Assembly (NCBI GenBank): GCA_038133845.1
Contig: JAYPUA010000015.1
Span: 2,268-66,267 of the forward strand
DNA length: 64,000 bases
Source: Deltaproteobacteria bacterium
Lineage (GTDB): Bacteria > SAR324 > NAC60-12
Direction of reading: 5' to 3'
Under the pieces are notes generated by a model. It was not told the origin of the DNA, did no database searches, and was given only the letters and a program-made list of their open reading frames with translations. Below, one piece after another: positions 1 through 64,000 of the stretch (positions are counted from its first letter, which is position 1; every line of letters starts with the position of its first letter). A program made the position numbers and the translations under genes.

Positions 1-1
1 C

Positions 2-727
2 CGCTTTGCACATGACCAGGTCTGGGACGAACGCCTTCCGGAGACACGGATGCCGTTCCCCGACCTCGTCAAGCAGGCCTACATGGAGCGCATCAGCCTG
101 GGTGAGCGGGGTTTCTATCGCACTCCCGGGGTCGACTTCAATCGGGAGACCGGGAGCGGCTATCCATTCTTCTACTACACCACCGGGGCTGCGGTGGCCG
201 AGGTGAGCATTGACAGATTCACCGGAAACCTTGCCCTGCGGCGGGCCGACCTGCTGATGGACATCGGCGAGTCCATCAATCCCGGGATCGACCGGGGCCA
301 GGTAATCGGCGGGTTCATCCAGGGCGTCGGTTGGGTCACCAACGAGGAACTGCGCTACTCGAGCGAGGGCGCGCTGCTCTCGCACTCTCCAACCACCTAC
401 AAGATCCCCAACATCCAGGACCTCCCGGAGATGCTGCAGGTGGACTTCATCCACAACCCGAACCACCAGATCAACGTCCGGCGCTCCAAGGCGATTGGCG
501 AGCCGCCGCTGATGCTCTGCATTTCGGTGTGGATGGCCGTCAAGCATGCCCTCTCCTGCGTCAGACCCGGGGTGATTCCCAGACTCAACCTCCCGGCAAC
601 CGGTGAAGAGATTCTCAAGCGGCTCAGCGAATTGGAGGGCTTCCCGGCGTTTCAAACTCCGGAGGCGGAGATTCCCCTGGTCGGAGTGAGCACACCGGCC
701 CCACCGGCCTCCTCCATCGCGGCCTGA
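2..727 (+). CDS. xdhB: Xanthine dehydrogenase molybdopterin-binding subunit, C-terminal part (5' truncated by window edge)
   Basis: Frame is open from position 2. C-terminal motifs GESINPGIDRGQVIGGFIQGVGW, TYKIP and SKAIGEPP are typical of XdhB. Confidence 0.9.
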   Translation, partial: RFAHDQVWDERLPETRMPFPDLVKQAYMERISLGERGFYRTPGVDFNRETGSGYPFFYYTTGAAVAEVSIDRFTGNLALRRADLLMDIGESINPGIDRGQVIGGFIQGVGWVTNEELRYSSEGALLSHSPTTYKIPNIQDLPEMLQVDFIHNPNHQINVRRSKAIGEPPLMLCISVWMAVKHALSCVRPGVIPRLNLPATGEEILKRLSELEGFPAFQTPEAEIPLVGVSTPAPPASSIAA

Positions 728-749
728 CCCCTTCTCAAACTCAGGAGAC

Positions 750-1322
750 GTGATGCGCTGGACCAGATCTCTGCTACACCGGCTGGGCGGAGGGCTCCTG
801 CTTGGAGCGCTCGCCGTGTCCTCGGCCTGGGCCGACCAGAACAGCCCTCGACTCGACGCCCTCTTTGGCCAACTGCACGTCGCCCGGAGTTCCTTTGAGG
901 CCGGGATGCTCGAACAGATGATCTGGGAGGTCTGGATTGAGCACGAAGACCCGCAGGTGCAGCGGCAGATGCGCTCCGCGGCAGACTTCATGAGCGCCCA
1001 GGAGTACGGGTCTGCCTTGGCACTCCTGGACACCGTGGTGGAGCAGGTCCCGGACTATGCCGAGGGCTGGAACCGAAGGGCGACCGTGCGCTTTCTGGCA
1101 GCAGACTACAAGGGGTCGGTAGAGGATATCGACCGCACGCTGGCGCTGGAGCCTCGACACTTCGGTGCACTCTCCGGATTGGGGCAGATCCGCATGATCC
1201 AGCAGCGCCCGGAGGAAGCGCTGGAGGCCTTTGAGCGCGCGCTGGAGGTCAACCCGCACATGCGCTCAGTCCGGACCATCCGAGACCGCCTGAAGCTTGG
1301 TCTGCAGCAGCAGGCCATCTGA
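750..1322 (+). CDS. Secreted tetratricopeptide-repeat protein
   Basis: Signal peptide (LLLGALAVSSAWA) followed by TPR helices (YAEGWNRRATVRF, HFGALSGLGQI, EEALEAFERALEVNP). Confidence 0.85.
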   Translation: MMRWTRSLLHRLGGGLLLGALAVSSAWADQNSPRLDALFGQLHVARSSFEAGMLEQMIWEVWIEHEDPQVQRQMRSAADFMSAQEYGSALALLDTVVEQVPDYAEGWNRRATVRFLAADYKGSVEDIDRTLALEPRHFGALSGLGQIRMIQQRPEEALEAFERALEVNPHMRSVRTIRDRLKLGLQQQAI

Positions 1323-1342
1323 ACCTTCCTGCCCTCCTCCGT

Positions 1343-1588
1343 ATGTCGACCTCGTCCCCTTCGGACACCTCGATCACGCTTGCCCCGCTGCATCGGGTGA
1401 CCTTTACCGTCACTCTCCATCCAGAACAACCTCACGCCGAGACGCGGCAACACGTGTTCTCTCTCCGGAGTCGTGTTCCAGAGCATGTGGAGGACTTCAT
1501 CTCCGCGCGGCTCTGGGATCTCTCCTTGCGCTACGAGTCCTTCTCCAGCAAGCAGTTCACCTACCAACTGGACGCCCTCACCTCCTGA
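1343..1588 (+). CDS. Hypothetical protein (81 aa)
   Basis: ORF fills the gap between the TPR gene and fmt on the same strand; no family recognised. Confidence 0.5.
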   Translation: MSTSSPSDTSITLAPLHRVTFTVTLHPEQPHAETRQHVFSLRSRVPEHVEDFISARLWDLSLRYESFSSKQFTYQLDALTS

Positions 1589-1669
1589 TCTCTTCAAAAA
1601 CGATTTGCGGGTCCGCCCTTTTCTGGGCAAACTAGCCCCTTGGTTCTTGGAGATGGACTTGGAAAGACA

Positions 1670-2617
1670 ATGAGATGGATATTCATGGGGACTCCGGAGT
1701 GGGCGCTGCCTTCTCTGGAGGCACTGCTCAATGCAGGAGAGGAAGTTGCGGGCGTGTTGACGCAGCCAGATCGACCCGTCGGCCGAAAGCAGGTGCAGAC
1801 GCCCTCTGCGGTCAAGGTGCGCGCACAGGAGCTGGGAATTCCCGTCTTCACCCCGGAGCGTGTGGGCGATTCGATTGGCCAAGAGGCGCTGAGGACGCTG
1901 CGTCCGGAGGCCCTGCTAGTCTGTGCCTACGGACAGCTTTTGCCACAATCGGTGCTGGACCTCCCGCCTCAAGGATGCTACAACCTGCACTTTTCCCTGC
2001 TGCCCCGGTGGCGCGGAGCCAGCCCAGTTCAGGCCGCAATTGCTGCCGGAGATGCTCACACCGGGGTGTCTCTGCAGAAGATGGTGATGAAATTGGATGC
2101 CGGCCCCCTCGTGGCCCGCTCAGAGGTTGTGCCGATTCAGGCACAGGACACGTCCGAGACTCTGGGAGCCCGGCTGGCTTCCTTGGGTGGCGAGTTGATC
2201 CGAGACGCTTTGCCGCTTCTGTCGGGTGGTGCTCCGGAGGCCCAGCCTCAGGATGAGGCTCAGGTTACCATCTGCCGCATCCTCCGCAAGGAGCAGGGGC
2301 GGATCCACTGGGATCAGGATACTGCCGTGAGCCTGGAGCGTCGGCTCCGGGCCTTCACCCCCTGGCCCGGGCTTTACTGTTTTGGTCCCGATGGGAAGCG
2401 GCTACAACTGACTCAGGTCGAGGCAAGAGCGGAGAGCGACGGAGGCTCGGAGGCCGCCTCCGTTCCCGGAATTGTGCTACCGGAGTTTTTTGTCGGGACC
2501 GCAGAGGGGACACTGCAGGTGCTGCGCCTCCGTCCGGAGGGCAAGGGAGAGATGACCGCTACCGAATTTCTCCGAGGGCGCTCCGACTGGGTGGGGAAAC
2601 ACCTGCGTGCCTCGTGA
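1670..2617 (+). CDS. fmt: Methionyl-tRNA formyltransferase
   Basis: MRWIFMGTPEWA N-terminus, HFSLLPRWRGASP and DAGP motifs. Start placed at ATG 1670. Confidence 0.95.
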   Translation: MRWIFMGTPEWALPSLEALLNAGEEVAGVLTQPDRPVGRKQVQTPSAVKVRAQELGIPVFTPERVGDSIGQEALRTLRPEALLVCAYGQLLPQSVLDLPPQGCYNLHFSLLPRWRGASPVQAAIAAGDAHTGVSLQKMVMKLDAGPLVARSEVVPIQAQDTSETLGARLASLGGELIRDALPLLSGGAPEAQPQDEAQVTICRILRKEQGRIHWDQDTAVSLERRLRAFTPWPGLYCFGPDGKRLQLTQVEARAESDGGSEAASVPGIVLPEFFVGTAEGTLQVLRLRPEGKGEMTATEFLRGRSDWVGKHLRAS

Positions 2618-2718
2618 GCCGGTGACCCAGCTCCCCAACTCGATCTTCTGCAGGCTCGCGCCTGCTGCTTTGAAATCCTGGAGCAGTCGCTTTTGCTCCT
2701 CCTTTGCTCAGGGTCTTC

Positions 2719-3492
2719 ATGCCCACAGTCATTTCATTTGCCAGCCAGAAAGGGGGCGTGGGGAAAACCACGTCGGCCATTCACCTCGCCTCAGCCTTTG
2801 CGCTCGGGGGCTACCGAACCTTGCTGATGGACCTCGACCCACAAGGCTCGGTTCACTCGGCCCTGGGCATCTCCAAGCGTCCGGAACGGGGAGTGCAGGA
2901 GTTGTTCTGCGACTCCGAGATCCCGATCAAGGACCTGATTCAGCACAGCGAACACGAGAACCTGGAGTACCTGCTCTCCAACATGGGGCAACTGACGGAG
3001 GAGCGAGAGGTATTGCAGGCCGCCTCGGACTACTACTTTCTGACTCAGCGGCTGGAGGAACTCCCGGAGAATGAGTATGACTTCATCCTGATCGACTCTC
3101 CGGCAGCAATCAACTCCTTGAGCATCAACGGCGTGATCGCCGCAGATCTGGTCATCGTTCCGCTCCAGTGCGAGGCCTTGGCCATCAAGTCGCTCAAGCG
3201 CTTCCTGTCGGCCTTCCGCGAGTTGCAGAGCAGCGTGGAACCCAACCTCCGAATCGCCGGGGTGCTGCTGACCATGTACAATCGGGGGATTCGTGCGCAC
3301 CAGCAGGTGGTGAGGCAGGTCTATCAGGCGCTGGGAGACTCGGTCTTTGAGACCATCATCCCGGAGTGTCCTCACATCGTCGAGGCAAGCGCACTGGGAG
3401 TGGATGTGATTCGGCAGCGCCTCAACTCCATCGGAGCGACGGGCTACATTCGGCTGGCCAATGAGTTGCTGGACCGCTTCCGGTTGCGCTAG
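2719..3492 (+). CDS. parA: ParA/Soj family ATPase
   Basis: Deviant Walker A KGGVGKTT, DLDPQGS, IDSPAA and VIVPLQCE motifs. Confidence 0.9.
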   Translation: MPTVISFASQKGGVGKTTSAIHLASAFALGGYRTLLMDLDPQGSVHSALGISKRPERGVQELFCDSEIPIKDLIQHSEHENLEYLLSNMGQLTEEREVLQAASDYYFLTQRLEELPENEYDFILIDSPAAINSLSINGVIAADLVIVPLQCEALAIKSLKRFLSAFRELQSSVEPNLRIAGVLLTMYNRGIRAHQQVVRQVYQALGDSVFETIIPECPHIVEASALGVDVIRQRLNSIGATGYIRLANELLDRFRLR

Positions 3493-4496
3493 CGCTTCTT
3501 GCGGCTGAGATCAAACAGCCTTCCACGCAGTTCTCCAAGGATTTCGTGGATGGGCATGTCCGGCATTTCCTCCCAACCCATCGTCCGGAGAATGTAGGCC
3601 AGCAGCAACGGCCGCCGCATGCCTCGGTCTTCCCAGATGCGGTGAATCTCCTCATGCTCTCGGGGCAGGGGGCGTCCGTCGATGTCGCGGCGCAAGAGAA
3701 ACTTGAGGGCCGAGTCCGGATACTCGCCAACAAACAGGGCCATCGAGGCCGCCGTGATCTCTCCGTTGCCAAAGACCACGTCTGCTTCGTCATCCGTCAC
3801 CTGAGCGAGCCCCAGTTTGCCTCCTTCCAGTTCCTCCAGATCGTCCAACTCGTCGAGATCTCCCGCAGGGAGTTCGACATCCAGCAGGTTGGCCGCAGAG
3901 ACCTCTTCAACAGAAGTCACAACCACTTCTTCCTCCAACGGTTCCTCCTCGAACTCTTCAGAGAGCGCCGCCGCTGAGGTAACTGTCCCCTCTGAATCGT
4001 CTCCGGCGATCTCCGACTCAACAGGAATCTCCAGGCTCTCTTCCGACAGTTCCTCCTGAACCGAGGCTTCTCCGGCCTCCAGTTCTTCGGCTACTGGGAT
4101 CTCCAGATCCTCCTCGGTGGAGGACTCCATTTCCGGACCTTCCTTCCCTGCGGCGCGGCGCCTGCGACGGTGCCCTTCCAGGTAGTCTCGGACGCGGGTA
4201 AAGGGAGGGAGTGGATTTTCAGGGATGAACTCTGGATCCAGAAAACGTCCTGCTCGGCGCAGTCGTTCATAGGTAACCGCAGGGGTCTGTTCGGACGTGT
4301 CCTCAACAAGTCTTAGGATGTCCTGAGGCATCACCCAGCCACTCGCCGGACGAGCCTTCGCCGGAACTCGGGCGCGGGAGGTCTGACGCGATTCATCGGA
4401 GAGGTGCGGGGATTCCGGATCGTGAACGGAGGCTGGGAGGTGGCGTTTCCAGAAGCCGTCCAGCAGAGCTTCGGCCTGGAAGCCGGAGAGAGGCAT
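3489..4496 (-). CDS. Hypothetical protein with long acidic low-complexity central region
   Basis: 335-aa ORF whose ATG overlaps the stop of the upstream flaG-like gene (TGATG). E/D-rich middle, predicted-helical C-terminal domain. Confidence 0.75.
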   Translation of the reverse strand: MPLSGFQAEALLDGFWKRHLPASVHDPESPHLSDESRQTSRARVPAKARPASGWVMPQDILRLVEDTSEQTPAVTYERLRRAGRFLDPEFIPENPLPPFTRVRDYLEGHRRRRRAAGKEGPEMESSTEEDLEIPVAEELEAGEASVQEELSEESLEIPVESEIAGDDSEGTVTSAAALSEEFEEEPLEEEVVVTSVEEVSAANLLDVELPAGDLDELDDLEELEGGKLGLAQVTDDEADVVFGNGEITAASMALFVGEYPDSALKFLLRRDIDGRPLPREHEEIHRIWEDRGMRRPLLLAYILRTMGWEEMPDMPIHEILGELRGRLFDLSRKKR

Positions 4497-4834
4497 CAGG
4501 CCTTGGTGCGGTAGACCATGCCGACTTCCTTCAGCAAGGCTCCGCTTCGGAGGATCCGTTCGAGGGGGTACTCGTGGAGGACTCGTCCTCCCTTCTGCAA
4601 TTGAATGAGGGTCTTGCCCGCGATCTCGATGGGGACGAACTCCATGGAGCGGGTTCGAGGGTGACGCTGCAGGCGAGAGTTGGCCTGCAGGACCAGGCGC
4701 CGCAGCTTGAGGCGGTCCAGGCGAGACTCTTCGGGCAAGGTGGACTCTGTGCGAGCCGGAGCCACCGGGCTTCCCGATTCAACAATCGGGGCGCTGTGTC
4801 CCACTGCTCCAACGGCATCCATGTTGATCGACAT
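4496..4834 (-). CDS. FlaG-like flagellar protein (divergent)
   Basis: Size 112 aa and C-terminal pattern (GRVLHEYPLERIL...G.VYRTKA) resemble FlaG (vIrqiPpeevl...G.l.d..a); flagellar context. Confidence 0.55.
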   Translation of the reverse strand: MSINMDAVGAVGHSAPIVESGSPVAPARTESTLPEESRLDRLKLRRLVLQANSRLQRHPRTRSMEFVPIEIAGKTLIQLQKGGRVLHEYPLERILRSGALLKEVGMVYRTKA

Positions 4835-4835
4835 C

Positions 4836-5303
4836 TCAGGCCTTGTTCTGACGGCGTAGGTTCATCAGCCGACCGGCACGACCGGCACCAGGCTGAATGT
4901 AGTTGACTTGATTGCGCAGTTGTCCGATCTCCCGAGACAGCTCTTGCCGATCCTTTTGGAGACGGGTCATGAACGAGTTTTCGGCTTCTTGAATCTGCTC
5001 CAGCAGTCGAGCCGATAACCGGAGCTGGCGAACCTCCCGATAGTTCGGGGGGCGCCGATGCCGCGCCCCCCAGCTTTCCATAAGCTGGTCCAGCTTCCGG
5101 AGCTCTTCCATGAGCTGCTCTTTCCGACCGAGCAGGAGTTCCAACTCGGCCGGTTCCATCGGTTCTCGAATCGCAAGCTGCTGCTGACTCAGCTCAACCC
5201 ACTGTTTGAGTTGGTCATTCTTGCGTTCGAGGATCAAGATCAAATCGCTGTCCGCGAGTGCTTCATCACTTGCCAATGCAGAACTCAGCGAAGATTTTTC
5301 CAA
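4836..5303 (-). CDS. FlgN/FliT-like coiled-coil flagellar chaperone (start uncertain)
   Basis: Helical heptad pattern (LLGRKEQLMEELRKLDQ; LLEQIQEAENSF) and flagellar context. The TTG start overlaps the mnmE 3' end, so the real start may be later. Confidence 0.55.
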   Translation of the reverse strand: MEKSSLSSALASDEALADSDLILILERKNDQLKQWVELSQQQLAIREPMEPAELELLLGRKEQLMEELRKLDQLMESWGARHRRPPNYREVRQLRLSARLLEQIQEAENSFMTRLQKDRQELSREIGQLRNQVNYIQPGAGRAGRLMNLRRQNKA

Positions 5304-6633
5304 GCAGGTCGTCCGGAGTGGTCGCTCCGACGATGGCCCCCAAGGCGTTGAGAGCCGTCCTCAGGTCCACCGCGAGGCACTCCTCTCCAACGTCCTGCAC
5401 CAGTCCATCTCTCACCCACTCCAACGCCTCCAGCGCTCGCTCTGCGGACTGCTGTTGTCGCAGGTTGGTGATCCAGATCTCTTCTCCTGCGGGGACCTCG
5501 CCCATCATGGCCTTGCGTACCAGCAAGGCTTCCAGCAATTCCAGACCCTCTCCTGTACGGGCGGAGAGCAACACCTGCTCTCCGGGAAGCTCCGGATGCA
5601 GCCAATGTGGAGGCTGAGAGCAAAGATCCATCTTGTTCAGCACAGTCACTGTGCGCTCTGGATCAGCCTCCTCGAGCAGCTGAAGACTCTCCGGACCGAG
5701 CGGGCGCGAGGCGTCCAGCAGGATCAGGGTCAGATCTGCCTGCTGCCAGGCGTTGCGGGATCGACGAATTCCTTCCTGCTCCACCACATCTGCAGTGGTC
5801 CGGATCCCTGCGGTGTCAATGATCCGGAAGGCGAGGCCTTTGAGGTGCAGTCTTTCTTCCAGACTGTCTCGCGTGGTCCCCGGAATCTCTGTGACGATCG
5901 CCCGCTGTTCTCGGAGCAGCGCGTTCATCAGCGAGGACTTCCCCACGTTGGGTTCGCCGATCAATGCAAGCGACACACCTTCGCGCATCCGGCGTCCCTG
6001 GTCCGCATGTTCCAACATGTGACGCAGGTCTGCAGAGGCTTGATCGATGCGCTTCAGGCAGTCCTCGTGATGGGTGAAGACGGTCCCTTCTTCCGGAAAC
6101 TCGATGCAGGCCTCCACTAGCGCCGCGACCTGTGCCACTTGCTCCTCGATCGCCTCAATCGCACGAAAGAGCTTGCCACGCAGCTGGCGGACTGCCACCT
6201 GACGTCCGGACTCGGAGCGCGCGTGGATCAGGTCCGAGACCGCCTCCACCTGGGTCAGGTCCAGTCGGCCGTTCAGGAAGGCTCTCCGGGTAAACTCTCC
6301 TGGCTCCGCGAGCCGGGCTCCGTTTTCCAAAACCATCCGGACCATGGCTTCCAGCGTCAGCGGGCTGCCGTGGCCTTGAATCTCTACAACCGTCTCCGCC
6401 GTGTAGGAGCGGGGGGCGCGCATCACTGCCACCAGGACCTCATCCAAAGGCTCCCCCGCTTTACTCATGATCCAGCCATGACTCAGCCGATGAGACGGCA
6501 CCCGATGCAGATCGGCTCCCTGAAAGTGTGTGGCGACACACTCCACGGCGCGGGGACCGCTGATGCGAAGGACTCCAATTCCGGATGGCTGCGGAGCCGT
6601 CGCGATGGCGACGATGGTATCGTCGAGGTGCAT
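5266..6633 (-). CDS. mnmE: tRNA modification GTPase MnmE
   Basis: DTIVAIATA, PRSYTAE, GEFTRRAFLNGRLDLTQVEAV, GEPNVGKSS, GTTRD, DTAG, NKMD and C-terminal FCIGK. Confidence 0.97.
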   Translation of the reverse strand: MHLDDTIVAIATAPQPSGIGVLRISGPRAVECVATHFQGADLHRVPSHRLSHGWIMSKAGEPLDEVLVAVMRAPRSYTAETVVEIQGHGSPLTLEAMVRMVLENGARLAEPGEFTRRAFLNGRLDLTQVEAVSDLIHARSESGRQVAVRQLRGKLFRAIEAIEEQVAQVAALVEACIEFPEEGTVFTHHEDCLKRIDQASADLRHMLEHADQGRRMREGVSLALIGEPNVGKSSLMNALLREQRAIVTEIPGTTRDSLEERLHLKGLAFRIIDTAGIRTTADVVEQEGIRRSRNAWQQADLTLILLDASRPLGPESLQLLEEADPERTVTVLNKMDLCSQPPHWLHPELPGEQVLLSARTGEGLELLEALLVRKAMMGEVPAGEEIWITNLRQQQSAERALEALEWVRDGLVQDVGEECLAVDLRTALNALGAIVGATTPDDLLGKIFAEFCIGK

Positions 6634-8096
6634 TACATCAGCGAGTGGACGTGTCTCACCGGAATGGAAGCAGCCTGCACATCCAGCAGCACCCGTAGGG
6701 CATTCTCCCGGATGCGATGGCTGTGGGCCAACAAGGCCATGCTCGCCTCGGTCACAATCTGGCGCCGGGTAAAGTCTGCCAGCTCCTTGGCCAGATCCAC
6801 GTCTCGGACAATTGATTCGGCGCTGCCGACGCTTTCCTGAGTCAGCCGCAAGACCGAATCGTGGTGGTCCAGAGAACGCTGTACCGACCCCAGATATCCG
6901 CGCACCGAAAGGAGCTGCTCCGTTGCACCATCAACCATCCGGACGGCATCGGCAGCCGACTGAGGTGAATCAAAATTGATGTCAGCCAGGCTATTGAACC
7001 CGCTGTTGTTCGGAACCCCTCGTCCCAACGCAGAGGAGTGGATGTTGGCCAGCGTGATCGGCATCTGCTGCCCAGCCTCCGTTCCAATCTGGAAGCGCGG
7101 TGCGTTCTGACGTACCGTGATCGAGCCGACACTTCCGGTCGAACTGCCCAAATAGGCGACCTGCAGGCCACTGGTGAACTCGTTGGAGGCCTTTCCAGTC
7201 AGGTAGGCTCCGTTCCCCATCGCCGGTTCTTCGTTGATGGAGCCCGCGATGTCAGTTCCAAAGTACAGCTCCGGTTCATTGGCCGAACTGGTCAGCACCC
7301 CGTCCTTGGACGTTGTGATCATGAACCCCTTGGCCAGTCCGTAGTCCTTGTGCTCAATCCGGATGTCCTCGTCATCATGCGTGATGGCGAGATTCATGTT
7401 TGCGTCCAGCACTGCCTGCGCGAGCCTGGTGTAGAGGCCTTCGGCACTGCTGAGCGGGTTGGCATGCACCGTCACTGCTCGCCCATCCTCCTCTTCGAGC
7501 ACAATTGTCAGTCCGGAGGCGTCATCATCATCCATGCTGCCTTCAAACACGGCACGTCGAGGCAACCGGGTAACCTCCACCGAGTAACCGTTGACCGGCG
7601 AACTCAGTGTCTCGGCTCCAGAGCGGATGAACACCAGCTCCGAGTTGTTGCTCGTTCCGACCGATCCCTGGCTTCCATCCAGCAGGTTCTTCCGACCAAA
7701 CTGGGTATTCCGTGAGAGGCGGTCGATGCCGTCAAGTGCCGTCTTCAATTCACTTTGAAAACCGGCGACGGTTGCCAGATCGTAGGGATCTGTATTTGCG
7801 GCGGCAAGGGCTGTCTGGCGAAGTCCCATGAGCAGTCGGGTCGCTACATTGATCGCATCGTCTGCCGTCTGGACGATGGAAAGCGAGAGTGCCGTATTCT
7901 CCAGAGCCTGTTCCACACTGGCCAACTGGGCCCGTAGTTGCTCCGACAGGATCAGGCTGGCCGGACCATCCGCAGCCCGGGTGAGTTTGCTTCCTGATGC
8001 CAGGCGTTCCAGAGAACGCGCCAGAGCGTTGTGGTTGACCGCAAGGTAATGAAGCGGATCCGGAGTCAGGCCGTCATTGCGTATTCCCAGAATCAT
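6633..8096 (-). CDS. Divergent long flagellin-like protein (487 aa)
   Basis: SLERLASGSKLTRAADGPASL, NTQFGRKNLLDGS, FQIG and IVRDVDLAKELADF; degenerate termini and a C-terminal extension. Confidence 0.85.
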   Translation of the reverse strand: MILGIRNDGLTPDPLHYLAVNHNALARSLERLASGSKLTRAADGPASLILSEQLRAQLASVEQALENTALSLSIVQTADDAINVATRLLMGLRQTALAAANTDPYDLATVAGFQSELKTALDGIDRLSRNTQFGRKNLLDGSQGSVGTSNNSELVFIRSGAETLSSPVNGYSVEVTRLPRRAVFEGSMDDDDASGLTIVLEEEDGRAVTVHANPLSSAEGLYTRLAQAVLDANMNLAITHDDEDIRIEHKDYGLAKGFMITTSKDGVLTSSANEPELYFGTDIAGSINEEPAMGNGAYLTGKASNEFTSGLQVAYLGSSTGSVGSITVRQNAPRFQIGTEAGQQMPITLANIHSSALGRGVPNNSGFNSLADINFDSPQSAADAVRMVDGATEQLLSVRGYLGSVQRSLDHHDSVLRLTQESVGSAESIVRDVDLAKELADFTRRQIVTEASMALLAHSHRIRENALRVLLDVQAASIPVRHVHSLM

Positions 8097-8189
8097 GACA
8101 GTTCACTCAAGTGAGTGGGTCCGGGATTCAGGAGCCTCCACCTTCCCGGGACCTCCCTGGGGGAAATCCCGGAAGTTGGGTGGAAGTCC

Positions 8190-9101
8190 TCAGGCGTTGA
8201 TCAAGCGCATCACGTTTTGTGGCATCACGTTGGCTTGAGCCAACTGAGCCATGGCGGACTGCGTCATGATCTGGTTCCGGGTGAACGTGGCCATCTCGGA
8301 GGCCATGTCCGTATCCCGGATCACCGACTCGGCTGCGGTCAAGTTCTCCTGAGCGACACGCAGGCTGGTCAGGTTGCTCTCCAGAGTGTTTTTCTGGAAG
8401 GCACCCAGCTCCCCACGGATGGTGGCGATCTGCTGAATCGCTGCGTCCACCATGCCGATGGAATCCTGAGCCCCGCTAGTCGATGTCACGTCGATGTCTG
8501 CCAAGGAGGCGAAGCCACTTCCGTTGCTCACCGACTCTACGGTCTTGCCCACCATCCGGCCGTTTTCACGCTGAATCGTGACGTTGAAGCCCAGATTCTG
8601 GGAAGCGACGCTGGGCAGTTCCACCGAGGTGGTCTGTCCGGCGTTTGCTCCAACCTGGAAGCTCAGGGTGGAGTTCTCTCCATTGAGCAGCTTCTTGCGG
8701 GCAAACTGCGTGTTGTCAGCAATCCGGTCGATGGCCATCAGGGCGTTCTCGATCTCTTGCTGGGAAGCCTCACGCATGGCCTCATCGTTGGTTCCTTCGT
8801 TGGAAGCGGCGATGGCCTGCTGGCGGATGTCGACGAGCAATCGACCCACTTCGTTCAGAGCGCCTTCTGCGGTCTGGACCATGGTGACGGCCGCTTCGTT
8901 GTTGCGAGTTGCCTGCTCCAACCCGCTGACCTGAGCCCGCATGTACTCCGAGATCACCAGGCTGGCAGGGCCATCTGCACCCCGGTTGATCTTCAGACCT
9001 GAAGACAAGCGCTCCAGGCTCTTGCCCATAGCTTCGGAGTTTTGGGTAAGGTTGCGGTGAGCAATGTTGGCACCGACGTTGTTGTTGATGCGAAGAGTCA
9101 T
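8190..9101 (-). CDS. fliC: Short flagellin (303 aa)
   Basis: LRINNN, SLERLSSGLKINRGADGPA, FQVGAN, RGELGAFQ, ESVIRDTDMASEM, AQLAQAN. Confidence 0.95.
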   Translation of the reverse strand: MTLRINNNVGANIAHRNLTQNSEAMGKSLERLSSGLKINRGADGPASLVISEYMRAQVSGLEQATRNNEAAVTMVQTAEGALNEVGRLLVDIRQQAIAASNEGTNDEAMREASQQEIENALMAIDRIADNTQFARKKLLNGENSTLSFQVGANAGQTTSVELPSVASQNLGFNVTIQRENGRMVGKTVESVSNGSGFASLADIDVTSTSGAQDSIGMVDAAIQQIATIRGELGAFQKNTLESNLTSLRVAQENLTAAESVIRDTDMASEMATFTRNQIMTQSAMAQLAQANVMPQNVMRLINA

Positions 9102-9104
9102 AAT

Positions 9105-9200
9105 TCCTCTTTAGGGTCAAGAAGTTGAGTAGAGATTCCTCCTGGAAATAAGCATCTCCTCCAATGAGATGCTCTCAACGTGGGATCCACCTTCCGATGG
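9105..9200 (-). promoter_or_regulatory. Flagellin 5' leader with GGA-containing hairpin (putative CsrA sites)
   Basis: Minus strand AGCATCTC-ATTGGAG-GAGATGCT stem with GGA in the loop, plus CCAGGAGGAA. Similar to the leader of the 12613 flagellin. Confidence 0.4.
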
Positions 9201-9301
9201 TGTCGCTTAGAACCTGATGTCAATTTCAGGCCTTTCCCATGCTCCTCTTGGAGCTGCGACTGACGAAACCTGCTCGGAACCTCCGCAACCGGCTAAGGAG
9301 C

Positions 9302-9323
9302 GGACCACCGTCCATGGCAATCC
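9302..9323. promoter_or_regulatory. Conserved 22-nt motif ~200 bp upstream of flagellin, copy 1
   Basis: GGACCACCGTCCATGGCAATCC; 20/22 identical to 12810-12831. Confidence 0.55.
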
Positions 9324-9370
9324 GCGTAAGCGGGAACCGAGGCTTTCGCCACAATAAAGACGTGTTGCCT

Positions 9371-9682
9371 TCAGCAGTACTGCGTTGACAACAGACGTTG
9401 CAAGGCCTGAGACGCCTGCTCCAGTCCCAGCCCGGAGCCTTCACTGCCGGAAGGGGCCGAGGCCGCCAGCGCACTTGCAACAGGGAGCTTGATGGAGACC
9501 GGTCCCAAGGCATCAAGCCGGGAACCCAGCCGGGATTCTCGATTCACACAACGGTCAATCGAGTCCAATGCGGCCTGAACCGCAAAAGCCTCACCTATCC
9601 CGGGGGATTCCGGGATCTCGGATTGCGGCTTTAACACGCGTCGGAGGTTCAGTTCCGAGCGGTCTTGAGGATCACGCCACAT
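9371..9682 (-). CDS. Orphan small protein A (103 aa), paralog of 12852-13190
   Basis: ATG preceded by AGGAG. Shares MW.D, ALDSIDR/ALESIDR and C-terminal E.A.QAL..LLST..C with its paralog. Confidence 0.7.
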   Translation of the reverse strand: MWRDPQDRSELNLRRVLKPQSEIPESPGIGEAFAVQAALDSIDRCVNRESRLGSRLDALGPVSIKLPVASALAASAPSGSEGSGLGLEQASQALQRLLSTQYC

Positions 9683-9706
9683 GTGCTTGCTCCTGAAAGT
9701 TGAGAA

Positions 9707-9771
9707 GCCCCCTTCTCCTGAATCAAGGTGCCTTCCCATGGCTCGCTCGAAACTTGAGCGGAGAAGGGGGC
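9707..9771. ncRNA. Conserved structured element, copy 1 (unknown class)
   Basis: 12-bp closing stem GCCCCCTTCTCC/GGAGAAGGGGGC around a core shared with 13214-13280. Confidence 0.5.
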
Positions 9772-9945
9772 AATAGTGGTAAAATAAGAGCTTCCTCGAG
9801 TCGTCACCAACGGGACTGCTGGAGGAAGTTTACGATGCGCGGGCCAAGCGGCATCGAATTCCAGAGAGCGTGTGGAGAGAAAGGTCCTCCGGACCGCTCC
9901 TGTATTTCGAGGGACCTTCCGTGAATCGGAGAGCCCCTGAGAGTC

Positions 9946-10167
9946 TCAGCACCCGCATTTGCGGGTAAAAAAGTTCTTGATCGCGCGTTGTTCATCTTCA
10001 ATCGCGCTGCAGTAGTTCGAGCAGCCAGAGTTGGTGCTGCAAGCTCCGAGGCCGATCAGGAGGACCAGGAGGCCTCCGATCAGGCGAATTCTCCAAGAGA
10101 GCGTTTCCCTGGAGCAGCTGTCTCCTGGGTTCAGTCTCAACATCGTGGAGTGCACCAGGCTCCTCAT
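9946..10167 (-). CDS. Small Cys-rich lipoprotein
   Basis: ATG directly follows the stop of the M24 gene. Hydrophobic stretch with lipobox LGAC; mature 31-aa peptide with 4 further Cys. Confidence 0.55.
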   Translation of the reverse strand: MRSLVHSTMLRLNPGDSCSRETLSWRIRLIGGLLVLLIGLGACSTNSGCSNYCSAIEDEQRAIKNFFTRKCGC

Positions 10168-11319
10168 TCAACAAACCACCAAATCCAGTGGGTGCCGGGA
10201 GAGCCGTTCGCACCCGGACTCCGTCACCACCACCGTGTGTCCCAGGCTCATCGCCTGATGGGCGGCGCTATCCATCAGGATCATGTGGAGGAAGAACACC
10301 ATGTTCGGCTCGGCCACTACCGGGTTGCCGTGATAGAACATGGGCCAATCCATCCAGTTCGGCGCGAAGGTGGTCCCCAGGCTGTAGCCTGTCGCGTTGA
10401 GTCGATGCTCCCGCATTCCGGCGGCATCACACGTTTGGGCGTAGGCATCAAAGACCGCCCCCACAGGGTTCCCCGGGACCAGTGCCGCCTCGCAGGCTTC
10501 CAGCGCTGCCACACAGACCTCGTGCATGAGCCGGTGCCGAGCCGTTGCCCGGCCGACCGGGATCGTGCGCATCATGGCCGCGTGGTAGTGTCGATACACT
10601 CCGGCCCACTCCAGCGTGAGTTGATCCTCCGGGTCCAGTTGGCGTCGTCCGGTGGAGTAACGGCAGAGCAGCGCCTGCGCTCCGGAGCCAATGATGAACT
10701 CGTTTCCCGGATAGTCCCCGCCTCCTCGAAAGATGGTCCCTTGCATCACGGCAAGGAGTTCTCCCTCGTCGGTGCCTGGCTCCAGAATCCGGAAGGCTTC
10801 ATCCAGCGCATCGTCTGCCAGCTCGGCTGCACGCCGGACGTAGCTCAGTTCCGCAGGGCTCTTGACCACCCGCAACTGGCTCACCAGTAGCGAGGCGTCT
10901 TCCAGCACGCAGAAGTTCCGGAGCGCTTGCTCCAGCCGCTTCCCGTTTGCCGCAGTCAGTCCATAGGCGTCGTACTCCACCCCTAGAGATTTTCCGGCAC
11001 ATCCAAACTCGCGGAGGGTCTCCCGGAGTTCTTCCGCAGGGTTTGCCCCAAATCCATCCGTCCAGATTCGAATGTCAGTGATCATGGACGTCTGCTGCGC
11101 CTGTCGCAGGTCCGCAGAGCGTGTCAACAGGAACAGGTCTCCGTTGACTCCCAGATACAGACACTGAAAGAACACATAGCCAAAGGAGTCGTAGCCCGTG
11201 AGATAGAACATGCTCTCCTGACGGAAGATCAAGATCCCGTAAAGGTTCGCCTGTTCCAGGGAGAAACAGACCTGCTCACGTCGTGTTGCCAGTTCTTCCC
11301 GCGAAAAGTGCAGGGGCAT
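10168..11319 (-). CDS. M24 family hydrolase, creatinase/ectoine-hydrolase-like
   Basis: Creatinase N-domain (QESMFYLTGYD), LRVVKSPAEL and pita-bread fold motifs; canonical metal ligands replaced. Confidence 0.85.
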   Translation of the reverse strand: MPLHFSREELATRREQVCFSLEQANLYGILIFRQESMFYLTGYDSFGYVFFQCLYLGVNGDLFLLTRSADLRQAQQTSMITDIRIWTDGFGANPAEELRETLREFGCAGKSLGVEYDAYGLTAANGKRLEQALRNFCVLEDASLLVSQLRVVKSPAELSYVRRAAELADDALDEAFRILEPGTDEGELLAVMQGTIFRGGGDYPGNEFIIGSGAQALLCRYSTGRRQLDPEDQLTLEWAGVYRHYHAAMMRTIPVGRATARHRLMHEVCVAALEACEAALVPGNPVGAVFDAYAQTCDAAGMREHRLNATGYSLGTTFAPNWMDWPMFYHGNPVVAEPNMVFFLHMILMDSAAHQAMSLGHTVVVTESGCERLSRHPLDLVVC

Positions 11320-11687
11320 GACTCCTGTTCAGTTCAGAGTGAAAGCCGAGGCCGCCTTGATGAAGACTCCGGAGCGTTCCGGAGTTCACGGGGCAACCTT
11401 TTGGAACAGGGCGAGACACAATCGAAAGCCGAGGCTTGCGTTTGGTTCTGTACGGACAGATTCGTTGTGCCGCCCCCTGATCCCGAAAGTCACGAGATTC
11501 CGGAGGGCTTGGCTTCCATGCACGGAACAACAGATGTCAAAGAACAAGGCGACAGAGGCGGTCACTTCCTGTGGTGCCTGTGGGCGTCACCAGTGAAGGT
11601 CCGAAGGGGCTCTTCAGGCCTTCGCTGGAGGCGTCCAGCACAACGTCGGGAGCTTAGAGTCGAAGCTCCAAGCTCCCGGCGAATCCT

Positions 11688-11712
11688 TCCAGGCAGGGAG
11701 TCCCTGCCTGGA
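11688..11712 (-). terminator. Strong hairpin downstream of the flagellin at 11723
   Basis: TCCAGGCAGGG/CCCTGCCTGGA 11-bp stem 10 nt after the stop. Further stems at 11648-11677. No clear U-tract. Confidence 0.45.
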
Positions 11713-11722
11713 GAGAGTGTGT

Positions 11723-12613
11723 TTAGCCGTTGATCAGCCGAAGCACATTTTGCGGGTTCATGTTCGCCTGGGCCAACTGAGCCGTTGCCGACTGGGTCAT
11801 GATCTGGTTGCGGGTGAACGTCGCCATCTCCGCAGCCATGTCCGCATCGCGGATGACCGACTCGGAAGCCTGCATGTTCTCCTGAGCAATGCGCAGGCTG
11901 TTCAGGTTGCTCTCCAAGGTGTTCTTCTGGAAGGCACCCAAACGACCTCGGGTGGAGGCCACCTGCTCAATCGCCGCATCCACCAGGTTGATGGTGTCCT
12001 GTGCCCCCAGCGTGGTGGTCACGTCCACGTCCGAGAGCGAGGCAAAACCGCTCCCGTTAGCCACAGCATTCTTGGCTCCGGTGGCCGGATCAACATCGAA
12101 TCCCAACTGGTTGGTTGCCATGTTGGGGACGTCGATGGTCACGGTCTGTCCGGAGTTGGCACCGACCTGAAAGGTCAGGGTCGGGTTGCTTCCGTCCAGG
12201 ATGTTCTTGCGGCCGAACTGGGTATCGCGAGAGATGCGGTCAATGGACTGCAGCGCGTTTTCGATCTCCTGCTGAGAGGCCTCTCGCATCGCCGGATCGT
12301 TGGTTCCTTCGTTGGCAGCGGCAACCGCTTGCTGTCGAACTGAAACCAGAAGTTTGCCCACCTCATCCAGTGCACCTTCTGCGGTCTGGACCATGTTGAC
12401 GGCGGTCTCGTTGTTGCGAGTTGCTTGCTCCAGGCCGTTGACCTGAGCCCGCATGTACTCGGAGATCACCAGAGCGGCAGGTCCATCTGCACCACGATTG
12501 ATCTTCATTCCGGAAGACAGGCGCTCCAGGCTCTTGCCCAAGGCTTCATTGTTGCCCACGAGGTTGCGGTGGGCGTTCATGGCACTGATGTTGTTGTTGA
12601 TTCGAAGAGACAT
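11723..12613 (-). CDS. fliC: Short flagellin (296 aa), close paralog of 8190-9101
   Basis: SLRINNN, SLERLSSGMKINRGADGPA, FQVGAN, RGRLGAFQKNTLESN, ESVIRDADMAAEM. Confidence 0.95.
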   Translation of the reverse strand: MSLRINNNISAMNAHRNLVGNNEALGKSLERLSSGMKINRGADGPAALVISEYMRAQVNGLEQATRNNETAVNMVQTAEGALDEVGKLLVSVRQQAVAAANEGTNDPAMREASQQEIENALQSIDRISRDTQFGRKNILDGSNPTLTFQVGANSGQTVTIDVPNMATNQLGFDVDPATGAKNAVANGSGFASLSDVDVTTTLGAQDTINLVDAAIEQVASTRGRLGAFQKNTLESNLNSLRIAQENMQASESVIRDADMAAEMATFTRNQIMTQSATAQLAQANMNPQNVLRLING

Positions 12614-12809
12614 AGGGACCTTTTTATTGGTAAGGTATTGTCAATTATCCTTCTTGGAAAATAGGCACAATCTCATCCATGTGATGGCCTGTATCAGGGG
12701 TTGCCTTTAGGCAACTGCCGCGGGAATGTTTGGTTCCATCCTCAATTCCTCCCTCCACCGGAAACCGGTGGGCGGTACCGGAGCATTTCCGAAGAAATCC
12801 TCGCGGGAA

Positions 12810-12831
12810 GGACCGCCGTCCATGGCAGTCC
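12810..12831. promoter_or_regulatory. Conserved 22-nt motif ~200 bp upstream of flagellin, copy 2
   Basis: GGACCGCCGTCCATGGCAGTCC; 197 bp from the ATG versus 201 bp for copy 1. Confidence 0.55.
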
Positions 12832-12851
12832 TAAAAAATCAAAACGATCTG

Positions 12852-13190
12852 TCAGCAGCGATCTGTGGAAAGCAGTTGGCGCAGGGCCTGGGCCGCTCGC
12901 TCCATGCGGGCGTTGACCTCTGCACGCTGGCTTTGCCAGTGATCCTGCCTCGGATTGCTCACCGGATCTGCATCGGTCTCCGACGAGGGGGCGTTTGCAC
13001 GAATTCTCCGTTTCCTGCTTACAGGAATTTTTGAATCCGGAACGCCGTGGCGGTCAATCGATTCCAGCGCCATGCGGATGGCTTCCGATTCGCGCTCGGC
13101 AGCACTCGCAGGGGACTGGAGCTTTACAGTCTGTGAGGAATCCGGAGCATCCCACTCTGGGACATCCAAGTAGTCATTCCACATATTCAT
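12852..13190 (-). CDS. Orphan small protein B (~110 aa), paralog of 9371-9682
   Basis: MNMWNDY...AIRMALESIDR...MERAAQALRQLLSTDRC. Start at 13190 or 13184. Confidence 0.7.
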   Translation of the reverse strand: MNMWNDYLDVPEWDAPDSSQTVKLQSPASAAERESEAIRMALESIDRHGVPDSKIPVSRKRRIRANAPSSETDADPVSNPRQDHWQSQRAEVNARMERAAQALRQLLSTDRC

Positions 13191-13213
13191 CTCAGCATTG
13201 GTGAATGCGAAGA

Positions 13214-13280
13214 GCCTCTTCCCTGAGCCGTCTAAGGTACCGTTCCATGGCTCGCTTGGACGAAACTCGAGGGAAGAGGC
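13214..13280. ncRNA. Conserved structured element, copy 2 (unknown class)
   Basis: 10-bp closing stem GCCTCTTCCC/GGGAAGAGGC; core AAGGT.CC.T.CCATGGCTCGCT...CGAAACT.GAG shared with copy 1. Confidence 0.5.
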
Positions 13281-13521
13281 AAATCCTCCTACTCCGTCCA
13301 ATGGAGATCCCGGCACGTACTTTCCGCTCAATGGAAAGTGGGTTGTAAGAGTTCTGTAGCGAACTCCGACCTCATCCACGAGGCCTCGCACCTGGATTGC
13401 TCCACGGCACAGGGTGAGACACGGCTTGATGTCCCTCCCTGTCACGCGGAAGGCTCCGGAGTGCAGGAGGTTCTACAGTCCTCGATTGTTCAAGAGCACA
13501 TGGATCTGCTCCATGGGGCAT

Positions 13522-14154
13522 TCAGTCAAAATCTGCAGGCCATTGCGGATTTCGGTGATGTTCAAACATGCGGGCCAGTTGACCGGACGTCACACGTTCG
13601 ATGGACAACTCCGGCAGTTCCTCTTCCCGGAAGAAGGTCGCCTGCTCGGTCTCCAGGTTGTCCACTGGAGTTCCTCCCAGCAGCCGACAGCGAATGAACA
13701 GCTTGTAGACGCTGTATGGGTGCGGAGGCTCATGCGGATGTCGGGCGCGGTCGTAGACCGCCAGCAGCTTCTCGGCTTGAACCCGGTATCCGGATTCCTC
13801 CCAGACTTCGCGCTCCACGGCCTCGCGCGGGGATTCGTTGGGATCCACCCAACCTCCCGGCAAGGTCCAGCGCCCATCGCTACGTTCCCGGACAAGGAGC
13901 AGCGCCTGGTCCCGAAAGATCACTCCACGAGAGTCAACCTTCGGGGTCTGGTATCCTGTTTCCTTTTGAAAGAGCGCGCGGATCTGCTCCGCAGGAAGAC
14001 CGCTTCCGGCCTCCATCATCTCTGCCGCGATCACACGGATCTGTTCATATCGCTCGCGATCAAATCCGTTCTCGGCATACGTGAGCCCATTTTGCGCCAG
14101 CGCCTGAAGCGCTCGCGCCCAGCGGAGCCACTGGGGGTCTTGTGGGTCTTTCAT
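13522..14154 (-). CDS. NUDIX hydrolase with N-terminal domain (YjhB-like)
   Basis: WARALQALAQNGLTY N-domain, YQTPKVDSRG and Nudix box GGWVDPNESPREAVEREVWEESG. Start at ATG 14154. Confidence 0.9.
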   Translation of the reverse strand: MKDPQDPQWLRWARALQALAQNGLTYAENGFDRERYEQIRVIAAEMMEAGSGLPAEQIRALFQKETGYQTPKVDSRGVIFRDQALLLVRERSDGRWTLPGGWVDPNESPREAVEREVWEESGYRVQAEKLLAVYDRARHPHEPPHPYSVYKLFIRCRLLGGTPVDNLETEQATFFREEELPELSIERVTSGQLARMFEHHRNPQWPADFD

Positions 14155-14260
14155 GACCTGAGCATCCTGCCCCGCCAAACCACAGCGAGACGTTCTTGGA
14201 GATCTCCCCAAAGGTGGGGGAACGTTCCTGAAGATCCGTTCCGGATCGGTAAACAGAGCC

Positions 14261-15265
14261 TCAGGAGTTCTGGACGAATTGCTGATACCGACGACTCCAC
14301 CTCCAGTCGCTCCCCGGATGAAGGTGTACCCCTCCAATCCAGAGGTCGTGAGCATGCAGCTTCAGCCAGTCGGCTTCACCATTCAGCACAGCTTCACCAA
14401 GCGGAGTCAGTTCCGCCTGAAACTCACGAAAGACCGGGTCCCGGACTTCACGAGGCACCGCCTGAAACGGCGCGGGCCCATGAATCCGCAAAAGCGGAGC
14501 ATCCGGGGATTCCAAGTCCAGGACTCGCCGCCAGAAAGACCAGTCGCCCATAAAGCGCACCGGCTCTTGGCGTTGGGTCTCCCGGAAAAGCTCCACAACT
14601 CGAGAGGTTCCGGAGGATACGGCCTCCAAGATTCTCTGCTGTGTGAGCGAGAGCCCGGAGTGTTCCTCTGGGAATTCCTCTGCAAGCCGGGTCAGTCCGG
14701 ACTTCAGGAAAGGCAGTTCCGCAAGATCCTGCTGAATCAACCTTCCCATTGATCCAGGAGTCGAAGCGGTAAACGCTACCCAGGCAGTTTTTCCAAGATC
14801 CTGCTGCTCAGGGCGGAGGTCTGTTCGTGCAGCCCACGCCTCCTGCAGCGTCGAAGGAGAGCCGGAGCCCCCCAGGTAATCCGCGACCAGGACCAGACGG
14901 ACCGGTGCGGGTGATGAGCCGGGCATCTGGGGAGTTCCCCGGATATCCGGCAAGGCATCAAGGATCTGCAACAGGTGGAGCTGGTCAAACAGCTCGTGAC
15001 TGTTCCAGATCACGATCTCTTCAGCCGCCTCCAACGCGGAGGTCAGCCGTTCGTCTCGAGCACGCAGTCGTGCCCGGGCGTTCTCCTCAGAATCCCATCC
15101 GCACACCGCGATGAAGCGGGCACGAGTGTCGATCAATTGTTCCGGAGGGAGCCCTCCGGGGACTGGTCCGTCGTGAAGCACGTCCAGCCAGTTGAGAAAA
15201 CTCCCCGGGACTTCAGTCCTGCGAAGCAGGGCAACCGCTGCATCCCCGTTGACCAGGTGCAGCAT
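14261..15265 (-). CDS. DUF1835-domain protein
   Basis: MLHLVNGD, DVLHDGPVPG, RLAEEFP...GLSLTQQRIL and FMGDWSF. Confidence 0.8.
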   Translation of the reverse strand: MLHLVNGDAAVALLRRTEVPGSFLNWLDVLHDGPVPGGLPPEQLIDTRARFIAVCGWDSEENARARLRARDERLTSALEAAEEIVIWNSHELFDQLHLLQILDALPDIRGTPQMPGSSPAPVRLVLVADYLGGSGSPSTLQEAWAARTDLRPEQQDLGKTAWVAFTASTPGSMGRLIQQDLAELPFLKSGLTRLAEEFPEEHSGLSLTQQRILEAVSSGTSRVVELFRETQRQEPVRFMGDWSFWRRVLDLESPDAPLLRIHGPAPFQAVPREVRDPVFREFQAELTPLGEAVLNGEADWLKLHAHDLWIGGVHLHPGSDWRWSRRYQQFVQNS

Positions 15266-15414
15266 GAGGTGCCTTTTCGCAACACATTCTGTCTTCAGGG
15301 AAGCCGCTCATCCATGAGCGGCAGCGAGCCGATCTTTGAAGAGGGCTGGCCTCTTTCAAGAACGGATCTCGCACTGAAGGAGCCTCTTCCAGACTCCATT
15401 TCGCACTCTCACTG

Positions 15415-16953
15415 TCAGCCAAACAGCTGAGAGTCCATCACTTTCAGGTCTGGTGCAACCTGGACCTCGAAGGGCAGATGCTCCAGAACTTCTCGTGAAT
15501 ACTCCACGCCAGGAGCCACTTCCGTCAGCTCCAGGGCCGGCAGTTTCCTGCCTGTCTCAGGGAGCAGTCGAAAGACCGCTCGCTCCGTGATGTACCACAC
15601 GGGTTGCCCGCATTCACGGGCATACTCTCCACTGAAGGTCACCTGCTCGACCTGAGGAACAAACTTCGGGAGCCCCTCACGGAGGATGCGCAGGCGTCCA
15701 TTCCCAACCTCCAACTCGGCCTTGGCCGAGAAGGTTCCGAGAAAATACAGGGCCTTGGCGTTCTGGCTGATGTTGATGAATCCGCCAGCTCCGGCCATCT
15801 TTGGCCCGAATTTGCTTACGTTGACATTTCCGGAGGCATCCAGTTGGGCCATTCCCAGAAACGCCTGGTCCAGCCCGCCTCCGTCATAGAAGTCGAACTG
15901 GTAGGGCTGATCGACAATGGCATCCGGGTTGTTCACCGCTCCGAAGCTCAGTCCGGATGCAGGGACTCCTCCGATGCCGCCCGGCTCAACCGTCATCGTG
16001 ATCCGGGAGAGTTGGCCTTCTTCAGACGCGACAGAGGCGACGCCTTCCGGCATGCCGATTCCCAAATTCACCACGGCCCCGGCTCGCAGCTCTTGAGCCG
16101 CCCGGCGGGCGATCACCTTGCGCGCGTCCAACTCCATCGTCGGTAGCGAGGAGAGCGGACGTCGAATGTCTCCGCAGTACGCTGGATTGAACGGTTCCGT
16201 CAGCGTCTGCCAGTGCTCTTCCGGAGGAGCCACAACCACCTGGTCCACCAGAATTCCTGGAATCTTGACCATCTGCGGAGGCAGACGGTGCTGCTCCGTG
16301 ACACGCTCGACCTGAACGATCACGGTGCCCCCCGAATTTCGGACGGCCTGAGCAATGGAGAGCGCCTCCAGTGTCAACGCCTCACGCTCCATGGTGATGT
16401 TGCCCGACAAATCCGAGGTCGTCCCTCGGATCAGGGCCACATCAATCGGGAAGGCCTTGTAGAACAGCCACTCCCGCCCTTGCAACTCCACCAGCTCCAC
16501 CAGCTCTTCAGTGGTCCGGTCGTTGAGTTTTCCGCCCTCCAGTCGAGGGTCGACGAAGGTCCTCAGTCCCACGTGGGTCAGGACTCCGGGCTTCTTCCCG
16601 GCAATCGCCCGATACAGGTGCGAGATCACGCCCTGAGGCAGACAATAGGCCTCCAGTTCTCCCGCAAGAGCCATCTCTCCGAGCTTGGGCACCAGGCCCC
16701 AGTGTCCGCCCACAACCCGGTGGACCATTCCGGGATGAGCGAAGTGGTTGACTCCACGTCGGTCCCCATCTCCTTGCCCCGCGGCATAGACCACGCTCAG
16801 GCCTCCCGGACCCCCGGTGCTCAGATATCGCGACTCCAAACCGCTCAGCAGATACTCCGGCGACCCGGTGGCCACAAAGCCTCCGGTGGCGATCGTATCT
16901 CCCGAGCGAATCCGGGCAAGCGCGACTTCAAGGGGCACCACCTTGGGTGACAT
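15415..16953 (-). CDS. Acyl-CoA:acetate/propionate CoA-transferase (YdiF/Pct family)
   Basis: [52 protein letters not shown] and ITERAVF. Confidence 0.9.
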
Positions 16954-17033
16954 GTCCCTCTCCTTGTTTTCAACACTCCTCCAGGCGGGCAGGAGAAGTT
17001 GCGAGTTTGAGGCACGCCCCGCTCGTCAGTCCG

Positions 17034-17687
17034 TTATGGACTCGCGGGCGGCCTCTGTGAGAGCTTTCGTGCTCTTGCGGTCTCTCCGTGGAGTTTCCAC
17101 AGATACCAGCACCCGACGGTCCGCCAGGGACGCCAAGCCTCTGTTTTTGCCGAAGCTTCGTCCTGCCACTTCTCTTCAGGAAGTGCGTAGAGGCTCCGTA
17201 ACGCAGCCTTGATCGCAGCATCTCCCAGCGGGAGGACGTCCGGGCGGTTCAGCGCAAAGATCAAATACATCTCTGCGGTCCAGCGCCCGATGCCCTTGAT
17301 GCAGCAGAGCGTGTGGATCAGCGCTTCATCTTCCAAGGCCTCCAGCTTTTCAGCGCTCAGGCCTCCGGATGTGAAGGCTTCCGCCAGCGCTTGAACGTAG
17401 CCGATCTTGGCCCGCGAGAAGCCGATCTCCCGAAACCTCGGGACTTCCCACTCCAAGACAGCCTCCGGAGTAGGCAAGCCGTCTGTAAACTGCTGGCGGA
17501 AGCGCGCTCGCAGCACCTGGGCCACCTGATTCGAGAGCTGTTGCCCCAGAATCGACTCGGCCAGCGTGACAAATCCGCCCTCCTGCGGCTGCAACGAACA
17601 CGGTCCGTGACGCTCAACAACCGCGCGCAACCTGGAGTCTGCACCACACAGATGCTCCTCTGCAGCTCGCCAGTCGGTGTCGCTCAA
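17034..17687 (-). CDS. alkA: DNA-3-methyladenine glycosylase II (HhH-GPD)
   Basis: SILGQQLS, IKGIGRWTAEMYLIFALNRPDVLPLGD and WRPWRTVGCWYLW. Confidence 0.88.
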   Translation of the reverse strand: MSDTDWRAAEEHLCGADSRLRAVVERHGPCSLQPQEGGFVTLAESILGQQLSNQVAQVLRARFRQQFTDGLPTPEAVLEWEVPRFREIGFSRAKIGYVQALAEAFTSGGLSAEKLEALEDEALIHTLCCIKGIGRWTAEMYLIFALNRPDVLPLGDAAIKAALRSLYALPEEKWQDEASAKTEAWRPWRTVGCWYLWKLHGETARARKLSQRPPASP

Positions 17688-18287
17688 TCAGCGCCCCCAC
17701 TTCCAGTTGAACTCCAGACCGAAGCTGTTGGTCTGCTTCAAGCCGGACTTCTCAAAACTTCCCAGCTTCAGGGCATACTCCCGGTTGTGGACAAAGAGCC
17801 GGACCACTCCAAGCTGCAGCGCTCCTCCGCGGACCGTGGTGTCCATATAGCCGTCAAAACGGTTTTCTGTCGGAGAGCCCGGATCAGTCACCACCACCTC
17901 GTAGAGTTGGGTGTGCCGCTTTCCGGCATAGAGGCTGACAAACTGCCCCGCACCCAAAGCCAAGTCGAGCCCGCTGTTCAGCCCGGATCCGGTCAAAGTG
18001 TCCGAGTTCTCGTCCTCCAGGCGAAGCATGCCGCCGTATAATCGGACGGAGACCGGGAAATCGCTCCCGCGCCGTCCACCGCCTAGCTGAGTTTCCAGCC
18101 CCAGGTGTGCTTCATGAAACTCGACGCGTTCGGTGTTGCTGTAGCTCGGGTTGATCGAACTCAGCGGCAGCGGCTTGGTCTCATGGGCCGGCGACTGTTC
18201 ATAGTTCAGGAACAGGCTTTTCTGCGAGCATCCTGCCAGCAACAAGGCTCCTCCAAGGAGCACAGAAAGGATTCTGATGTTCTTCAT
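17688..18287 (-). CDS. Hypothetical lipoprotein, possibly beta-rich outer-membrane type
   Basis: GGAGG RBS, lipobox LLAGC, alternating beta-strand pattern ending GLEFNWKW. Confidence 0.7.
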   Translation of the reverse strand: MKNIRILSVLLGGALLLAGCSQKSLFLNYEQSPAHETKPLPLSSINPSYSNTERVEFHEAHLGLETQLGGGRRGSDFPVSVRLYGGMLRLEDENSDTLTGSGLNSGLDLALGAGQFVSLYAGKRHTQLYEVVVTDPGSPTENRFDGYMDTTVRGGALQLGVVRLFVHNREYALKLGSFEKSGLKQTNSFGLEFNWKWGR

Positions 18288-18358
18288 GGAGAGCACCTCC
18301 ATCGCTTTTCAGAATGTGTTGATCTCACACGGTTCGGAGTTCCGGACTGTGTGGGCAT

Positions 18359-20008
18359 TCACCCTTGGGGACGAATGCAGGTCTGGGCCGAGACTCCGGC
18401 CGCTCGCAGTTGGGCCTTCTGCACCTTGTTCGTGGGCGTTTTGGGGAGCACATCCACGAGTTCGAGGTACAGAGGCTGCATGGTTTTTGGAAGTCGACTC
18501 TGGCAAAAGGCCCAGATCGACTCCGGACTTGGCACTTTTTGAGCGTGAGGAACAATCACCAGCTTAATCTCGTCCTCTCCTCCGGCAATTTCCGAAGGAA
18601 CGGCAATCGCCGCCACTTCGGCAACTTCCGGATGCTCCAGCAGGGCGGACTCCACCTCGAAGGAGGAGATGTTCTCCCCGCGACGGCGGATGCAGTCCTT
18701 GATGCGGTCCACAAAGTAGAAGTAGCCGTCGTCATCGACACGGCCCGCATCTCCGGTGTGAAACCAGAAGTTGCGACACGCCTCCACAGTCTTCTCCGGA
18801 AGGCCATGGTATCCCTGCATGAAGCCATAGGGTTGCCGCGGGCGTACACAGATCTCGCCGACGTGATTCGGCGAGAGCGGTTCATCCGTCTCGGGATGGA
18901 GTACGGACACTTCATAAAATCGTTCCCAAGGCTTCCCGCAGCTTCCCGGACGCGGAGCTTCCAGCGGGGTGTAGAGTGGAATGTTCACCTCCGTCATCCC
19001 GTAGAGTTCGATGAAGTGTCGGACTCCGAAGCGTTGCTTGAACGGCTCCACCTGCTCTGGCGGAAGCGGTGCGGCAGTCACCACGCGCAAGGAGTGGTCG
19101 CCCTCCTGCTCGGACGGCGGTTGGCGGAGGAGAAACTCCACCATCACTCCAAGTGTGTTGGTGACGGTACACCCGTGATTCCGGATGTCTGCCAGCCACT
19201 CCGAGGCGCTGAAGCGTTCCCGGAGCACGGCCGTCATTCCACCGATGAGCACCGCGTAAAGCTGCATGAACAGGGCGTTTGCGTGAAATAGAGGAAGACA
19301 GATGTAGTACACATCGTCTTCCTGCAGCTCCAGATTGCAGATGCTTCCCAGCCCAAACAGGTAGTTGTGGGCATGCGGCATCAGCACCCCCTTGGAAGGT
19401 CCTGTGGTTCCCGAGGTGTAGAGGATGGAGGCGATGTCCTGATAAGACACCTCCCCGGCCTCTTCCGGAGGACCCGCCACCTCGCTCAGAAGTTCTCCCA
19501 GAAATACCTGCTTGATGACACGCCCGGCGCTTGCAGGGAGTGGTCTTCGGAGTCCAAGAGGCTCCGGAGAAGATCGCGCAGCATGCAGGGTGGGCGGACA
19601 GACCACCACGACCTGCAGGTCTTGCAACTCTTCGGAAATCTCGCTCAAGTTGTCCAAGAACTCGGGAACCGTGAACAGCACACGGGCCTGACTGTTGACC
19701 AGCACGTGCTTCAGAAAGCTCCCTCGGTATTCCAGATTGACCGCGACGTGGATTGCTCCCAGACGCGCACACGCCAGCCAGGCCAGCACGTGCGGCAGTC
19801 CATTCGGAAGCAGCAGCGCCACGCGATCTCCGAAACCGACGTCCAGGCGCTTCAAGCCATGAGCTAGCTGATTCGCCTGTACGTCCGCATCGGAGTAGGT
19901 CAGAGCCTCCCCCTGCGTCGTCTTTACAAAAACCTTGTCCGGTCGTTGATGAGCCCTACAAGATAGTTGGACTCCCAGCGACCATTCCTTGACAGAATGG
20001 TGGACCAT
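18359..20008 (-). CDS. AMP-dependent CoA ligase, CaiC-like
   Basis: YTSGTTGPSKG, YGMTE, WFHTGDAG, YFVDRIKDCIRRRGENISSFEVE and PKTPTNK. Confidence 0.9.
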   Translation of the reverse strand: MVHHSVKEWSLGVQLSCRAHQRPDKVFVKTTQGEALTYSDADVQANQLAHGLKRLDVGFGDRVALLLPNGLPHVLAWLACARLGAIHVAVNLEYRGSFLKHVLVNSQARVLFTVPEFLDNLSEISEELQDLQVVVVCPPTLHAARSSPEPLGLRRPLPASAGRVIKQVFLGELLSEVAGPPEEAGEVSYQDIASILYTSGTTGPSKGVLMPHAHNYLFGLGSICNLELQEDDVYYICLPLFHANALFMQLYAVLIGGMTAVLRERFSASEWLADIRNHGCTVTNTLGVMVEFLLRQPPSEQEGDHSLRVVTAAPLPPEQVEPFKQRFGVRHFIELYGMTEVNIPLYTPLEAPRPGSCGKPWERFYEVSVLHPETDEPLSPNHVGEICVRPRQPYGFMQGYHGLPEKTVEACRNFWFHTGDAGRVDDDGYFYFVDRIKDCIRRRGENISSFEVESALLEHPEVAEVAAIAVPSEIAGGEDEIKLVIVPHAQKVPSPESIWAFCQSRLPKTMQPLYLELVDVLPKTPTNKVQKAQLRAAGVSAQTCIRPQG

Positions 20009-20078
20009 TGTCTCTTCTCGCGTCCATGCGTTGAAGTGAAGTATGGCTGCTGCTGCTTCGCGTCCATGCGATGCCAGA

Positions 20079-20151
20079 CTGGGCTCCCGTTTTCACGGGA
20101 GTGACCTGTGCTGTTGCTCAATCCGCCATGCCCGCGAAGGCGGGGATCCGG
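20079..20151. repeat. Inverted pair of REP-like palindromes (GTCAYKCCCG.GAA..CGGG..YCC family)
   Basis: 20079-20105 reverse complement GTCACTCCCGTGAAAACGGGAGCCCAG and 20125-20151 GCCATGCCCGCGAAGGCGGGGATCCGG. They translate to the typical PAKAGI / PRLRG peptides. Confidence 0.6.
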
Positions 20152-20348
20152 ACTCGAGACAAACAGCCTCCTGCAAAAGAAAACCACCCGACATCGTGCA
20201 ACGGATGCCGGACACACCTCTCCCTGGAAAAACACACTCCGCATTTTTCCTAAAAAATTTATATTTCTTATAGTTGGGCAGAGACTCGGTGCGGAAAGCC
20301 TTCTTGAGTGGCTTCCCGGACGGAGACTCCGCGTTCGGATGAAGCCGA

Positions 20349-20372
20349 CTCCGGCATTGGGAGATGCCGGAG
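20349..20372. terminator. Hairpin downstream of the fliS pair
   Basis: CTCCGGCAT-TGGGAG-ATGCCGGAG, 9-bp stem; no U-tract on the minus strand. Confidence 0.35.
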
Positions 20373-20458
20373 CCTGGCGTTTTCACTCCGGAGCGACTCT
20401 GCTCCGGTCAATCAAGCGATTCACCTTTTCTTCACCAGGGAAGAGGGCCCTCGCCTGT

Positions 20459-20899
20459 TTATCCTTGGGCGCGGAAGGTCCCGCGTGCAGCCGCCTGGGC
20501 TGCAGCACGCTGCTTCTGCTCCACACTCTGCTGCCGGAGCTGAGTCCAGCCCTGACGCAGGGTATCGGTAATCTTGATCAGTTCTCCAATGATTTCCGGA
20601 TCCTTGCGGAGGTTGGCCTCCACAATGCGGCGGAACATGTACAGGTAGAGTTCACGCAGGTTCTTGCCGACGTCTCCGGTATTCTCCACACGCAAGGTGG
20701 AGAGCAGTTCGTTCACGATGTCTTTGCTCCGCATCAGATAGTTGTGCGTGCCTTCAATGTCGTTGGCCTGGGCTCGGGACTCGGCTTTCTTGAGAAAGCG
20801 GATCATCCCGTCGTAGAGCATGATGATCAAGGTCAACTGATCGGAAGTCTGGACGTTCGTTTGATAGTACGCCCGATAAGACTGGTTGGGGGTGCGCAT
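20459..20899 (-). CDS. fliS: Flagellin export chaperone FliS (copy 2)
   Basis: Y.QTNVQT.DQLTLIIMLYDGMIRFL and NLRELYLYMFRRIVEAN. Confidence 0.9.
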   Translation of the reverse strand: MRTPNQSYRAYYQTNVQTSDQLTLIIMLYDGMIRFLKKAESRAQANDIEGTHNYLMRSKDIVNELLSTLRVENTGDVGKNLRELYLYMFRRIVEANLRKDPEIIGELIKITDTLRQGWTQLRQQSVEQKQRAAAQAAARGTFRAQG

Positions 20900-20914
20900 A
20901 TTCCTCCTGGATGA

Positions 20915-21370
20915 TTACCCTCTAAGATTGACACGTTTGTTGTCTGAAGCGCCGGGAGCCGGACGAACCGGTTGCTGGCCGGGGGCTGCCGTCTTCTGCG
21001 GCGTGCCGATATAGACCCAGGCTTCCCGTAATTCCCTGAGCAAGTCCAAGGCGACCTTGGCTGGCTTCGGATTCTTGTGAATGTTGGCCTCGATGAGTTG
21101 GTTGAACATGAAGTTGTAGAGGCTTTGGAGATTCTTTGCGATCTCTCCTCCCTTCTCCAGGTTCAGCGAGGACATCAGCTCTGCCACAATGTTCTTGGCC
21201 TTGACCAGGGCATTGTGGGTGCGCTCGATCTCATTACGTTGCATGGACTCGAGGGCAAACTGAATGTTCTTGATTGCTCCGTCGTAGAGCATGACGATCA
21301 GCTTGTTCTGATCCAGCGTGTTGACCGCCGCGCGTTTGTAGGCGTTTTGATAACCGCTGTAAGGGTTCAT
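20915..21370 (-). CDS. fliS: Flagellin export chaperone FliS (copy 1)
   Basis: AYKRAAVNT...LIVMLYDGAI, SSLNLEKGGEIAKNLQSLYNFM and LREAW. Confidence 0.93.
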   Translation of the reverse strand: MNPYSGYQNAYKRAAVNTLDQNKLIVMLYDGAIKNIQFALESMQRNEIERTHNALVKAKNIVAELMSSLNLEKGGEIAKNLQSLYNFMFNQLIEANIHKNPKPAKVALDLLRELREAWVYIGTPQKTAAPGQQPVRPAPGASDNKRVNLRG

Positions 21371-21416
21371 GATGATATTCCCTGAAAACGGGGTTTATGA
21401 TTCATGATTTAAGAGA

Positions 21417-24400
21417 TCAGCCGTCTTTCTTCTGACCGCCATTTGCTCCGCCCAAGGCGGAGAGCTGTTGACTGACATAGCTCTGTTGCGAGCGCAGACG
21501 TCCCATCGTGCTGTCCAGCTTGGCGAACTTCAGCTGAAGCTGCTGCTGTTTGGCGTCGATTCGCTCGTTCATCTTCTTCAGTTGATCATCGTAGCTGCTC
21601 AACTGCTCGCTCAGGTCCTGGCTGAGCTTCTTGTACTTTCCATCGACCGGGCTGTTGATGTCCTGCAGCTTCTCCTGCAGTTTCACGGCAACGCCCTTGG
21701 TTACGGTCACGCTGGCTTCCGGTCCGTCCATCAGGTCTTTTTCCGTCAGCGACACATAGATGCGCAGGCCCTCGGAGTCGTGATCATCCGGGCCGATCAG
21801 CAACTGCCCTCGTCCAGGAGCCTCGACTCCGTCGATGGTCCCGACCACATCCTGTCCGTTCTCTTGTGTTCCGCCGGCGAGCCCCAAGCCGTCCAGAGAC
21901 TTCTTCTCTCCCGGCTCCACCTCGATGGAGGAACTCTTGCCGTACGATCCGGACGTGAAGCGCAGGCCACCGTTGTAGGTATCCACCTGAATGCCTCGGC
22001 GTCCCAGAACCTTGTCTTCATTCAGAAGCTTCTGGATCGACTTGGCCAGGCTGGACACCGTGTAGACGTCCTTGCGCAGCTCCAGAGGTTCGGAGCTTCG
22101 ACCATTGTTGCGGATGACGATCACGTTGTTCGAGTCGTCTACCCGAATCATTCCTCCCGGAATCGGCTCGCCGATGAAGCGGCCCTTCTTGGCCACCTCA
22201 CTGACATCGATCTTGTAGCCGTCCGGGCTGATGCGCGTCCGATCTCCGAGTCCCACGAACGTCACGCCCGGGTTGTCGGATTCTCCGTTGCTGCGAAACA
22301 GGTTCGCCACGGAGGTGTATTCGTTCTCGATCTTCTCGCTCAGCTTCTTTTCATCAAGCGACATGATCCCCTTGTCGTTGATGCGCAGCCCGACCGAGAA
22401 GAGCATGTTGCTCGACTGAGGCAGGCCAGCCACCGTCGCGATCGTCGTTGTCGCCAGATCGTTGGTGATCTGCGCGAGGTTGCGGTCACTCAACAGCGGC
22501 GCTGCCGTGTTCGTTGACTTGTCGAACTTCGACACCTCCGTCGAGGTCGCCTGGTACGTGTTGTAGGCGTCGACAAAGTCCCGGATGCGCTCACGCGCCT
22601 TCTCCGTATCTCCAATCACGGACACCGTGACCAGCTCCTTGTTTGAGGACAGGAACTCCAGGTCCAAGCCCGGAATGATGTCGCTCGCCTTGTTCTCAGA
22701 GCGCCTCACCTCCAGACCCCCTCCCTGATCGGAAGCTCCCAGGCGAACCACCAGATCCTGGGCCTGCCTCATGGTTGAGGTGTAGGTGTTGATCTCGAAG
22801 CTGTCGCCTTCGTACAGATCTCCGCGTCCCAGCGACAGACTCAATCCTCGATCAAAGAAGATCGATTCGCCTGGACGGTAGCCTTCTCCCACGTTGAGCA
22901 CCCCCTTGTTGCCCAGCTCGTCTTGCCACTCCAGCAACAGGGCTCGAGTGATCCCGACTCCGCCACGCCGACGCACCGTGAAGGTGTACGTCTTGGAGAT
23001 GTCTCCGATGAACTCTCCGGAGATTTCGATGGGAGCCGTGCTGACGTTTGCGCCGTAGTCGGGAATGCCATCCTCGACCGCAGGGCGCGACAGGTCGCGT
23101 TCCTCCTCATCGTCATAGTCCTCAAAGGGTCGCCACTCTGCCTTGGTGTCAACCTCTCCGGTCACGCCTCTTACTCCGTCCGGCAACCACCACCAGTCTT
23201 CCGACGAGGGGGCTACCAGTTCGATGTCAGCCGTGTCTCCGTCTCTCAGGACGCCTGGAGGAATCTCCACAAACAACCCGTTTCCAATCGGAAGCTTGGT
23301 CGGTGGAGCCTCTCCGCTTTCCCCGTTGAACTTGAGATCAAACAGGGCTTCGCCATCTTTGGCATCGTACGCCGTCGCATCGCTCGGGCGCTCTTCGGAA
23401 CTCTCGGACTGGTAGGGGTAGCTGAGATCCAGTTGACCTCGCTCTCCTGTTCCGGAGAATTCGTAGTGCAGGATCAGCGACTTCTTTCCGCCAACCTGAC
23501 CGCTTCCCTCGACCCGGAAGATCACATTCTGATCCTGGTCGCCTTCATACTTTCCGGTGACCTGAATGCCTCCGGAGCGTTCCTTGGACCCCCAATCCGT
23601 CGGTTTGGAGATCTTGGCGGCCCGATCTGCGTCGTTCAGCCACCAGAGCATCGGGGAGCGAGCGGCGCGGGCTTCCACCTTGAAGTCATCTCCACCAACG
23701 ACCTCTCCGTCGCTGAAGCGCAGCTGAATTCCATCAACCACCTCGACCGGTGTCCCGGGAGCGTAGTTGTATTCGTTGATCTCGATCTGCCCTTCACGTC
23801 CAAGCGAGTCGGACCAGCCCAGCACTACGCCTTCCGCAGAAGGGATCGTCCCAGGCTTGAGCACCCGGAAGACCATCTCGATGTCATCTTCACCGGTGTA
23901 CACACCAGCCACATCGATGATCGGGGTGGACGATCCAACCCCGCCTCGTTCCAGCACATCCGGAGGGAGCAGGTCCAGGCCTTTCCATTCCGACGTGCGA
24001 TCAAAGTCGTTCCGGAAGTCCGGAGCGTTCTCCTCGTTGAGGTTGACCTCGATCGAGATGCGCCCTTCTGCACCTGTGCGTTTGCTTGTCAGCAGCAGGC
24101 GATAGGGGAGGTCTCCGTGGGTCTTGGCAATGAAGGCCTCAACCTCGGCATCCTCCTCGTTGATTGCTCGACGAAGCCCCTCAAGGGTGTTGTTGTCTTC
24201 ATCAAGCGTAATCGTCACCGGAGAGTCTTCAGGGTCGTCTCCGACCTTGATGCTCACCGTTCCCTCGCCGATTCGAGTATCTTCGGTCTCAAACCCCTGC
24301 GAGGCAATTTGGTGCGAGAGAGCAACCGAATCCACCGCAATCACGGTCTTTCCAGGCTTGGCGTCTCGACGTGCACGCGCGATCACCACATCCGGATTGG

Positions 24401-24641
24401 ACGACTCAACGGAACGGGCTTCCCAGATCTCTGCGCTGTCCAGCGATCCAACCACCTCTTGGAGCTTGTCCAACTCCGCCTTGACGATGCTCCAGGCTTC
24501 GATCTCCTTGAGCTTCTCGTCTTTGCGCTGCTGGATGGGCTCCAGCCTGCGCTTCTCGATGTTGACGAAACGCTCCACGATTTCCTGGGTGTTCATCTTC
24601 GACCCCAGGCCCGTGACCGCGTTCGGATTCAGTTCCGCCAA
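21417..24641 (-). CDS. fliD: Very large flagellar filament cap protein FliD (~1074 aa)
   Basis: N-terminus TGLGSKMNTQEIVERFVNIEKRRL and C-terminal FliD_C features (FVDAYN, LLSDRNL, LQLKFAKLDSTMGRLRSQQSY). Start placed at TTG 24641. Confidence 0.88.
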   Translation of the reverse strand: MAELNPNAVTGLGSKMNTQEIVERFVNIEKRRLEPIQQRKDEKLKEIEAWSIVKAELDKLQEVVGSLDSAEIWEARSVESSNPDVVIARARRDAKPGKTVIAVDSVALSHQIASQGFETEDTRIGEGTVSIKVGDDPEDSPVTITLDEDNNTLEGLRRAINEEDAEVEAFIAKTHGDLPYRLLLTSKRTGAEGRISIEVNLNEENAPDFRNDFDRTSEWKGLDLLPPDVLERGGVGSSTPIIDVAGVYTGEDDIEMVFRVLKPGTIPSAEGVVLGWSDSLGREGQIEINEYNYAPGTPVEVVDGIQLRFSDGEVVGGDDFKVEARAARSPMLWWLNDADRAAKISKPTDWGSKERSGGIQVTGKYEGDQDQNVIFRVEGSGQVGGKKSLILHYEFSGTGERGQLDLSYPYQSESSEERPSDATAYDAKDGEALFDLKFNGESGEAPPTKLPIGNGLFVEIPPGVLRDGDTADIELVAPSSEDWWWLPDGVRGVTGEVDTKAEWRPFEDYDDEEERDLSRPAVEDGIPDYGANVSTAPIEISGEFIGDISKTYTFTVRRRGGVGITRALLLEWQDELGNKGVLNVGEGYRPGESIFFDRGLSLSLGRGDLYEGDSFEINTYTSTMRQAQDLVVRLGASDQGGGLEVRRSENKASDIIPGLDLEFLSSNKELVTVSVIGDTEKARERIRDFVDAYNTYQATSTEVSKFDKSTNTAAPLLSDRNLAQITNDLATTTIATVAGLPQSSNMLFSVGLRINDKGIMSLDEKKLSEKIENEYTSVANLFRSNGESDNPGVTFVGLGDRTRISPDGYKIDVSEVAKKGRFIGEPIPGGMIRVDDSNNVIVIRNNGRSSEPLELRKDVYTVSSLAKSIQKLLNEDKVLGRRGIQVDTYNGGLRFTSGSYGKSSSIEVEPGEKKSLDGLGLAGGTQENGQDVVGTIDGVEAPGRGQLLIGPDDHDSEGLRIYVSLTEKDLMDGPEASVTVTKGVAVKLQEKLQDINSPVDGKYKKLSQDLSEQLSSYDDQLKKMNERIDAKQQQLQLKFAKLDSTMGRLRSQQSYVSQQLSALGGANGGQKKDG

Positions 24642-24710
24642 GGCAATTCGTGCTGCAAACGTACGGACTTGCCGCCGCTCAGGCAGAAATTGCCGTTGCG
24701 GGAAACCTGC

Positions 24711-24777
24711 AAGCCTCTGAAAAAATTGGCTCTCTTCATTTGCGTCGTGCGGACGCAAAGGGAGCACTCAGAGGCTT
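24711..24777. other. Long imperfect hairpin in the flagellin-fliD intergenic region
   Basis: AAGCCTCTGA/TCAGAGGCTT outer stem, GCTC/GAGC middle, TTTGCGTC/GACGCAAA inner stem. Confidence 0.5.
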
Positions 24778-24824
24778 CAAAAAACGTTCCACCGCTTCCG
24801 CCTCAGCGAGGCGTTTACTCAGTC

Positions 24825-26582
24825 CTACTGTCCGACGTTCAGGAGTTGCAGGACGGAGCGAGGAACCTGATTTGCCTGAGCGAGCATCGCGGTGCCGGAG
24901 GAGAGCAGGATCTGATTCTTGACCAGGTTGCTCATCTCTTCGGCCATGTCCGTGTCGGCCAGTTGCGACTCGGAGGCAGTCAGGTTCTCCTGAGCAACCC
25001 GGAGGTTGTTCAGGTTGGTTTCCAGGGCATTCTTCTGGAAGGATCCCAGGCGTCCACGCAGCGACGAGACCTCCTCGATGGCCTGATCGACCACGAGCAG
25101 CGCGTCCTGAGCCAGGTCGGCTCCCCGGACATCGATGTCTGCCAAGCTGCGGAATCCGCTCTCGTTCTCCAGATTGTTTGCCAGAAATTCGGGGTTGATG
25201 CTGCGGACCGAGATCTTGCTCTGGTGTCCTTGATTGGGGCCAATCTGAAAGGCCAGAGCATTCTGGGTCACGTGAACGTAGCCATCGACAGGTTCGCCCA
25301 CCAGCAGGTCGTTCGAGTTTTCACGACGGAAGAGTCCGGCTACACGGTTGTCCAAGCGATTGAACACTTCGTAGATCACATCATCCGTGGTGTTGGAGTA
25401 GCGAACGGTCACACCTTCTGCGACCGATCCGGGCGCTCCGGTGAGGAACTGCCCGTCTCCAATGGCCGGCTCGCCGGAGCCAAACTCCGGACTGCCGCCA
25501 ATCGAGCCCTCGACGTCTCGTCCGGGAACGGAGAACGTGGCCTCGTTTGCCGGAGTGTCGTCCTTGAAGAAATCGTCCAAGGTGGTCGAGACCGTGAAGT
25601 TTGGGTCGCTGCCGAACTCCCGGTGTCGGATCACGATCACCTCCTCGTCTCCCACCAGGTCTCTCACCTCTCCCGGATACTCGGCGATCTTGCTCAGAGC
25701 ATCATTCAGGGTGTCGAAGCTGGAGAGGAAGGCTCCCAGTTGCTCTGCCGGGCGGTAGACGAACACATCCAGTTCCATCCCGGCCTCGTCGACCTGCCGC
25801 TGCATCTCTGATGCGATCAGCTGCTGCACTGCTCGCTCGGCATTGGCGATCGCCTCCGGGCTGCCATCTCGTGTCGCCGCGCTGGCAATCTTCTCGATCT
25901 GAGAGTTGAGCTCCTTGTTCTTTCCCAAGTCCACCCCGACTGTTCGGCCACCTTCGTTGATCACAAAGGAGACCACCTTGCTCGGATCGGAGGACACCAC
26001 GTCTTCCAAGCGCAAGGCTCGGGTTCCAACGAGGAAGGAGCGAGTGGCCACCTGAGTGATATTGACCTTGTAGCCTTCTGCCGGAGAGGACTTGCTGGTT
26101 TCAGTGGCACTGATGAAGTTCAGCCCGTCTCCAACGGCAACTCCGTCGGAGGCATTGCTGCCGTCCAGCAGGGTCTGGGTGCCAAACTGAGTGTTGCGGG
26201 CAATGTTGCGAACCGTTGAGAGCAGGTTCTCTACCTCAATCTGATCGGCCTCCAGCATCTTCTCATCGTTTCCGCCTTCGTTCGCCGCGTGTACGGCCAG
26301 TTGGCGCAGATTGATCAGAATGCTGCTGACCTCGCTCAATGCGCTTTCTGTGGTCTGGACCATCGAAACAGACGTCTCCGAGTTCCGGATTGCCTGTCCC
26401 AAGGACTCGATCTGGGCCTTCATCTGCTCGGAAATCACCAGAGAAGCCGGTCCATCCGCAGCGCGATTGAGACGTCTTCCAGACGAGAGTCGCTCCAGAT
26501 TCGTGGTCAGCGCCTGCTCTGTGCGATTCAATTGCCTCAGAGCGTTCAGGGCTGCTATGTTGGAGTTGACTCGAAGTGCCAT
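24825..26582 (-). CDS. fliC: Long flagellin (585 aa)
   Basis: MALRVNSNIAALNA, LERLSSGRRLNRAADGPA, FQIGPN, RGRLGSFQ, ESQLADTDMAEEM, MLAQANQ. Confidence 0.95.
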   Translation of the reverse strand: MALRVNSNIAALNALRQLNRTEQALTTNLERLSSGRRLNRAADGPASLVISEQMKAQIESLGQAIRNSETSVSMVQTTESALSEVSSILINLRQLAVHAANEGGNDEKMLEADQIEVENLLSTVRNIARNTQFGTQTLLDGSNASDGVAVGDGLNFISATETSKSSPAEGYKVNITQVATRSFLVGTRALRLEDVVSSDPSKVVSFVINEGGRTVGVDLGKNKELNSQIEKIASAATRDGSPEAIANAERAVQQLIASEMQRQVDEAGMELDVFVYRPAEQLGAFLSSFDTLNDALSKIAEYPGEVRDLVGDEEVIVIRHREFGSDPNFTVSTTLDDFFKDDTPANEATFSVPGRDVEGSIGGSPEFGSGEPAIGDGQFLTGAPGSVAEGVTVRYSNTTDDVIYEVFNRLDNRVAGLFRRENSNDLLVGEPVDGYVHVTQNALAFQIGPNQGHQSKISVRSINPEFLANNLENESGFRSLADIDVRGADLAQDALLVVDQAIEEVSSLRGRLGSFQKNALETNLNNLRVAQENLTASESQLADTDMAEEMSNLVKNQILLSSGTAMLAQANQVPRSVLQLLNVGQ

Positions 26583-26625
26583 CTTTAAGGTTCCGAGAGT
26601 TGAGTAAAGACTGTTGCTGAGATCC

Positions 26626-26652
26626 TTATCGGCAGCGTGGAAAATTTCTTTA
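26626..26652 (-). promoter_or_regulatory. Sigma28 (FliA) promoter, proximal
   Basis: TAAA-N15-GCCGATAA, an exact consensus match 44 nt upstream of the flagellin ATG. Confidence 0.85.
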
Positions 26653-26742
26653 GCACGCCGCTTCTTTTTTTTGGATTCAGAGGCGAGGCTTGCACGAAAG
26701 GATCACCTCAAAACAGACCCGGCATCACCTCGACTTGCTTCC

Positions 26743-26769
26743 TTATCGACCGCTCTCCAGATTTCTTTA
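26743..26769 (-). promoter_or_regulatory. Sigma28 (FliA) promoter, distal
   Basis: TAAA-N15-GTCGATAA, one mismatch to consensus. Confidence 0.7.
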
Positions 26770-26783
26770 GCAAAAAATACGTC

Positions 26784-27872
26784 ATGCCCCCGGAATCCCT
26801 CCCGGCCTTCCAGCAGGCCCTGGTCGCCTGGTTCCAGAGCGCGCAGCGCAACCTGCCCTGGCGGCGAGCCTACGACCCCTACCAGGTCTGGATCTCCGAG
26901 ATCATGCTGCAGCAGACTCAGGTGAAGACGGTCCTTCCTTATTATGAACGCTGGATGAGACGACTTCCGGACCTGCAGCAACTGGCGGAGGTAGAGGAGT
27001 CGGAGCTGATGAAGCTGTGGGAGGGGTTGGGGTATTACTCGCGCGCGCGAAATCTAAAGAGAGCCGCTCAGCAAGTCTGTGCCGAGCATGGGGGAGAGCT
27101 TCCCCGGAATGTGGCAGAGCTGAAGCAGCTCCCGGGGATCGGCCCATACACCGCCGGAGCGATTGCCAGCATCGCCTACAACCAGGACGCCCCGATTGTG
27201 GACGGAAACGTCCTCCGGGTGCTTTGCCGGCTGGAGGCGCTGGACGCTCCTCCGGACACGCCGGCGCTTCAAAAGCAGCTCTGGCAGCTGGCTCAAGAGT
27301 GGATCCCTTCCGGGCAAGCCCGCTGGTTCAACCAGGGGCTCATGGAGTTGGGAGCAACCGTCTGTCTCCCCCGGAACCCTGAGTGCCTGCTCTGCCCAGT
27401 CCGTGCACACTGTCAGGCTCTGGCTCAGGGACGGGTGAGCGAGTTGCCGCGCCCCAAGGCACGCAAGGCCCCTACGGAGGTGAACAAGGCGGTTGCCGTG
27501 ATCCGCTGGGGCGAGGCGTTGCTCATTCGCCAACGCCGGGAGCCCGGGCTGATGCAGGGGCTGTGGGAGCTGCCCACCGTGGAGTGCCCTCAGAACCAGC
27601 CTCTGCCCGGGCTACTGGAAGCCTGGCTTCACCAAGAACTTGGCACCTCTGCCGCTCCCGGAGCCTTGCTTCAACAAGCCACCCACCGCTACACCACCTT
27701 CAAGGCCACCCTCCACTGTTTCAATGTCTCCTTGAAACCCCTCCCGCTCCCGGAACACTGGACTCCTGTGCGACAATCCAACGTCGCTCAGTACGCCTTT
27801 CCAACTGTTTACCGAAAATTGATCATCCAATTCTTCAAGAAACTGCTTGAAGATGATCCTTTTCTTAAGTAA
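26784..27872 (+). CDS. mutY: A/G-specific adenine glycosylase MutY
   Basis: RNLPWR, YQVWISEIMLQQTQV, WEGLGYYSRARNL, LPGIGPYTAGAIAS, VDGNV and Fe-S motif C-x6-C-x2-C-x5-C. Confidence 0.95.
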   Translation: MPPESLPAFQQALVAWFQSAQRNLPWRRAYDPYQVWISEIMLQQTQVKTVLPYYERWMRRLPDLQQLAEVEESELMKLWEGLGYYSRARNLKRAAQQVCAEHGGELPRNVAELKQLPGIGPYTAGAIASIAYNQDAPIVDGNVLRVLCRLEALDAPPDTPALQKQLWQLAQEWIPSGQARWFNQGLMELGATVCLPRNPECLLCPVRAHCQALAQGRVSELPRPKARKAPTEVNKAVAVIRWGEALLIRQRREPGLMQGLWELPTVECPQNQPLPGLLEAWLHQELGTSAAPGALLQQATHRYTTFKATLHCFNVSLKPLPLPEHWTPVRQSNVAQYAFPTVYRKLIIQFFKKLLEDDPFLK

Positions 27873-27947
27873 TCTTGAAACTAGTTTTATTTCAGGTCTG
27901 TCTCAGACAGGTCCTGTTTTCCCCTTCGTCCCTTTCCTGGAGCACCT

Positions 27948-28295
27948 GTGAAACACATCCCCCTCGTTCTCAGAGAGCGAGTCCATGAGCTCAAGAAAAT
28001 CGGCTACACTCAGAACCATATTGCGGAAGCCCTGGGGATCTCACGCAGCAGTGTGGCCCGGATTCTTCAACGACAGCCCACCGACCTCGGACGCCGTCCC
28101 GGAAGCGGTTTCAAAGGCCTGATCCACGAAAAGGAGCTGGAGTGTCTGCGTGAGTTCTACCAAAAGAACCCAAACGCGCGCTTACGTGAATTTGCTGCTG
28201 AACTGGCAAGCCGCTGCCAAGTCCAAGTCAGCCTCACGACAGTCTCCAACCACCTGAATCGAATGGGCCTCAAGCGCAAGCAGAAGCAGCGCTGA
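27948..28295 (+). CDS. Stand-alone IS630/Tc1-type double-HTH protein (no DDE domain seen)
   Basis: HTH (TQNHIAEALGISRSSVARIL) plus winged HTH (NPNARLREFAAEL...VSLTTVSNHLNRMGL). No catalytic ORF follows. Confidence 0.6.
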   Translation: MKHIPLVLRERVHELKKIGYTQNHIAEALGISRSSVARILQRQPTDLGRRPGSGFKGLIHEKELECLREFYQKNPNARLREFAAELASRCQVQVSLTTVSNHLNRMGLKRKQKQR

Positions 28296-28589
28296 GCGCC
28301 AGAATCCGCCTCTCGCTTCACCTGATGCAGGCTGGATGCTCGAGCCTGCGCTTCTCACACCTGACGTTCTCTCAGAAACCGTCCGGTCTTTGCAGAAGGA
28401 AACGAGAAGTTTCTGCTGGCCGGTCCTCAAGAGGCTTTCTGTGATTTCAGGAAAGTGGAGAAGAGGGAGGGATGAAGAGGGGGATCCGCTTGAGAGTTCC
28501 CGGAGAGCATACCGTCGAGCGGAGCGCTGACAGATTCAGAGCCTTGGCAGGGAGGAGAGGATCAGGAAGGGCTGAAGCCGGAGGAAGGC

Positions 28590-29576
28590 TTACTCCGCAG
28601 CTTGCCGCTCCTGAATAATCGCTTCAGTGTTGTTGCGGAGCAACGGAGCGCTGTTACGAATGGGTTGCTCCCAGAGGCGCAAGATTCGGTCTGCCAAGCG
28701 GTTGACATCGTCTGCCAGGGTCGAGTCGGGAGCGCTGCCCATCAGGGTTTGTCGTTGCCGCGTCAACTCCGAGGCCAGCCCGTCAGCAAAGACAAATCCA
28801 AAAAAATCCACTCGCAGCTTCAGACTCTGCTCCAGGCTGGTCTGAATCTGCTCCAGCGTCCCCAGATCCTCCGGGCCCTGCCCACGGTTGAAGACAATCC
28901 GGGGGCGGTATCCCAGCCACCGTTTGCCTATCCCCTCTCCCAACTCCGGAGAGTCCTTGCTGATCACCTCCATCAACTCGTCCATGGTGAGCGGCTTTTC
29001 AGGGTCTTGGTTCTGCAACATCCGCTGCACCTGCTGGCGCAGAAAAGACTTGGGGGGAAGCGCCCGCTCCACTGTCCGGAAGGCAAAGTTCTTCAGGAAG
29101 GTCATCATGTTCATCAAGGTCGCGTACTCCGGGACCGTGATGATCAGACCGTTGGGGCTCATCCCAAAGTAGTCGAGTGTGTTGTAGCTGCTCCCGGCCC
29201 CCAGGTCGAGCAGGACGTAATCGGCTTGCAGGCGGGTCAGGTTGAGCAGGAGTTTTTGCTTTTGAGCATGAGGCAGGTTGGCCAGAAACGGAGTCCGACC
29301 ATCTCCGGGGAGGAAGCGCAGGTGTTCCCAGGATGTGGGAACCAGCAGCTCCTCCAGGCCCCCTCCACGGTGGAGGAAGTCTCCGATTCCCGGCGAGTTG
29401 TTGCCCAGGCCCAGGTAGGTGTGCAGGTTCGATCCTCCGAGGTCCAGATCCACCGCAATCACCTTTTGCCCCATCTGAGCCAGGGCAATCGCCAGGTTCG
29501 CCGTCAGAAAGGTCTTCCCTACTCCGCCCTTGCCGCTGGCCACCGGGATGAACGTTGGGATCTTGTTGGGTTCCAT
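28590..29576 (-). CDS. FlhG/FleN-like MinD family ATPase
   Basis: SGKGGVGKT, DLDLGGSNLH, LDLGAGSSYNTLDYF and PEYATLMN. Confidence 0.8.
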   Translation of the reverse strand: MEPNKIPTFIPVASGKGGVGKTFLTANLAIALAQMGQKVIAVDLDLGGSNLHTYLGLGNNSPGIGDFLHRGGGLEELLVPTSWEHLRFLPGDGRTPFLANLPHAQKQKLLLNLTRLQADYVLLDLGAGSSYNTLDYFGMSPNGLIITVPEYATLMNMMTFLKNFAFRTVERALPPKSFLRQQVQRMLQNQDPEKPLTMDELMEVISKDSPELGEGIGKRWLGYRPRIVFNRGQGPEDLGTLEQIQTSLEQSLKLRVDFFGFVFADGLASELTRQRQTLMGSAPDSTLADDVNRLADRILRLWEQPIRNSAPLLRNNTEAIIQERQAAE

Positions 29577-29588
29577 CAGGCCTCAGCG

Positions 29589-30011
29589 TTACAGTTGAGA
29601 CGGCACCGCCCAGGGAGGCCACTCTTCCGGAGTGGTGAAGGGCTGGAGATTTTGCAGCCCGCGCAAGGCGTGCTCACTGAACTCCAGCAACGCCATCGGG
29701 CTGGTGAAGTAGTACACATGCTGCTGTCCCCCGACACGCAGCAGCGCCAGGTAGCAGGTCGGCTTGCGGTTCGTCTCGCTGGAGAAGATCCGCAAGGAGA
29801 GCATGCCCTCGTTCTCTCCATAGAAGGACGCCAGCTCATTGGCCACAAAACCGTTGCGCTGCATCGCCTCTGCAACAGGATCGTCCGGACTCTCCAGACG
29901 GAAGGCCTCTCCAGGACGTTGAGTCCGCGGTACCTTCCACAGGATCTCGATCGTTTGCTGCTTCTCCCGGGATTCGTAGTGAACCACATTCAGCTTTCGT
30001 TCTTCCAGCAT
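29589..30011 (-). CDS. Hypothetical protein (140 aa)
   Basis: Protein-like composition; 12 nt upstream of the FlhG-like gene on the same strand. Confidence 0.65.
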   Translation of the reverse strand: MLEERKLNVVHYESREKQQTIEILWKVPRTQRPGEAFRLESPDDPVAEAMQRNGFVANELASFYGENEGMLSLRIFSSETNRKPTCYLALLRVGGQQHVYYFTSPMALLEFSEHALRGLQNLQPFTTPEEWPPWAVPSQL

Positions 30012-30176
30012 ACCGGCTTCTTCTTGGATTGAGATACGTTACAGGCCTCCAGAGACCTCCTCTGACCTAGAGCTTGCGTCGTGATGTTCTTGTTTTTTAT
30101 GATGGAACCTGAATCGCCTTTCCCCTGAATTCCGAAAGGCCCCTTCTTCAAGCTCAAGCGATTGAGGAGAAGACCC

Positions 30177-31301
30177 ATGAAATCCACAGCCTTTCCCTTC
30201 AACTGGAGCGCATGGAAGCGATACGGATTTCTGATCGGGCTGACGACTCTGACTCTGCCCCTTCTGTCCTGGCTCCACATGGAGCGCTCACAGAGTGAGG
30301 CCTACGCCTGGCTCCCCCTCTTCATCATCTTCGGAGTTGTCCCACTCCTGGACTGGATCATCGGCTCAGATCGTCACAACCCCGAACCGGAGGCCTTCAA
30401 GCCGCTGGAGCAGGACCGCTGGTACACGCTCCTGCTCTTGTCCGTTGTCCCCCTCCAACTGGCCTTGATCTTCTGGGGGGTCGGCCTCTATGCCTCTCCG
30501 GAGTTGAGCCTTTGGGGCAAGCTGGGCTGGATGCTCTCCATGGGAGCCGTGCTGAGCACCGCAGGCATCACCGTGGCGCATGAGCTGGTCCACCGCAAAT
30601 CTCCCCTTGAATCCAACGCCGGAGGCCTGCTTCTGGCGAGCGTCTGCCTCGGGAGCTTCAAGGTAGAACACGTCCGGGGGCACCATCAGTATGTGGGTAC
30701 TCCAGAAGACGCCTCATCGGCTCCACTGGGACGTACTGTGTACTCGTGCATTCTAAGTGCCATTTTGAGCAATTTTTTCAAAGCGTGGGAACTCGAAGCC
30801 CAGCGACTGGCCAAGAACGGCCGCTCCGCATGGCACTGGAGCAACGAAGTTCTGGGGTGGTCTCTCGCCTCCGGAGGGCTGCTTTTCCTCTTGATTCAGC
30901 AGCATGGAGTCTGGGGGGGCCTGGGTTTTCTCGGTCAAAGCCTCGTGGCCACCTCGCTGCTGGAGGTGGTCAATTACGTTGAGCATTACGGGCTCCAGCG
31001 GCGGGCGCTGGGCAACGGGCGCTACGAGCCCGTAAGCGCAGCACACTCCTGGAACTCCTCAGCCCTGCTCACCAATCTGCTCCTCTTTCACCTGCAACGC
31101 CACTCGGACCATCACCTCTATGCCCGACGTCCCTATCAGGTGCTACGCAACCACGAAGCAAGCCCACAGCTCCCCTTCGGCTACGGGACCATGGTGCCTT
31201 TGGCCCTGATCCCTCCTCTGTGGTTCTGGATCATGAACCCCCGGGTGGAGGCTGTCATGCAAAAGCATCACGCAACACACCCTTTACCCGAAGCCGTATG
31301 A
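30177..31301 (+). CDS. alkB: Alkane 1-monooxygenase (membrane di-iron)
   Basis: His boxes HELVH, EHVRGHH, NYVEHYG (HYG motif) and LQRHSDHH; several TM helices; GAGGAG RBS. Confidence 0.9.
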   Translation: MKSTAFPFNWSAWKRYGFLIGLTTLTLPLLSWLHMERSQSEAYAWLPLFIIFGVVPLLDWIIGSDRHNPEPEAFKPLEQDRWYTLLLLSVVPLQLALIFWGVGLYASPELSLWGKLGWMLSMGAVLSTAGITVAHELVHRKSPLESNAGGLLLASVCLGSFKVEHVRGHHQYVGTPEDASSAPLGRTVYSCILSAILSNFFKAWELEAQRLAKNGRSAWHWSNEVLGWSLASGGLLFLLIQQHGVWGGLGFLGQSLVATSLLEVVNYVEHYGLQRRALGNGRYEPVSAAHSWNSSALLTNLLLFHLQRHSDHHLYARRPYQVLRNHEASPQLPFGYGTMVPLALIPPLWFWIMNPRVEAVMQKHHATHPLPEAV

Positions 31302-32149
31302 GCGCGAACAAATCACTCTTTGAACAGCAGGGCTTCCTCGTACTGGAGAATTTTGTCTCTACCGAGGCCTGCGAGCGCTTGCAAGCACGCACTCGGGAGT
31401 TGATCGATGCCTTTGATCCGGAGACGCACCGGAGCTTCTTCACCACCAACGAGCAGCAGCGCAACTCGGACGAGTACTTCCTGACCTCCGGAGACCAGGT
31501 CCGTTTCTTCTATGAAGAAGAGGCTTTTGATGACCAAGGGCACCTCCGGCGGGCCAAGGAGGACTCGCTGAACAAGCTGGGGCACGCCATGCATGACCTG
31601 GATCCGGAGTTCTCGCACTTCTCCTACACTTCGCAACTGGCCCATCTGCTGCGCGAGCTTGGATACGTCCGTCCTCAGGCCCTGCAGTCAATGTACATCT
31701 TCAAGCAGCCACACATCGGTGGAGCGGTGAACTGCCACCAGGACGGCACCTTCCTCTACACGGAGCCGCTGAGTGTGACCGGATTCTGGTTTGCGCTGGA
31801 GGATGCGGATCAGGAAAACGGATGCCTCTGGGCCATCCCCGGAGGGCACCGCACTCCGCTCAAGTCTCTGTTTCGGCGGGATGGTTCGGGAGGTATGCGG
31901 TTCGAGGTGCTGGAAGAGCGCGAGTGGCCCCTGGAGCAAGCGGTTCCTTTGGAGGTTCCACGTGGGACGCTGGTGGTGCTTCACGGACAGTTGCCGCACC
32001 TGAGCAAGGCCAATCGATCCCCCCGGACCCGGCACGCCTACACGCTGCACTTCATTGAGGGTGAGGCAAACTATCCGGAGTGGAACTGGCTTCAGCGTCC
32101 GAACCTGCCTCTGCGCGACTACTACGCTACCGTTTCAGCATCGGCCTGA
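31298..32149 (+). CDS. Phytanoyl-CoA dioxygenase family (PhyH/PHYHD1-like) Fe/2OG enzyme
   Basis: QSMYIFKQPHIGG...HQD, ALEDADQENGCLW and HGQLPHLS..NRS. ATGA overlap with the alkB stop. Confidence 0.88.
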   Translation: MSANKSLFEQQGFLVLENFVSTEACERLQARTRELIDAFDPETHRSFFTTNEQQRNSDEYFLTSGDQVRFFYEEEAFDDQGHLRRAKEDSLNKLGHAMHDLDPEFSHFSYTSQLAHLLRELGYVRPQALQSMYIFKQPHIGGAVNCHQDGTFLYTEPLSVTGFWFALEDADQENGCLWAIPGGHRTPLKSLFRRDGSGGMRFEVLEEREWPLEQAVPLEVPRGTLVVLHGQLPHLSKANRSPRTRHAYTLHFIEGEANYPEWNWLQRPNLPLRDYYATVSASA

Positions 32150-33362
32150 GCTGTCCGCTCTGCGGATCCGCCACCCGGATGTCCCACTGGTACTTGTTCT
32201 CCGGACGGTCGCTCATCACTCCTTCCCGCCCTTGGCCATCCGGAGCATAATCCACGATGGCCAGCGGGTTCCCGTCTGCATCCTCCAACACCACGGTAAC
32301 AAACTCGAAGCGCTTGCCCTCGGCGTTGCGCTGGTTGACCAGGTCCTGTGCTGCCTTGGCCGCAATCCGGGCGTACTCCTGCGGGGAAACGGCTTCCGGA
32401 GCGGTGATGCTTGCCTGGGCCCGAGAGCGGGTCGCCACGCTGCGATCCTCCATGCTGTTCAGGGAATAGCTGGGCAGCGTGTCCGGGTTCAAGGTGGGCT
32501 TCTTGGGCTCCTCCAGCAAGAGCAGCAGCAGGGCAATCAGCAAGAGCAGCAGCAGCAGCAGCCCCCACAGTCCACGCCGAGTCCACTCGCCACGCAGGGC
32601 CGGGAACTTCATCGCGATCCGGTCCCAGATTCCAGGCATGAAGGTCAAGCTCATCACCGCCAGCGCGATTCCAGGAATCAGCCCCACCCCCAGGGGCATC
32701 AGCATCGCCATCGCCACTCCGGCGGCAACTCCCGCTGCCGTGAGCCCATAAGGCGCTGCCGCCTGAGCCGCCTGGGCCACATCCGCTGCCGTGACCGCAG
32801 GCTTGCCATCTCGCTCACTGTCTTCTCCACCACCGCCAGCCAGTTCGGGCTCCTCAGGGACATCGGGGTCGGCTGGAGGCGGGTTTGGAGACTCTGCAGC
32901 ATTGGGATCGGCCGGCATGTACATTGAGGTACACCAGCGGTGCTCCGACGTCAGCGTGCTCAGGCACTTGCGGTTCGGCACCGGGAGCGTGAAGAGCGCC
33001 TTCTGGGTGCCCAGCACCACGTTGTGCAGCTTGGCACACTCCGCACAGCATGCGCTGGCGTTGATCTTCACCTTGTCGGTGTTCGCCTCCTTGAGCTGCT
33101 TCAGCCGGCACTGATGCGACTTCTGCTGCTCCTTCCACGAGTCCTTCCCCCGGGAATCCTTGAAGACCGCCAGGTTCCAGTAGAGCACCTGCAGCACATC
33201 CCAGTTTCGCGCCTTCTTGATCAGGTCATGAAACAGCCCCTCAACGACCAGGTCCGGCTCAGGCTCCTTGCCATCCTTCTTGGTCATGGCCTTGAGCTTG
33301 CGCTTGTAGTCTTTGTCGGAAATGCCGTAAGTTTGAAGGTCTTCTGGAAGCGGAACTGCCAT
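32127..33362 (-). CDS. Membrane protein with N-terminal Cys cluster and C-terminal DUF4875-like domain
   Basis: CCAEC...PVPNRKC...RWC, hydrophobic TM stretches, then SRAQASITAPEA...LAIVDYAPDGQG...WDI. The DUF4875 similarity is from memory. Confidence 0.65.
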   Translation of the reverse strand: MAVPLPEDLQTYGISDKDYKRKLKAMTKKDGKEPEPDLVVEGLFHDLIKKARNWDVLQVLYWNLAVFKDSRGKDSWKEQQKSHQCRLKQLKEANTDKVKINASACCAECAKLHNVVLGTQKALFTLPVPNRKCLSTLTSEHRWCTSMYMPADPNAAESPNPPPADPDVPEEPELAGGGGEDSERDGKPAVTAADVAQAAQAAAPYGLTAAGVAAGVAMAMLMPLGVGLIPGIALAVMSLTFMPGIWDRIAMKFPALRGEWTRRGLWGLLLLLLLLIALLLLLLEEPKKPTLNPDTLPSYSLNSMEDRSVATRSRAQASITAPEAVSPQEYARIAAKAAQDLVNQRNAEGKRFEFVTVVLEDADGNPLAIVDYAPDGQGREGVMSDRPENKYQWDIRVADPQSGQLRPMLKR

Positions 33363-33547
33363 GTCAGATAAGCTGTCTCTCTTGTCGCCCGGGGCAAAAA
33401 GGAAGGCGTGCGGTGGCCCCTCCCGGATCGTTTCGCGCCCCGCAGGTCAGGCGTGTGTTCCCTGAATCGACCGAGCAAGGACCAAGGGGCCAAACGGTCA
33501 TACTGTGCGGGCTTTCGCCCGAACCCTCAATGCAAAACAAAGGACGC

Positions 33548-34738
33548 ATGTTTTTGGAAAATCCTCCCCTGATTGAAGTTCCGGGCTTTCGCTGGATGGG
33601 AACCAGCCTGGGCATCAAGGACACCAGCCTCGACTTTGGCGTGCTCGCGTCAGATGTTCCCTGCTCTGCTGCGGCGGTGTTCACCCGCAGCACCATGCCT
33701 GGAGCCCCGATCCTGGTTGGACGGGAACACGTCAGCAAGGGGCAGCTTCAGGCGGTGGTCGTCAACTCCAAGAATGCCAACGTGGCCACCGGAGCCGGAG
33801 GAATCGCCGACGCCCGGGAAATGTGTCAGGGAGTCGCCGAAGCCTTGGGGATCACCCCAGAGTGGGTTCTGCCCTCCTCCACGGGGGTGATCGGACGCCG
33901 CCTGCCGATGTCAAAAATCCGTGAAGGCTTCTCCCGCATCATCCCGGAGTTGGGGTCCAGTACCGCCCACATCGAGTCCTTTGCCCGAGCGATCATGACG
34001 ACTGACACCGTGCCCAAGTGGGCTGTGGGACGCGTGGGGACCGCCACCATCGTCGCTGTAGCCAAAGGGTCCGGCATGATCGAGCCGAACATGGCGACCA
34101 TGCTGAGCTACTTTGCCACGGATGCACAAATCGCTCCGGAGGTGCTGCAACCGCTGCTCACACGAGTTGTCAACCGGAGCTTCAACCGGGTCACCGTTGA
34201 CTCCGACACCTCGACCAGCGATACGGTCGTCCTGCTCGCCAACGGCCAGGCTGGGCCGGTGGGTCTGCAGGAGTTTGAGGATGTCTTCACGCAGATGGCC
34301 ACCTCCCTGGCCCGCAAGCTGGCACGTGATGGAGAGGGTGCGACCAAGCTCATTGAACTGACCGTCTCCGGAGCCCGCAGTCCGGAGATGGCTCTGCAGG
34401 TGGCCAAAACCGTGATCAACTCTCCGCTGGTCAAAACGGCCATCCACGGAGCAGACCCGAACTGGGGGCGCTTTGTCATGGCCGTGGGGAAGGCCTTCGA
34501 ATATCCGGTCCAGCGCGAGGACCTGAGGATCTACTTTGGGCGAGGGGATGAACGGAAGGTCATTGATGCAGAGGGCATGGAGCAGGGAACCGTGGATCTG
34601 GAGGCCATCTCGGAACTCCTGCGCCTTGAGGACGTGCCCATCGAGTTGGTCGTCGGGAAAGGAGACTTCCGGGAGGTCGTCTGGGGATGCGACCTCTCCC
34701 GGGAGTATGTCGCCATCAATGCCGACTACACGACCTGA
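33548..34738 (+). CDS. argJ: Bifunctional ornithine acetyltransferase ArgJ
   Basis: NSKNANVATG, SSTGVIGRRL, IMTTDT, KGSGMIEPNMATML, autoproteolysis site DTSTSDT, DGEGATK, INADYTT. Confidence 0.95.
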   Translation: MFLENPPLIEVPGFRWMGTSLGIKDTSLDFGVLASDVPCSAAAVFTRSTMPGAPILVGREHVSKGQLQAVVVNSKNANVATGAGGIADAREMCQGVAEALGITPEWVLPSSTGVIGRRLPMSKIREGFSRIIPELGSSTAHIESFARAIMTTDTVPKWAVGRVGTATIVAVAKGSGMIEPNMATMLSYFATDAQIAPEVLQPLLTRVVNRSFNRVTVDSDTSTSDTVVLLANGQAGPVGLQEFEDVFTQMATSLARKLARDGEGATKLIELTVSGARSPEMALQVAKTVINSPLVKTAIHGADPNWGRFVMAVGKAFEYPVQREDLRIYFGRGDERKVIDAEGMEQGTVDLEAISELLRLEDVPIELVVGKGDFREVVWGCDLSREYVAINADYTT

Positions 34739-34831
34739 GGCGTTTTTGCTCCAAAGCGGCAGGAGCCTCGCAATCCACGCTCCTGTCGGCTCAAGCCGCG
34801 TCGGTCTCAGCCTGGCCGCTGAGGTCCGGAG

Positions 34832-35176
34832 TCACTCGCAGGAGACGCTGGAGTCCTTGGCCTTGGCTTCTTCACATGCTGCGGCCTTCTGTGCTGCTGC
34901 GTCTTCATCCGCAGAGTCCTTCTTCGCCTCTGCATCCGATTTCAGCGAGTCGGCCTTCTCCGACGCCGAAGCTTTCTTGGACTCTGCATCTTCGTTGGCT
35001 GAGGCTTTTTTCGCCTCCGCATCCGATTTCAGCGAGTCAGCCTTCTCCGAGGCTGCAGCCTTCGTGGACTCGGCCTTGCCCTTCAAGGAGTCCAACTTGT
35101 CGTTCAGGGAAGCTTGCTGGGCTCCGGTGCAGCCGAACAGCAGAAGAGAGGCGTAGATCGCGAACTGTTTTCTCAT
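34832..35176 (-). CDS. Small hydrophilic lipoprotein with 29-aa internal duplication
   Basis: Lipobox LFGC; ASEKADSLKSDAEAKK.SA.EDA occurs twice (87-nt offset: 34923-34963 and 35010-35050). Confidence 0.75.
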   Translation of the reverse strand: MRKQFAIYASLLLFGCTGAQQASLNDKLDSLKGKAESTKAAASEKADSLKSDAEAKKASANEDAESKKASASEKADSLKSDAEAKKDSADEDAAAQKAAACEEAKAKDSSVSCE

Positions 35177-35265
35177 TGAAAATCTTTTCCTTAATCAGTG
35201 AACAAAGAAGGGACCTGCAGGCTTTCCCTGGCGGTCCTGAGGGAACAAGAGCGACTCCATCCTGC

Positions 35266-36759
35266 TCAGGAAGGCTTCACTCCGGAGACACGTCTCACCG
35301 CATCGCGCGAGCCGTGGTGCAGCAGCATCTGGAAAGCTTCCGTTACAGCGGCCGCAAAATCCTCGTCTGCGGCCAGATCCGTACCAAACACCTCGTGCAC
35401 CTGCAACAGCGCCTGTACATAGGCCGGTCCTCGCTCCGGGTGCCACCCCCTCGCATCACACAGTCCCGAAGTCTCGGCAAGCGTCTGGAAGCGTTCAGAC
35501 AGCGGGTCTTGCACCGTGAACTCCTCCTGCTGCTCGCTGCGCCCCGTGACGTAGCGCATCCACCCCGCCACAGCGAGGACAATCCCAGGGCTTGACGCTC
35601 CGGAGCGTCGCCGATCCCGGAGCGTCCCCAGCAGGCGCTGCGGGAGCTTCTGCGAGCCATCCATCGCGATCTGATACAGCCGGTGCCGCAACGCCGGGTT
35701 GGCGTAGCGCTCCAGCAGCGCGTCCCGGTAGGCTGAGAGGTCCGTTCCAGCAGGCATGTTCAGCGTTGGCCGGATCTCCTCGTCCATCATCTTCCGGATC
35801 AACCCGGCAAACTCAGGGGTGCTTACGGCATCGGAGACGAACTCCAGCCCGGCCAAGAACCCGAGATAGGCCAGGGTCGAATGCGTCCCGTTGAGCATCC
35901 GCAGCTTCATGTGCTCGAAGGGCCGGACGTCCTCCACCATCTGTGCTCCGACCTGATTCCACCCGGGCCGGCCTGCGGCAAAGCGGTCCTCGATGACCCA
36001 CTGACGGAACGGCTCACCAATCACCGGACTTGCGTCCTTTCCTCCCAGCAAGCGCTCCACGGCAGCGCGGTCGGCCTCCGTTGTTGCCGGGACGATGCGG
36101 TCGACCATTGTACAAGGGAAGGTCACCTCCTGTGAAATCCACTCCGCCAGTTCCGGACTCTGCAGGCGGGCCAGCTCCAGGGTCAACCCCTGCACCATGT
36201 GGCCATTCTCCGGGAGGTTGTCGCAGCACAGGACGGTGAGCCCGGTGCCTCCAGCCTGGCGGCGGCGGTTCAGCGCCTCAACGATGAGCCCCAGCGCGCT
36301 GTGAGGCGAGCCTGGATCTCTGAGGTCGTGAGCAATGTCCGGATGTTCCGGATTGAGCTTGCCGGTCGCCGGGTCGTGGCAGTAGCCCTTTTCGGTCACC
36401 GTCAGCGAGACGATCCGCGTCTGCGGAGCAGCCATTCGATTCAGGACCGCCTCTGGAGCTTCCAGAGCGAACAGGATCTCCCGGACCGCTCCGATCACCC
36501 GAATTTGGTCCCCGGAGCCATCACGTTCCAGCAGGGTGTAGAGCCCCTGTTGCGGTTGAAGCTGATCACGGATGTCCGGACGCTTCAGGCTGACGCCACA
36601 AATCGCCCAGTCTCCACCGAAGCGCTCCAGCACCTCGTCCGTGTACAGCGCCTGATGCGCTCGATGAAAAGCCCCCAGTCCCAGATGGACGATGCCAATT
36701 TCCGAGGCCTCGCGCTGATAGCGCCGGGCGAAGTGTTCTTGCAGTGCAGCAGCAGTCAT
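35266..36759 (-). CDS. uxuB: D-mannonate (fructuronate) oxidoreductase, mannitol dehydrogenase family
   Basis: IVHLGLGAFHRAHQA, SLTVTEKGY, CCDNLPENG, TMVDRIVP, KLRMLNGTHS and DGSQKLPQR; adjacent to uxaC. Confidence 0.85.
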   Translation of the reverse strand: MTAAALQEHFARRYQREASEIGIVHLGLGAFHRAHQALYTDEVLERFGGDWAICGVSLKRPDIRDQLQPQQGLYTLLERDGSGDQIRVIGAVREILFALEAPEAVLNRMAAPQTRIVSLTVTEKGYCHDPATGKLNPEHPDIAHDLRDPGSPHSALGLIVEALNRRRQAGGTGLTVLCCDNLPENGHMVQGLTLELARLQSPELAEWISQEVTFPCTMVDRIVPATTEADRAAVERLLGGKDASPVIGEPFRQWVIEDRFAAGRPGWNQVGAQMVEDVRPFEHMKLRMLNGTHSTLAYLGFLAGLEFVSDAVSTPEFAGLIRKMMDEEIRPTLNMPAGTDLSAYRDALLERYANPALRHRLYQIAMDGSQKLPQRLLGTLRDRRRSGASSPGIVLAVAGWMRYVTGRSEQQEEFTVQDPLSERFQTLAETSGLCDARGWHPERGPAYVQALLQVHEVFGTDLAADEDFAAAVTEAFQMLLHHGSRDAVRRVSGVKPS

Positions 36760-36762
36760 GAC

Positions 36763-38181
36763 TCACTCAAACAGGTAGGCTCTCTTGACGAGCCGGTAGG
36801 CCAGGTCGATGGCAACCTCGCAGGCTTCCTCCTCGGGCAGACGGTGCTCACAGACCAGTTCGGCCAGGAAGCGACAGTCGATGCGTCGGGCCATGTCGTG
36901 ACGAGCTGGGATCGAGAGAAACGCCCGGGTGTCGTCGTTGAATCCAACTGTGTTGTAGAATCCAGCGGTCTCGGTGGTATGCTTGCGAAAGCGCAACATG
37001 CCTTCCGGGCTGTCGTGGAACCACCACGCCGGTCCCAGCTTGAGGACGGGATAGTGTCCGGCAAGTGGCGCCAGCTCACGGCTGTAGCTGGTCTCATCCA
37101 GCGTGAAGAGGATGATGCTCAGACCAGGCTCATTCCCAAAGCGGTTGAGCAGCGGCTGCAAGGCCTGCACGTAGTCGGTACGCGTTGGAATGTCCGCCCC
37201 CTTGTCACGTCCAAAGCGTTGGAACAGCGGCACGTTGTGATTGCGGAAGGAGCCCGGATGAATCTGCATCACCAGCCCATCCTCCAAGCTCATCCGGGCC
37301 ATCTCCGTGAGCATCTGCCCTCGGAACATCTCGGCCCGCTTCCCGGAGAGTTCACCGGCCTGCGCCTGCGCGAACAGCTTCTCACACTCCGAGGCCTCCA
37401 GGTTGGCCGTCACTGCGCTCGGGTGCCCATGGTCGGTGGAGGTCGCTCCCAGGCTCTTGAAGAACTCCCGGCGCTGCATCAGCGCCTTCAGGTAGCCGGA
37501 CCAAGTCCGTGTGTCCTCTCCGGTCAGCTCTCCCAGACCCTCCACGTTCGCCGCAAAGCCTTCAAACTCCGGGTCCACTACCGGGTCCGGCCGATAGGCT
37601 GTGACCACCCTTCCGGACCAACCCGATTCGCGAATCTTTCGGTGGTGCCTCAATTCATCCAGCGGAGACTCGGTCGTCGCGATCACCTCAATGTTGAAGC
37701 GCTCGAACAGCGACCGCGGGAGAAAGGCCTCTGTGGACAGCTTCGCGTTGACCTCGTCATAGATCGCGTCCGCGTTCTCCGGAGTGAAGGGCAACTCCAC
37801 CCCAAGCACTTCGTGCAGCGCGTGGTCAAACCACATCCGCGACGGGGTCCCCCGGAAGAGAAAGAAGTTCCGGGCAAAGGTGTTCCAGATCTGGCGTCGG
37901 TCCGACTCCACCTCCGTACCGTCCTGCGCCGGAATGCCCAGAGACTCGAGAGAGATCCCCTGACTGTAGAGCATCCGGAAGAGGTAATGGTCCGGAATCA
38001 GAAACAGATCCGTGGCATTCCCAAACGGCGCGTTCTCGGCAAACCAGGACGGGTCCGTGTGACCGTGTGGGCTAACGATCGGAAGATCTCGAACCTCAGC
38101 ATAGAGCCGGCGCGCCACAGCACGCTGATCCGGGTCCGAAGCGAACAGACGATCGGGGTGATTGTAGCGAGATTCAGTCAT
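36763..38181 (-). CDS. uxaC: Glucuronate isomerase
   Basis: LPIVSPHGH, PDHYLFRML, MQIHPGSFRNHN, GADIP, LGPAWWFHDS and FNDDTRAFLSIPARHD. Confidence 0.95.
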   Translation of the reverse strand: MTESRYNHPDRLFASDPDQRAVARRLYAEVRDLPIVSPHGHTDPSWFAENAPFGNATDLFLIPDHYLFRMLYSQGISLESLGIPAQDGTEVESDRRQIWNTFARNFFLFRGTPSRMWFDHALHEVLGVELPFTPENADAIYDEVNAKLSTEAFLPRSLFERFNIEVIATTESPLDELRHHRKIRESGWSGRVVTAYRPDPVVDPEFEGFAANVEGLGELTGEDTRTWSGYLKALMQRREFFKSLGATSTDHGHPSAVTANLEASECEKLFAQAQAGELSGKRAEMFRGQMLTEMARMSLEDGLVMQIHPGSFRNHNVPLFQRFGRDKGADIPTRTDYVQALQPLLNRFGNEPGLSIILFTLDETSYSRELAPLAGHYPVLKLGPAWWFHDSPEGMLRFRKHTTETAGFYNTVGFNDDTRAFLSIPARHDMARRIDCRFLAELVCEHRLPEEEACEVAIDLAYRLVKRAYLFE

Positions 38182-38226
38182 GGGCTCAGCAGAATGTTCA
38201 AGGGTTACAGACACTTTTTCGGTCGA

Positions 38227-38238
38227 TTAATATATCAA
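38227..38238. promoter_or_regulatory. Near-palindromic GntR-type operator upstream of uxaC
   Basis: TTAATATATCAA (minus strand TTGATATATTAA), between uxaC and a GntR gene. Confidence 0.4.
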
Positions 38239-38294
38239 TCCGCCGTTGAGGATAGCGGCAAGTGAAGTGGAGTTCAAGCGCTTCGTGGGCTTTT

Positions 38295-38993
38295 TCAGGA
38301 CGCTGGAGCGTTGAGGCTGGGAATGAGGTTGCGCCGCGACCACTGCACGATGTGCTCATCCAGTTGGGCAACGGCCTCGGAGAGGTGTCCAGAGTGGATC
38401 AACCGGGCGATGTGCACATGCCCGGCAAGCGAGGTTTGGGTGGCTTCGTCCGAGCGGGAGATGTAGTGGCGCAGCGTCTCGATCATGGAGTTGATCTGGT
38501 CGTAGTGCTCGAGCAGGAAGCTGTTGCTGCTCGCGAGGAAGAAGTTCCGGTGAAACTCCGTGTCCAGACGCAGATAGTCTTCACGGTCTTCGGCCCCCTG
38601 ATGCTGCTCCATCTGCTGCAACGTCGCGTTCAGCTGAGCGTCCAGTTGCTCCGGGTTGCGCTCCACCGCATAGCGCAACGCCTGAGACTCCAAGGCAAAA
38701 CGCAGCTCGCAGAAGGCCACCAGTTGCTCCTGGTTCATGGAGAACACCTTGTAGCCCTTGTGCGTTTCCGAAACCACAATCCCTTCAGACTTGAGGACCG
38801 AGAGCGCCTCCCGGACGGGAGTTTTGCTGATCCCCAACGCCTGCGAGAGCGCCACTTCAGTGAGCGGTTGGCCCAGCACCAGCTCTCCCCGGATGATGCT
38901 GTTCCGGATACTTTCCACCGAGGCCTCCACCAAAGACTTCGGACGGTTCTTCAATTCCAGCACTCGTCTCCTCAGAACATCATAAAGCGGCAT
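38295..38993 (-). CDS. GntR family regulator (FCD domain)
   Basis: IIRGELVLGQPLTEVALSQALGISKTPVREAL..L and LDTEFH. Confidence 0.9.
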   Translation of the reverse strand: MPLYDVLRRRVLELKNRPKSLVEASVESIRNSIIRGELVLGQPLTEVALSQALGISKTPVREALSVLKSEGIVVSETHKGYKVFSMNQEQLVAFCELRFALESQALRYAVERNPEQLDAQLNATLQQMEQHQGAEDREDYLRLDTEFHRNFFLASSNSFLLEHYDQINSMIETLRHYISRSDEATQTSLAGHVHIARLIHSGHLSEAVAQLDEHIVQWSRRNLIPSLNAPAS

Positions 38994-39069
38994 CGAGCCG
39001 GATTTCAAAATCGCTCCGGCTCCAAGAAAAACACTTGCGCTTTCCTGAACGCTCCTCAAATATCAGACA

Positions 39070-39079
39070 TCGTATACAA
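39070..39079. promoter_or_regulatory. Putative GntR operator in the divergent promoter
   Basis: TCGTATACAA, one mismatch to the palindrome TTGTATACAA. Confidence 0.4.
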
Positions 39080-39140
39080 TATCTCAAGAAGAAATTCAGG
39101 GAGGAGGATACGAAACCATGCATTCAGGGAGGAGGAGCAC

Positions 39141-40199
39141 ATGAGCCGCAAAGCGCGGATTGCCGTTGTCGGGGCCGGATGGTGGGCCTGTGAGTACCAC
39201 ATCCCGCACGTTCTGGCCAACCCGGATGCCGAGTTGGTGGGCATCTCTCGGCTGGGATCCGAGGAGCTGCAGAGAATCCAGGAGCGATTCGGGATTCCGT
39301 TTGGAACCGAGGACCACACGAAGCTGTACCACCAGTCTCTGGATGGCGTGATCGTCGCTTCCCCTCACGTCCTGCATGCGGAGCATGCGTCCCACGCGCT
39401 GCGGCAGGGCTGTCATGTCCTCGTCGAAAAGCCAATGGCGACCCGGGCCGAGGAAGCTCGCCTGCTGCAGGCGCTGGTGCAGGAGTCCGGCAAAGCGCTG
39501 ATGACCCCGTACGGATTGAATCACACCCACTACATGGAAGCCGCTGCCGACCAGGTGCATTCCGGACGCATTGGCGAGATCCAGCATGCCGTGCTGCACA
39601 TGTCTTCGGCGCTGATGGACCTGTTTGGCGGCGAGCCGATGCTAGAGACCCAGGACCACATGTACCGTCCTCTGGCCTCCACCTGGTCCGACCCTCAGCG
39701 CGCCGGCGGATATGGCTGGGGACAGCTGTCTCACGCACTGGCGGCCTTGTTCTTCGTCGCCCCGCTTGAGCCCCGAAGCGTCCACGCTCACACCGTCCGC
39801 TCCTCAACTGGGGCGGACTACTTCGACGCTGCCGTGGTGCGTTTTCAAAACGGCGCCTCGGCGACTCTCTCCGGAGCGGCCGGTCTCCCCAAGCACGCGC
39901 CTCCCCAACTCGACCTCAAGCTCTACGGCACCGAAGGAATGCTCCTGCTCGATGTCGAGCCTGAGCGTGAGCGCCTGCAAGTCCGACGCTTTGATGAAGA
40001 CGACACCTTCGTGACCATTGAGCGAAACGGAGGGTTCGGATCCTACTCCACCCAAGAGTCCGTGAACCGCTTCATCAGCCTCTGCCTCGGGCAGCCGGCG
40101 CGCAACTGCGGAGATGTCCACGTGGGAGCCCAAACTGTCCGGGTCCTTGAGGCGCTGTATGCTTCGGCACACGCAGGAGAAACCATTGTCTGCCCCTGA
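39141..40199 (+). CDS. Gfo/Idh/MocA family oxidoreductase
   Basis: RIAVVGAG Rossmann motif and HVLVEKPM; strong GGAGGAG RBS before ATG 39141. Confidence 0.9.
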   Translation: MSRKARIAVVGAGWWACEYHIPHVLANPDAELVGISRLGSEELQRIQERFGIPFGTEDHTKLYHQSLDGVIVASPHVLHAEHASHALRQGCHVLVEKPMATRAEEARLLQALVQESGKALMTPYGLNHTHYMEAAADQVHSGRIGEIQHAVLHMSSALMDLFGGEPMLETQDHMYRPLASTWSDPQRAGGYGWGQLSHALAALFFVAPLEPRSVHAHTVRSSTGADYFDAAVVRFQNGASATLSGAAGLPKHAPPQLDLKLYGTEGMLLLDVEPERERLQVRRFDEDDTFVTIERNGGFGSYSTQESVNRFISLCLGQPARNCGDVHVGAQTVRVLEALYASAHAGETIVCP

Positions 40200-40205
40200 G
40201 CGCTC

Positions 40206-41096
40206 ATGAACCTTCAGCAAGAATACATCCAGCAGGGCTTCACCCTCGTTGAGGAGTTGTTTCGGGAGGAGGACGTCCGTGCCCTGCAGCAGGCAACCGA
40301 TGAGTTGATCGAGCGATCTCGGGAGCACACGGCCTCCGACCATCGGTTCGACTTGGAGCCGGATCACTCTCCGGAGCGTCCCCGGGTGCAGCGCATCAAG
40401 GTGCCTCACAAGCAGCATCCGGTCTTTGCAGAGGCCGTGAGGCATCCTGGGGTGCTGAACGTGTTGCGCGAGCTGCTGGGCGAAAACGTACGATTCCGCA
40501 ACAGCAAGCTCAACATCAAGGCGGCTCAAGGCGGCTCGGCTGTGGACTGGCACCAGGACTGGGCCTTCTATCCGCACACCCACTCCGGCTTGCTGGCCGT
40601 GGGGATCATGATTGATGACATTGGGGAGGACAACGCTCCGCTGATGGTGGTTCCGGGCAGCCACCAAGGGCCCGCGCTGAACCACCATTTCAATGGAGTC
40701 TTCAGCGGTTCGGTCAATCCGGAGCAAGAGGGTGTCGACCTCTCTCAGGCAGTCAAGCTCACTGGCCGTGCCGGCTCGGCCAGCTTTCATCACGTCAAGG
40801 CGCTACACGGTTCCAGCCCCAACCACTCGGAGCGTCCGCGGCGTCTCCTGCTCTTTGAATATGCCGCAGCCGATGCCTGGCCGCTGGTTGACTTCGAGGT
40901 GTACGGAGACTTCGCTGAATACGAGGAGAAGATGGTCCTCGGCCACAGCACGTTGCAGCCGCGGTGCGAGCCAGAGCAGATCATCATGCCCTACCCGCGC
41001 CCGCCGAATCCGGACTCGATCTACCGGATACAGGAATTCCGTCGGCAGTCTCTTGGATCGACTGCGGCTCAACCTCTTCATGGAGTGCAATCATGA
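40206..41096 (+). CDS. PhyH family Fe/2OG dioxygenase
   Basis: KLNIKAAQGGSAVDWHQDW, NAPLMVVPGSH and HVKALHGSSPN.S..PR. Confidence 0.88.
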   Translation: MNLQQEYIQQGFTLVEELFREEDVRALQQATDELIERSREHTASDHRFDLEPDHSPERPRVQRIKVPHKQHPVFAEAVRHPGVLNVLRELLGENVRFRNSKLNIKAAQGGSAVDWHQDWAFYPHTHSGLLAVGIMIDDIGEDNAPLMVVPGSHQGPALNHHFNGVFSGSVNPEQEGVDLSQAVKLTGRAGSASFHHVKALHGSSPNHSERPRRLLLFEYAAADAWPLVDFEVYGDFAEYEEKMVLGHSTLQPRCEPEQIIMPYPRPPNPDSIYRIQEFRRQSLGSTAAQPLHGVQS

Positions 41097-41410
41097 GTCA
41101 GAACTTTGCCTGGATCCTTGAAGTCCGTCCCGGCTACGAGGAGGAGTACAAGAAGCGCCATGAAGAAATCTGGCCGGAAATGGTCGAGATGCTCCGCGAT
41201 GCCGGAGTGCGCAACTACTCGATCTTCCGGCACGGCCTGACGCTCTTTGGCTACTTCGAGACCGATGACCTTGAGCAAACCATCGAGGCCATCAACGCGA
41301 GTGACGTCAACCGGCGCTGGGGCGAGTACATGAGCCCGATCATGAAGATCGAGGTCGATCCGCAACGCAACTTTCCCTACCTGCTGCCGTTGCAGTGGCA
41401 CATGGATTGA
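41093..41410 (+). CDS. rhaM: L-rhamnose mutarotase
   Basis: [14 protein letters not shown]...GVRNYSIF...LFGYFE; ATGA overlap with the upstream gene. Confidence 0.85.
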
Positions 41411-41429
41411 CCCGCCTCTGAGGAAATCT

Positions 41430-42941
41430 GTGAACTCTACCGTCCCTCCCATCCTGGAAGTCCAGGGGCTCTCCAAGCGCTTCGACATGACGCAGGCGCT
41501 ACGAGACGTCTCGCTGCAGCTCCATCCGGGAGAAATTCATGCTCTGGTTGGAGAAAATGGCGCCGGGAAATCGACCCTGATCAAGATCCTCACCGGAATC
41601 CAGGGTGCAGACGAAGGAGAGATGCGACTCGCCGGAAACCCCGTCCGCCTCGCCAACTCCCAAGAGGCTCAGGCGCAGGGAGTCGCGGCAATCTATCAGG
41701 AGCCCATGGTCTTTCCGGACCTGGATGTGGCCGAGAACATCTTCATCAGCCACCGCAACCGAGGAGCCTGGGTCCGCTGGGGCAAGATGTACGAGGACGC
41801 AGAGAAGATCCTCTCCGATCTGGGGATGAACCTGGACGTCCGGGCTCCGGCAAGTGGGCTGACTCTGGCCTCGCAGCAGGCGGTCGAGATCGCCAAGGCC
41901 ATCTCGCTCAACGTCAAGGTGCTCATCATGGACGAGCCCACAGCCTCGCTCTCCAACCACGAGGTCGAGCAGCTCTTCAAGGTTGCCCGCAAGCTGCAGC
42001 AGGAGAACGTCGCGGTGCTCTTCATCAGCCATCGCTTGGATGAGGTCTTTGAGATCGCCGACCGGATCACCGTACTTCGTGACGGACAGCACATCTCCAC
42101 GCGCCCGGTTGCCGAGGTCACACGGGAGAGCCTGATCCAGGAGATGGTTGGCCGGGAGGTCGATCAGTTCTATGCCTCGCGCCAGGCCCGCCAGCGCGGC
42201 AAGCGCCTGCTCTCGGTCCGGAACCTGGGACGCGAGGCCACCTTTTCCGGGATTCAGTTTGACCTGCATGAAGGCGAGGTTCTGGGATTTGCCGGACTGG
42301 TCGGTTCGCGAAGGACCGATGTGGGGCTGGCGCTGTTCGGCATTCAGCCTGCCGACTCCGGAACCATTGAGCTGGAAGGACAGACCGTGACCCTCACCAA
42401 CCCCCGGATTGCCCAGAAGCTGGGGCTGGCGTACATGACGGAAGACCGTCGCAAGCTCGGGCTGGCCATGCCGCTCTCGATCACCTCCAACATCACCCTC
42501 CCGGCTTTGGGACGCTACCTCGCTGGCCTCGGGTTCATCCGGACAGACCAGGAGCGGCAGACCGCGGAAGAATACAAGAGCCGCCTGCAGATCAAGGCAC
42601 CCACGCTTGCCCATGAGGTCGGGAAGCTCTCCGGAGGGAATCAGCAGAAGGTGATGTTCAGCAAGTGGCTCAACACTCAGCCCAAGGTCTTCATTTTGGA
42701 TGAACCCACCCGCGGCATTGACGTCGGGGCAAAAGCCGAGGTCCACGCCATGGTCCGGGAGTTGGCCGAACAGGGGATGGCCATCCTCTGCATCTCCTCG
42801 GACCTCCCGGAGGTGCTGGCCATGAGCGACCGGATCCTGGTGATGCGCGAAGGGCGGCAGATGGGCATTGTCGATGGAGCCACCGCCACCCAGGAATCGG
42901 TCATGTCCCTGGCGATGGGAGAGTCCCGGGAGGCCGCATGA
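41430..42941 (+). CDS. Sugar ABC transporter ATP-binding protein (CUT2, RhaT-like)
   Basis: [26 protein letters not shown] and [13 protein letters not shown]. Confidence 0.93.
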
Positions 42942-43965
42942 ACGCGCTGCAGGGACTGCGCCCGGAGAAGCTGCGAGAACTGGTGCTGCTGCTGCTGATC
43001 GTGGCGGTGCTGGTCTTCTTCAGCAGCATGATCGAGAACTACCTCAACGCCCGGCTGTTCAACCGAGTCTCGGCCAGTGTGGCCCTGATGGCGGTGCTGG
43101 CCATCGGGCAGACAATGGTGGTGCTGACACGCAACATCGACCTGTCCGTGGGCTCCATCGTCGGGTTTACCGCCTACTTTGTCGGCCAGCAGCTTTCCCA
43201 GAACAACGAAATGCATCCGGTGCTGGCGATCGTGATGGCCGTGGGGGTCGGGGCCTTGATGGGAGGAATCAACGGGGTCTTGGTGGCTTACTGCCGGATC
43301 CCCTCAATCATTGTCACTCTGGGGACGATGGCGCTCTACCGGACGCTGCTGGTCGAGTACTCCGATGCCCAGACCGTCCTGACGGTCAATCTGCCTCGCT
43401 GGCTGCTCAACCTCCCCAGCCTGAACGTCTTCAGCATCGACCGGCTCCACTTGCGGGTGATGGTGTTGGGCATGATCGCAGTTGTGGTGCTCTTTCAGAT
43501 TCTGCTCAGATACACCTCTTTCGGGCGCAAGCTCTATGCGATCGGCTCCAACCCGGAGGCCGCCAGGATGGCCGGATTTGCAAATCAGCGCATCGTGCTC
43601 TCCGCGTTTCTGCTCTGCGGAGCGCTGGCCGGGCTGACCGGGTTCATGTTCCTCGCACGCTTCGGCAACATCACCGTGGTCGCCGGAATCGGGTTTGAGC
43701 TGAAGTCCGTGGCGGCAGTCGTCGTTGGCGGGGTCAACATCTTTGGAGGCTCCGGAAGCGTGGTTGGAGCGTTCCTCGGTGCCGCCCTGATCGACCTGTT
43801 GGAAAACAGCCTGATCCGCTGGCTCCAGATCAGCGAGTTCTGGCGCGACGCGCTGCTCGGACTGCTGATCCTCACGTCCGTGGCCACCGACAGCGTGATC
43901 ATGAAGCGCTTCCAAGGCTACTGGGCCCGGAAGCAGGCTCAGGCAGTTCCGGAAACTCAGGAGAG

Positions 43966-43969
<4 letters not shown>
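42938..43969 (+). CDS. Sugar ABC permease (RhaP-like)
   Basis: [23 protein letters not shown] and [12 protein letters not shown]. Confidence 0.92.
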
Positions 43970-44931
<962 letters not shown>

Positions 44932-45021
44932 ACTCTTTCGGGAACTTGCCTATGCTGCCATGACTACTCTTGAGCCCCAAACCCACTTTGATTGCAACCC
45001 CTCAAAACAAGGGAAAAACAG

Positions 45022-46059
<1,038 letters not shown>

Positions 46060-46073
46060 GCCTGCCCACTCAC

Positions 46074-46093
46074 GCGGGGGTTTCGGCCCCCGC
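46074..46093 (+). terminator. Stem-loop after the binding-protein gene
   Basis: GCGGGGG-TTTCGG-CCCCCGC; weak U-run. Confidence 0.45.
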
Positions 46094-46122
46094 CTTCACT
46101 CCGAAACAAACAGGAATGTCAC

Positions 46123-46875
46123 ATGAATCAGATTGATCTGAAGGGGAACCGGGCGGTCGTGACCGGCGCGGCTCAAGGAATCGGCCTGGCCGTCACTCGG
46201 CGCCTGCTGGCCTCCGGGGCAAGCGTGAGCCTCTGGGACATGGATGCCGAACAGCTTCAGGCAACCATGGTCGAGTTGGGGGTTCCGGAGCAGACGGATT
46301 CCCAGGTCGTTGACGTGTCGGATCTGGACTCGGTGGAGAACGCTGTCGCCGGGACAAAGGCACGGTTCGGAGGCGTGGACATTCTGGTCGCCAATGCCGG
46401 AATCGCCGGCCCCAACCACAAGCTCTGGGAATATCCGGTGGAGGCGTGGCAGCAGGTGATGGACATCAACATCAACGGTGTGTTTCACTGCAGCCGGGCC
46501 ATTGCGCCGCTGATGGTCGAGCAGAAGTACGGGCGTATCGTCAACGTCGCTTCGATCGCGGGAAAGGAAGGCAACCCAAACGCTTCCGCCTACAGTGCCT
46601 CCAAGGCCGCAGTGATCGCCATCACCAAATCCCTCGGCAAGGAGTTGGCTGGCTACGACATCTCTGTCAACTGCATCACGCCTGCCGCCGCACGGACCCG
46701 GATCTTCGACCAGATGACGCAGGAGCACATCGACTTCATGCTCTCCAAGATTCCCCGCAACCGTTTCCTGGAAGTCGATGAGGCCGCGGCCCTGGTGACG
46801 TGGCTGGTCTCCCGAGAGAACTCCTTCACCACCGGAGGCGTCTTTGACCTCAGTGGAGGACGAGCCACCTACTGA
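46123..46875 (+). CDS. SDR family dehydrogenase, possibly 2-keto-3-deoxy-L-rhamnonate dehydrogenase
   Basis: TGAAQGIG, YSASK, GKEGNP and SGGRATY; adjacent to the rhamnonate dehydratase. Confidence 0.8.
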   Translation: MNQIDLKGNRAVVTGAAQGIGLAVTRRLLASGASVSLWDMDAEQLQATMVELGVPEQTDSQVVDVSDLDSVENAVAGTKARFGGVDILVANAGIAGPNHKLWEYPVEAWQQVMDININGVFHCSRAIAPLMVEQKYGRIVNVASIAGKEGNPNASAYSASKAAVIAITKSLGKELAGYDISVNCITPAAARTRIFDQMTQEHIDFMLSKIPRNRFLEVDEAAALVTWLVSRENSFTTGGVFDLSGGRATY

Positions 46876-46887
46876 CCCCGGAGCCTT

Positions 46888-48081
46888 ATGGAAACCACAA
46901 CCATCAAAGATGTCCGGGCCTATGTTCTTGAGCAGAAGGGCTCCGGAGGCGACTACCACGACCGGGAAGCCGGGCACTGGCTGGTGGACTCGCTGATTGC
47001 CACCCCAATGTCCGGATACCCGGACTACCGGGCCTCCCGGACCAGCTTTGGCATCAACGTGATGAACAGCATCGTCGTGGAGATCGAGACCTCCAACGGC
47101 GTCCTGGGGGTCAGCGCCGGGCAGGGGGGCGCTCCAGCCTGCTACATCATCGAGAAGCACTTCAAGCGCTTCCTCTTGGGGAAGGACCCTCGGCAGGTCA
47201 ACTTGTTCTGGGACGAGATGTTCCGGGCCAGCCTGTACTACGCCGGGAAGGGCGTGCCGCTGTGGGCCTTGAGCGCTGTGGATCTTGCGCTCTGGGACAC
47301 GCTGGGCAAGCTCCGAGAAGAGCCCATCTACCAGATGATCGGTGGAAAGGTCCGTGACGAAATCTCGCTCTACTGCACCGGGGTGCGCCCGGATGTCGCC
47401 CAGGCGAACGGATTCATCGGCGGGAAGATGCCGCTCTCTCACGGCCCGGCAGATCGGCTGGAGGGGCTCAGTGCAAACTACGAGATGTTCCGGGACATGC
47501 GGGAGAAGGTGGGACCGAACTTCATGCTGATGGCAGATTGCTGGATGGCACTGGATGTTCCGTATGCCACGGAGCTGGCTCACACGCTCCGGGATCTCAA
47601 GCTCTACTGGCTGGAGGAGGTGCTGCCGCCCTACGACTTCGACGGACACACCCTGCTCAAGCAGCGCGTCCCGTGGATGCGCTGGACCACCGGCGAGCAT
47701 GAGTACACGCGCTACGGCTTCCGCAAGCTGATCGAGAGCCGGGCCGTGGACATCCTGCAGCCGGATGTGATGTGGTGCGGCGGGCTGACCGAACTGCTCC
47801 GGATCTCGGCCCTGGCCGCTGCCTATGACATCCCGGTGGTTCCGCATGGCAGCGGCGCATACAGCTACCACTTCGTGATCACCCAACCGCACTGCCCGTT
47901 CTGCGAGTACCTGAACACCAGCCCGGACTGCCTCTCGTTCCCGGCGGTCTTCGGAAACATGTTCACCAACGAGATCCTTCCGGATCAGGGGAAGATCCGT
48001 CTTGGCGATGAACCCGGCTGGGGGCTGACCCTCAATCGAGAGGCCTTGAGCCTGAAACGTCCTCATGCGGAGGAAGCATGA
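46888..48081 (+). CDS. rhmD: L-rhamnonate dehydratase (enolase superfamily)
   Basis: HW...IATPMSGYPDYRASRTSFGINV, LMADCWMAL, WLEE, TGEHEYTRYGF and QPDVMWCGG. Confidence 0.88.
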   Translation: METTTIKDVRAYVLEQKGSGGDYHDREAGHWLVDSLIATPMSGYPDYRASRTSFGINVMNSIVVEIETSNGVLGVSAGQGGAPACYIIEKHFKRFLLGKDPRQVNLFWDEMFRASLYYAGKGVPLWALSAVDLALWDTLGKLREEPIYQMIGGKVRDEISLYCTGVRPDVAQANGFIGGKMPLSHGPADRLEGLSANYEMFRDMREKVGPNFMLMADCWMALDVPYATELAHTLRDLKLYWLEEVLPPYDFDGHTLLKQRVPWMRWTTGEHEYTRYGFRKLIESRAVDILQPDVMWCGGLTELLRISALAAAYDIPVVPHGSGAYSYHFVITQPHCPFCEYLNTSPDCLSFPAVFGNMFTNEILPDQGKIRLGDEPGWGLTLNREALSLKRPHAEEA

Positions 48082-48992
48082 AGCTTTGGGACCCACACTT
48101 TCACATCTGGGATGTCTCTCCAAACACGAGCAGTGGGCACGATCCCGCCGTGCTCTTTGCTCCGGAAGACGCCCCGATCTACTCGCTCTCACGCTTGGAA
48201 GCGGACTTGGCCCCCTCCGGGCTGGAGTTGATCGGAGGAGCCTTTGTCGAGGCCACCAGCGTCTGCCACATCGCAGAGGATGGGTGGCGCTACTCCTCCG
48301 CCTGTGTTGCCGAGACCTGGTGGGGGTCCCAGCAGTTTCAGCGCTCGCCTCTGGACTACCGGATCGTCTCGGCCGCACCTCTGGAAGATCCGCAGATTCG
48401 GCAGATTCTCAGTGAACTGACGCGCTACCCGAACGTCTGTGGCATTCGACAGATCCTCAACCATGAGCCCTCCTGGCCTCGCAACGGGAGGCTCGGGAAT
48501 CTGTTCGAGAATGAGCCGTGGCGTCGAGGCTACGCCCAACTCGCAGACTTTGGACTCTCCTTTGATCTGCAGCTCAACCCGCATCAGTTCCGCCAGGCCG
48601 CAGCGCTCTCGGCACAGCATCCGGAGATTCCCTTGATCATCGGGCATCTGGGCAGTCCCACGCTGGAAGACCTGCAGAAGGGGAAGCGCTACTGGGAGGG
48701 AATGCAGGCTCTGGCAGACCTCCCCCATGCGTCCATCAAGCTCTCGATGCTTTCCTATCCGGACCGCAACTGGGAGACCAACGCCCTGGTCAAGGAGGCC
48801 GTCCTCCGGCTCATTGACCTCTTTGGTGTGGACCGCTGCTTCTTTGCCTCCAACTTTCCGGTAGAGGCCAAAGACGGCTGGCCTGCGGAGAAGCTCTTCC
48901 GGGAATTGCGCAACCTCGTCTCCTCCTTCTCTGCGGAGGAGCAGCAAAAGCTCTTTGCCACAAATGCACAGCGCGTGTATGCCCGACCCTGA
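48078..48992 (+). CDS. Amidohydrolase_2 family, probable sugar-acid lactonase
   Basis: DPHFHIW, GIRQIL, LSFDLQ, IIGHLG and FGVDRCFFASNFP. Confidence 0.8.
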   Translation: MKLWDPHFHIWDVSPNTSSGHDPAVLFAPEDAPIYSLSRLEADLAPSGLELIGGAFVEATSVCHIAEDGWRYSSACVAETWWGSQQFQRSPLDYRIVSAAPLEDPQIRQILSELTRYPNVCGIRQILNHEPSWPRNGRLGNLFENEPWRRGYAQLADFGLSFDLQLNPHQFRQAAALSAQHPEIPLIIGHLGSPTLEDLQKGKRYWEGMQALADLPHASIKLSMLSYPDRNWETNALVKEAVLRLIDLFGVDRCFFASNFPVEAKDGWPAEKLFRELRNLVSSFSAEEQQKLFATNAQRVYARP

Positions 48993-49218
48993 GCTTTGGC
49001 GAGGCACCCCACCCGGAAACGGTCCCCCTCAGGTGAGGGCCTGCTCCACGGCAGGTCAACCTGGCCTGATGCACGTCTGCTGTAGAGTGCTTGAATGGGT
49101 TGACATCTCCAAGACAGACGTGTAAAGCTTCGCATCCTGGTCCGGTTTTTTCGGACCCACTTGTCTCGGAGGAGTGAAATGACTCGCTCTCTCCGGTTTT
49201 TTCAACCAATAGGAGGTT

Positions 49219-50439
49219 TTGATGTTGTCCATGCGTAACGCCCTGCTTGGCGCCTTGTGCGTCGTGCTCTTGCCCTTTGCCGCCAGCGCCCAGAAGATCA
49301 CCTTTCTCACTCCGTCCTGGGGAGTTCCTCCGGACAAGTCGTTGCTGGAGTCCTTTCAGCGCGACTCCGGAATCACGGTGGAGATTCAGTCCGTACAGAA
49401 CAAAGACCTCTTCAGCCGGGTCCAGGTTGCCGCGGCCACTGGACAGGCTGCGGCCGATGTGATTTTCCTCACCGAAGAGGCCCCCTCAAACGTGGTGGCC
49501 ACCAATGTGATGCGCGCGCTCAACGACCTTGCGGCCAAGGACCCTCTGGAAGCAGACCTGAGAGGCCAGGAGTTCTGGCGAGTCGATGGAGAGCTTTACG
49601 GAATTCCGGTGTACTCCCAATTGGTGATGATGGACTACAACCAGGCGCGCCTTCAGCAGGCAGGTTTCAACGCTCCGCCCAAGACCTGGGCCGAGTTGAA
49701 GCGCATGGCCGAACAGCTCAAGTCCAAGGGCATCGACAAGCATCCGATCGCCATGAAGGCCAGTGACTGGTCCTGGTACCTGATCGCCCTGTCGATGGGA
49801 GATCCGATGTTTGATGACGAGCTGAACCCGGTCTTTGCCGACTCCGGATCCAAGGCGCGCCAGGCCATGAGCCTGCTGTTGGAGTTCTTCTCCGAGGAGT
49901 TGATCAGCCCGGAGATCGTCGCCGGCACCGTGAACCAGCACTCCATCTTCTGGAGTGGCTCCGGGACCTTCCATCAGGGCTGGCAGGGCTCCATCCGGGT
50001 CGGGAACAACCCGGAGCGTTCGAAGCAGGCTCCGAATGTCGCCTACATGGTCCTCCCTGAGGCCGGCAACACCTGGAGTTTCCCCGCAGCCATCGGAATT
50101 GCAGAGAACTCAAAGAACGCCGAGGCCGCCTGGAAGTTCATCCGCTGGTACACGGGAGCAGCCAACCAGAAGAGCATCTACAACGCGTTCGGCCTCTATC
50201 CGTCCCGGACCTCCGTGGCTGCCGAGTTGAACGGAGAAGGCGCAATTGCGGGCTACGGAGAGATCGTGGCTCAGGCAGATCGTGTGAACGAGCTTCCGCG
50301 CTACACCCTCTGGTGGGGCCCCTTCACGGCCAAGGTCTCGGAGACGATTCTGACCGCCGTCCAGACCGGCATGAGCGCGGATCAAACGGTCGATCAACTC
50401 GCCGAGATCTGGAACGACCTCAAGTCCGAGTACGAGTAA
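49219..50439 (+). CDS. CUT1 ABC transporter substrate-binding protein
   Basis: AGGAGG RBS, signal peptide, DGELYGIP and AAWKFIRW. Confidence 0.88.
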   Translation: MMLSMRNALLGALCVVLLPFAASAQKITFLTPSWGVPPDKSLLESFQRDSGITVEIQSVQNKDLFSRVQVAAATGQAAADVIFLTEEAPSNVVATNVMRALNDLAAKDPLEADLRGQEFWRVDGELYGIPVYSQLVMMDYNQARLQQAGFNAPPKTWAELKRMAEQLKSKGIDKHPIAMKASDWSWYLIALSMGDPMFDDELNPVFADSGSKARQAMSLLLEFFSEELISPEIVAGTVNQHSIFWSGSGTFHQGWQGSIRVGNNPERSKQAPNVAYMVLPEAGNTWSFPAAIGIAENSKNAEAAWKFIRWYTGAANQKSIYNAFGLYPSRTSVAAELNGEGAIAGYGEIVAQADRVNELPRYTLWWGPFTAKVSETILTAVQTGMSADQTVDQLAEIWNDLKSEYE

Positions 50440-50519
50440 TCGTTGCCTCGGGAACGCCTGCGGTGCTCCGTCACAAACGGCTGAGCCGCAGGCGCTCCTG
50501 CTTCGTCTGAGACCTTTTC

Positions 50520-51422
50520 ATGGGCCGCGCCTCAAGACGCGATCTGCTCTTTCTGCTGGTCATCCTCCTTCCGCTGGTCGTTCTGGTGGCGGCGCTGATC
50601 TACTATCCGGCGCTGGACACCTTCCTGACCTCGCTGACCAACGAGAACCTGCGGATCCGCCGTCCCCCAAAATTCATTGGCTGGAGTAACTACGCCAAGT
50701 TGCTGGGGCAGTCCGAGTTCTGGACCGTCACCTTGCGCTCCCTGCTCGTCGTCGCCTTGACTCTTCCGCTGGAGCTTGGGGTCGCGCTCGGGTTGGCCTT
50801 GCTCCTGACAGAGGTCTTTCCCGGACGATCCTTTGTCCGCACCCTGGTCCTCTTGCCCTGGATGCTGCCTCCGATTGTCAACGGCTTCCTCTGGGGCTGG
50901 CTGCTCAACGGAGAGTACGGGGCCCTGAACGGGCTGCTGTATCAGCTTGGGTGGATCGACGAGTACGTCACCTGGCTGCGGAATCCGGACACCCAGATTC
51001 TCTGGGTGGCGGTGGTCCAGACCTGGACCCGCTTCGCCTTCCCGACCATCATTCTGCTTGCGGGGCTGCAGTCGATCCCCACCGACTTGCTGGATGCGGC
51101 CAAAGTCGATGGTGCCTCGGCCTGGCAGAACTTCCGGCACGTGGTGTTTCCGCTGCTGCTGCCCAGCTTTGCCGTGGCCCTGACCATTGAGTTCATCGCC
51201 TCGTTCCAGATCTTTGATGTCATCTGGACTCTCACCGCCGGAGGCTCTGCAGGAGGAGCCATCAACCCGTTCACCAAAACGCTGATGCTTTACAACTACG
51301 AGCTGGTCTTCCGGGACCTGCGGATCGGGCTGGGAGCGGCGCTCTCGTACCTGATCCTCTTCCTCTCTTTGGGAGTGGCCATCGTGTTTGTCACCCGGCT
51401 CTACAACCAATCCGTTCGCTAG
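50520..51422 (+). CDS. CUT1 ABC permease (MalF-like)
   Basis: LAGLQSIPTDLLDAAKVDGASAWQNFRHVVFP (EAA loop). Confidence 0.92.
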   Translation: MGRASRRDLLFLLVILLPLVVLVAALIYYPALDTFLTSLTNENLRIRRPPKFIGWSNYAKLLGQSEFWTVTLRSLLVVALTLPLELGVALGLALLLTEVFPGRSFVRTLVLLPWMLPPIVNGFLWGWLLNGEYGALNGLLYQLGWIDEYVTWLRNPDTQILWVAVVQTWTRFAFPTIILLAGLQSIPTDLLDAAKVDGASAWQNFRHVVFPLLLPSFAVALTIEFIASFQIFDVIWTLTAGGSAGGAINPFTKTLMLYNYELVFRDLRIGLGAALSYLILFLSLGVAIVFVTRLYNQSVR

Positions 51423-51436
51423 CCACAGAGGGCCCC

Positions 51437-52321
51437 ATGACCTCACTCACACACCAGAACAGCCCCCTGCGCCTGTTGCTGATCTACGGGCTGTGCGCGC
51501 TGGCGCTCCTCTGGGCCATCGGCCCCATCTACTGGGTCGCGGTCTCGTCCATCTCCACTCGCATGGAACTGTACGCCACTCCGATCAAGTCGTGGTTTCC
51601 TTCAGAGCCGACCTGGGACGCCTACATCCGTTTGTTTTCCGGAGGAGGGCAGTACCGCGGTGGCGAGGTGAGCCCCACCGATGGGCTGATGTGGTCCGGG
51701 CTCGTCAACACCCTGATCGTCTCGATCCTCTCTGCGGTGTTGGTCACGGTGCTCTCCACGAATGCCGGCTACGTGTTTGCCCGGATGAAGTTCCGCGGGA
51801 AGGGCTTCGTCTTCTTCTTCTTGATGCTGATGATGCCTCTACCCATCTGGGTTTCCCTGATCGCCCTGTTCTTTCTGGTCAGTCAGGTGGGACTGCTGGA
51901 CACGCTGCATGGGATGATTCTGCTCTTTGTTGTCTTTCTGCTGCCGCTGGGAATCTGGCTGATGTCCACCTTCGTCCGGGAGATCAACCCGGAGATTGAG
52001 GAGGCCGCAATGGTGGATGGCTGCAACCGCTGGCAGTTGATGCGCTGGATCATCTATCCGCTCTCGAAAGCCGGGATGGCCGCTGTGTTTCTGGTCTCCT
52101 TGCTGACTGTCTGGAACAACTTTCTGCTGCCGTTGATCTTCACCCGCGGTCCGGATTCCCAGATGCTCACAGTGGTGCTTTCGCTCTTTGTCGGTCAGTA
52201 CGAGGTCGCCTGGGAAGACATGGCCGCAGCCGCCGTGGTCACCATGCTGCCTCCCTTCATCATCGCCCTCTTCTTCCAACGCTTCCTCATCCGAGGCATG
52301 ACCCTGGGAGCCGTCAAGTGA
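51437..52321 (+). CDS. CUT1 ABC permease (MalG-like)
   Basis: EIEEAAMVDGCN, WNNFLLP and FQRFLIRGMTLGAVK. Confidence 0.92.
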   Translation: MTSLTHQNSPLRLLLIYGLCALALLWAIGPIYWVAVSSISTRMELYATPIKSWFPSEPTWDAYIRLFSGGGQYRGGEVSPTDGLMWSGLVNTLIVSILSAVLVTVLSTNAGYVFARMKFRGKGFVFFFLMLMMPLPIWVSLIALFFLVSQVGLLDTLHGMILLFVVFLLPLGIWLMSTFVREINPEIEEAAMVDGCNRWQLMRWIIYPLSKAGMAAVFLVSLLTVWNNFLLPLIFTRGPDSQMLTVVLSLFVGQYEVAWEDMAAAAVVTMLPPFIIALFFQRFLIRGMTLGAVK

Positions 52322-53892
52322 GTACAGACCTTGAAACGCTGGCCAGCCGAGCCGGAGAACTCTTCCTGCTGGCCTTTGCCGGAAGCGACCCTGCCCCGGC
52401 ACAGCAGATGATCCGCAACTATCACCTCTCCGGGCTCTACCTGAGCAACGACAACATCCCGGACACCTCGTCGGCCCGAGCCTTGACGAAAGCGGTTCAG
52501 GAGACGGCTCGCGACTCCGGAGAGGCCTTCCCGCTGCTGCTCGGAGTCGACCAGGAAGGAACCTGGTCGGTCATGGCCACCGACTCACATCCCGGACCGG
52601 GAAACCTCGCGCTGGGTGCTGCAGGAGCTCCGGAGTTGACCCACGCTCGCTACCGAGACCTGGCGCTGGAACTGCGGCAGAATGGGCTCAACCTCCTGCT
52701 TGCGCCCTGTGCCGATGTCAACACCAACCCGCACAACGCAATCATCGGCATGCGCTCCTTCGGCACCCATCCGGAGGCTGTCGGGAAACACGTCGCTGCC
52801 GCAGTGCAGGGAGCGCGCTCGGGAGGAGCCCTCAGCACCCTCAAGCACTTTCCGGGACATGGAGACACGCTGGTGGATTCCCACCGCGACCTGCCCACCG
52901 TCAGCCGCAGCCGAGAGGATGTCTGGGACATCGACCTGGCCCCCTTCCGGTGTGGAATTGAGGCCGGGGTTGACCTGGTGATGACCTCACACATCTGCTT
53001 CGATGCGCTCGATCCGGACACCCCCGCGACGTTCTCCCGAAAGATCTTGCACGACCTGCTGCGAAAGGAGATGGGCTTTTCCGGGCTGGTGATCTCGGAC
53101 TCGATGAACATGCACTCGCTGCGCAAGCACTTCGACCCGGTCGAGGCTGCCGTCCGGGCGATCTCTGCTGGAGTCGACCTGATCATGCTGGCCGAAGAGC
53201 ACTACGACCATGACGGCGCCTACCAGACTCGACAGCGCCAACTCATCGAAGGACTGGCTGCAGAAATTCGCAAAGGACGCATCCCGGAAGCACGTCTGGA
53301 AGAAGCATTGAACCGAATTCAGGCCGTCAGGAAGTCTCTGAGTTCCGCCACTCCGGACACCTCTGCAGACTTTGCTCAGAGCGCAATTCAGGCAGCACGG
53401 CAGGCCCTGAGGGTCCACCATCAGAACCCCCGGTGGCGCTCCCCGCAGCCGGGCGCCACGGTTCGCCTGATACGCTCCTCCCCCGACTCCGCGTTCCTTG
53501 CCGCAACCCAGACCCGAGGAATCGGCCCAAACCCTCAGTGCTCGGCCTTTGATGCCCTGCACAAGGCGCTGGAACCGCATTTCTCTGTACACCTTCAACC
53601 TCCGTTTGCAGCGGTTTCCCAGGAAGATCCGGTGGTCTTGGTACTGGAAAACTACACCCTCCCCGGAGCGGATTTTGACCGCTCCCGCGACCCGGAGGTC
53701 ATCCGCTGGGCGCAGTCGCTTGACCCGGCACAGGTCACCGTGATCGCTCTGCGGGATGCGTTTGAGTTGGTGGAGACGCATCCGCTGACCACGCTGTGCG
53801 CCTACAGCTTCCGGGAAGAGTCTGCAGAGCAGGCGGCGCTGTGGCTTGCCGGGCAGGTCCCGGAAGTTCGGAAAGGAGGAGCCTTTGGGTAA
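52318..53892 (+). CDS. GH3 beta-N-acetylhexosaminidase (NagZ-like), no signal peptide
   Basis: GVDQEG, APCADVNTNP...IGMRSFG, KHFPGHGDT..DSH and ISDSMNM. Confidence 0.88.
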   Translation: MSTDLETLASRAGELFLLAFAGSDPAPAQQMIRNYHLSGLYLSNDNIPDTSSARALTKAVQETARDSGEAFPLLLGVDQEGTWSVMATDSHPGPGNLALGAAGAPELTHARYRDLALELRQNGLNLLLAPCADVNTNPHNAIIGMRSFGTHPEAVGKHVAAAVQGARSGGALSTLKHFPGHGDTLVDSHRDLPTVSRSREDVWDIDLAPFRCGIEAGVDLVMTSHICFDALDPDTPATFSRKILHDLLRKEMGFSGLVISDSMNMHSLRKHFDPVEAAVRAISAGVDLIMLAEEHYDHDGAYQTRQRQLIEGLAAEIRKGRIPEARLEEALNRIQAVRKSLSSATPDTSADFAQSAIQAARQALRVHHQNPRWRSPQPGATVRLIRSSPDSAFLAATQTRGIGPNPQCSAFDALHKALEPHFSVHLQPPFAAVSQEDPVVLVLENYTLPGADFDRSRDPEVIRWAQSLDPAQVTVIALRDAFELVETHPLTTLCAYSFREESAEQAALWLAGQVPEVRKGGAFG

Positions 53893-54931
53893 CCCCTCCC
53901 GCTCCGCCTCCCTGTCTCGGTTGGCCTATCCCGGTTCCGGATGGGCGGTCGCTTTGGGCTCCGAGAACGCGTGGCAGGTCGAATGCTTTGGAACCACCGG
54001 TCCGTCCGGAGCGGCGATCACGGAGTCCACGCTCTTTGACGTCGCCTCGCTGACCAAGGTGGTGGCCACGCTCCCGGCATGCCTGGTGCTGATGAAAGCC
54101 GGGGAGTTGGACCTGGACCGTCCGCTCCGAGAGTACATCTCCAGCATTGGCTGGTTCCAGGAGCCGTCGCTGGGATCCGTGACCGCCCGACAGCTCCTGA
54201 CCCACATCAGCGGACTTCCTGCATGGAAACCGCTGTTTGCGCAGTCCTCCAACCGCTCCGTGCTGGCCGCCGCAGTTCTGCAGTCGACGGTCGGACCTCC
54301 GGGCAAACGGGAGTACAGCGACCTCGGCCTGATTCTGCTCGGACACCTGATTGAGTTGCTCTCCGGGAAGCCTCTGGATCAGTTTGTCGACCAGCAGGTG
54401 CTGCAGCCTCTGGGCATGCACCACACCGGGTTCAACCCGCAAGAGCGCTGGCCGGGAGTCGAGTGTGTGGCCACCGAGCGCTGCGGGTGGCGCAAAATGC
54501 TGCTTCAGGGAGTGGTGCATGACGAGAACGCCTTCGCGCTCGAGGGCGTCTCCGGACACGCCGGACTGTTCTCCAGCGTCCGTGACCTCGCACGATACCT
54601 GGAGGCCTGGCTGAACGAGCTGGCTCCGCTGGAGTTGGAGGCTCAGGCCCGGGAGATCTTCCAGACCGTGTCCACTCCCGGCGGAGCCCCGGAGTATGGG
54701 CTCGGATGGCGAGTGGCTCCTGGGCTCGATTTCTCTGGCCCAGGCAATCGCCCGGGAGCGTTTGGGCACACCGGCTATACCGGAACCAGCCTCTGGTTTC
54801 ATCCGGAGGCACAGCAGGCCCTCGTGCTGCTCAACAACCGTGTCTACCCGACCCGGGTCGGAACCGACTCGGCCATTCATGCGCTTCGCCAGCAGGTGCA
54901 CGAGCACTTTTTGCGCGATCGCATTCGCTGA
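53885..54931 (+). CDS. Serine hydrolase, beta-lactamase family (AmiE/YbbE-like)
   Basis: FDVASLTKV (SxxK), LLTHISG, YSDLG, VHDENA..L.GVSGHAGLF and GHTGYTG. TTG start after GGAGGAG. Confidence 0.85.
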   Translation: MGNPSRSASLSRLAYPGSGWAVALGSENAWQVECFGTTGPSGAAITESTLFDVASLTKVVATLPACLVLMKAGELDLDRPLREYISSIGWFQEPSLGSVTARQLLTHISGLPAWKPLFAQSSNRSVLAAAVLQSTVGPPGKREYSDLGLILLGHLIELLSGKPLDQFVDQQVLQPLGMHHTGFNPQERWPGVECVATERCGWRKMLLQGVVHDENAFALEGVSGHAGLFSSVRDLARYLEAWLNELAPLELEAQAREIFQTVSTPGGAPEYGLGWRVAPGLDFSGPGNRPGAFGHTGYTGTSLWFHPEAQQALVLLNNRVYPTRVGTDSAIHALRQQVHEHFLRDRIR

Positions 54932-55086
54932 AATCAGGTCTCAGGCCTCCTCGGAGCCTCAGGCTTTTTTCTTTGCAAGATTTTCAGGCTGCACGTACTC
55001 TGCAACCCAGCCTTGAGGCCCGGCTTCATCCGGACTGCAGAGGCGCAGGCTTGATCGCATCACAATCTTTTTTTCTGGAGAATCAC

Positions 55087-56055
55087 ATGCACTTGCTCAT
55101 CACCGGCGCCGCGGGAATGCTGGGCCGCAAATTTGTGGAACGCCTCATCAAGGAGCCCGAGCTTGGAGGCCGTGAGGTGACGCGACTGACACTGGTCGAC
55201 CTCGGGACGCCGGAGGGATTCGAGGCGTTTTCAGGAACCTGCGAGGCGCAGGGAGTGGATTTGGGAGAGCCTGGCGTGGCCGACCAGTTGGTCGCCCAGC
55301 GTCCGGACATGATCTTCCACCTTGCCGCCGTGGTTTCCGGAGAGGCCGAGGCCGACTTCGAGAAGGGCTACCGGGTCAATCTGGACAGCACCCGCATGCT
55401 GCTGGAGGCCGTCCGGGCACAGGACAACTACAAACCTCGCTTCGTCTTCGCCTCGTCGATTGCCGTCTATGGCGCGCCGTTCCCGGATCCGATTCATGAT
55501 ACCCACCACCTCACCCCGCTCACCAGCTACGGGACCCAGAAGGCGATCGGCGAACTGCTGCTTGCAGACTACTCTCGCCGGGGATTTCTGGAAGGCATCG
55601 GGCTGCGCCTGCCAACACTGTGCATCCGCCCGGGCAAGCCCAACAAGGCGGCCTCCAGCTTCTTCTCCGGGATCTTGCGCGAGCCGCTGAATGGGAAGGA
55701 GGCCCTCCTCCCGGTTTCTGAAGACGTCCGGCACTGGCACGCCAGCCCGCGTGCTGCGGTCGGTTTTCTGGTACATGCCGCCTCGCTGGACCTGGGCCGT
55801 GTGGGGACCGCCTGCAACCTGAGCATGCCCGGGCTGTGCGCCACGGTTCGCGAACAGATTGAGGCGCTCGATCGCGTGGCCGGTCCGGAAGCGGTCAAGC
55901 TGATCCGACGTGAACCGGATCCGGTGGTGCAGAAAATTGTCGCCGGGTGGCCCCAGTGCCTCGACCCGCAACGGGCGCTGTCACTGGGCTTTCAGGCGGA
56001 GACGACCTTCGACGAGATCATCCGGGTGTACCTGGAGGAGGAGAAAGGGGAGTAG
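55087..56055 (+). CDS. denD: D-erythronate dehydrogenase-like NAD-dependent epimerase/dehydratase
   Basis: TGAAGMLG, FHLAAVVSGEAEADF, PLTSYGTQKA, LRLPT..IRPGKPNKAASSF and IVAGWP. Confidence 0.8.
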   Translation: MHLLITGAAGMLGRKFVERLIKEPELGGREVTRLTLVDLGTPEGFEAFSGTCEAQGVDLGEPGVADQLVAQRPDMIFHLAAVVSGEAEADFEKGYRVNLDSTRMLLEAVRAQDNYKPRFVFASSIAVYGAPFPDPIHDTHHLTPLTSYGTQKAIGELLLADYSRRGFLEGIGLRLPTLCIRPGKPNKAASSFFSGILREPLNGKEALLPVSEDVRHWHASPRAAVGFLVHAASLDLGRVGTACNLSMPGLCATVREQIEALDRVAGPEAVKLIRREPDPVVQKIVAGWPQCLDPQRALSLGFQAETTFDEIIRVYLEEEKGE

Positions 56056-56065
56056 CCCCGAAGAC

Positions 56066-57367
56066 TCAAGGGAGCAGATCGCGCAGGCGAAAGTAGGCCA
56101 TGGCGAGCACGAGGGAAGGCATGCGGAGCAGCTTGCCTCCCGGAAAGTCGGAGTGTGGGATGCGGCTGAAGACATCGAACCGTTCGGCCGATCCGGCGAC
56201 CCCTTCCGCCATCAGCTTCCCGGCCAGGGGCGCCATCGCCACCCCATGTCCGGAGAAGCCTTGGGCATACAGCACGTTGGGGGCCAGCCACCCCAGGTTT
56301 GGAGCCCGGTTCATGGTGATCCCGACAAACCCGCCCCAGGCATACTCCATCCGAGCCTCCTGAAGCTGAGGGAACACCAGCAGCATCCGCTCCCGCATGG
56401 CCTCCGCCAGATTCCGAGGCTCCATGGTCGAGTAGCTCACCCGCCCTCCAAAGAGCATTCGGTGGTCGGCCGAGAGCCGGTAGTAGTCCAGAACAAAGTT
56501 GATGTCGGCCACCGCCATGTTGTCGCGGATCAGTTCTCGGGCACGTGCCTCGCCCAGCGGCTCCGTGGCGCCGATGTAGGTCCCAACCGGCATCAGTCGC
56601 CTCCGGAGTGGACGTGACACCTCGCCAAGGTAGGCGTTCCCCGCCAACACCACAAACTTTGCCCGCAACGTCCCCCGGTCCGTGCGGATCCTCGCCGGGT
56701 CTCCAGCCTCCACCTCATGCACCGCAGTCGACTCGTGAATCACCGCGCCCGCACGCTCTGCGGCCTCGGCCAGCCCCAGCGTGAAGTTCAGCGGATGCAG
56801 GTGCCCGCTGTTCGGGTCAAAGAGCCCCGTGCGGTAGCGCTCCGTCTGAATCCGCTCACGCAGTTCGTCGCCCTCCCAAAGCTCCAGTCCGGAGTAGCCA
56901 TACTCGCTCTCCAGGTCCTCTTTCCAGGCATGAAGGTCCTCGCTCTGCCGAGGCTTGATCGCCGCGTGCATCTGTCCTTGAACCAGGTCGCATTCAATCT
57001 GGTGAGTGCCCACCAGCTCCCGGACCAGCTCCAGGGACTCCAAGGACATCTTCCAGAGCTTGAGGGAGTCCTCACGTCCCACCAGGCTGCGCATCACCGG
57101 CATGTCGCAGCTGAAACCGAAGATGAACTGTCCTCCGTTGCGTCCGGAGGCCCCCCAGCCGACCCGCTGAGCCTCAAGCACCTTCACCCGGTAACCATGC
57201 TCGGCAAGGTGCAAGGCCGCCGAAAGCCCGCACAGTCCGGCCCCCACCACGCACACGTCCGTCTCCTCCTCTCCGGAAAACGCCGGCCTCGCAGGGGCAC
57301 GATGTGCCGAGGCCGCATAGTACGAGTTCGGATGCTCAGAGGTGAGGGAGGCGGAAGGTGCAGTCAT
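56066..57367 (-). CDS. puuB: Gamma-glutamylputrescine oxidase-like FAD oxidoreductase
   Basis: SYYAAS, VVGAGLCGLSAAL, GASGRNGGQ, LHPLNFTLGLA and QGFSGHGV. Confidence 0.82.
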   Translation of the reverse strand: MTAPSASLTSEHPNSYYAASAHRAPARPAFSGEEETDVCVVGAGLCGLSAALHLAEHGYRVKVLEAQRVGWGASGRNGGQFIFGFSCDMPVMRSLVGREDSLKLWKMSLESLELVRELVGTHQIECDLVQGQMHAAIKPRQSEDLHAWKEDLESEYGYSGLELWEGDELRERIQTERYRTGLFDPNSGHLHPLNFTLGLAEAAERAGAVIHESTAVHEVEAGDPARIRTDRGTLRAKFVVLAGNAYLGEVSRPLRRRLMPVGTYIGATEPLGEARARELIRDNMAVADINFVLDYYRLSADHRMLFGGRVSYSTMEPRNLAEAMRERMLLVFPQLQEARMEYAWGGFVGITMNRAPNLGWLAPNVLYAQGFSGHGVAMAPLAGKLMAEGVAGSAERFDVFSRIPHSDFPGGKLLRMPSLVLAMAYFRLRDLLP

Positions 57368-57491
57368 GAATGCCTGGAGAACGAAGGGACCTCCGGGACG
57401 GAAGCCGGAGGTCTCGGGGATTTCTGATCAGCTGGGTGGAGGAACGAGGCCCAGCACTTCAGTGTGGAGGATGCCCGAAAGGAGCGCAAGC

Positions 57492-58847
57492 TCAGAGCGT
57501 CTTCAGGTACCAGTCGTATTCAAGCGGATGGAAGAACTCCTGGAAAAGTTCCTGCTCTCCCCGCTTGAAGTTGGAGAACAGGCGCCAGAAGTCGCGCCCC
57601 AGCGCCTCCGGGAGGACCTGGGCGTTTTCAAACGCCAGGGTCGCCTGCTCCCAGCTTCGAGGCAGATCCGGCCCGAGCGAGTAGGCATCTCCCATCACAG
57701 GAGGCGGAGGCTCCAACTCCTTGTTGATCCCGTGCTCCAGGCCCACCAGCAGGATGGCCACCAACAGGAACGGGTTCGCTCCGGCTCCGGCCAGCCGATG
57801 CTCGATGCGCGTCGACTCCGGGAGTCCGGCAGGAATCCGCAAGGCGGTGGTTCGGTTGTTCCAGCCCCAAGTCCGGTTGCAGGGGGCGAAGGACCCTGGC
57901 TTGAAGCGCTGGTAGGAGTTCGCGTGCGGTGCACAGATCAGCATCGACTCCCTCATCAGATCCAGGATTCCGGCAATCGCGTGCTTGAGGGTCTTGCTCC
58001 CGTAGACGTCCTCGCCTTGAAAGAGGTTCTTGCCGTGCTCATCGAGCAAGCTCAGGTGCACATGCATCCCGTTTCCGGCCTGGTCCTGATAAGGCTTGGG
58101 CATGAAGGTCGCCTCCATGTCGTGACGCAGGGCCACGTTGCGGATGATGTGCTTGAGCATCAGGGCCTGTCCGCAGGCGAGCACCGGATCGGTCACGTGC
58201 TGCAGGTTCACCTCGAACTGCCCGGCATCCAGTTCGGCCACCGCGGTGTCTGCCGGGATGCCAAGGTCGTGTGCAGCACGCTGTACCTCCTTGAGGAAGG
58301 CTCCGTACGTGTCCAGCGCCCGGAAGGAGTACAGCTGGCTCTCCTTCTCGCGCACTCCGGTTCTCGGAGAGCGAGGCGGCTGCGGGAGGCCTTGACGGGT
58401 GAGCAGCTTGTCGATCAGGTAGAACTCCATCTCAATCGCCACCACCGGGGTGATCTTGCGCTCCTGAAAGCGTCGAACCACCGACTCCAACACCGTCCGG
58501 GGGTCACCGTAGTACCACCCGCCGCTGTCGCCTTCCATGCGCAGCTGCACCTGAGCAAGCCCCGGATGCCAGGGCACCACGCTGAAACTCTCCGGAATGA
58601 GCTGGCACCGACTGTCGCCATCACCGCTGGCAAACCCCAGCCCGGTACGTTCAATCGTCTGTCCGGTCACGCTGAGCCCAAACACCGAGGTTGGCATGAA
58701 GGCACCTTCCGAAAAGATCTTGGGAAGTTTGGCCACGGAAACCCGCTTGCCCCGGAAAATCCCGTGCATGTCGGCAATCTGCAGATCCACAAATTCCAGT
58801 TCCGGATGCTCGGAGAGCACCCGGTTGATGGTTTCCTCGTTGTTCAT
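57492..58847 (-). CDS. puuA: Glutamine synthetase-like gamma-glutamylpolyamine synthetase
   Basis: DMHGIFRGK, EMEFYL, ELDAGQFEVNL, TFMPKPY, GNGMHVHLSL, NSYQRF, WGWNNRT and RIEHR; paired with puuB. Confidence 0.8.
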   Translation of the reverse strand: MNNEETINRVLSEHPELEFVDLQIADMHGIFRGKRVSVAKLPKIFSEGAFMPTSVFGLSVTGQTIERTGLGFASGDGDSRCQLIPESFSVVPWHPGLAQVQLRMEGDSGGWYYGDPRTVLESVVRRFQERKITPVVAIEMEFYLIDKLLTRQGLPQPPRSPRTGVREKESQLYSFRALDTYGAFLKEVQRAAHDLGIPADTAVAELDAGQFEVNLQHVTDPVLACGQALMLKHIIRNVALRHDMEATFMPKPYQDQAGNGMHVHLSLLDEHGKNLFQGEDVYGSKTLKHAIAGILDLMRESMLICAPHANSYQRFKPGSFAPCNRTWGWNNRTTALRIPAGLPESTRIEHRLAGAGANPFLLVAILLVGLEHGINKELEPPPPVMGDAYSLGPDLPRSWEQATLAFENAQVLPEALGRDFWRLFSNFKRGEQELFQEFFHPLEYDWYLKTL

Positions 58848-58886
58848 TTTAGGGGTGTTGAGAGAAGAGGGGGGCGGCGGGAGCCG

Positions 58887-59258
58887 TCAGCACTGGCGTT
58901 CCAGAGCACGGTTCCGGTAGGCCTTTTCGCGGTTCACGTCCTTTTGGGTAGGCAGACGCGGGGGAGGCGTGCCCTGAAGCATCTGGCGGAGGCGATGCTG
59001 CTGCCCATAGGAGAGCGGGATTCCCTTGCGCTTCCGGTTCCACGCGTCCAGTTCCATCATCCGTTGATGCTCTCCCGTGAACTGAGGCCGCTCCAGTTCC
59101 TCTTCCACTTCACGTTGCACCTTGTTCCGGCAGTTGGTCTTGAAGTGCTCTTTGAGAAACAGCCGATCCGTCGCATACTCCTGCGCTTGGGTCCACCCCG
59201 CAGAGAGGGCTCCTGCAAGGAGCAGCAAGGGAAGGAGCAGCAAGGGTCTGAAAAGCAT
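58887..59258 (-). CDS. Secreted hypothetical protein (123 aa)
   Basis: Signal peptide MLFRPLLLLPLLLLAGALSAGWTQA. The longer 220-aa ORF extension is judged spurious. Confidence 0.7.
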   Translation of the reverse strand: MLFRPLLLLPLLLLAGALSAGWTQAQEYATDRLFLKEHFKTNCRNKVQREVEEELERPQFTGEHQRMMELDAWNRKRKGIPLSYGQQHRLRQMLQGTPPPRLPTQKDVNREKAYRNRALERQC

Positions 59259-59272
59259 TTTTCGATCGGGGC

Positions 59273-59300
59273 TCAAGTTTTTGCCAGAAGTTGCCGATAA
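59273..59300 (+). promoter_or_regulatory. Sigma28-type promoter
   Basis: TCAAG-N15-GCCGATAA, with a perfect -10 box. Confidence 0.7.
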
Positions 59301-59304
59301 CGCA

Positions 59305-59825
59305 GTTAAGGATTGCCTTACCTTCAGGAAGGCAAGCAAATTTAACGCCCGAAATCCGTGCCGGCTCTCTTTGGGGAAATCAAGCTTTCCCAGAGAACGG
59401 CTGGATTCCAGTGTGTTTGTTCTTGGAAATCCCGAACCGAGTTCCTCTAGGCTTGCGCAGAGCCGCAGGAGAAACAAGTCGAACCACAGGGAACCGTCTC
59501 TTTCAGGACACCTCTCTGCGGGCCGGATGGGTTTGTTCTGGCTTCGCACAGTCCTCTTGACCTTGGCCAGGCTCCCTTGTGTCGATTTGCCTGAACGCCG
59601 GAGGGGTGGTTTCTCCCCTTCCCAAGTTCAGCCCAAGGCAAGAACTTGAGCGGGGAGCATTGCCCCCGCAGGTCAGATGTTGAGACCTGCAAGCAGACTG
59701 GGTCGAGGAACGTTACCCAACTGCAAGAAGGCTGGGTCGAGGAACGATACCCAACTGCAAGCACTCCTTGGAAAAGGAGAGCGCTGTGTTGTCGGGAATT
59801 CAGGAACCGTATTCTTTTTTTCATC
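59305..59825 (+). ncRNA. Candidate GGA-rich structured RNA (CsrB/RsmZ-like) or long leader
   Basis: Consecutive stem-loops, many AGGA/GGA motifs, no credible same-strand ORF, U-run at 59815-59822. Confidence 0.45.
59687..59762 (+). repeat. Tandem repeat, 2 x 34 nt plus partial third unit
   Basis: CTGCAAGCAGACTGGGTCGAGGAACGTTACCCAA / CTGCAAGAAGGCTGGGTCGAGGAACGATACCCAA, 31/34 identical. Confidence 0.9.
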
Positions 59826-59865
59826 CCCTTTACGGGGTTCATCCTTTAACATGGAGAAGAGCGTC

Positions 59866-60090
59866 ATGACGCCATCGGAACAGAAGATCGAACAGTACCA
59901 TGCGATCGTCGGAGACGATACCAGCTATCGCTTTGAGCACAAGATCGCTCAGGCGGTTCAGGAACTGGCAGAGTCCTTGGAGAACAACTTCATGGACGAT
60001 GAGGCCAAAGTCGACTATGCCACCCACGTGTTCGCAAAAATGCTGGACGATCTCGCAGACTTTCTGGAAAATCCTCGCTTGATCAATTGA
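59866..60090 (+). CDS. Small acidic helical hypothetical protein (74 aa)
   Basis: GGAG RBS, protein-like composition, TGA overlaps the next ATG. Confidence 0.7.
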   Translation: MTPSEQKIEQYHAIVGDDTSYRFEHKIAQAVQELAESLENNFMDDEAKVDYATHVFAKMLDDLADFLENPRLIN

Positions 60091-61481
60091 TGGGAACTCC
60101 TTCGCCCGAGGCTCTTCGGGCGTGGCTGGAGCAACAACGCCTGCGACATGGACTCCAACTGTTTGGAGTCAGCTTCCTCGGAGCCGCCTCCGGGTTGCTG
60201 GTGCTGTTTCTCTGGTCAGACTCTCCGGCTCTGGAGCACTGGTTCCTGGCCAACCTGGCGCTCCTGTTGCTGTGCCTCGCAGGAAGCTGGTCTCTCAGCG
60301 AGCGCTTCTTCTCCTCACGACTCGCCCGGAAACATCCGGAACTTGCCGAGTCCCTGAGAACCCTGCAAGACCTGGAGTCCACTTCGGCCTCAGGGCCGGA
60401 GTTTGTCTTCTTCCGAGAGCAGCACCGGCGTCGGACCGAGCAGAGCCTGCAGGGCCCTGCCTCCGGGTTTCGCTCCTCCTGGAAGGGGCCCTTCGCGCTG
60501 GCGGTGCTGGTGCAGTGCCTGTGGTTCGCGGCGCTCTGGTGGGTGCCCGGAAATCCGGAATTTCTCGCTTGGCGAGACGGACCGCCGGTGAACCTGCAGG
60601 AATCCTATCGCCTCCTCTACCCCTCCTACTTGAACCGAGAGCCCCTGGTCTTGGAGCAGCTTCCGGAACGCCTCTCTCTTCCACAGGGAACCCGGCTGGA
60701 GATTTTGGCCGCGGAAGCCCCGGAAGACCGCAGCCGCTTTGAAATTCCCGGTCGGAAGCCGGAGCCTCTGCGCTGGTTTGAACAGCAGGGGCACTGGATG
60801 ACCGCCATCGCCCCGGACCTCTCCGGAATCCTGACCTTGCAGTGGAAACGCCTGCAACTTCCGGTTGAGGTCGTCCCGGATCAGGCGCCGGAGCTGCTGG
60901 TCATCTGGCCCAGCCTGGAGCACATCTTCGACAGTTCTCCCCTGCCTGTGGACCTGAGCACTTCAGACGATCATGCGCTGCTCAACATCATCCTTCACTA
61001 TCAGGTGGAGTTGACCGGAGATCCCTACCGAGAGATCATCCAAGCCTTCGAGACCCCTGTCCGGGAGCATCAGGAACTGTACATCTGGGAGCTCTCCGGG
61101 ACGCCGCTCAAGGCCGGAGACAACGTCACCGCCTGGATCGAGGTCAGCGACCGGGACACGCTGAACGGGCCGCACATTGCGCGATCCCAGGAGTTTCGCT
61201 TTCAGGTGGAGAGCCTCAAGGAGTTCCACGAGCGGTTGCTCGCCAAGTTCTGGAAGGTCGACGAGGAGCTGCGCACACTCCTGGGATATCTGGACCAAAA
61301 GGTCCTTCCAGAGACCGCCCTCCAGGAAGAGGCGATCGACGCGCTGCTTGAAGAGATCCAGCGGGACATGGTGTGGGACCTGCTGCTCTCAGATGCCCTC
61401 AAGAACCTGACCCGGGAGATGCGCTCCAAGCTTGAATACTACCGAGAGCAGCGACAGCTTTCCGGCTCGCGTCCCAGCTAG
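60087..61481 (+). CDS. Membrane-anchored protein, DUF4175-like
   Basis: N-terminal TM pair; VVPDQAP, SDDHAL and W.EVSDRDTLNGP...S.EF motifs. Confidence 0.65.
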   Translation: MMGTPSPEALRAWLEQQRLRHGLQLFGVSFLGAASGLLVLFLWSDSPALEHWFLANLALLLLCLAGSWSLSERFFSSRLARKHPELAESLRTLQDLESTSASGPEFVFFREQHRRRTEQSLQGPASGFRSSWKGPFALAVLVQCLWFAALWWVPGNPEFLAWRDGPPVNLQESYRLLYPSYLNREPLVLEQLPERLSLPQGTRLEILAAEAPEDRSRFEIPGRKPEPLRWFEQQGHWMTAIAPDLSGILTLQWKRLQLPVEVVPDQAPELLVIWPSLEHIFDSSPLPVDLSTSDDHALLNIILHYQVELTGDPYREIIQAFETPVREHQELYIWELSGTPLKAGDNVTAWIEVSDRDTLNGPHIARSQEFRFQVESLKEFHERLLAKFWKVDEELRTLLGYLDQKVLPETALQEEAIDALLEEIQRDMVWDLLLSDALKNLTREMRSKLEYYREQRQLSGSRPS

Positions 61482-61536
61482 ACCTCCCCAAAAATCATCT
61501 AAAAGATTAGAGGTTTAAACCTTCAGAGAAGAAGCC

Positions 61537-61564
61537 TTGACCTGTAACTTCTCTCCTGTAGAAT
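61537..61564 (+). promoter_or_regulatory. Sigma70-type promoter
   Basis: TTGACC-N16-TAGAAT, ~100 nt upstream of a small ORF. Confidence 0.55.
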
Positions 61565-61664
61565 TGACGCTAGTCAGCTTAAATGGATTTAGGCCGCGGT
61601 ACGCATTGGAAGCAGTCAGGAGTTCTGTCCGAACAGAGCCTCACCCTCCTTTCAATGAGGTCGC

Positions 61665-61751
61665 ATGATGAAATTCCTGGAGGTCGTTGAGCCCATTGCC
61701 GCCATCTTTGCCTTTCTTGGCACGATCGCGACTTTCGCCTTCTTCTACTGA
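61665..61751 (+). CDS. 28-aa single-helix membrane peptide MMKFLEVVEPIAAIFAFLGTIATFAFFY
   Basis: GAGG RBS, hydrophobic helix, own promoter; below the ORF-track cutoff. Confidence 0.6.
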   Translation: MMKFLEVVEPIAAIFAFLGTIATFAFFY

Positions 61752-61966
61752 GCGCATGACCTCATCGTCTGGTGCGCTGCTCTTGCGCCCAACTCGGAGA
61801 CTCAGGGGTGGCCTCTCATCGGGCAGACCACTGAGCCTCTGAGTCCAGGCCTCCCTTCTTCACGCCCTTTCCTCCAGCTTCTTCAAGCCCTACACGTCAT
61901 CGCCTGAAACCGGCAGACCCCCCTATGGCAGGTTGCGCAAGCCAGCCTTGAGACAAGCGCTGCCGT

Positions 61967-63898
61967 TCATTTCGAAGGGATTTCTCCGGCGAGATGTTCT
62001 GGCAAACCGGACTCTGTCTGAGAGAGTTTCTGGATCAAGTCTTCCGGGATGTCATCGAACGAGGCGTAGTTGAGCGAGTAGAGCCGGGCGTAGAGTCCCC
62101 CCAGTTCCATCAACTCGCCATGACTTCCAGTCTCAATGATCTGCCCGTCCTGCAGAACGATGATCTGGTCGGCCTTGCGCACCGTCGCCAGTCGGTGTGC
62201 AATGATCAGGGCGGTTCGATTTTCCAGCAGCCGGTCCAAGGCTTCCTGCAGCAACCGCTCGCTCTTCGAGTCGATTGATGCCGTGGCCTCGTCGAGGATC
62301 AGCAGCGGCGCGTTGGTCACCAGCGCCCGCGCAAAGGAGATCAACTGGCGCTGCCCAAGCGAGAGGTTGGACCCACGCTCTTCCACGACCGTTTCGTAGC
62401 CGTTGGGCAGGGCGCTGATGAACTCGTGTGCCCCCACGATCTTCGAGGCCCGGATGACGTCCTCCCGACTGGCGGAGGCGGTGTTGTAGCGGATGTTCTC
62501 CAGGAGTGAGGTGGAGAAGAGGTAGGGTTCCTGAAGGACCATCGCGATCTGGCGGCTCAGTGAATCCTGGGTCAGGCTCCTGATGTCGTGGCCGCCAATC
62601 CGGATCTGCCCCTCAAAGGTGTCGTAGAAGCGGTGGATCAGTGAGGCGATTGAGGATTTCCCACATCCGGTGGGTCCGACCAGGGCCACGGTCTTTCCTT
62701 CCGGAATCTCCAGGTGGATCTGACGCAGCACCGGATACTGAGGGTTGTAGCCGAAGGTCACGTCCTCAAAGTCTACCGACCCGCTGGTACGGCCAACGTC
62801 TTGTGCAGAGGGACTGTCCGTAATCCCTACCGGGACATCGAGCACCTCGAAGATGCGCTCTCCGGAAGCCATGGCGCGCTGGAAGGCGTTGTAATGCAGC
62901 GTGAGCGCCCGGATCGGGTCAAAGAACCGCTGAACGTACAGGATGTAGGCGATCATGACCCCGGCGGTCAGTTCGCCCTGCAGCACCAGGCTGCCTCCCA
63001 CCAGGGCGATGATCGCCATGGCCACGCCGGTCAGGGTGTCCACCGTGGGGAGCATGATCTGCGCGATGGCCGCCGCCCGGACTGTGGCCACAAAGTGATC
63101 GTTGGCCTTGATCTCATAGAGATCGCGGTTGACCCGCTCTCGGGTCATGCCCTGAACCACCTTGATGCCCCGGATGTTCTCACACATCGTCGCCGTGACC
63201 ACGGACGACGTGATCCGGGCGCGCACAAAGGCCTTGCGCGCAATCGGGAGCCAGTAGATCCGGATGATCAGCAAAACCGGAAGCAAGGCCAGGGTCATGG
63301 CTCCCAGGCGCAGGTCCATCCAAAGCAGGACAAAGATGATTCCAAACAGCAGGATCAGGTCCCCAATCGCATAAACCAGCGCCTCCAGAAACTCCTGAAG
63401 CGCCCCGACGTCTCCTTGCAGGCGTGACATCAGCCGTCCGGTTTCGGTCTTGTCCATGAACGACAGGGAGACGCGTTGCAGGTGTTCAAACATTCCGCGA
63501 CGGAGGTCGAAGAGCAGTCGCTGGGCAACCCGGGAGACCAGCAGTTCCATACCAAAGTGGCTCATGAAGTTCACAAGAACCACCAAGGCAAAGAGCAGAA
63601 TGCCGAACTCCAAGGAGCTGAGATTGGACAGTCCCCCGAGCTCTCCATCCAAGGTCTTTTGGATGATGAGGGGGAACAGGACCTGCGTCAGGGTGTAGAC
63701 CATGAGCCCCAACACTGCAATCAGCACGGTCTTCCGGTAAGGATGAATGAGGTCCAGAAACCGCTTCACCACATCCTGGTTGTAACCTGAGCTGAACATG
63801 TCCTCTTCGGCCACCTCCGGAGGGGGAGCAACCGCCCCAGGAGGCAAGGGATCGTCCGCCAGGTGGCGGTGCATGAAGAGCAGGGAGCGCTGGCTCAT
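61967..63898 (-). CDS. ABC exporter (TMD+NBD half transporter, MsbA/multidrug type)
   Basis: TM domain, GPTGCGKSS, LSLGQRQLISFARA, ILDEATASID and IAHRLAT. Confidence 0.93.
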   Translation of the reverse strand: MSQRSLLFMHRHLADDPLPPGAVAPPPEVAEEDMFSSGYNQDVVKRFLDLIHPYRKTVLIAVLGLMVYTLTQVLFPLIIQKTLDGELGGLSNLSSLEFGILLFALVVLVNFMSHFGMELLVSRVAQRLLFDLRRGMFEHLQRVSLSFMDKTETGRLMSRLQGDVGALQEFLEALVYAIGDLILLFGIIFVLLWMDLRLGAMTLALLPVLLIIRIYWLPIARKAFVRARITSSVVTATMCENIRGIKVVQGMTRERVNRDLYEIKANDHFVATVRAAAIAQIMLPTVDTLTGVAMAIIALVGGSLVLQGELTAGVMIAYILYVQRFFDPIRALTLHYNAFQRAMASGERIFEVLDVPVGITDSPSAQDVGRTSGSVDFEDVTFGYNPQYPVLRQIHLEIPEGKTVALVGPTGCGKSSIASLIHRFYDTFEGQIRIGGHDIRSLTQDSLSRQIAMVLQEPYLFSTSLLENIRYNTASASREDVIRASKIVGAHEFISALPNGYETVVEERGSNLSLGQRQLISFARALVTNAPLLILDEATASIDSKSERLLQEALDRLLENRTALIIAHRLATVRKADQIIVLQDGQIIETGSHGELMELGGLYARLYSLNYASFDDIPEDLIQKLSQTESGLPEHLAGEIPSK

Positions 63899-63906
63899 GG
63901 TTCCGT

Positions 63907-64000
63907 TCAGTCCAGAGTTTGCAGTCGATAGAGCTGGGCATAGTGTCCTCCGAGCTTGAGGAGTGCCTCGTGGTCTCCTTGCTCTTGAATCTGCCCGTGC
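63907..64000 (-). CDS. C-terminus of an upstream ABC half transporter (truncated by window edge)
   Basis: Reads HGQIQEQGDHEALLKLGGHYAQLYRLQTLD*, a typical NBD tail. Confidence 0.8.
   Translation of the reverse strand, partial: HGQIQEQGDHEALLKLGGHYAQLYRLQTLD

Follow-up and report, generated by a model that had tools for sequence, protein, structure and literature searches.

We have analyzed the 485-bp gap between two convergent genes in a 64-kb stretch of SAR324 DNA, referred to here as the window. On one side of the gap lies a gene for a 464-aa protein (+ strand, stop at 61481) and on the other a gene for an ABC half-transporter (61967-63898, - strand). The gap holds a small ORF, and the features that belong to it are as follows.

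61537-61564, + strand: sigma-70-type promoter, TTGACC-16 nt-TAGAAT, 10/12 matches, with no strain polymorphism inside it
61571-61664, + strand: 5' leader of about 94 nt, covered by RNA contigs of nine metatranscriptomes
61596-61664, + strand: leader hairpin, -25.2 kcal/mol, z = -2.83, 0/200 shuffles as stable
61657-61660, + strand: Shine-Dalgarno (SD) core GAGG, 4 nt before the ATG at 61665 and 7 nt before the ATG at 61668
61665-61751, + strand: small ORF for the 28-aa peptide MMKFLEVVEPIAAIFAFLGTIATFAFFY, or for 27 aa if the start is at 61668; stop codon TGA at 61749-61751
61751-61790, + strand: variable proximal 3' UTR, containing the 'anti-RBS' CATGACCTCAT (61755-61765) of the original prediction
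61792-61844, either strand: 53-nt stem-loop with GACTCAG/CTGAGTC, -29.7 kcal/mol, 0/200 shuffles as stable

The sigma70 promoter that had been claimed for this ORF is present at 61537-61564 (TTGACC-16-TAGAAT, 10/12). The scan returned this one site where 0.2 were expected in shuffled sequence, and it is one of 3 sites with at least 10/12 matches on both strands of the whole window. Transcription is predicted to start near 61571-61573, which places about 94 nt of leader before the ATG at 61665, in agreement with the ~95 nt first proposed. The strings quoted in the original prediction also lie where they had been located (CCTCA at 61639-61643, TGAGG at 61656-61660, ATGAGGTCGCATG at 61655-61667 and CATGACCTCAT at 61755-61765). 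The 55-nt spacer that separates the upstream gene from the promoter (61482-61536) has 6 variable sites among the strains described below and is the most polymorphic stretch seen. It contains a perfect 12-nt palindrome, AGGTTTAAACCT, at 61511-61522, which is struck by two of the SNPs.

Two adjacent ATGs, at 61665 and 61668, open the small ORF. The 28-aa peptide has a short acidic N-terminus followed by a Pro and then by an 18-residue hydrophobic helix that reaches the C-terminus; its GRAVY is 1.55 over the full length and 2.07 over the C-terminal 18-residue hydrophobic stretch. The original prediction of a small membrane-type peptide behind a promoter agrees with these values, and the locus is a stand-alone gene with long structured UTRs. 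It was also correct that the peptide lacks a basic C-tail: the net charge is -1, the sole basic residue is K3 and the C-terminus is FFY. A codon log-odds score trained on 39 long ORFs in the window gives the small ORF 14.25 bits, higher than any other of the window's 394 ORFs of 20-45 aa and at the 87th percentile of 28-codon pieces taken in frame from true genes; the two other + strand frames across it have negative scores. Its GC content at the three codon positions is 0.46/0.32/0.75, and the GC3 of real genes is 0.72. The SD/anti-SD duplex is predicted at -6.2 kcal/mol, compared to a median of -6.3 over the window's 39 long genes. In JGI/IMG, gene calling on 3 contigs gave the identical 28-aa protein. 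Four independent lines of evidence, namely codon usage, the SD, strain-level selection and transcription, support the small ORF as a real gene. It is unlikely to be the remnant of a larger membrane-protein gene, since the frame is open for 30 codons only and has its own promoter, SD and ATG, and a phmmer search revealed no parent family.

The small ORF is crossed by a contig in all 9 of the 9 metatranscriptome runs examined, and it is the only part of 44001-64000 that was found in all 4 of the salt-marsh runs compared there. Contig depth over the small gene is 2.8-7.2, compared to 2.5-8.6 over the flagellin region in the same runs. The pattern of contigs is patchy and gene-specific, which points to RNA rather than DNA carry-over. 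In the RNA runs with the small gene, hardly anything of the exporter gene was detected. The strand of a Logan contig is not recorded, and the evidence for transcription is thus unstranded. The RNA contigs reach their 3' limits at 61856-61884. In three separate salt-marsh metatranscriptome runs their 5' limits are at 61592, 61593 and 61596, some 21 nt past the predicted start, in the interval that separates a first small leader hairpin from the main one; these limits could represent a processed 5' end or simply low coverage. Contigs from seawater runs go back as far as 61529-61552 and suggest that transcripts of the upstream operon read through. Elsewhere in the window, a long leader at 59327-59669 is found in several metatranscriptome runs and carries many strain SNPs and 1-nt indels, consistent with a region that is expressed but weakly constrained. 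The flagellin/flagellar region (6001-26000) is broadly covered in 4/4 salt-marsh RNA runs, indicating that the organism is transcriptionally active and apparently motile in situ.

Strain variation was assessed on contigs from about 20 metagenome and metatranscriptome runs, all of which share at least 99% identity with the window. The 215 nt that run from the -35 box to the stop codon (61537-61751) have 1 polymorphic site, and 270 nt of non-coding DNA on the flanks have 14 (Fisher p = 0.0025; Poisson 1.7e-4). The single site is 61574 T>C, the only change in the 94 nt of the leader, and the 87 nt of the ORF have 0 SNPs. Variation starts again at 61757, 5 nt past the stop codon, and 61752-61800 is the most variable part of the transcript. 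Purifying selection at the strain level is thus bounded by the promoter and the stop codon. Since no homologue was found that could reveal selection on the amino acids, and the ORF lacks synonymous variants as well, the constraint could act on the RNA; strains this similar, with an ORF free of SNPs, offer variation too shallow for a comparison of synonymous and non-synonymous changes. The ORF and the leader are equally invariant, and this suggests that the RNA itself has some function.

The small gene is located exactly at a break in synteny (61481-61967). In the relatives, a DUF4175-like block abuts tsaB/tsaE and the exporter pair abuts Iso_dh or EamA; in the source genome these two conserved blocks meet and the small gene occupies the point of contact, so that the relatives have no orthologous intergenic region to compare. 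In the closest relatives of the upstream 464-aa gene (57-58% identity) a convergent tsaB-like gene overlaps its 3' end, and the small ORF is absent from these loci (related loci L001-L004). Orthologues of the exporter (78-81% and 69% identity) are followed 44-67 nt downstream by a co-directional Iso_dh or EamA gene, and none of these loci (L006-L012) has a convergent small ORF downstream. One ABC homologue, at 68% identity, is named as from SAR324 cluster bacterium. The original prediction had allowed, as a fallback, that the peptide is a small accessory subunit of the convergent exporter; orthologous exporters at 78-81% and 69% identity do without the small gene, which makes such a role unlikely, and we rejected the peptide as a subunit or cargo of the ABC exporter on synteny.

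Searches by sequence likewise identified the gene in one population only. Comparisons by tblastn and blastn to the window and 12 related loci gave chance matches only (the best, with E = 1.3 in L012, lies outside any ORF) and no second copy of the small gene in the 64-kb window. DNA patterns written for the amino-acid classes of residues 9-27 or 2-19 had 0 matches in genome contigs and metagenome contigs. A phmmer search with the 30-residue in-frame translation against 1.84 billion representatives returned only the identical 28-aa protein, which forms a JGI/IMG singleton cluster, and the 28-aa peptide had no match in Pfam, NCBIfam, PDB, plasmid and phage searches; a query of 28 aa is insensitive and ORFs of fewer than 30 codons are seldom called, so that this absence of homologues is weakly informative. 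Other identities for the locus were considered and rejected: a mobile element, as there are no flanking repeats; a RiPP precursor, as there are no adjacent genes for maturation enzymes; and a pheL-like Phe attenuator, suggested by the Phe-rich C-terminus TFAFFY, as the next gene is convergent and a U-run terminator was not found.

The transcript has predicted structures at both ends. The leader hairpin has pair probabilities of 0.6-0.99 in both of the alleles that were folded, and its 3' basal arm takes in half of the SD, with G61657 and G61659 paired and A61658 and G61660 free. The leader also contains a CU-rich sequence, CTCACCCTCCTTTC, at 61640-61653, 4-17 nt upstream of the SD. This sequence is nearly that of the 3' end of 16S rRNA, a mimic of the anti-SD; the predicted fold pairs it with GGAAGCAG (61608-61615) and not with the SD. 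Downstream of the ORF, the proximal 3' UTR is polymorphic at 61757, 61764 and 61781, and has a 4-nt deletion at 61779 and a minor indel at 61767/61770. The original prediction also placed further stems 3' of the ORF (GACTCAG/CTGAGTC), and these form the significant hairpin at 61792-61844, with z = -3.06 on the + strand and -3.60 on the - strand. There is no U-run after this stem-loop, and a terminator scan revealed no canonical terminator. It is probably a 3'-end or terminator structure, and possibly one that is shared with the convergent ABC operon. A deletion of A61800 among the strains removes a predicted bulged base, which is consistent with the stem-loop being maintained. Directly 3' of it is a direct repeat, CTTCTTCACGCCCT / CTTCTTCAAGCCCT, with a spacing of 23 nt (61855-61891). 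A search of 59000-64000 against Rfam 15 gave no match at E<=1, and a search at E<=10 only eukaryotic noise, far under the gathering scores.

A central claim of the original prediction was that this mRNA folds back on its own ribosome-binding site (RBS), in the manner of a silenced type I toxin. We computed the partition function of the predicted transcript (61571-61890) for the reference and for the common variant allele (61574C, 61757G, 61764C). The strings of the proposed local hairpin over the RBS, CCTCA and TGAGG, are present, but they pair with a probability of 0.00-0.01 in both alleles, and forcing the hairpin costs +5.4 kcal/mol in the reference and +3.0 in the variant. The proposed 3' fold-back, of 61755-61765 on 61655-61667, is no better supported, with pair probabilities of 0.00-0.01 in both alleles and forcing costs of +5.6 kcal/mol (reference) and +9.7 (variant). 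It is also not conserved: 61757 (T>G) and 61764 (A>C) vary in three haplotypes with no compensating change in 61655-61667, and in the common allele the changed 'anti-RBS' base is predicted to prefer an internal GGAGGTC (61679-61685) to the SD. Dinucleotide shuffling of the 3' region yields an 8-nt complement to the SD/start region 133 times in 5000 (2.7%; p about 0.03), and the whole 290-nt transcript is not more stable than its shuffles (z = -1.08). Opening the ribosome-binding region (-20 to +15) is predicted to cost 13.4-15.9 kcal/mol, at the 23rd-38th percentile of 39 ordinary genes of the window (median 18.6), a percentile that is approximate as the start codons of the comparison genes were picked automatically. 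The predicted mean unpaired probability is 0.40 for the SD and 0.48 for the start codons. Since this opening cost is average for a GC-rich window, the ribosome site does not appear to be unusually closed, and in these models the SD is not sequestered in a stable structure of the primary transcript. Silencing of the type I toxin kind is thus not borne out: the fold-back is neither predicted nor kept among strains, and the ribosome site is averagely accessible.

The peptide might still be a type I toxin that depolarises the inner membrane and whose translation is limited by the structure of its mRNA and by an antisense RNA that has escaped detection. We regard this as unlikely. The structure would be the leader hairpin, which processing of the 5' end near 61592 might relieve or set up; candidates for the antisense RNA include the 3' end of the transcript of the convergent ABC operon and an sRNA whose promoter departs from the consensus. 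Much of the outward profile does fit, taking the defining features of such toxins from two published accounts (PMC8309996 and PMC5416894). The peptide is small and hydrophobic with one helix, and would be classed with hydrophobic peptides of <60 aa that have a predicted transmembrane helix; its gene has a separate promoter, long UTRs for so short an ORF and an abundant mRNA, and the significant leader hairpin takes in part of the SD. A stand-alone orphan hydrophobic ORF with long structured UTRs and a variable position in the genome is typical of type I systems, and the gene is an orphan at a synteny break. The salt-marsh contig starts at 61592, 61593 and 61596 could mark a processed 5' end. 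Cationic residues are generally found at the C-terminus of type I toxins and are absent here, but this is no bar, since IbsC, ShoB and DinQ also do without a basic tail (PMC8309996). Against a toxin, in addition to the lack of a predicted or conserved 5'-3' fold-back and the average accessibility and SD strength, are the net charge of -1 with no cationic tail, the lack of a second copy in the 64-kb window and the lack of any minus-strand promoter-like site of at least 8/12 in 61480-62000 from which an antisense RNA could be transcribed (the RNA contigs themselves being unstranded). Furthermore, a near-consensus promoter and a transcript level like that of flagellin, with no visible repression, would be hazardous for a toxin gene.

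Comparison to individual toxin systems leads in the same direction. The mRNAs of aapA1/IsoA1 of Helicobacter pylori and of hok/Sok are silenced by a long-distance 5'-3' interaction that hides the SD (PMC5416894). The small gene resembles these in its peptide of ~30 aa, its mRNA of ~250-300 nt and its own promoter, and its reference allele has an 8-nt complement to the SD region just past the stop codon; it differs in that the long-distance pairing has a probability of ~0 at a cost of +5.6 to +9.7 kcal/mol, two of the pairing bases vary uncompensated, an antisense promoter was not found and there is no similarity at the family level. In zorO/OrzO and tisB/IstR-1 of E. coli a structure in the 5' UTR blocks access of the ribosome until the 5' end is processed (PMC8309996). 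Here the likeness is in a hydrophobic peptide of 27-29 aa, a long and structured 5' UTR whose stable hairpin reaches the SD, and RNA contig starts at 61592-61596 that hint at a shorter 5' end; unlike those genes, however, the small gene has a ribosome site predicted to be no less accessible than that of average genes, no divergent or overlapping sRNA gene is visible and the gene is single copy in the window.

A further resemblance is to the Ibs peptides of E. coli, which are almost wholly hydrophobic, start with MMK and end in an aromatic Tyr. The 28-aa peptide shares with IbsC/SibC (19 aa) the nearly complete hydrophobicity, the MMK start, the final Tyr and the lack of a basic C-tail; but the ibs genes are multi-copy and fully overlapped by the abundant antisense Sib RNA, neither of which is seen here. 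The resemblance is compositional, with no sign of homology. Overall, none of the testable regulatory hallmarks of type I toxins can be clearly recognised at the small gene in the sequence and the unstranded RNA contigs. No type I toxin module was described for the SAR324 lineage in the literature searched, and the existence of one here, made up of an abundant stable mRNA and an anionic membrane peptide of 27/28 aa, seems to us distinctly improbable.

Two other explanations concern the RNA and the neighbouring exporter. The ~300-nt transcript might be a regulatory small RNA, non-coding or of dual function, that base-pairs through regions such as the CU-rich, anti-SD-like 61640-61653 or the CU-rich part of the ORF, with the ORF incidental or secondary. 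The invariance of the leader (1 SNP in 94 nt, as in the ORF), the two significant hairpins, the high abundance and the lack of synonymous variants that would prove selection on the protein all agree with such an RNA, as does a likeness to dual-function sRNAs (SgrS/SgrT, AzuCR/AzuC with 28 aa, RNAIII/delta-toxin) in the short abundant transcript, the tiny ORF and the conserved non-coding parts. In contrast to these RNAs, conservation tracks the boundary of the ORF rather than the whole transcript, ending right after the stop codon with 61752-61800 the most variable part, and no pairing target or seed was identified. The codon-usage score and GC3 periodicity are moreover those of a genuine gene, the SD is at the correct spacing and a match to Rfam is absent even at E<=10, and we consider a regulatory RNA to be an unlikely explanation. 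Far less credible is a link to the convergent heterodimeric ABC exporter, which would either secrete the hydrophobic peptide, as a signal or bacteriocin-like product, or include it as an accessory subunit. A distance of 215 nt separates the ORF from the 3' end of the MsbA/HlyB-like pair of half-transporters, and the peptide is without a signal peptide, so that secretion would need a dedicated exporter. The orthologous exporter pairs (78-81%, 69% identity), however, have no such ORF downstream, the exporter is without a peptidase domain and its gene is barely detected in the RNA runs that have the small gene. The peptide also differs from leaderless bacteriocins and from amphipathic modulins in being anionic and hydrophobic throughout.

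The explanation that we favour, with about an even chance of being right, is that the locus is an orphan gene for a single-helix membrane protein of 27/28 residues, which is independently transcribed and abundant and which acts on a larger membrane protein. Bacterial membrane proteins of fewer than 50 aa include YohP (27 aa), KdpF (29 aa), MgtS (31 aa), CydX (37 aa) and AcrZ (49 aa) of E. coli (PMC12648545). The 28-aa peptide resembles YohP, KdpF and the others in its size, its one hydrophobic helix, its very short termini, its lack of a signal peptide and its ordinary translation signals, as well as in a presumed helix-to-helix binding to a larger membrane protein. It differs from them in having no sequence similarity to known families (Pfam, NCBIfam and PDB were empty), in being encoded outside the operon of a partner and not co-conserved with one in the related loci compared, and in being a monocistronic gene with unusually long UTRs that is confined to one species-level population.

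For this small membrane protein gene we propose the following sequence of events. The strong sigma-70-type promoter would direct a monocistronic mRNA of about 280-310 nt, made up of the 94-nt leader with its stable hairpin, an ordinary SD, the short ORF and a 3' UTR that ends in the large stem-loop. The two terminal structures most likely shield this short mRNA from RNases and would thereby maintain its high steady-state level. Both the strength of the SD and the cost of exposing the ribosome site are those of an average gene of this genome, so that the presence of the mRNA is probably enough for the peptide to be made. K3 near the N-terminus and a hydrophobic helix that runs to the C-terminal Tyr would, by the positive-inside rule, lead to insertion in the inner membrane with the N-terminus in and the C-terminus out. 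There the peptide most likely binds a larger membrane protein through its helix and modulates it, as other bacterial small membrane proteins do. Judging from the arrangement of orthologous loci, this partner would not be the neighbouring ABC exporter, and a role as a silenced pore-forming toxin is improbable.

The small gene opens no new mechanism, and the main practical value of the analysis is that the toxin-style RNA fold-back proposed for it is unsupported. If the ORF is translated, it adds one more lineage-restricted small membrane protein to those already known. At 87 nt it falls under the usual minimum of gene callers, and small genes of this kind are thus routinely missed in annotation. 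The source organism belongs to an abundant, uncultured marine and estuarine group, and in environmental samples the level of the small-gene transcript is about that of flagellin mRNA, which suggests that this gene is important to the cell.
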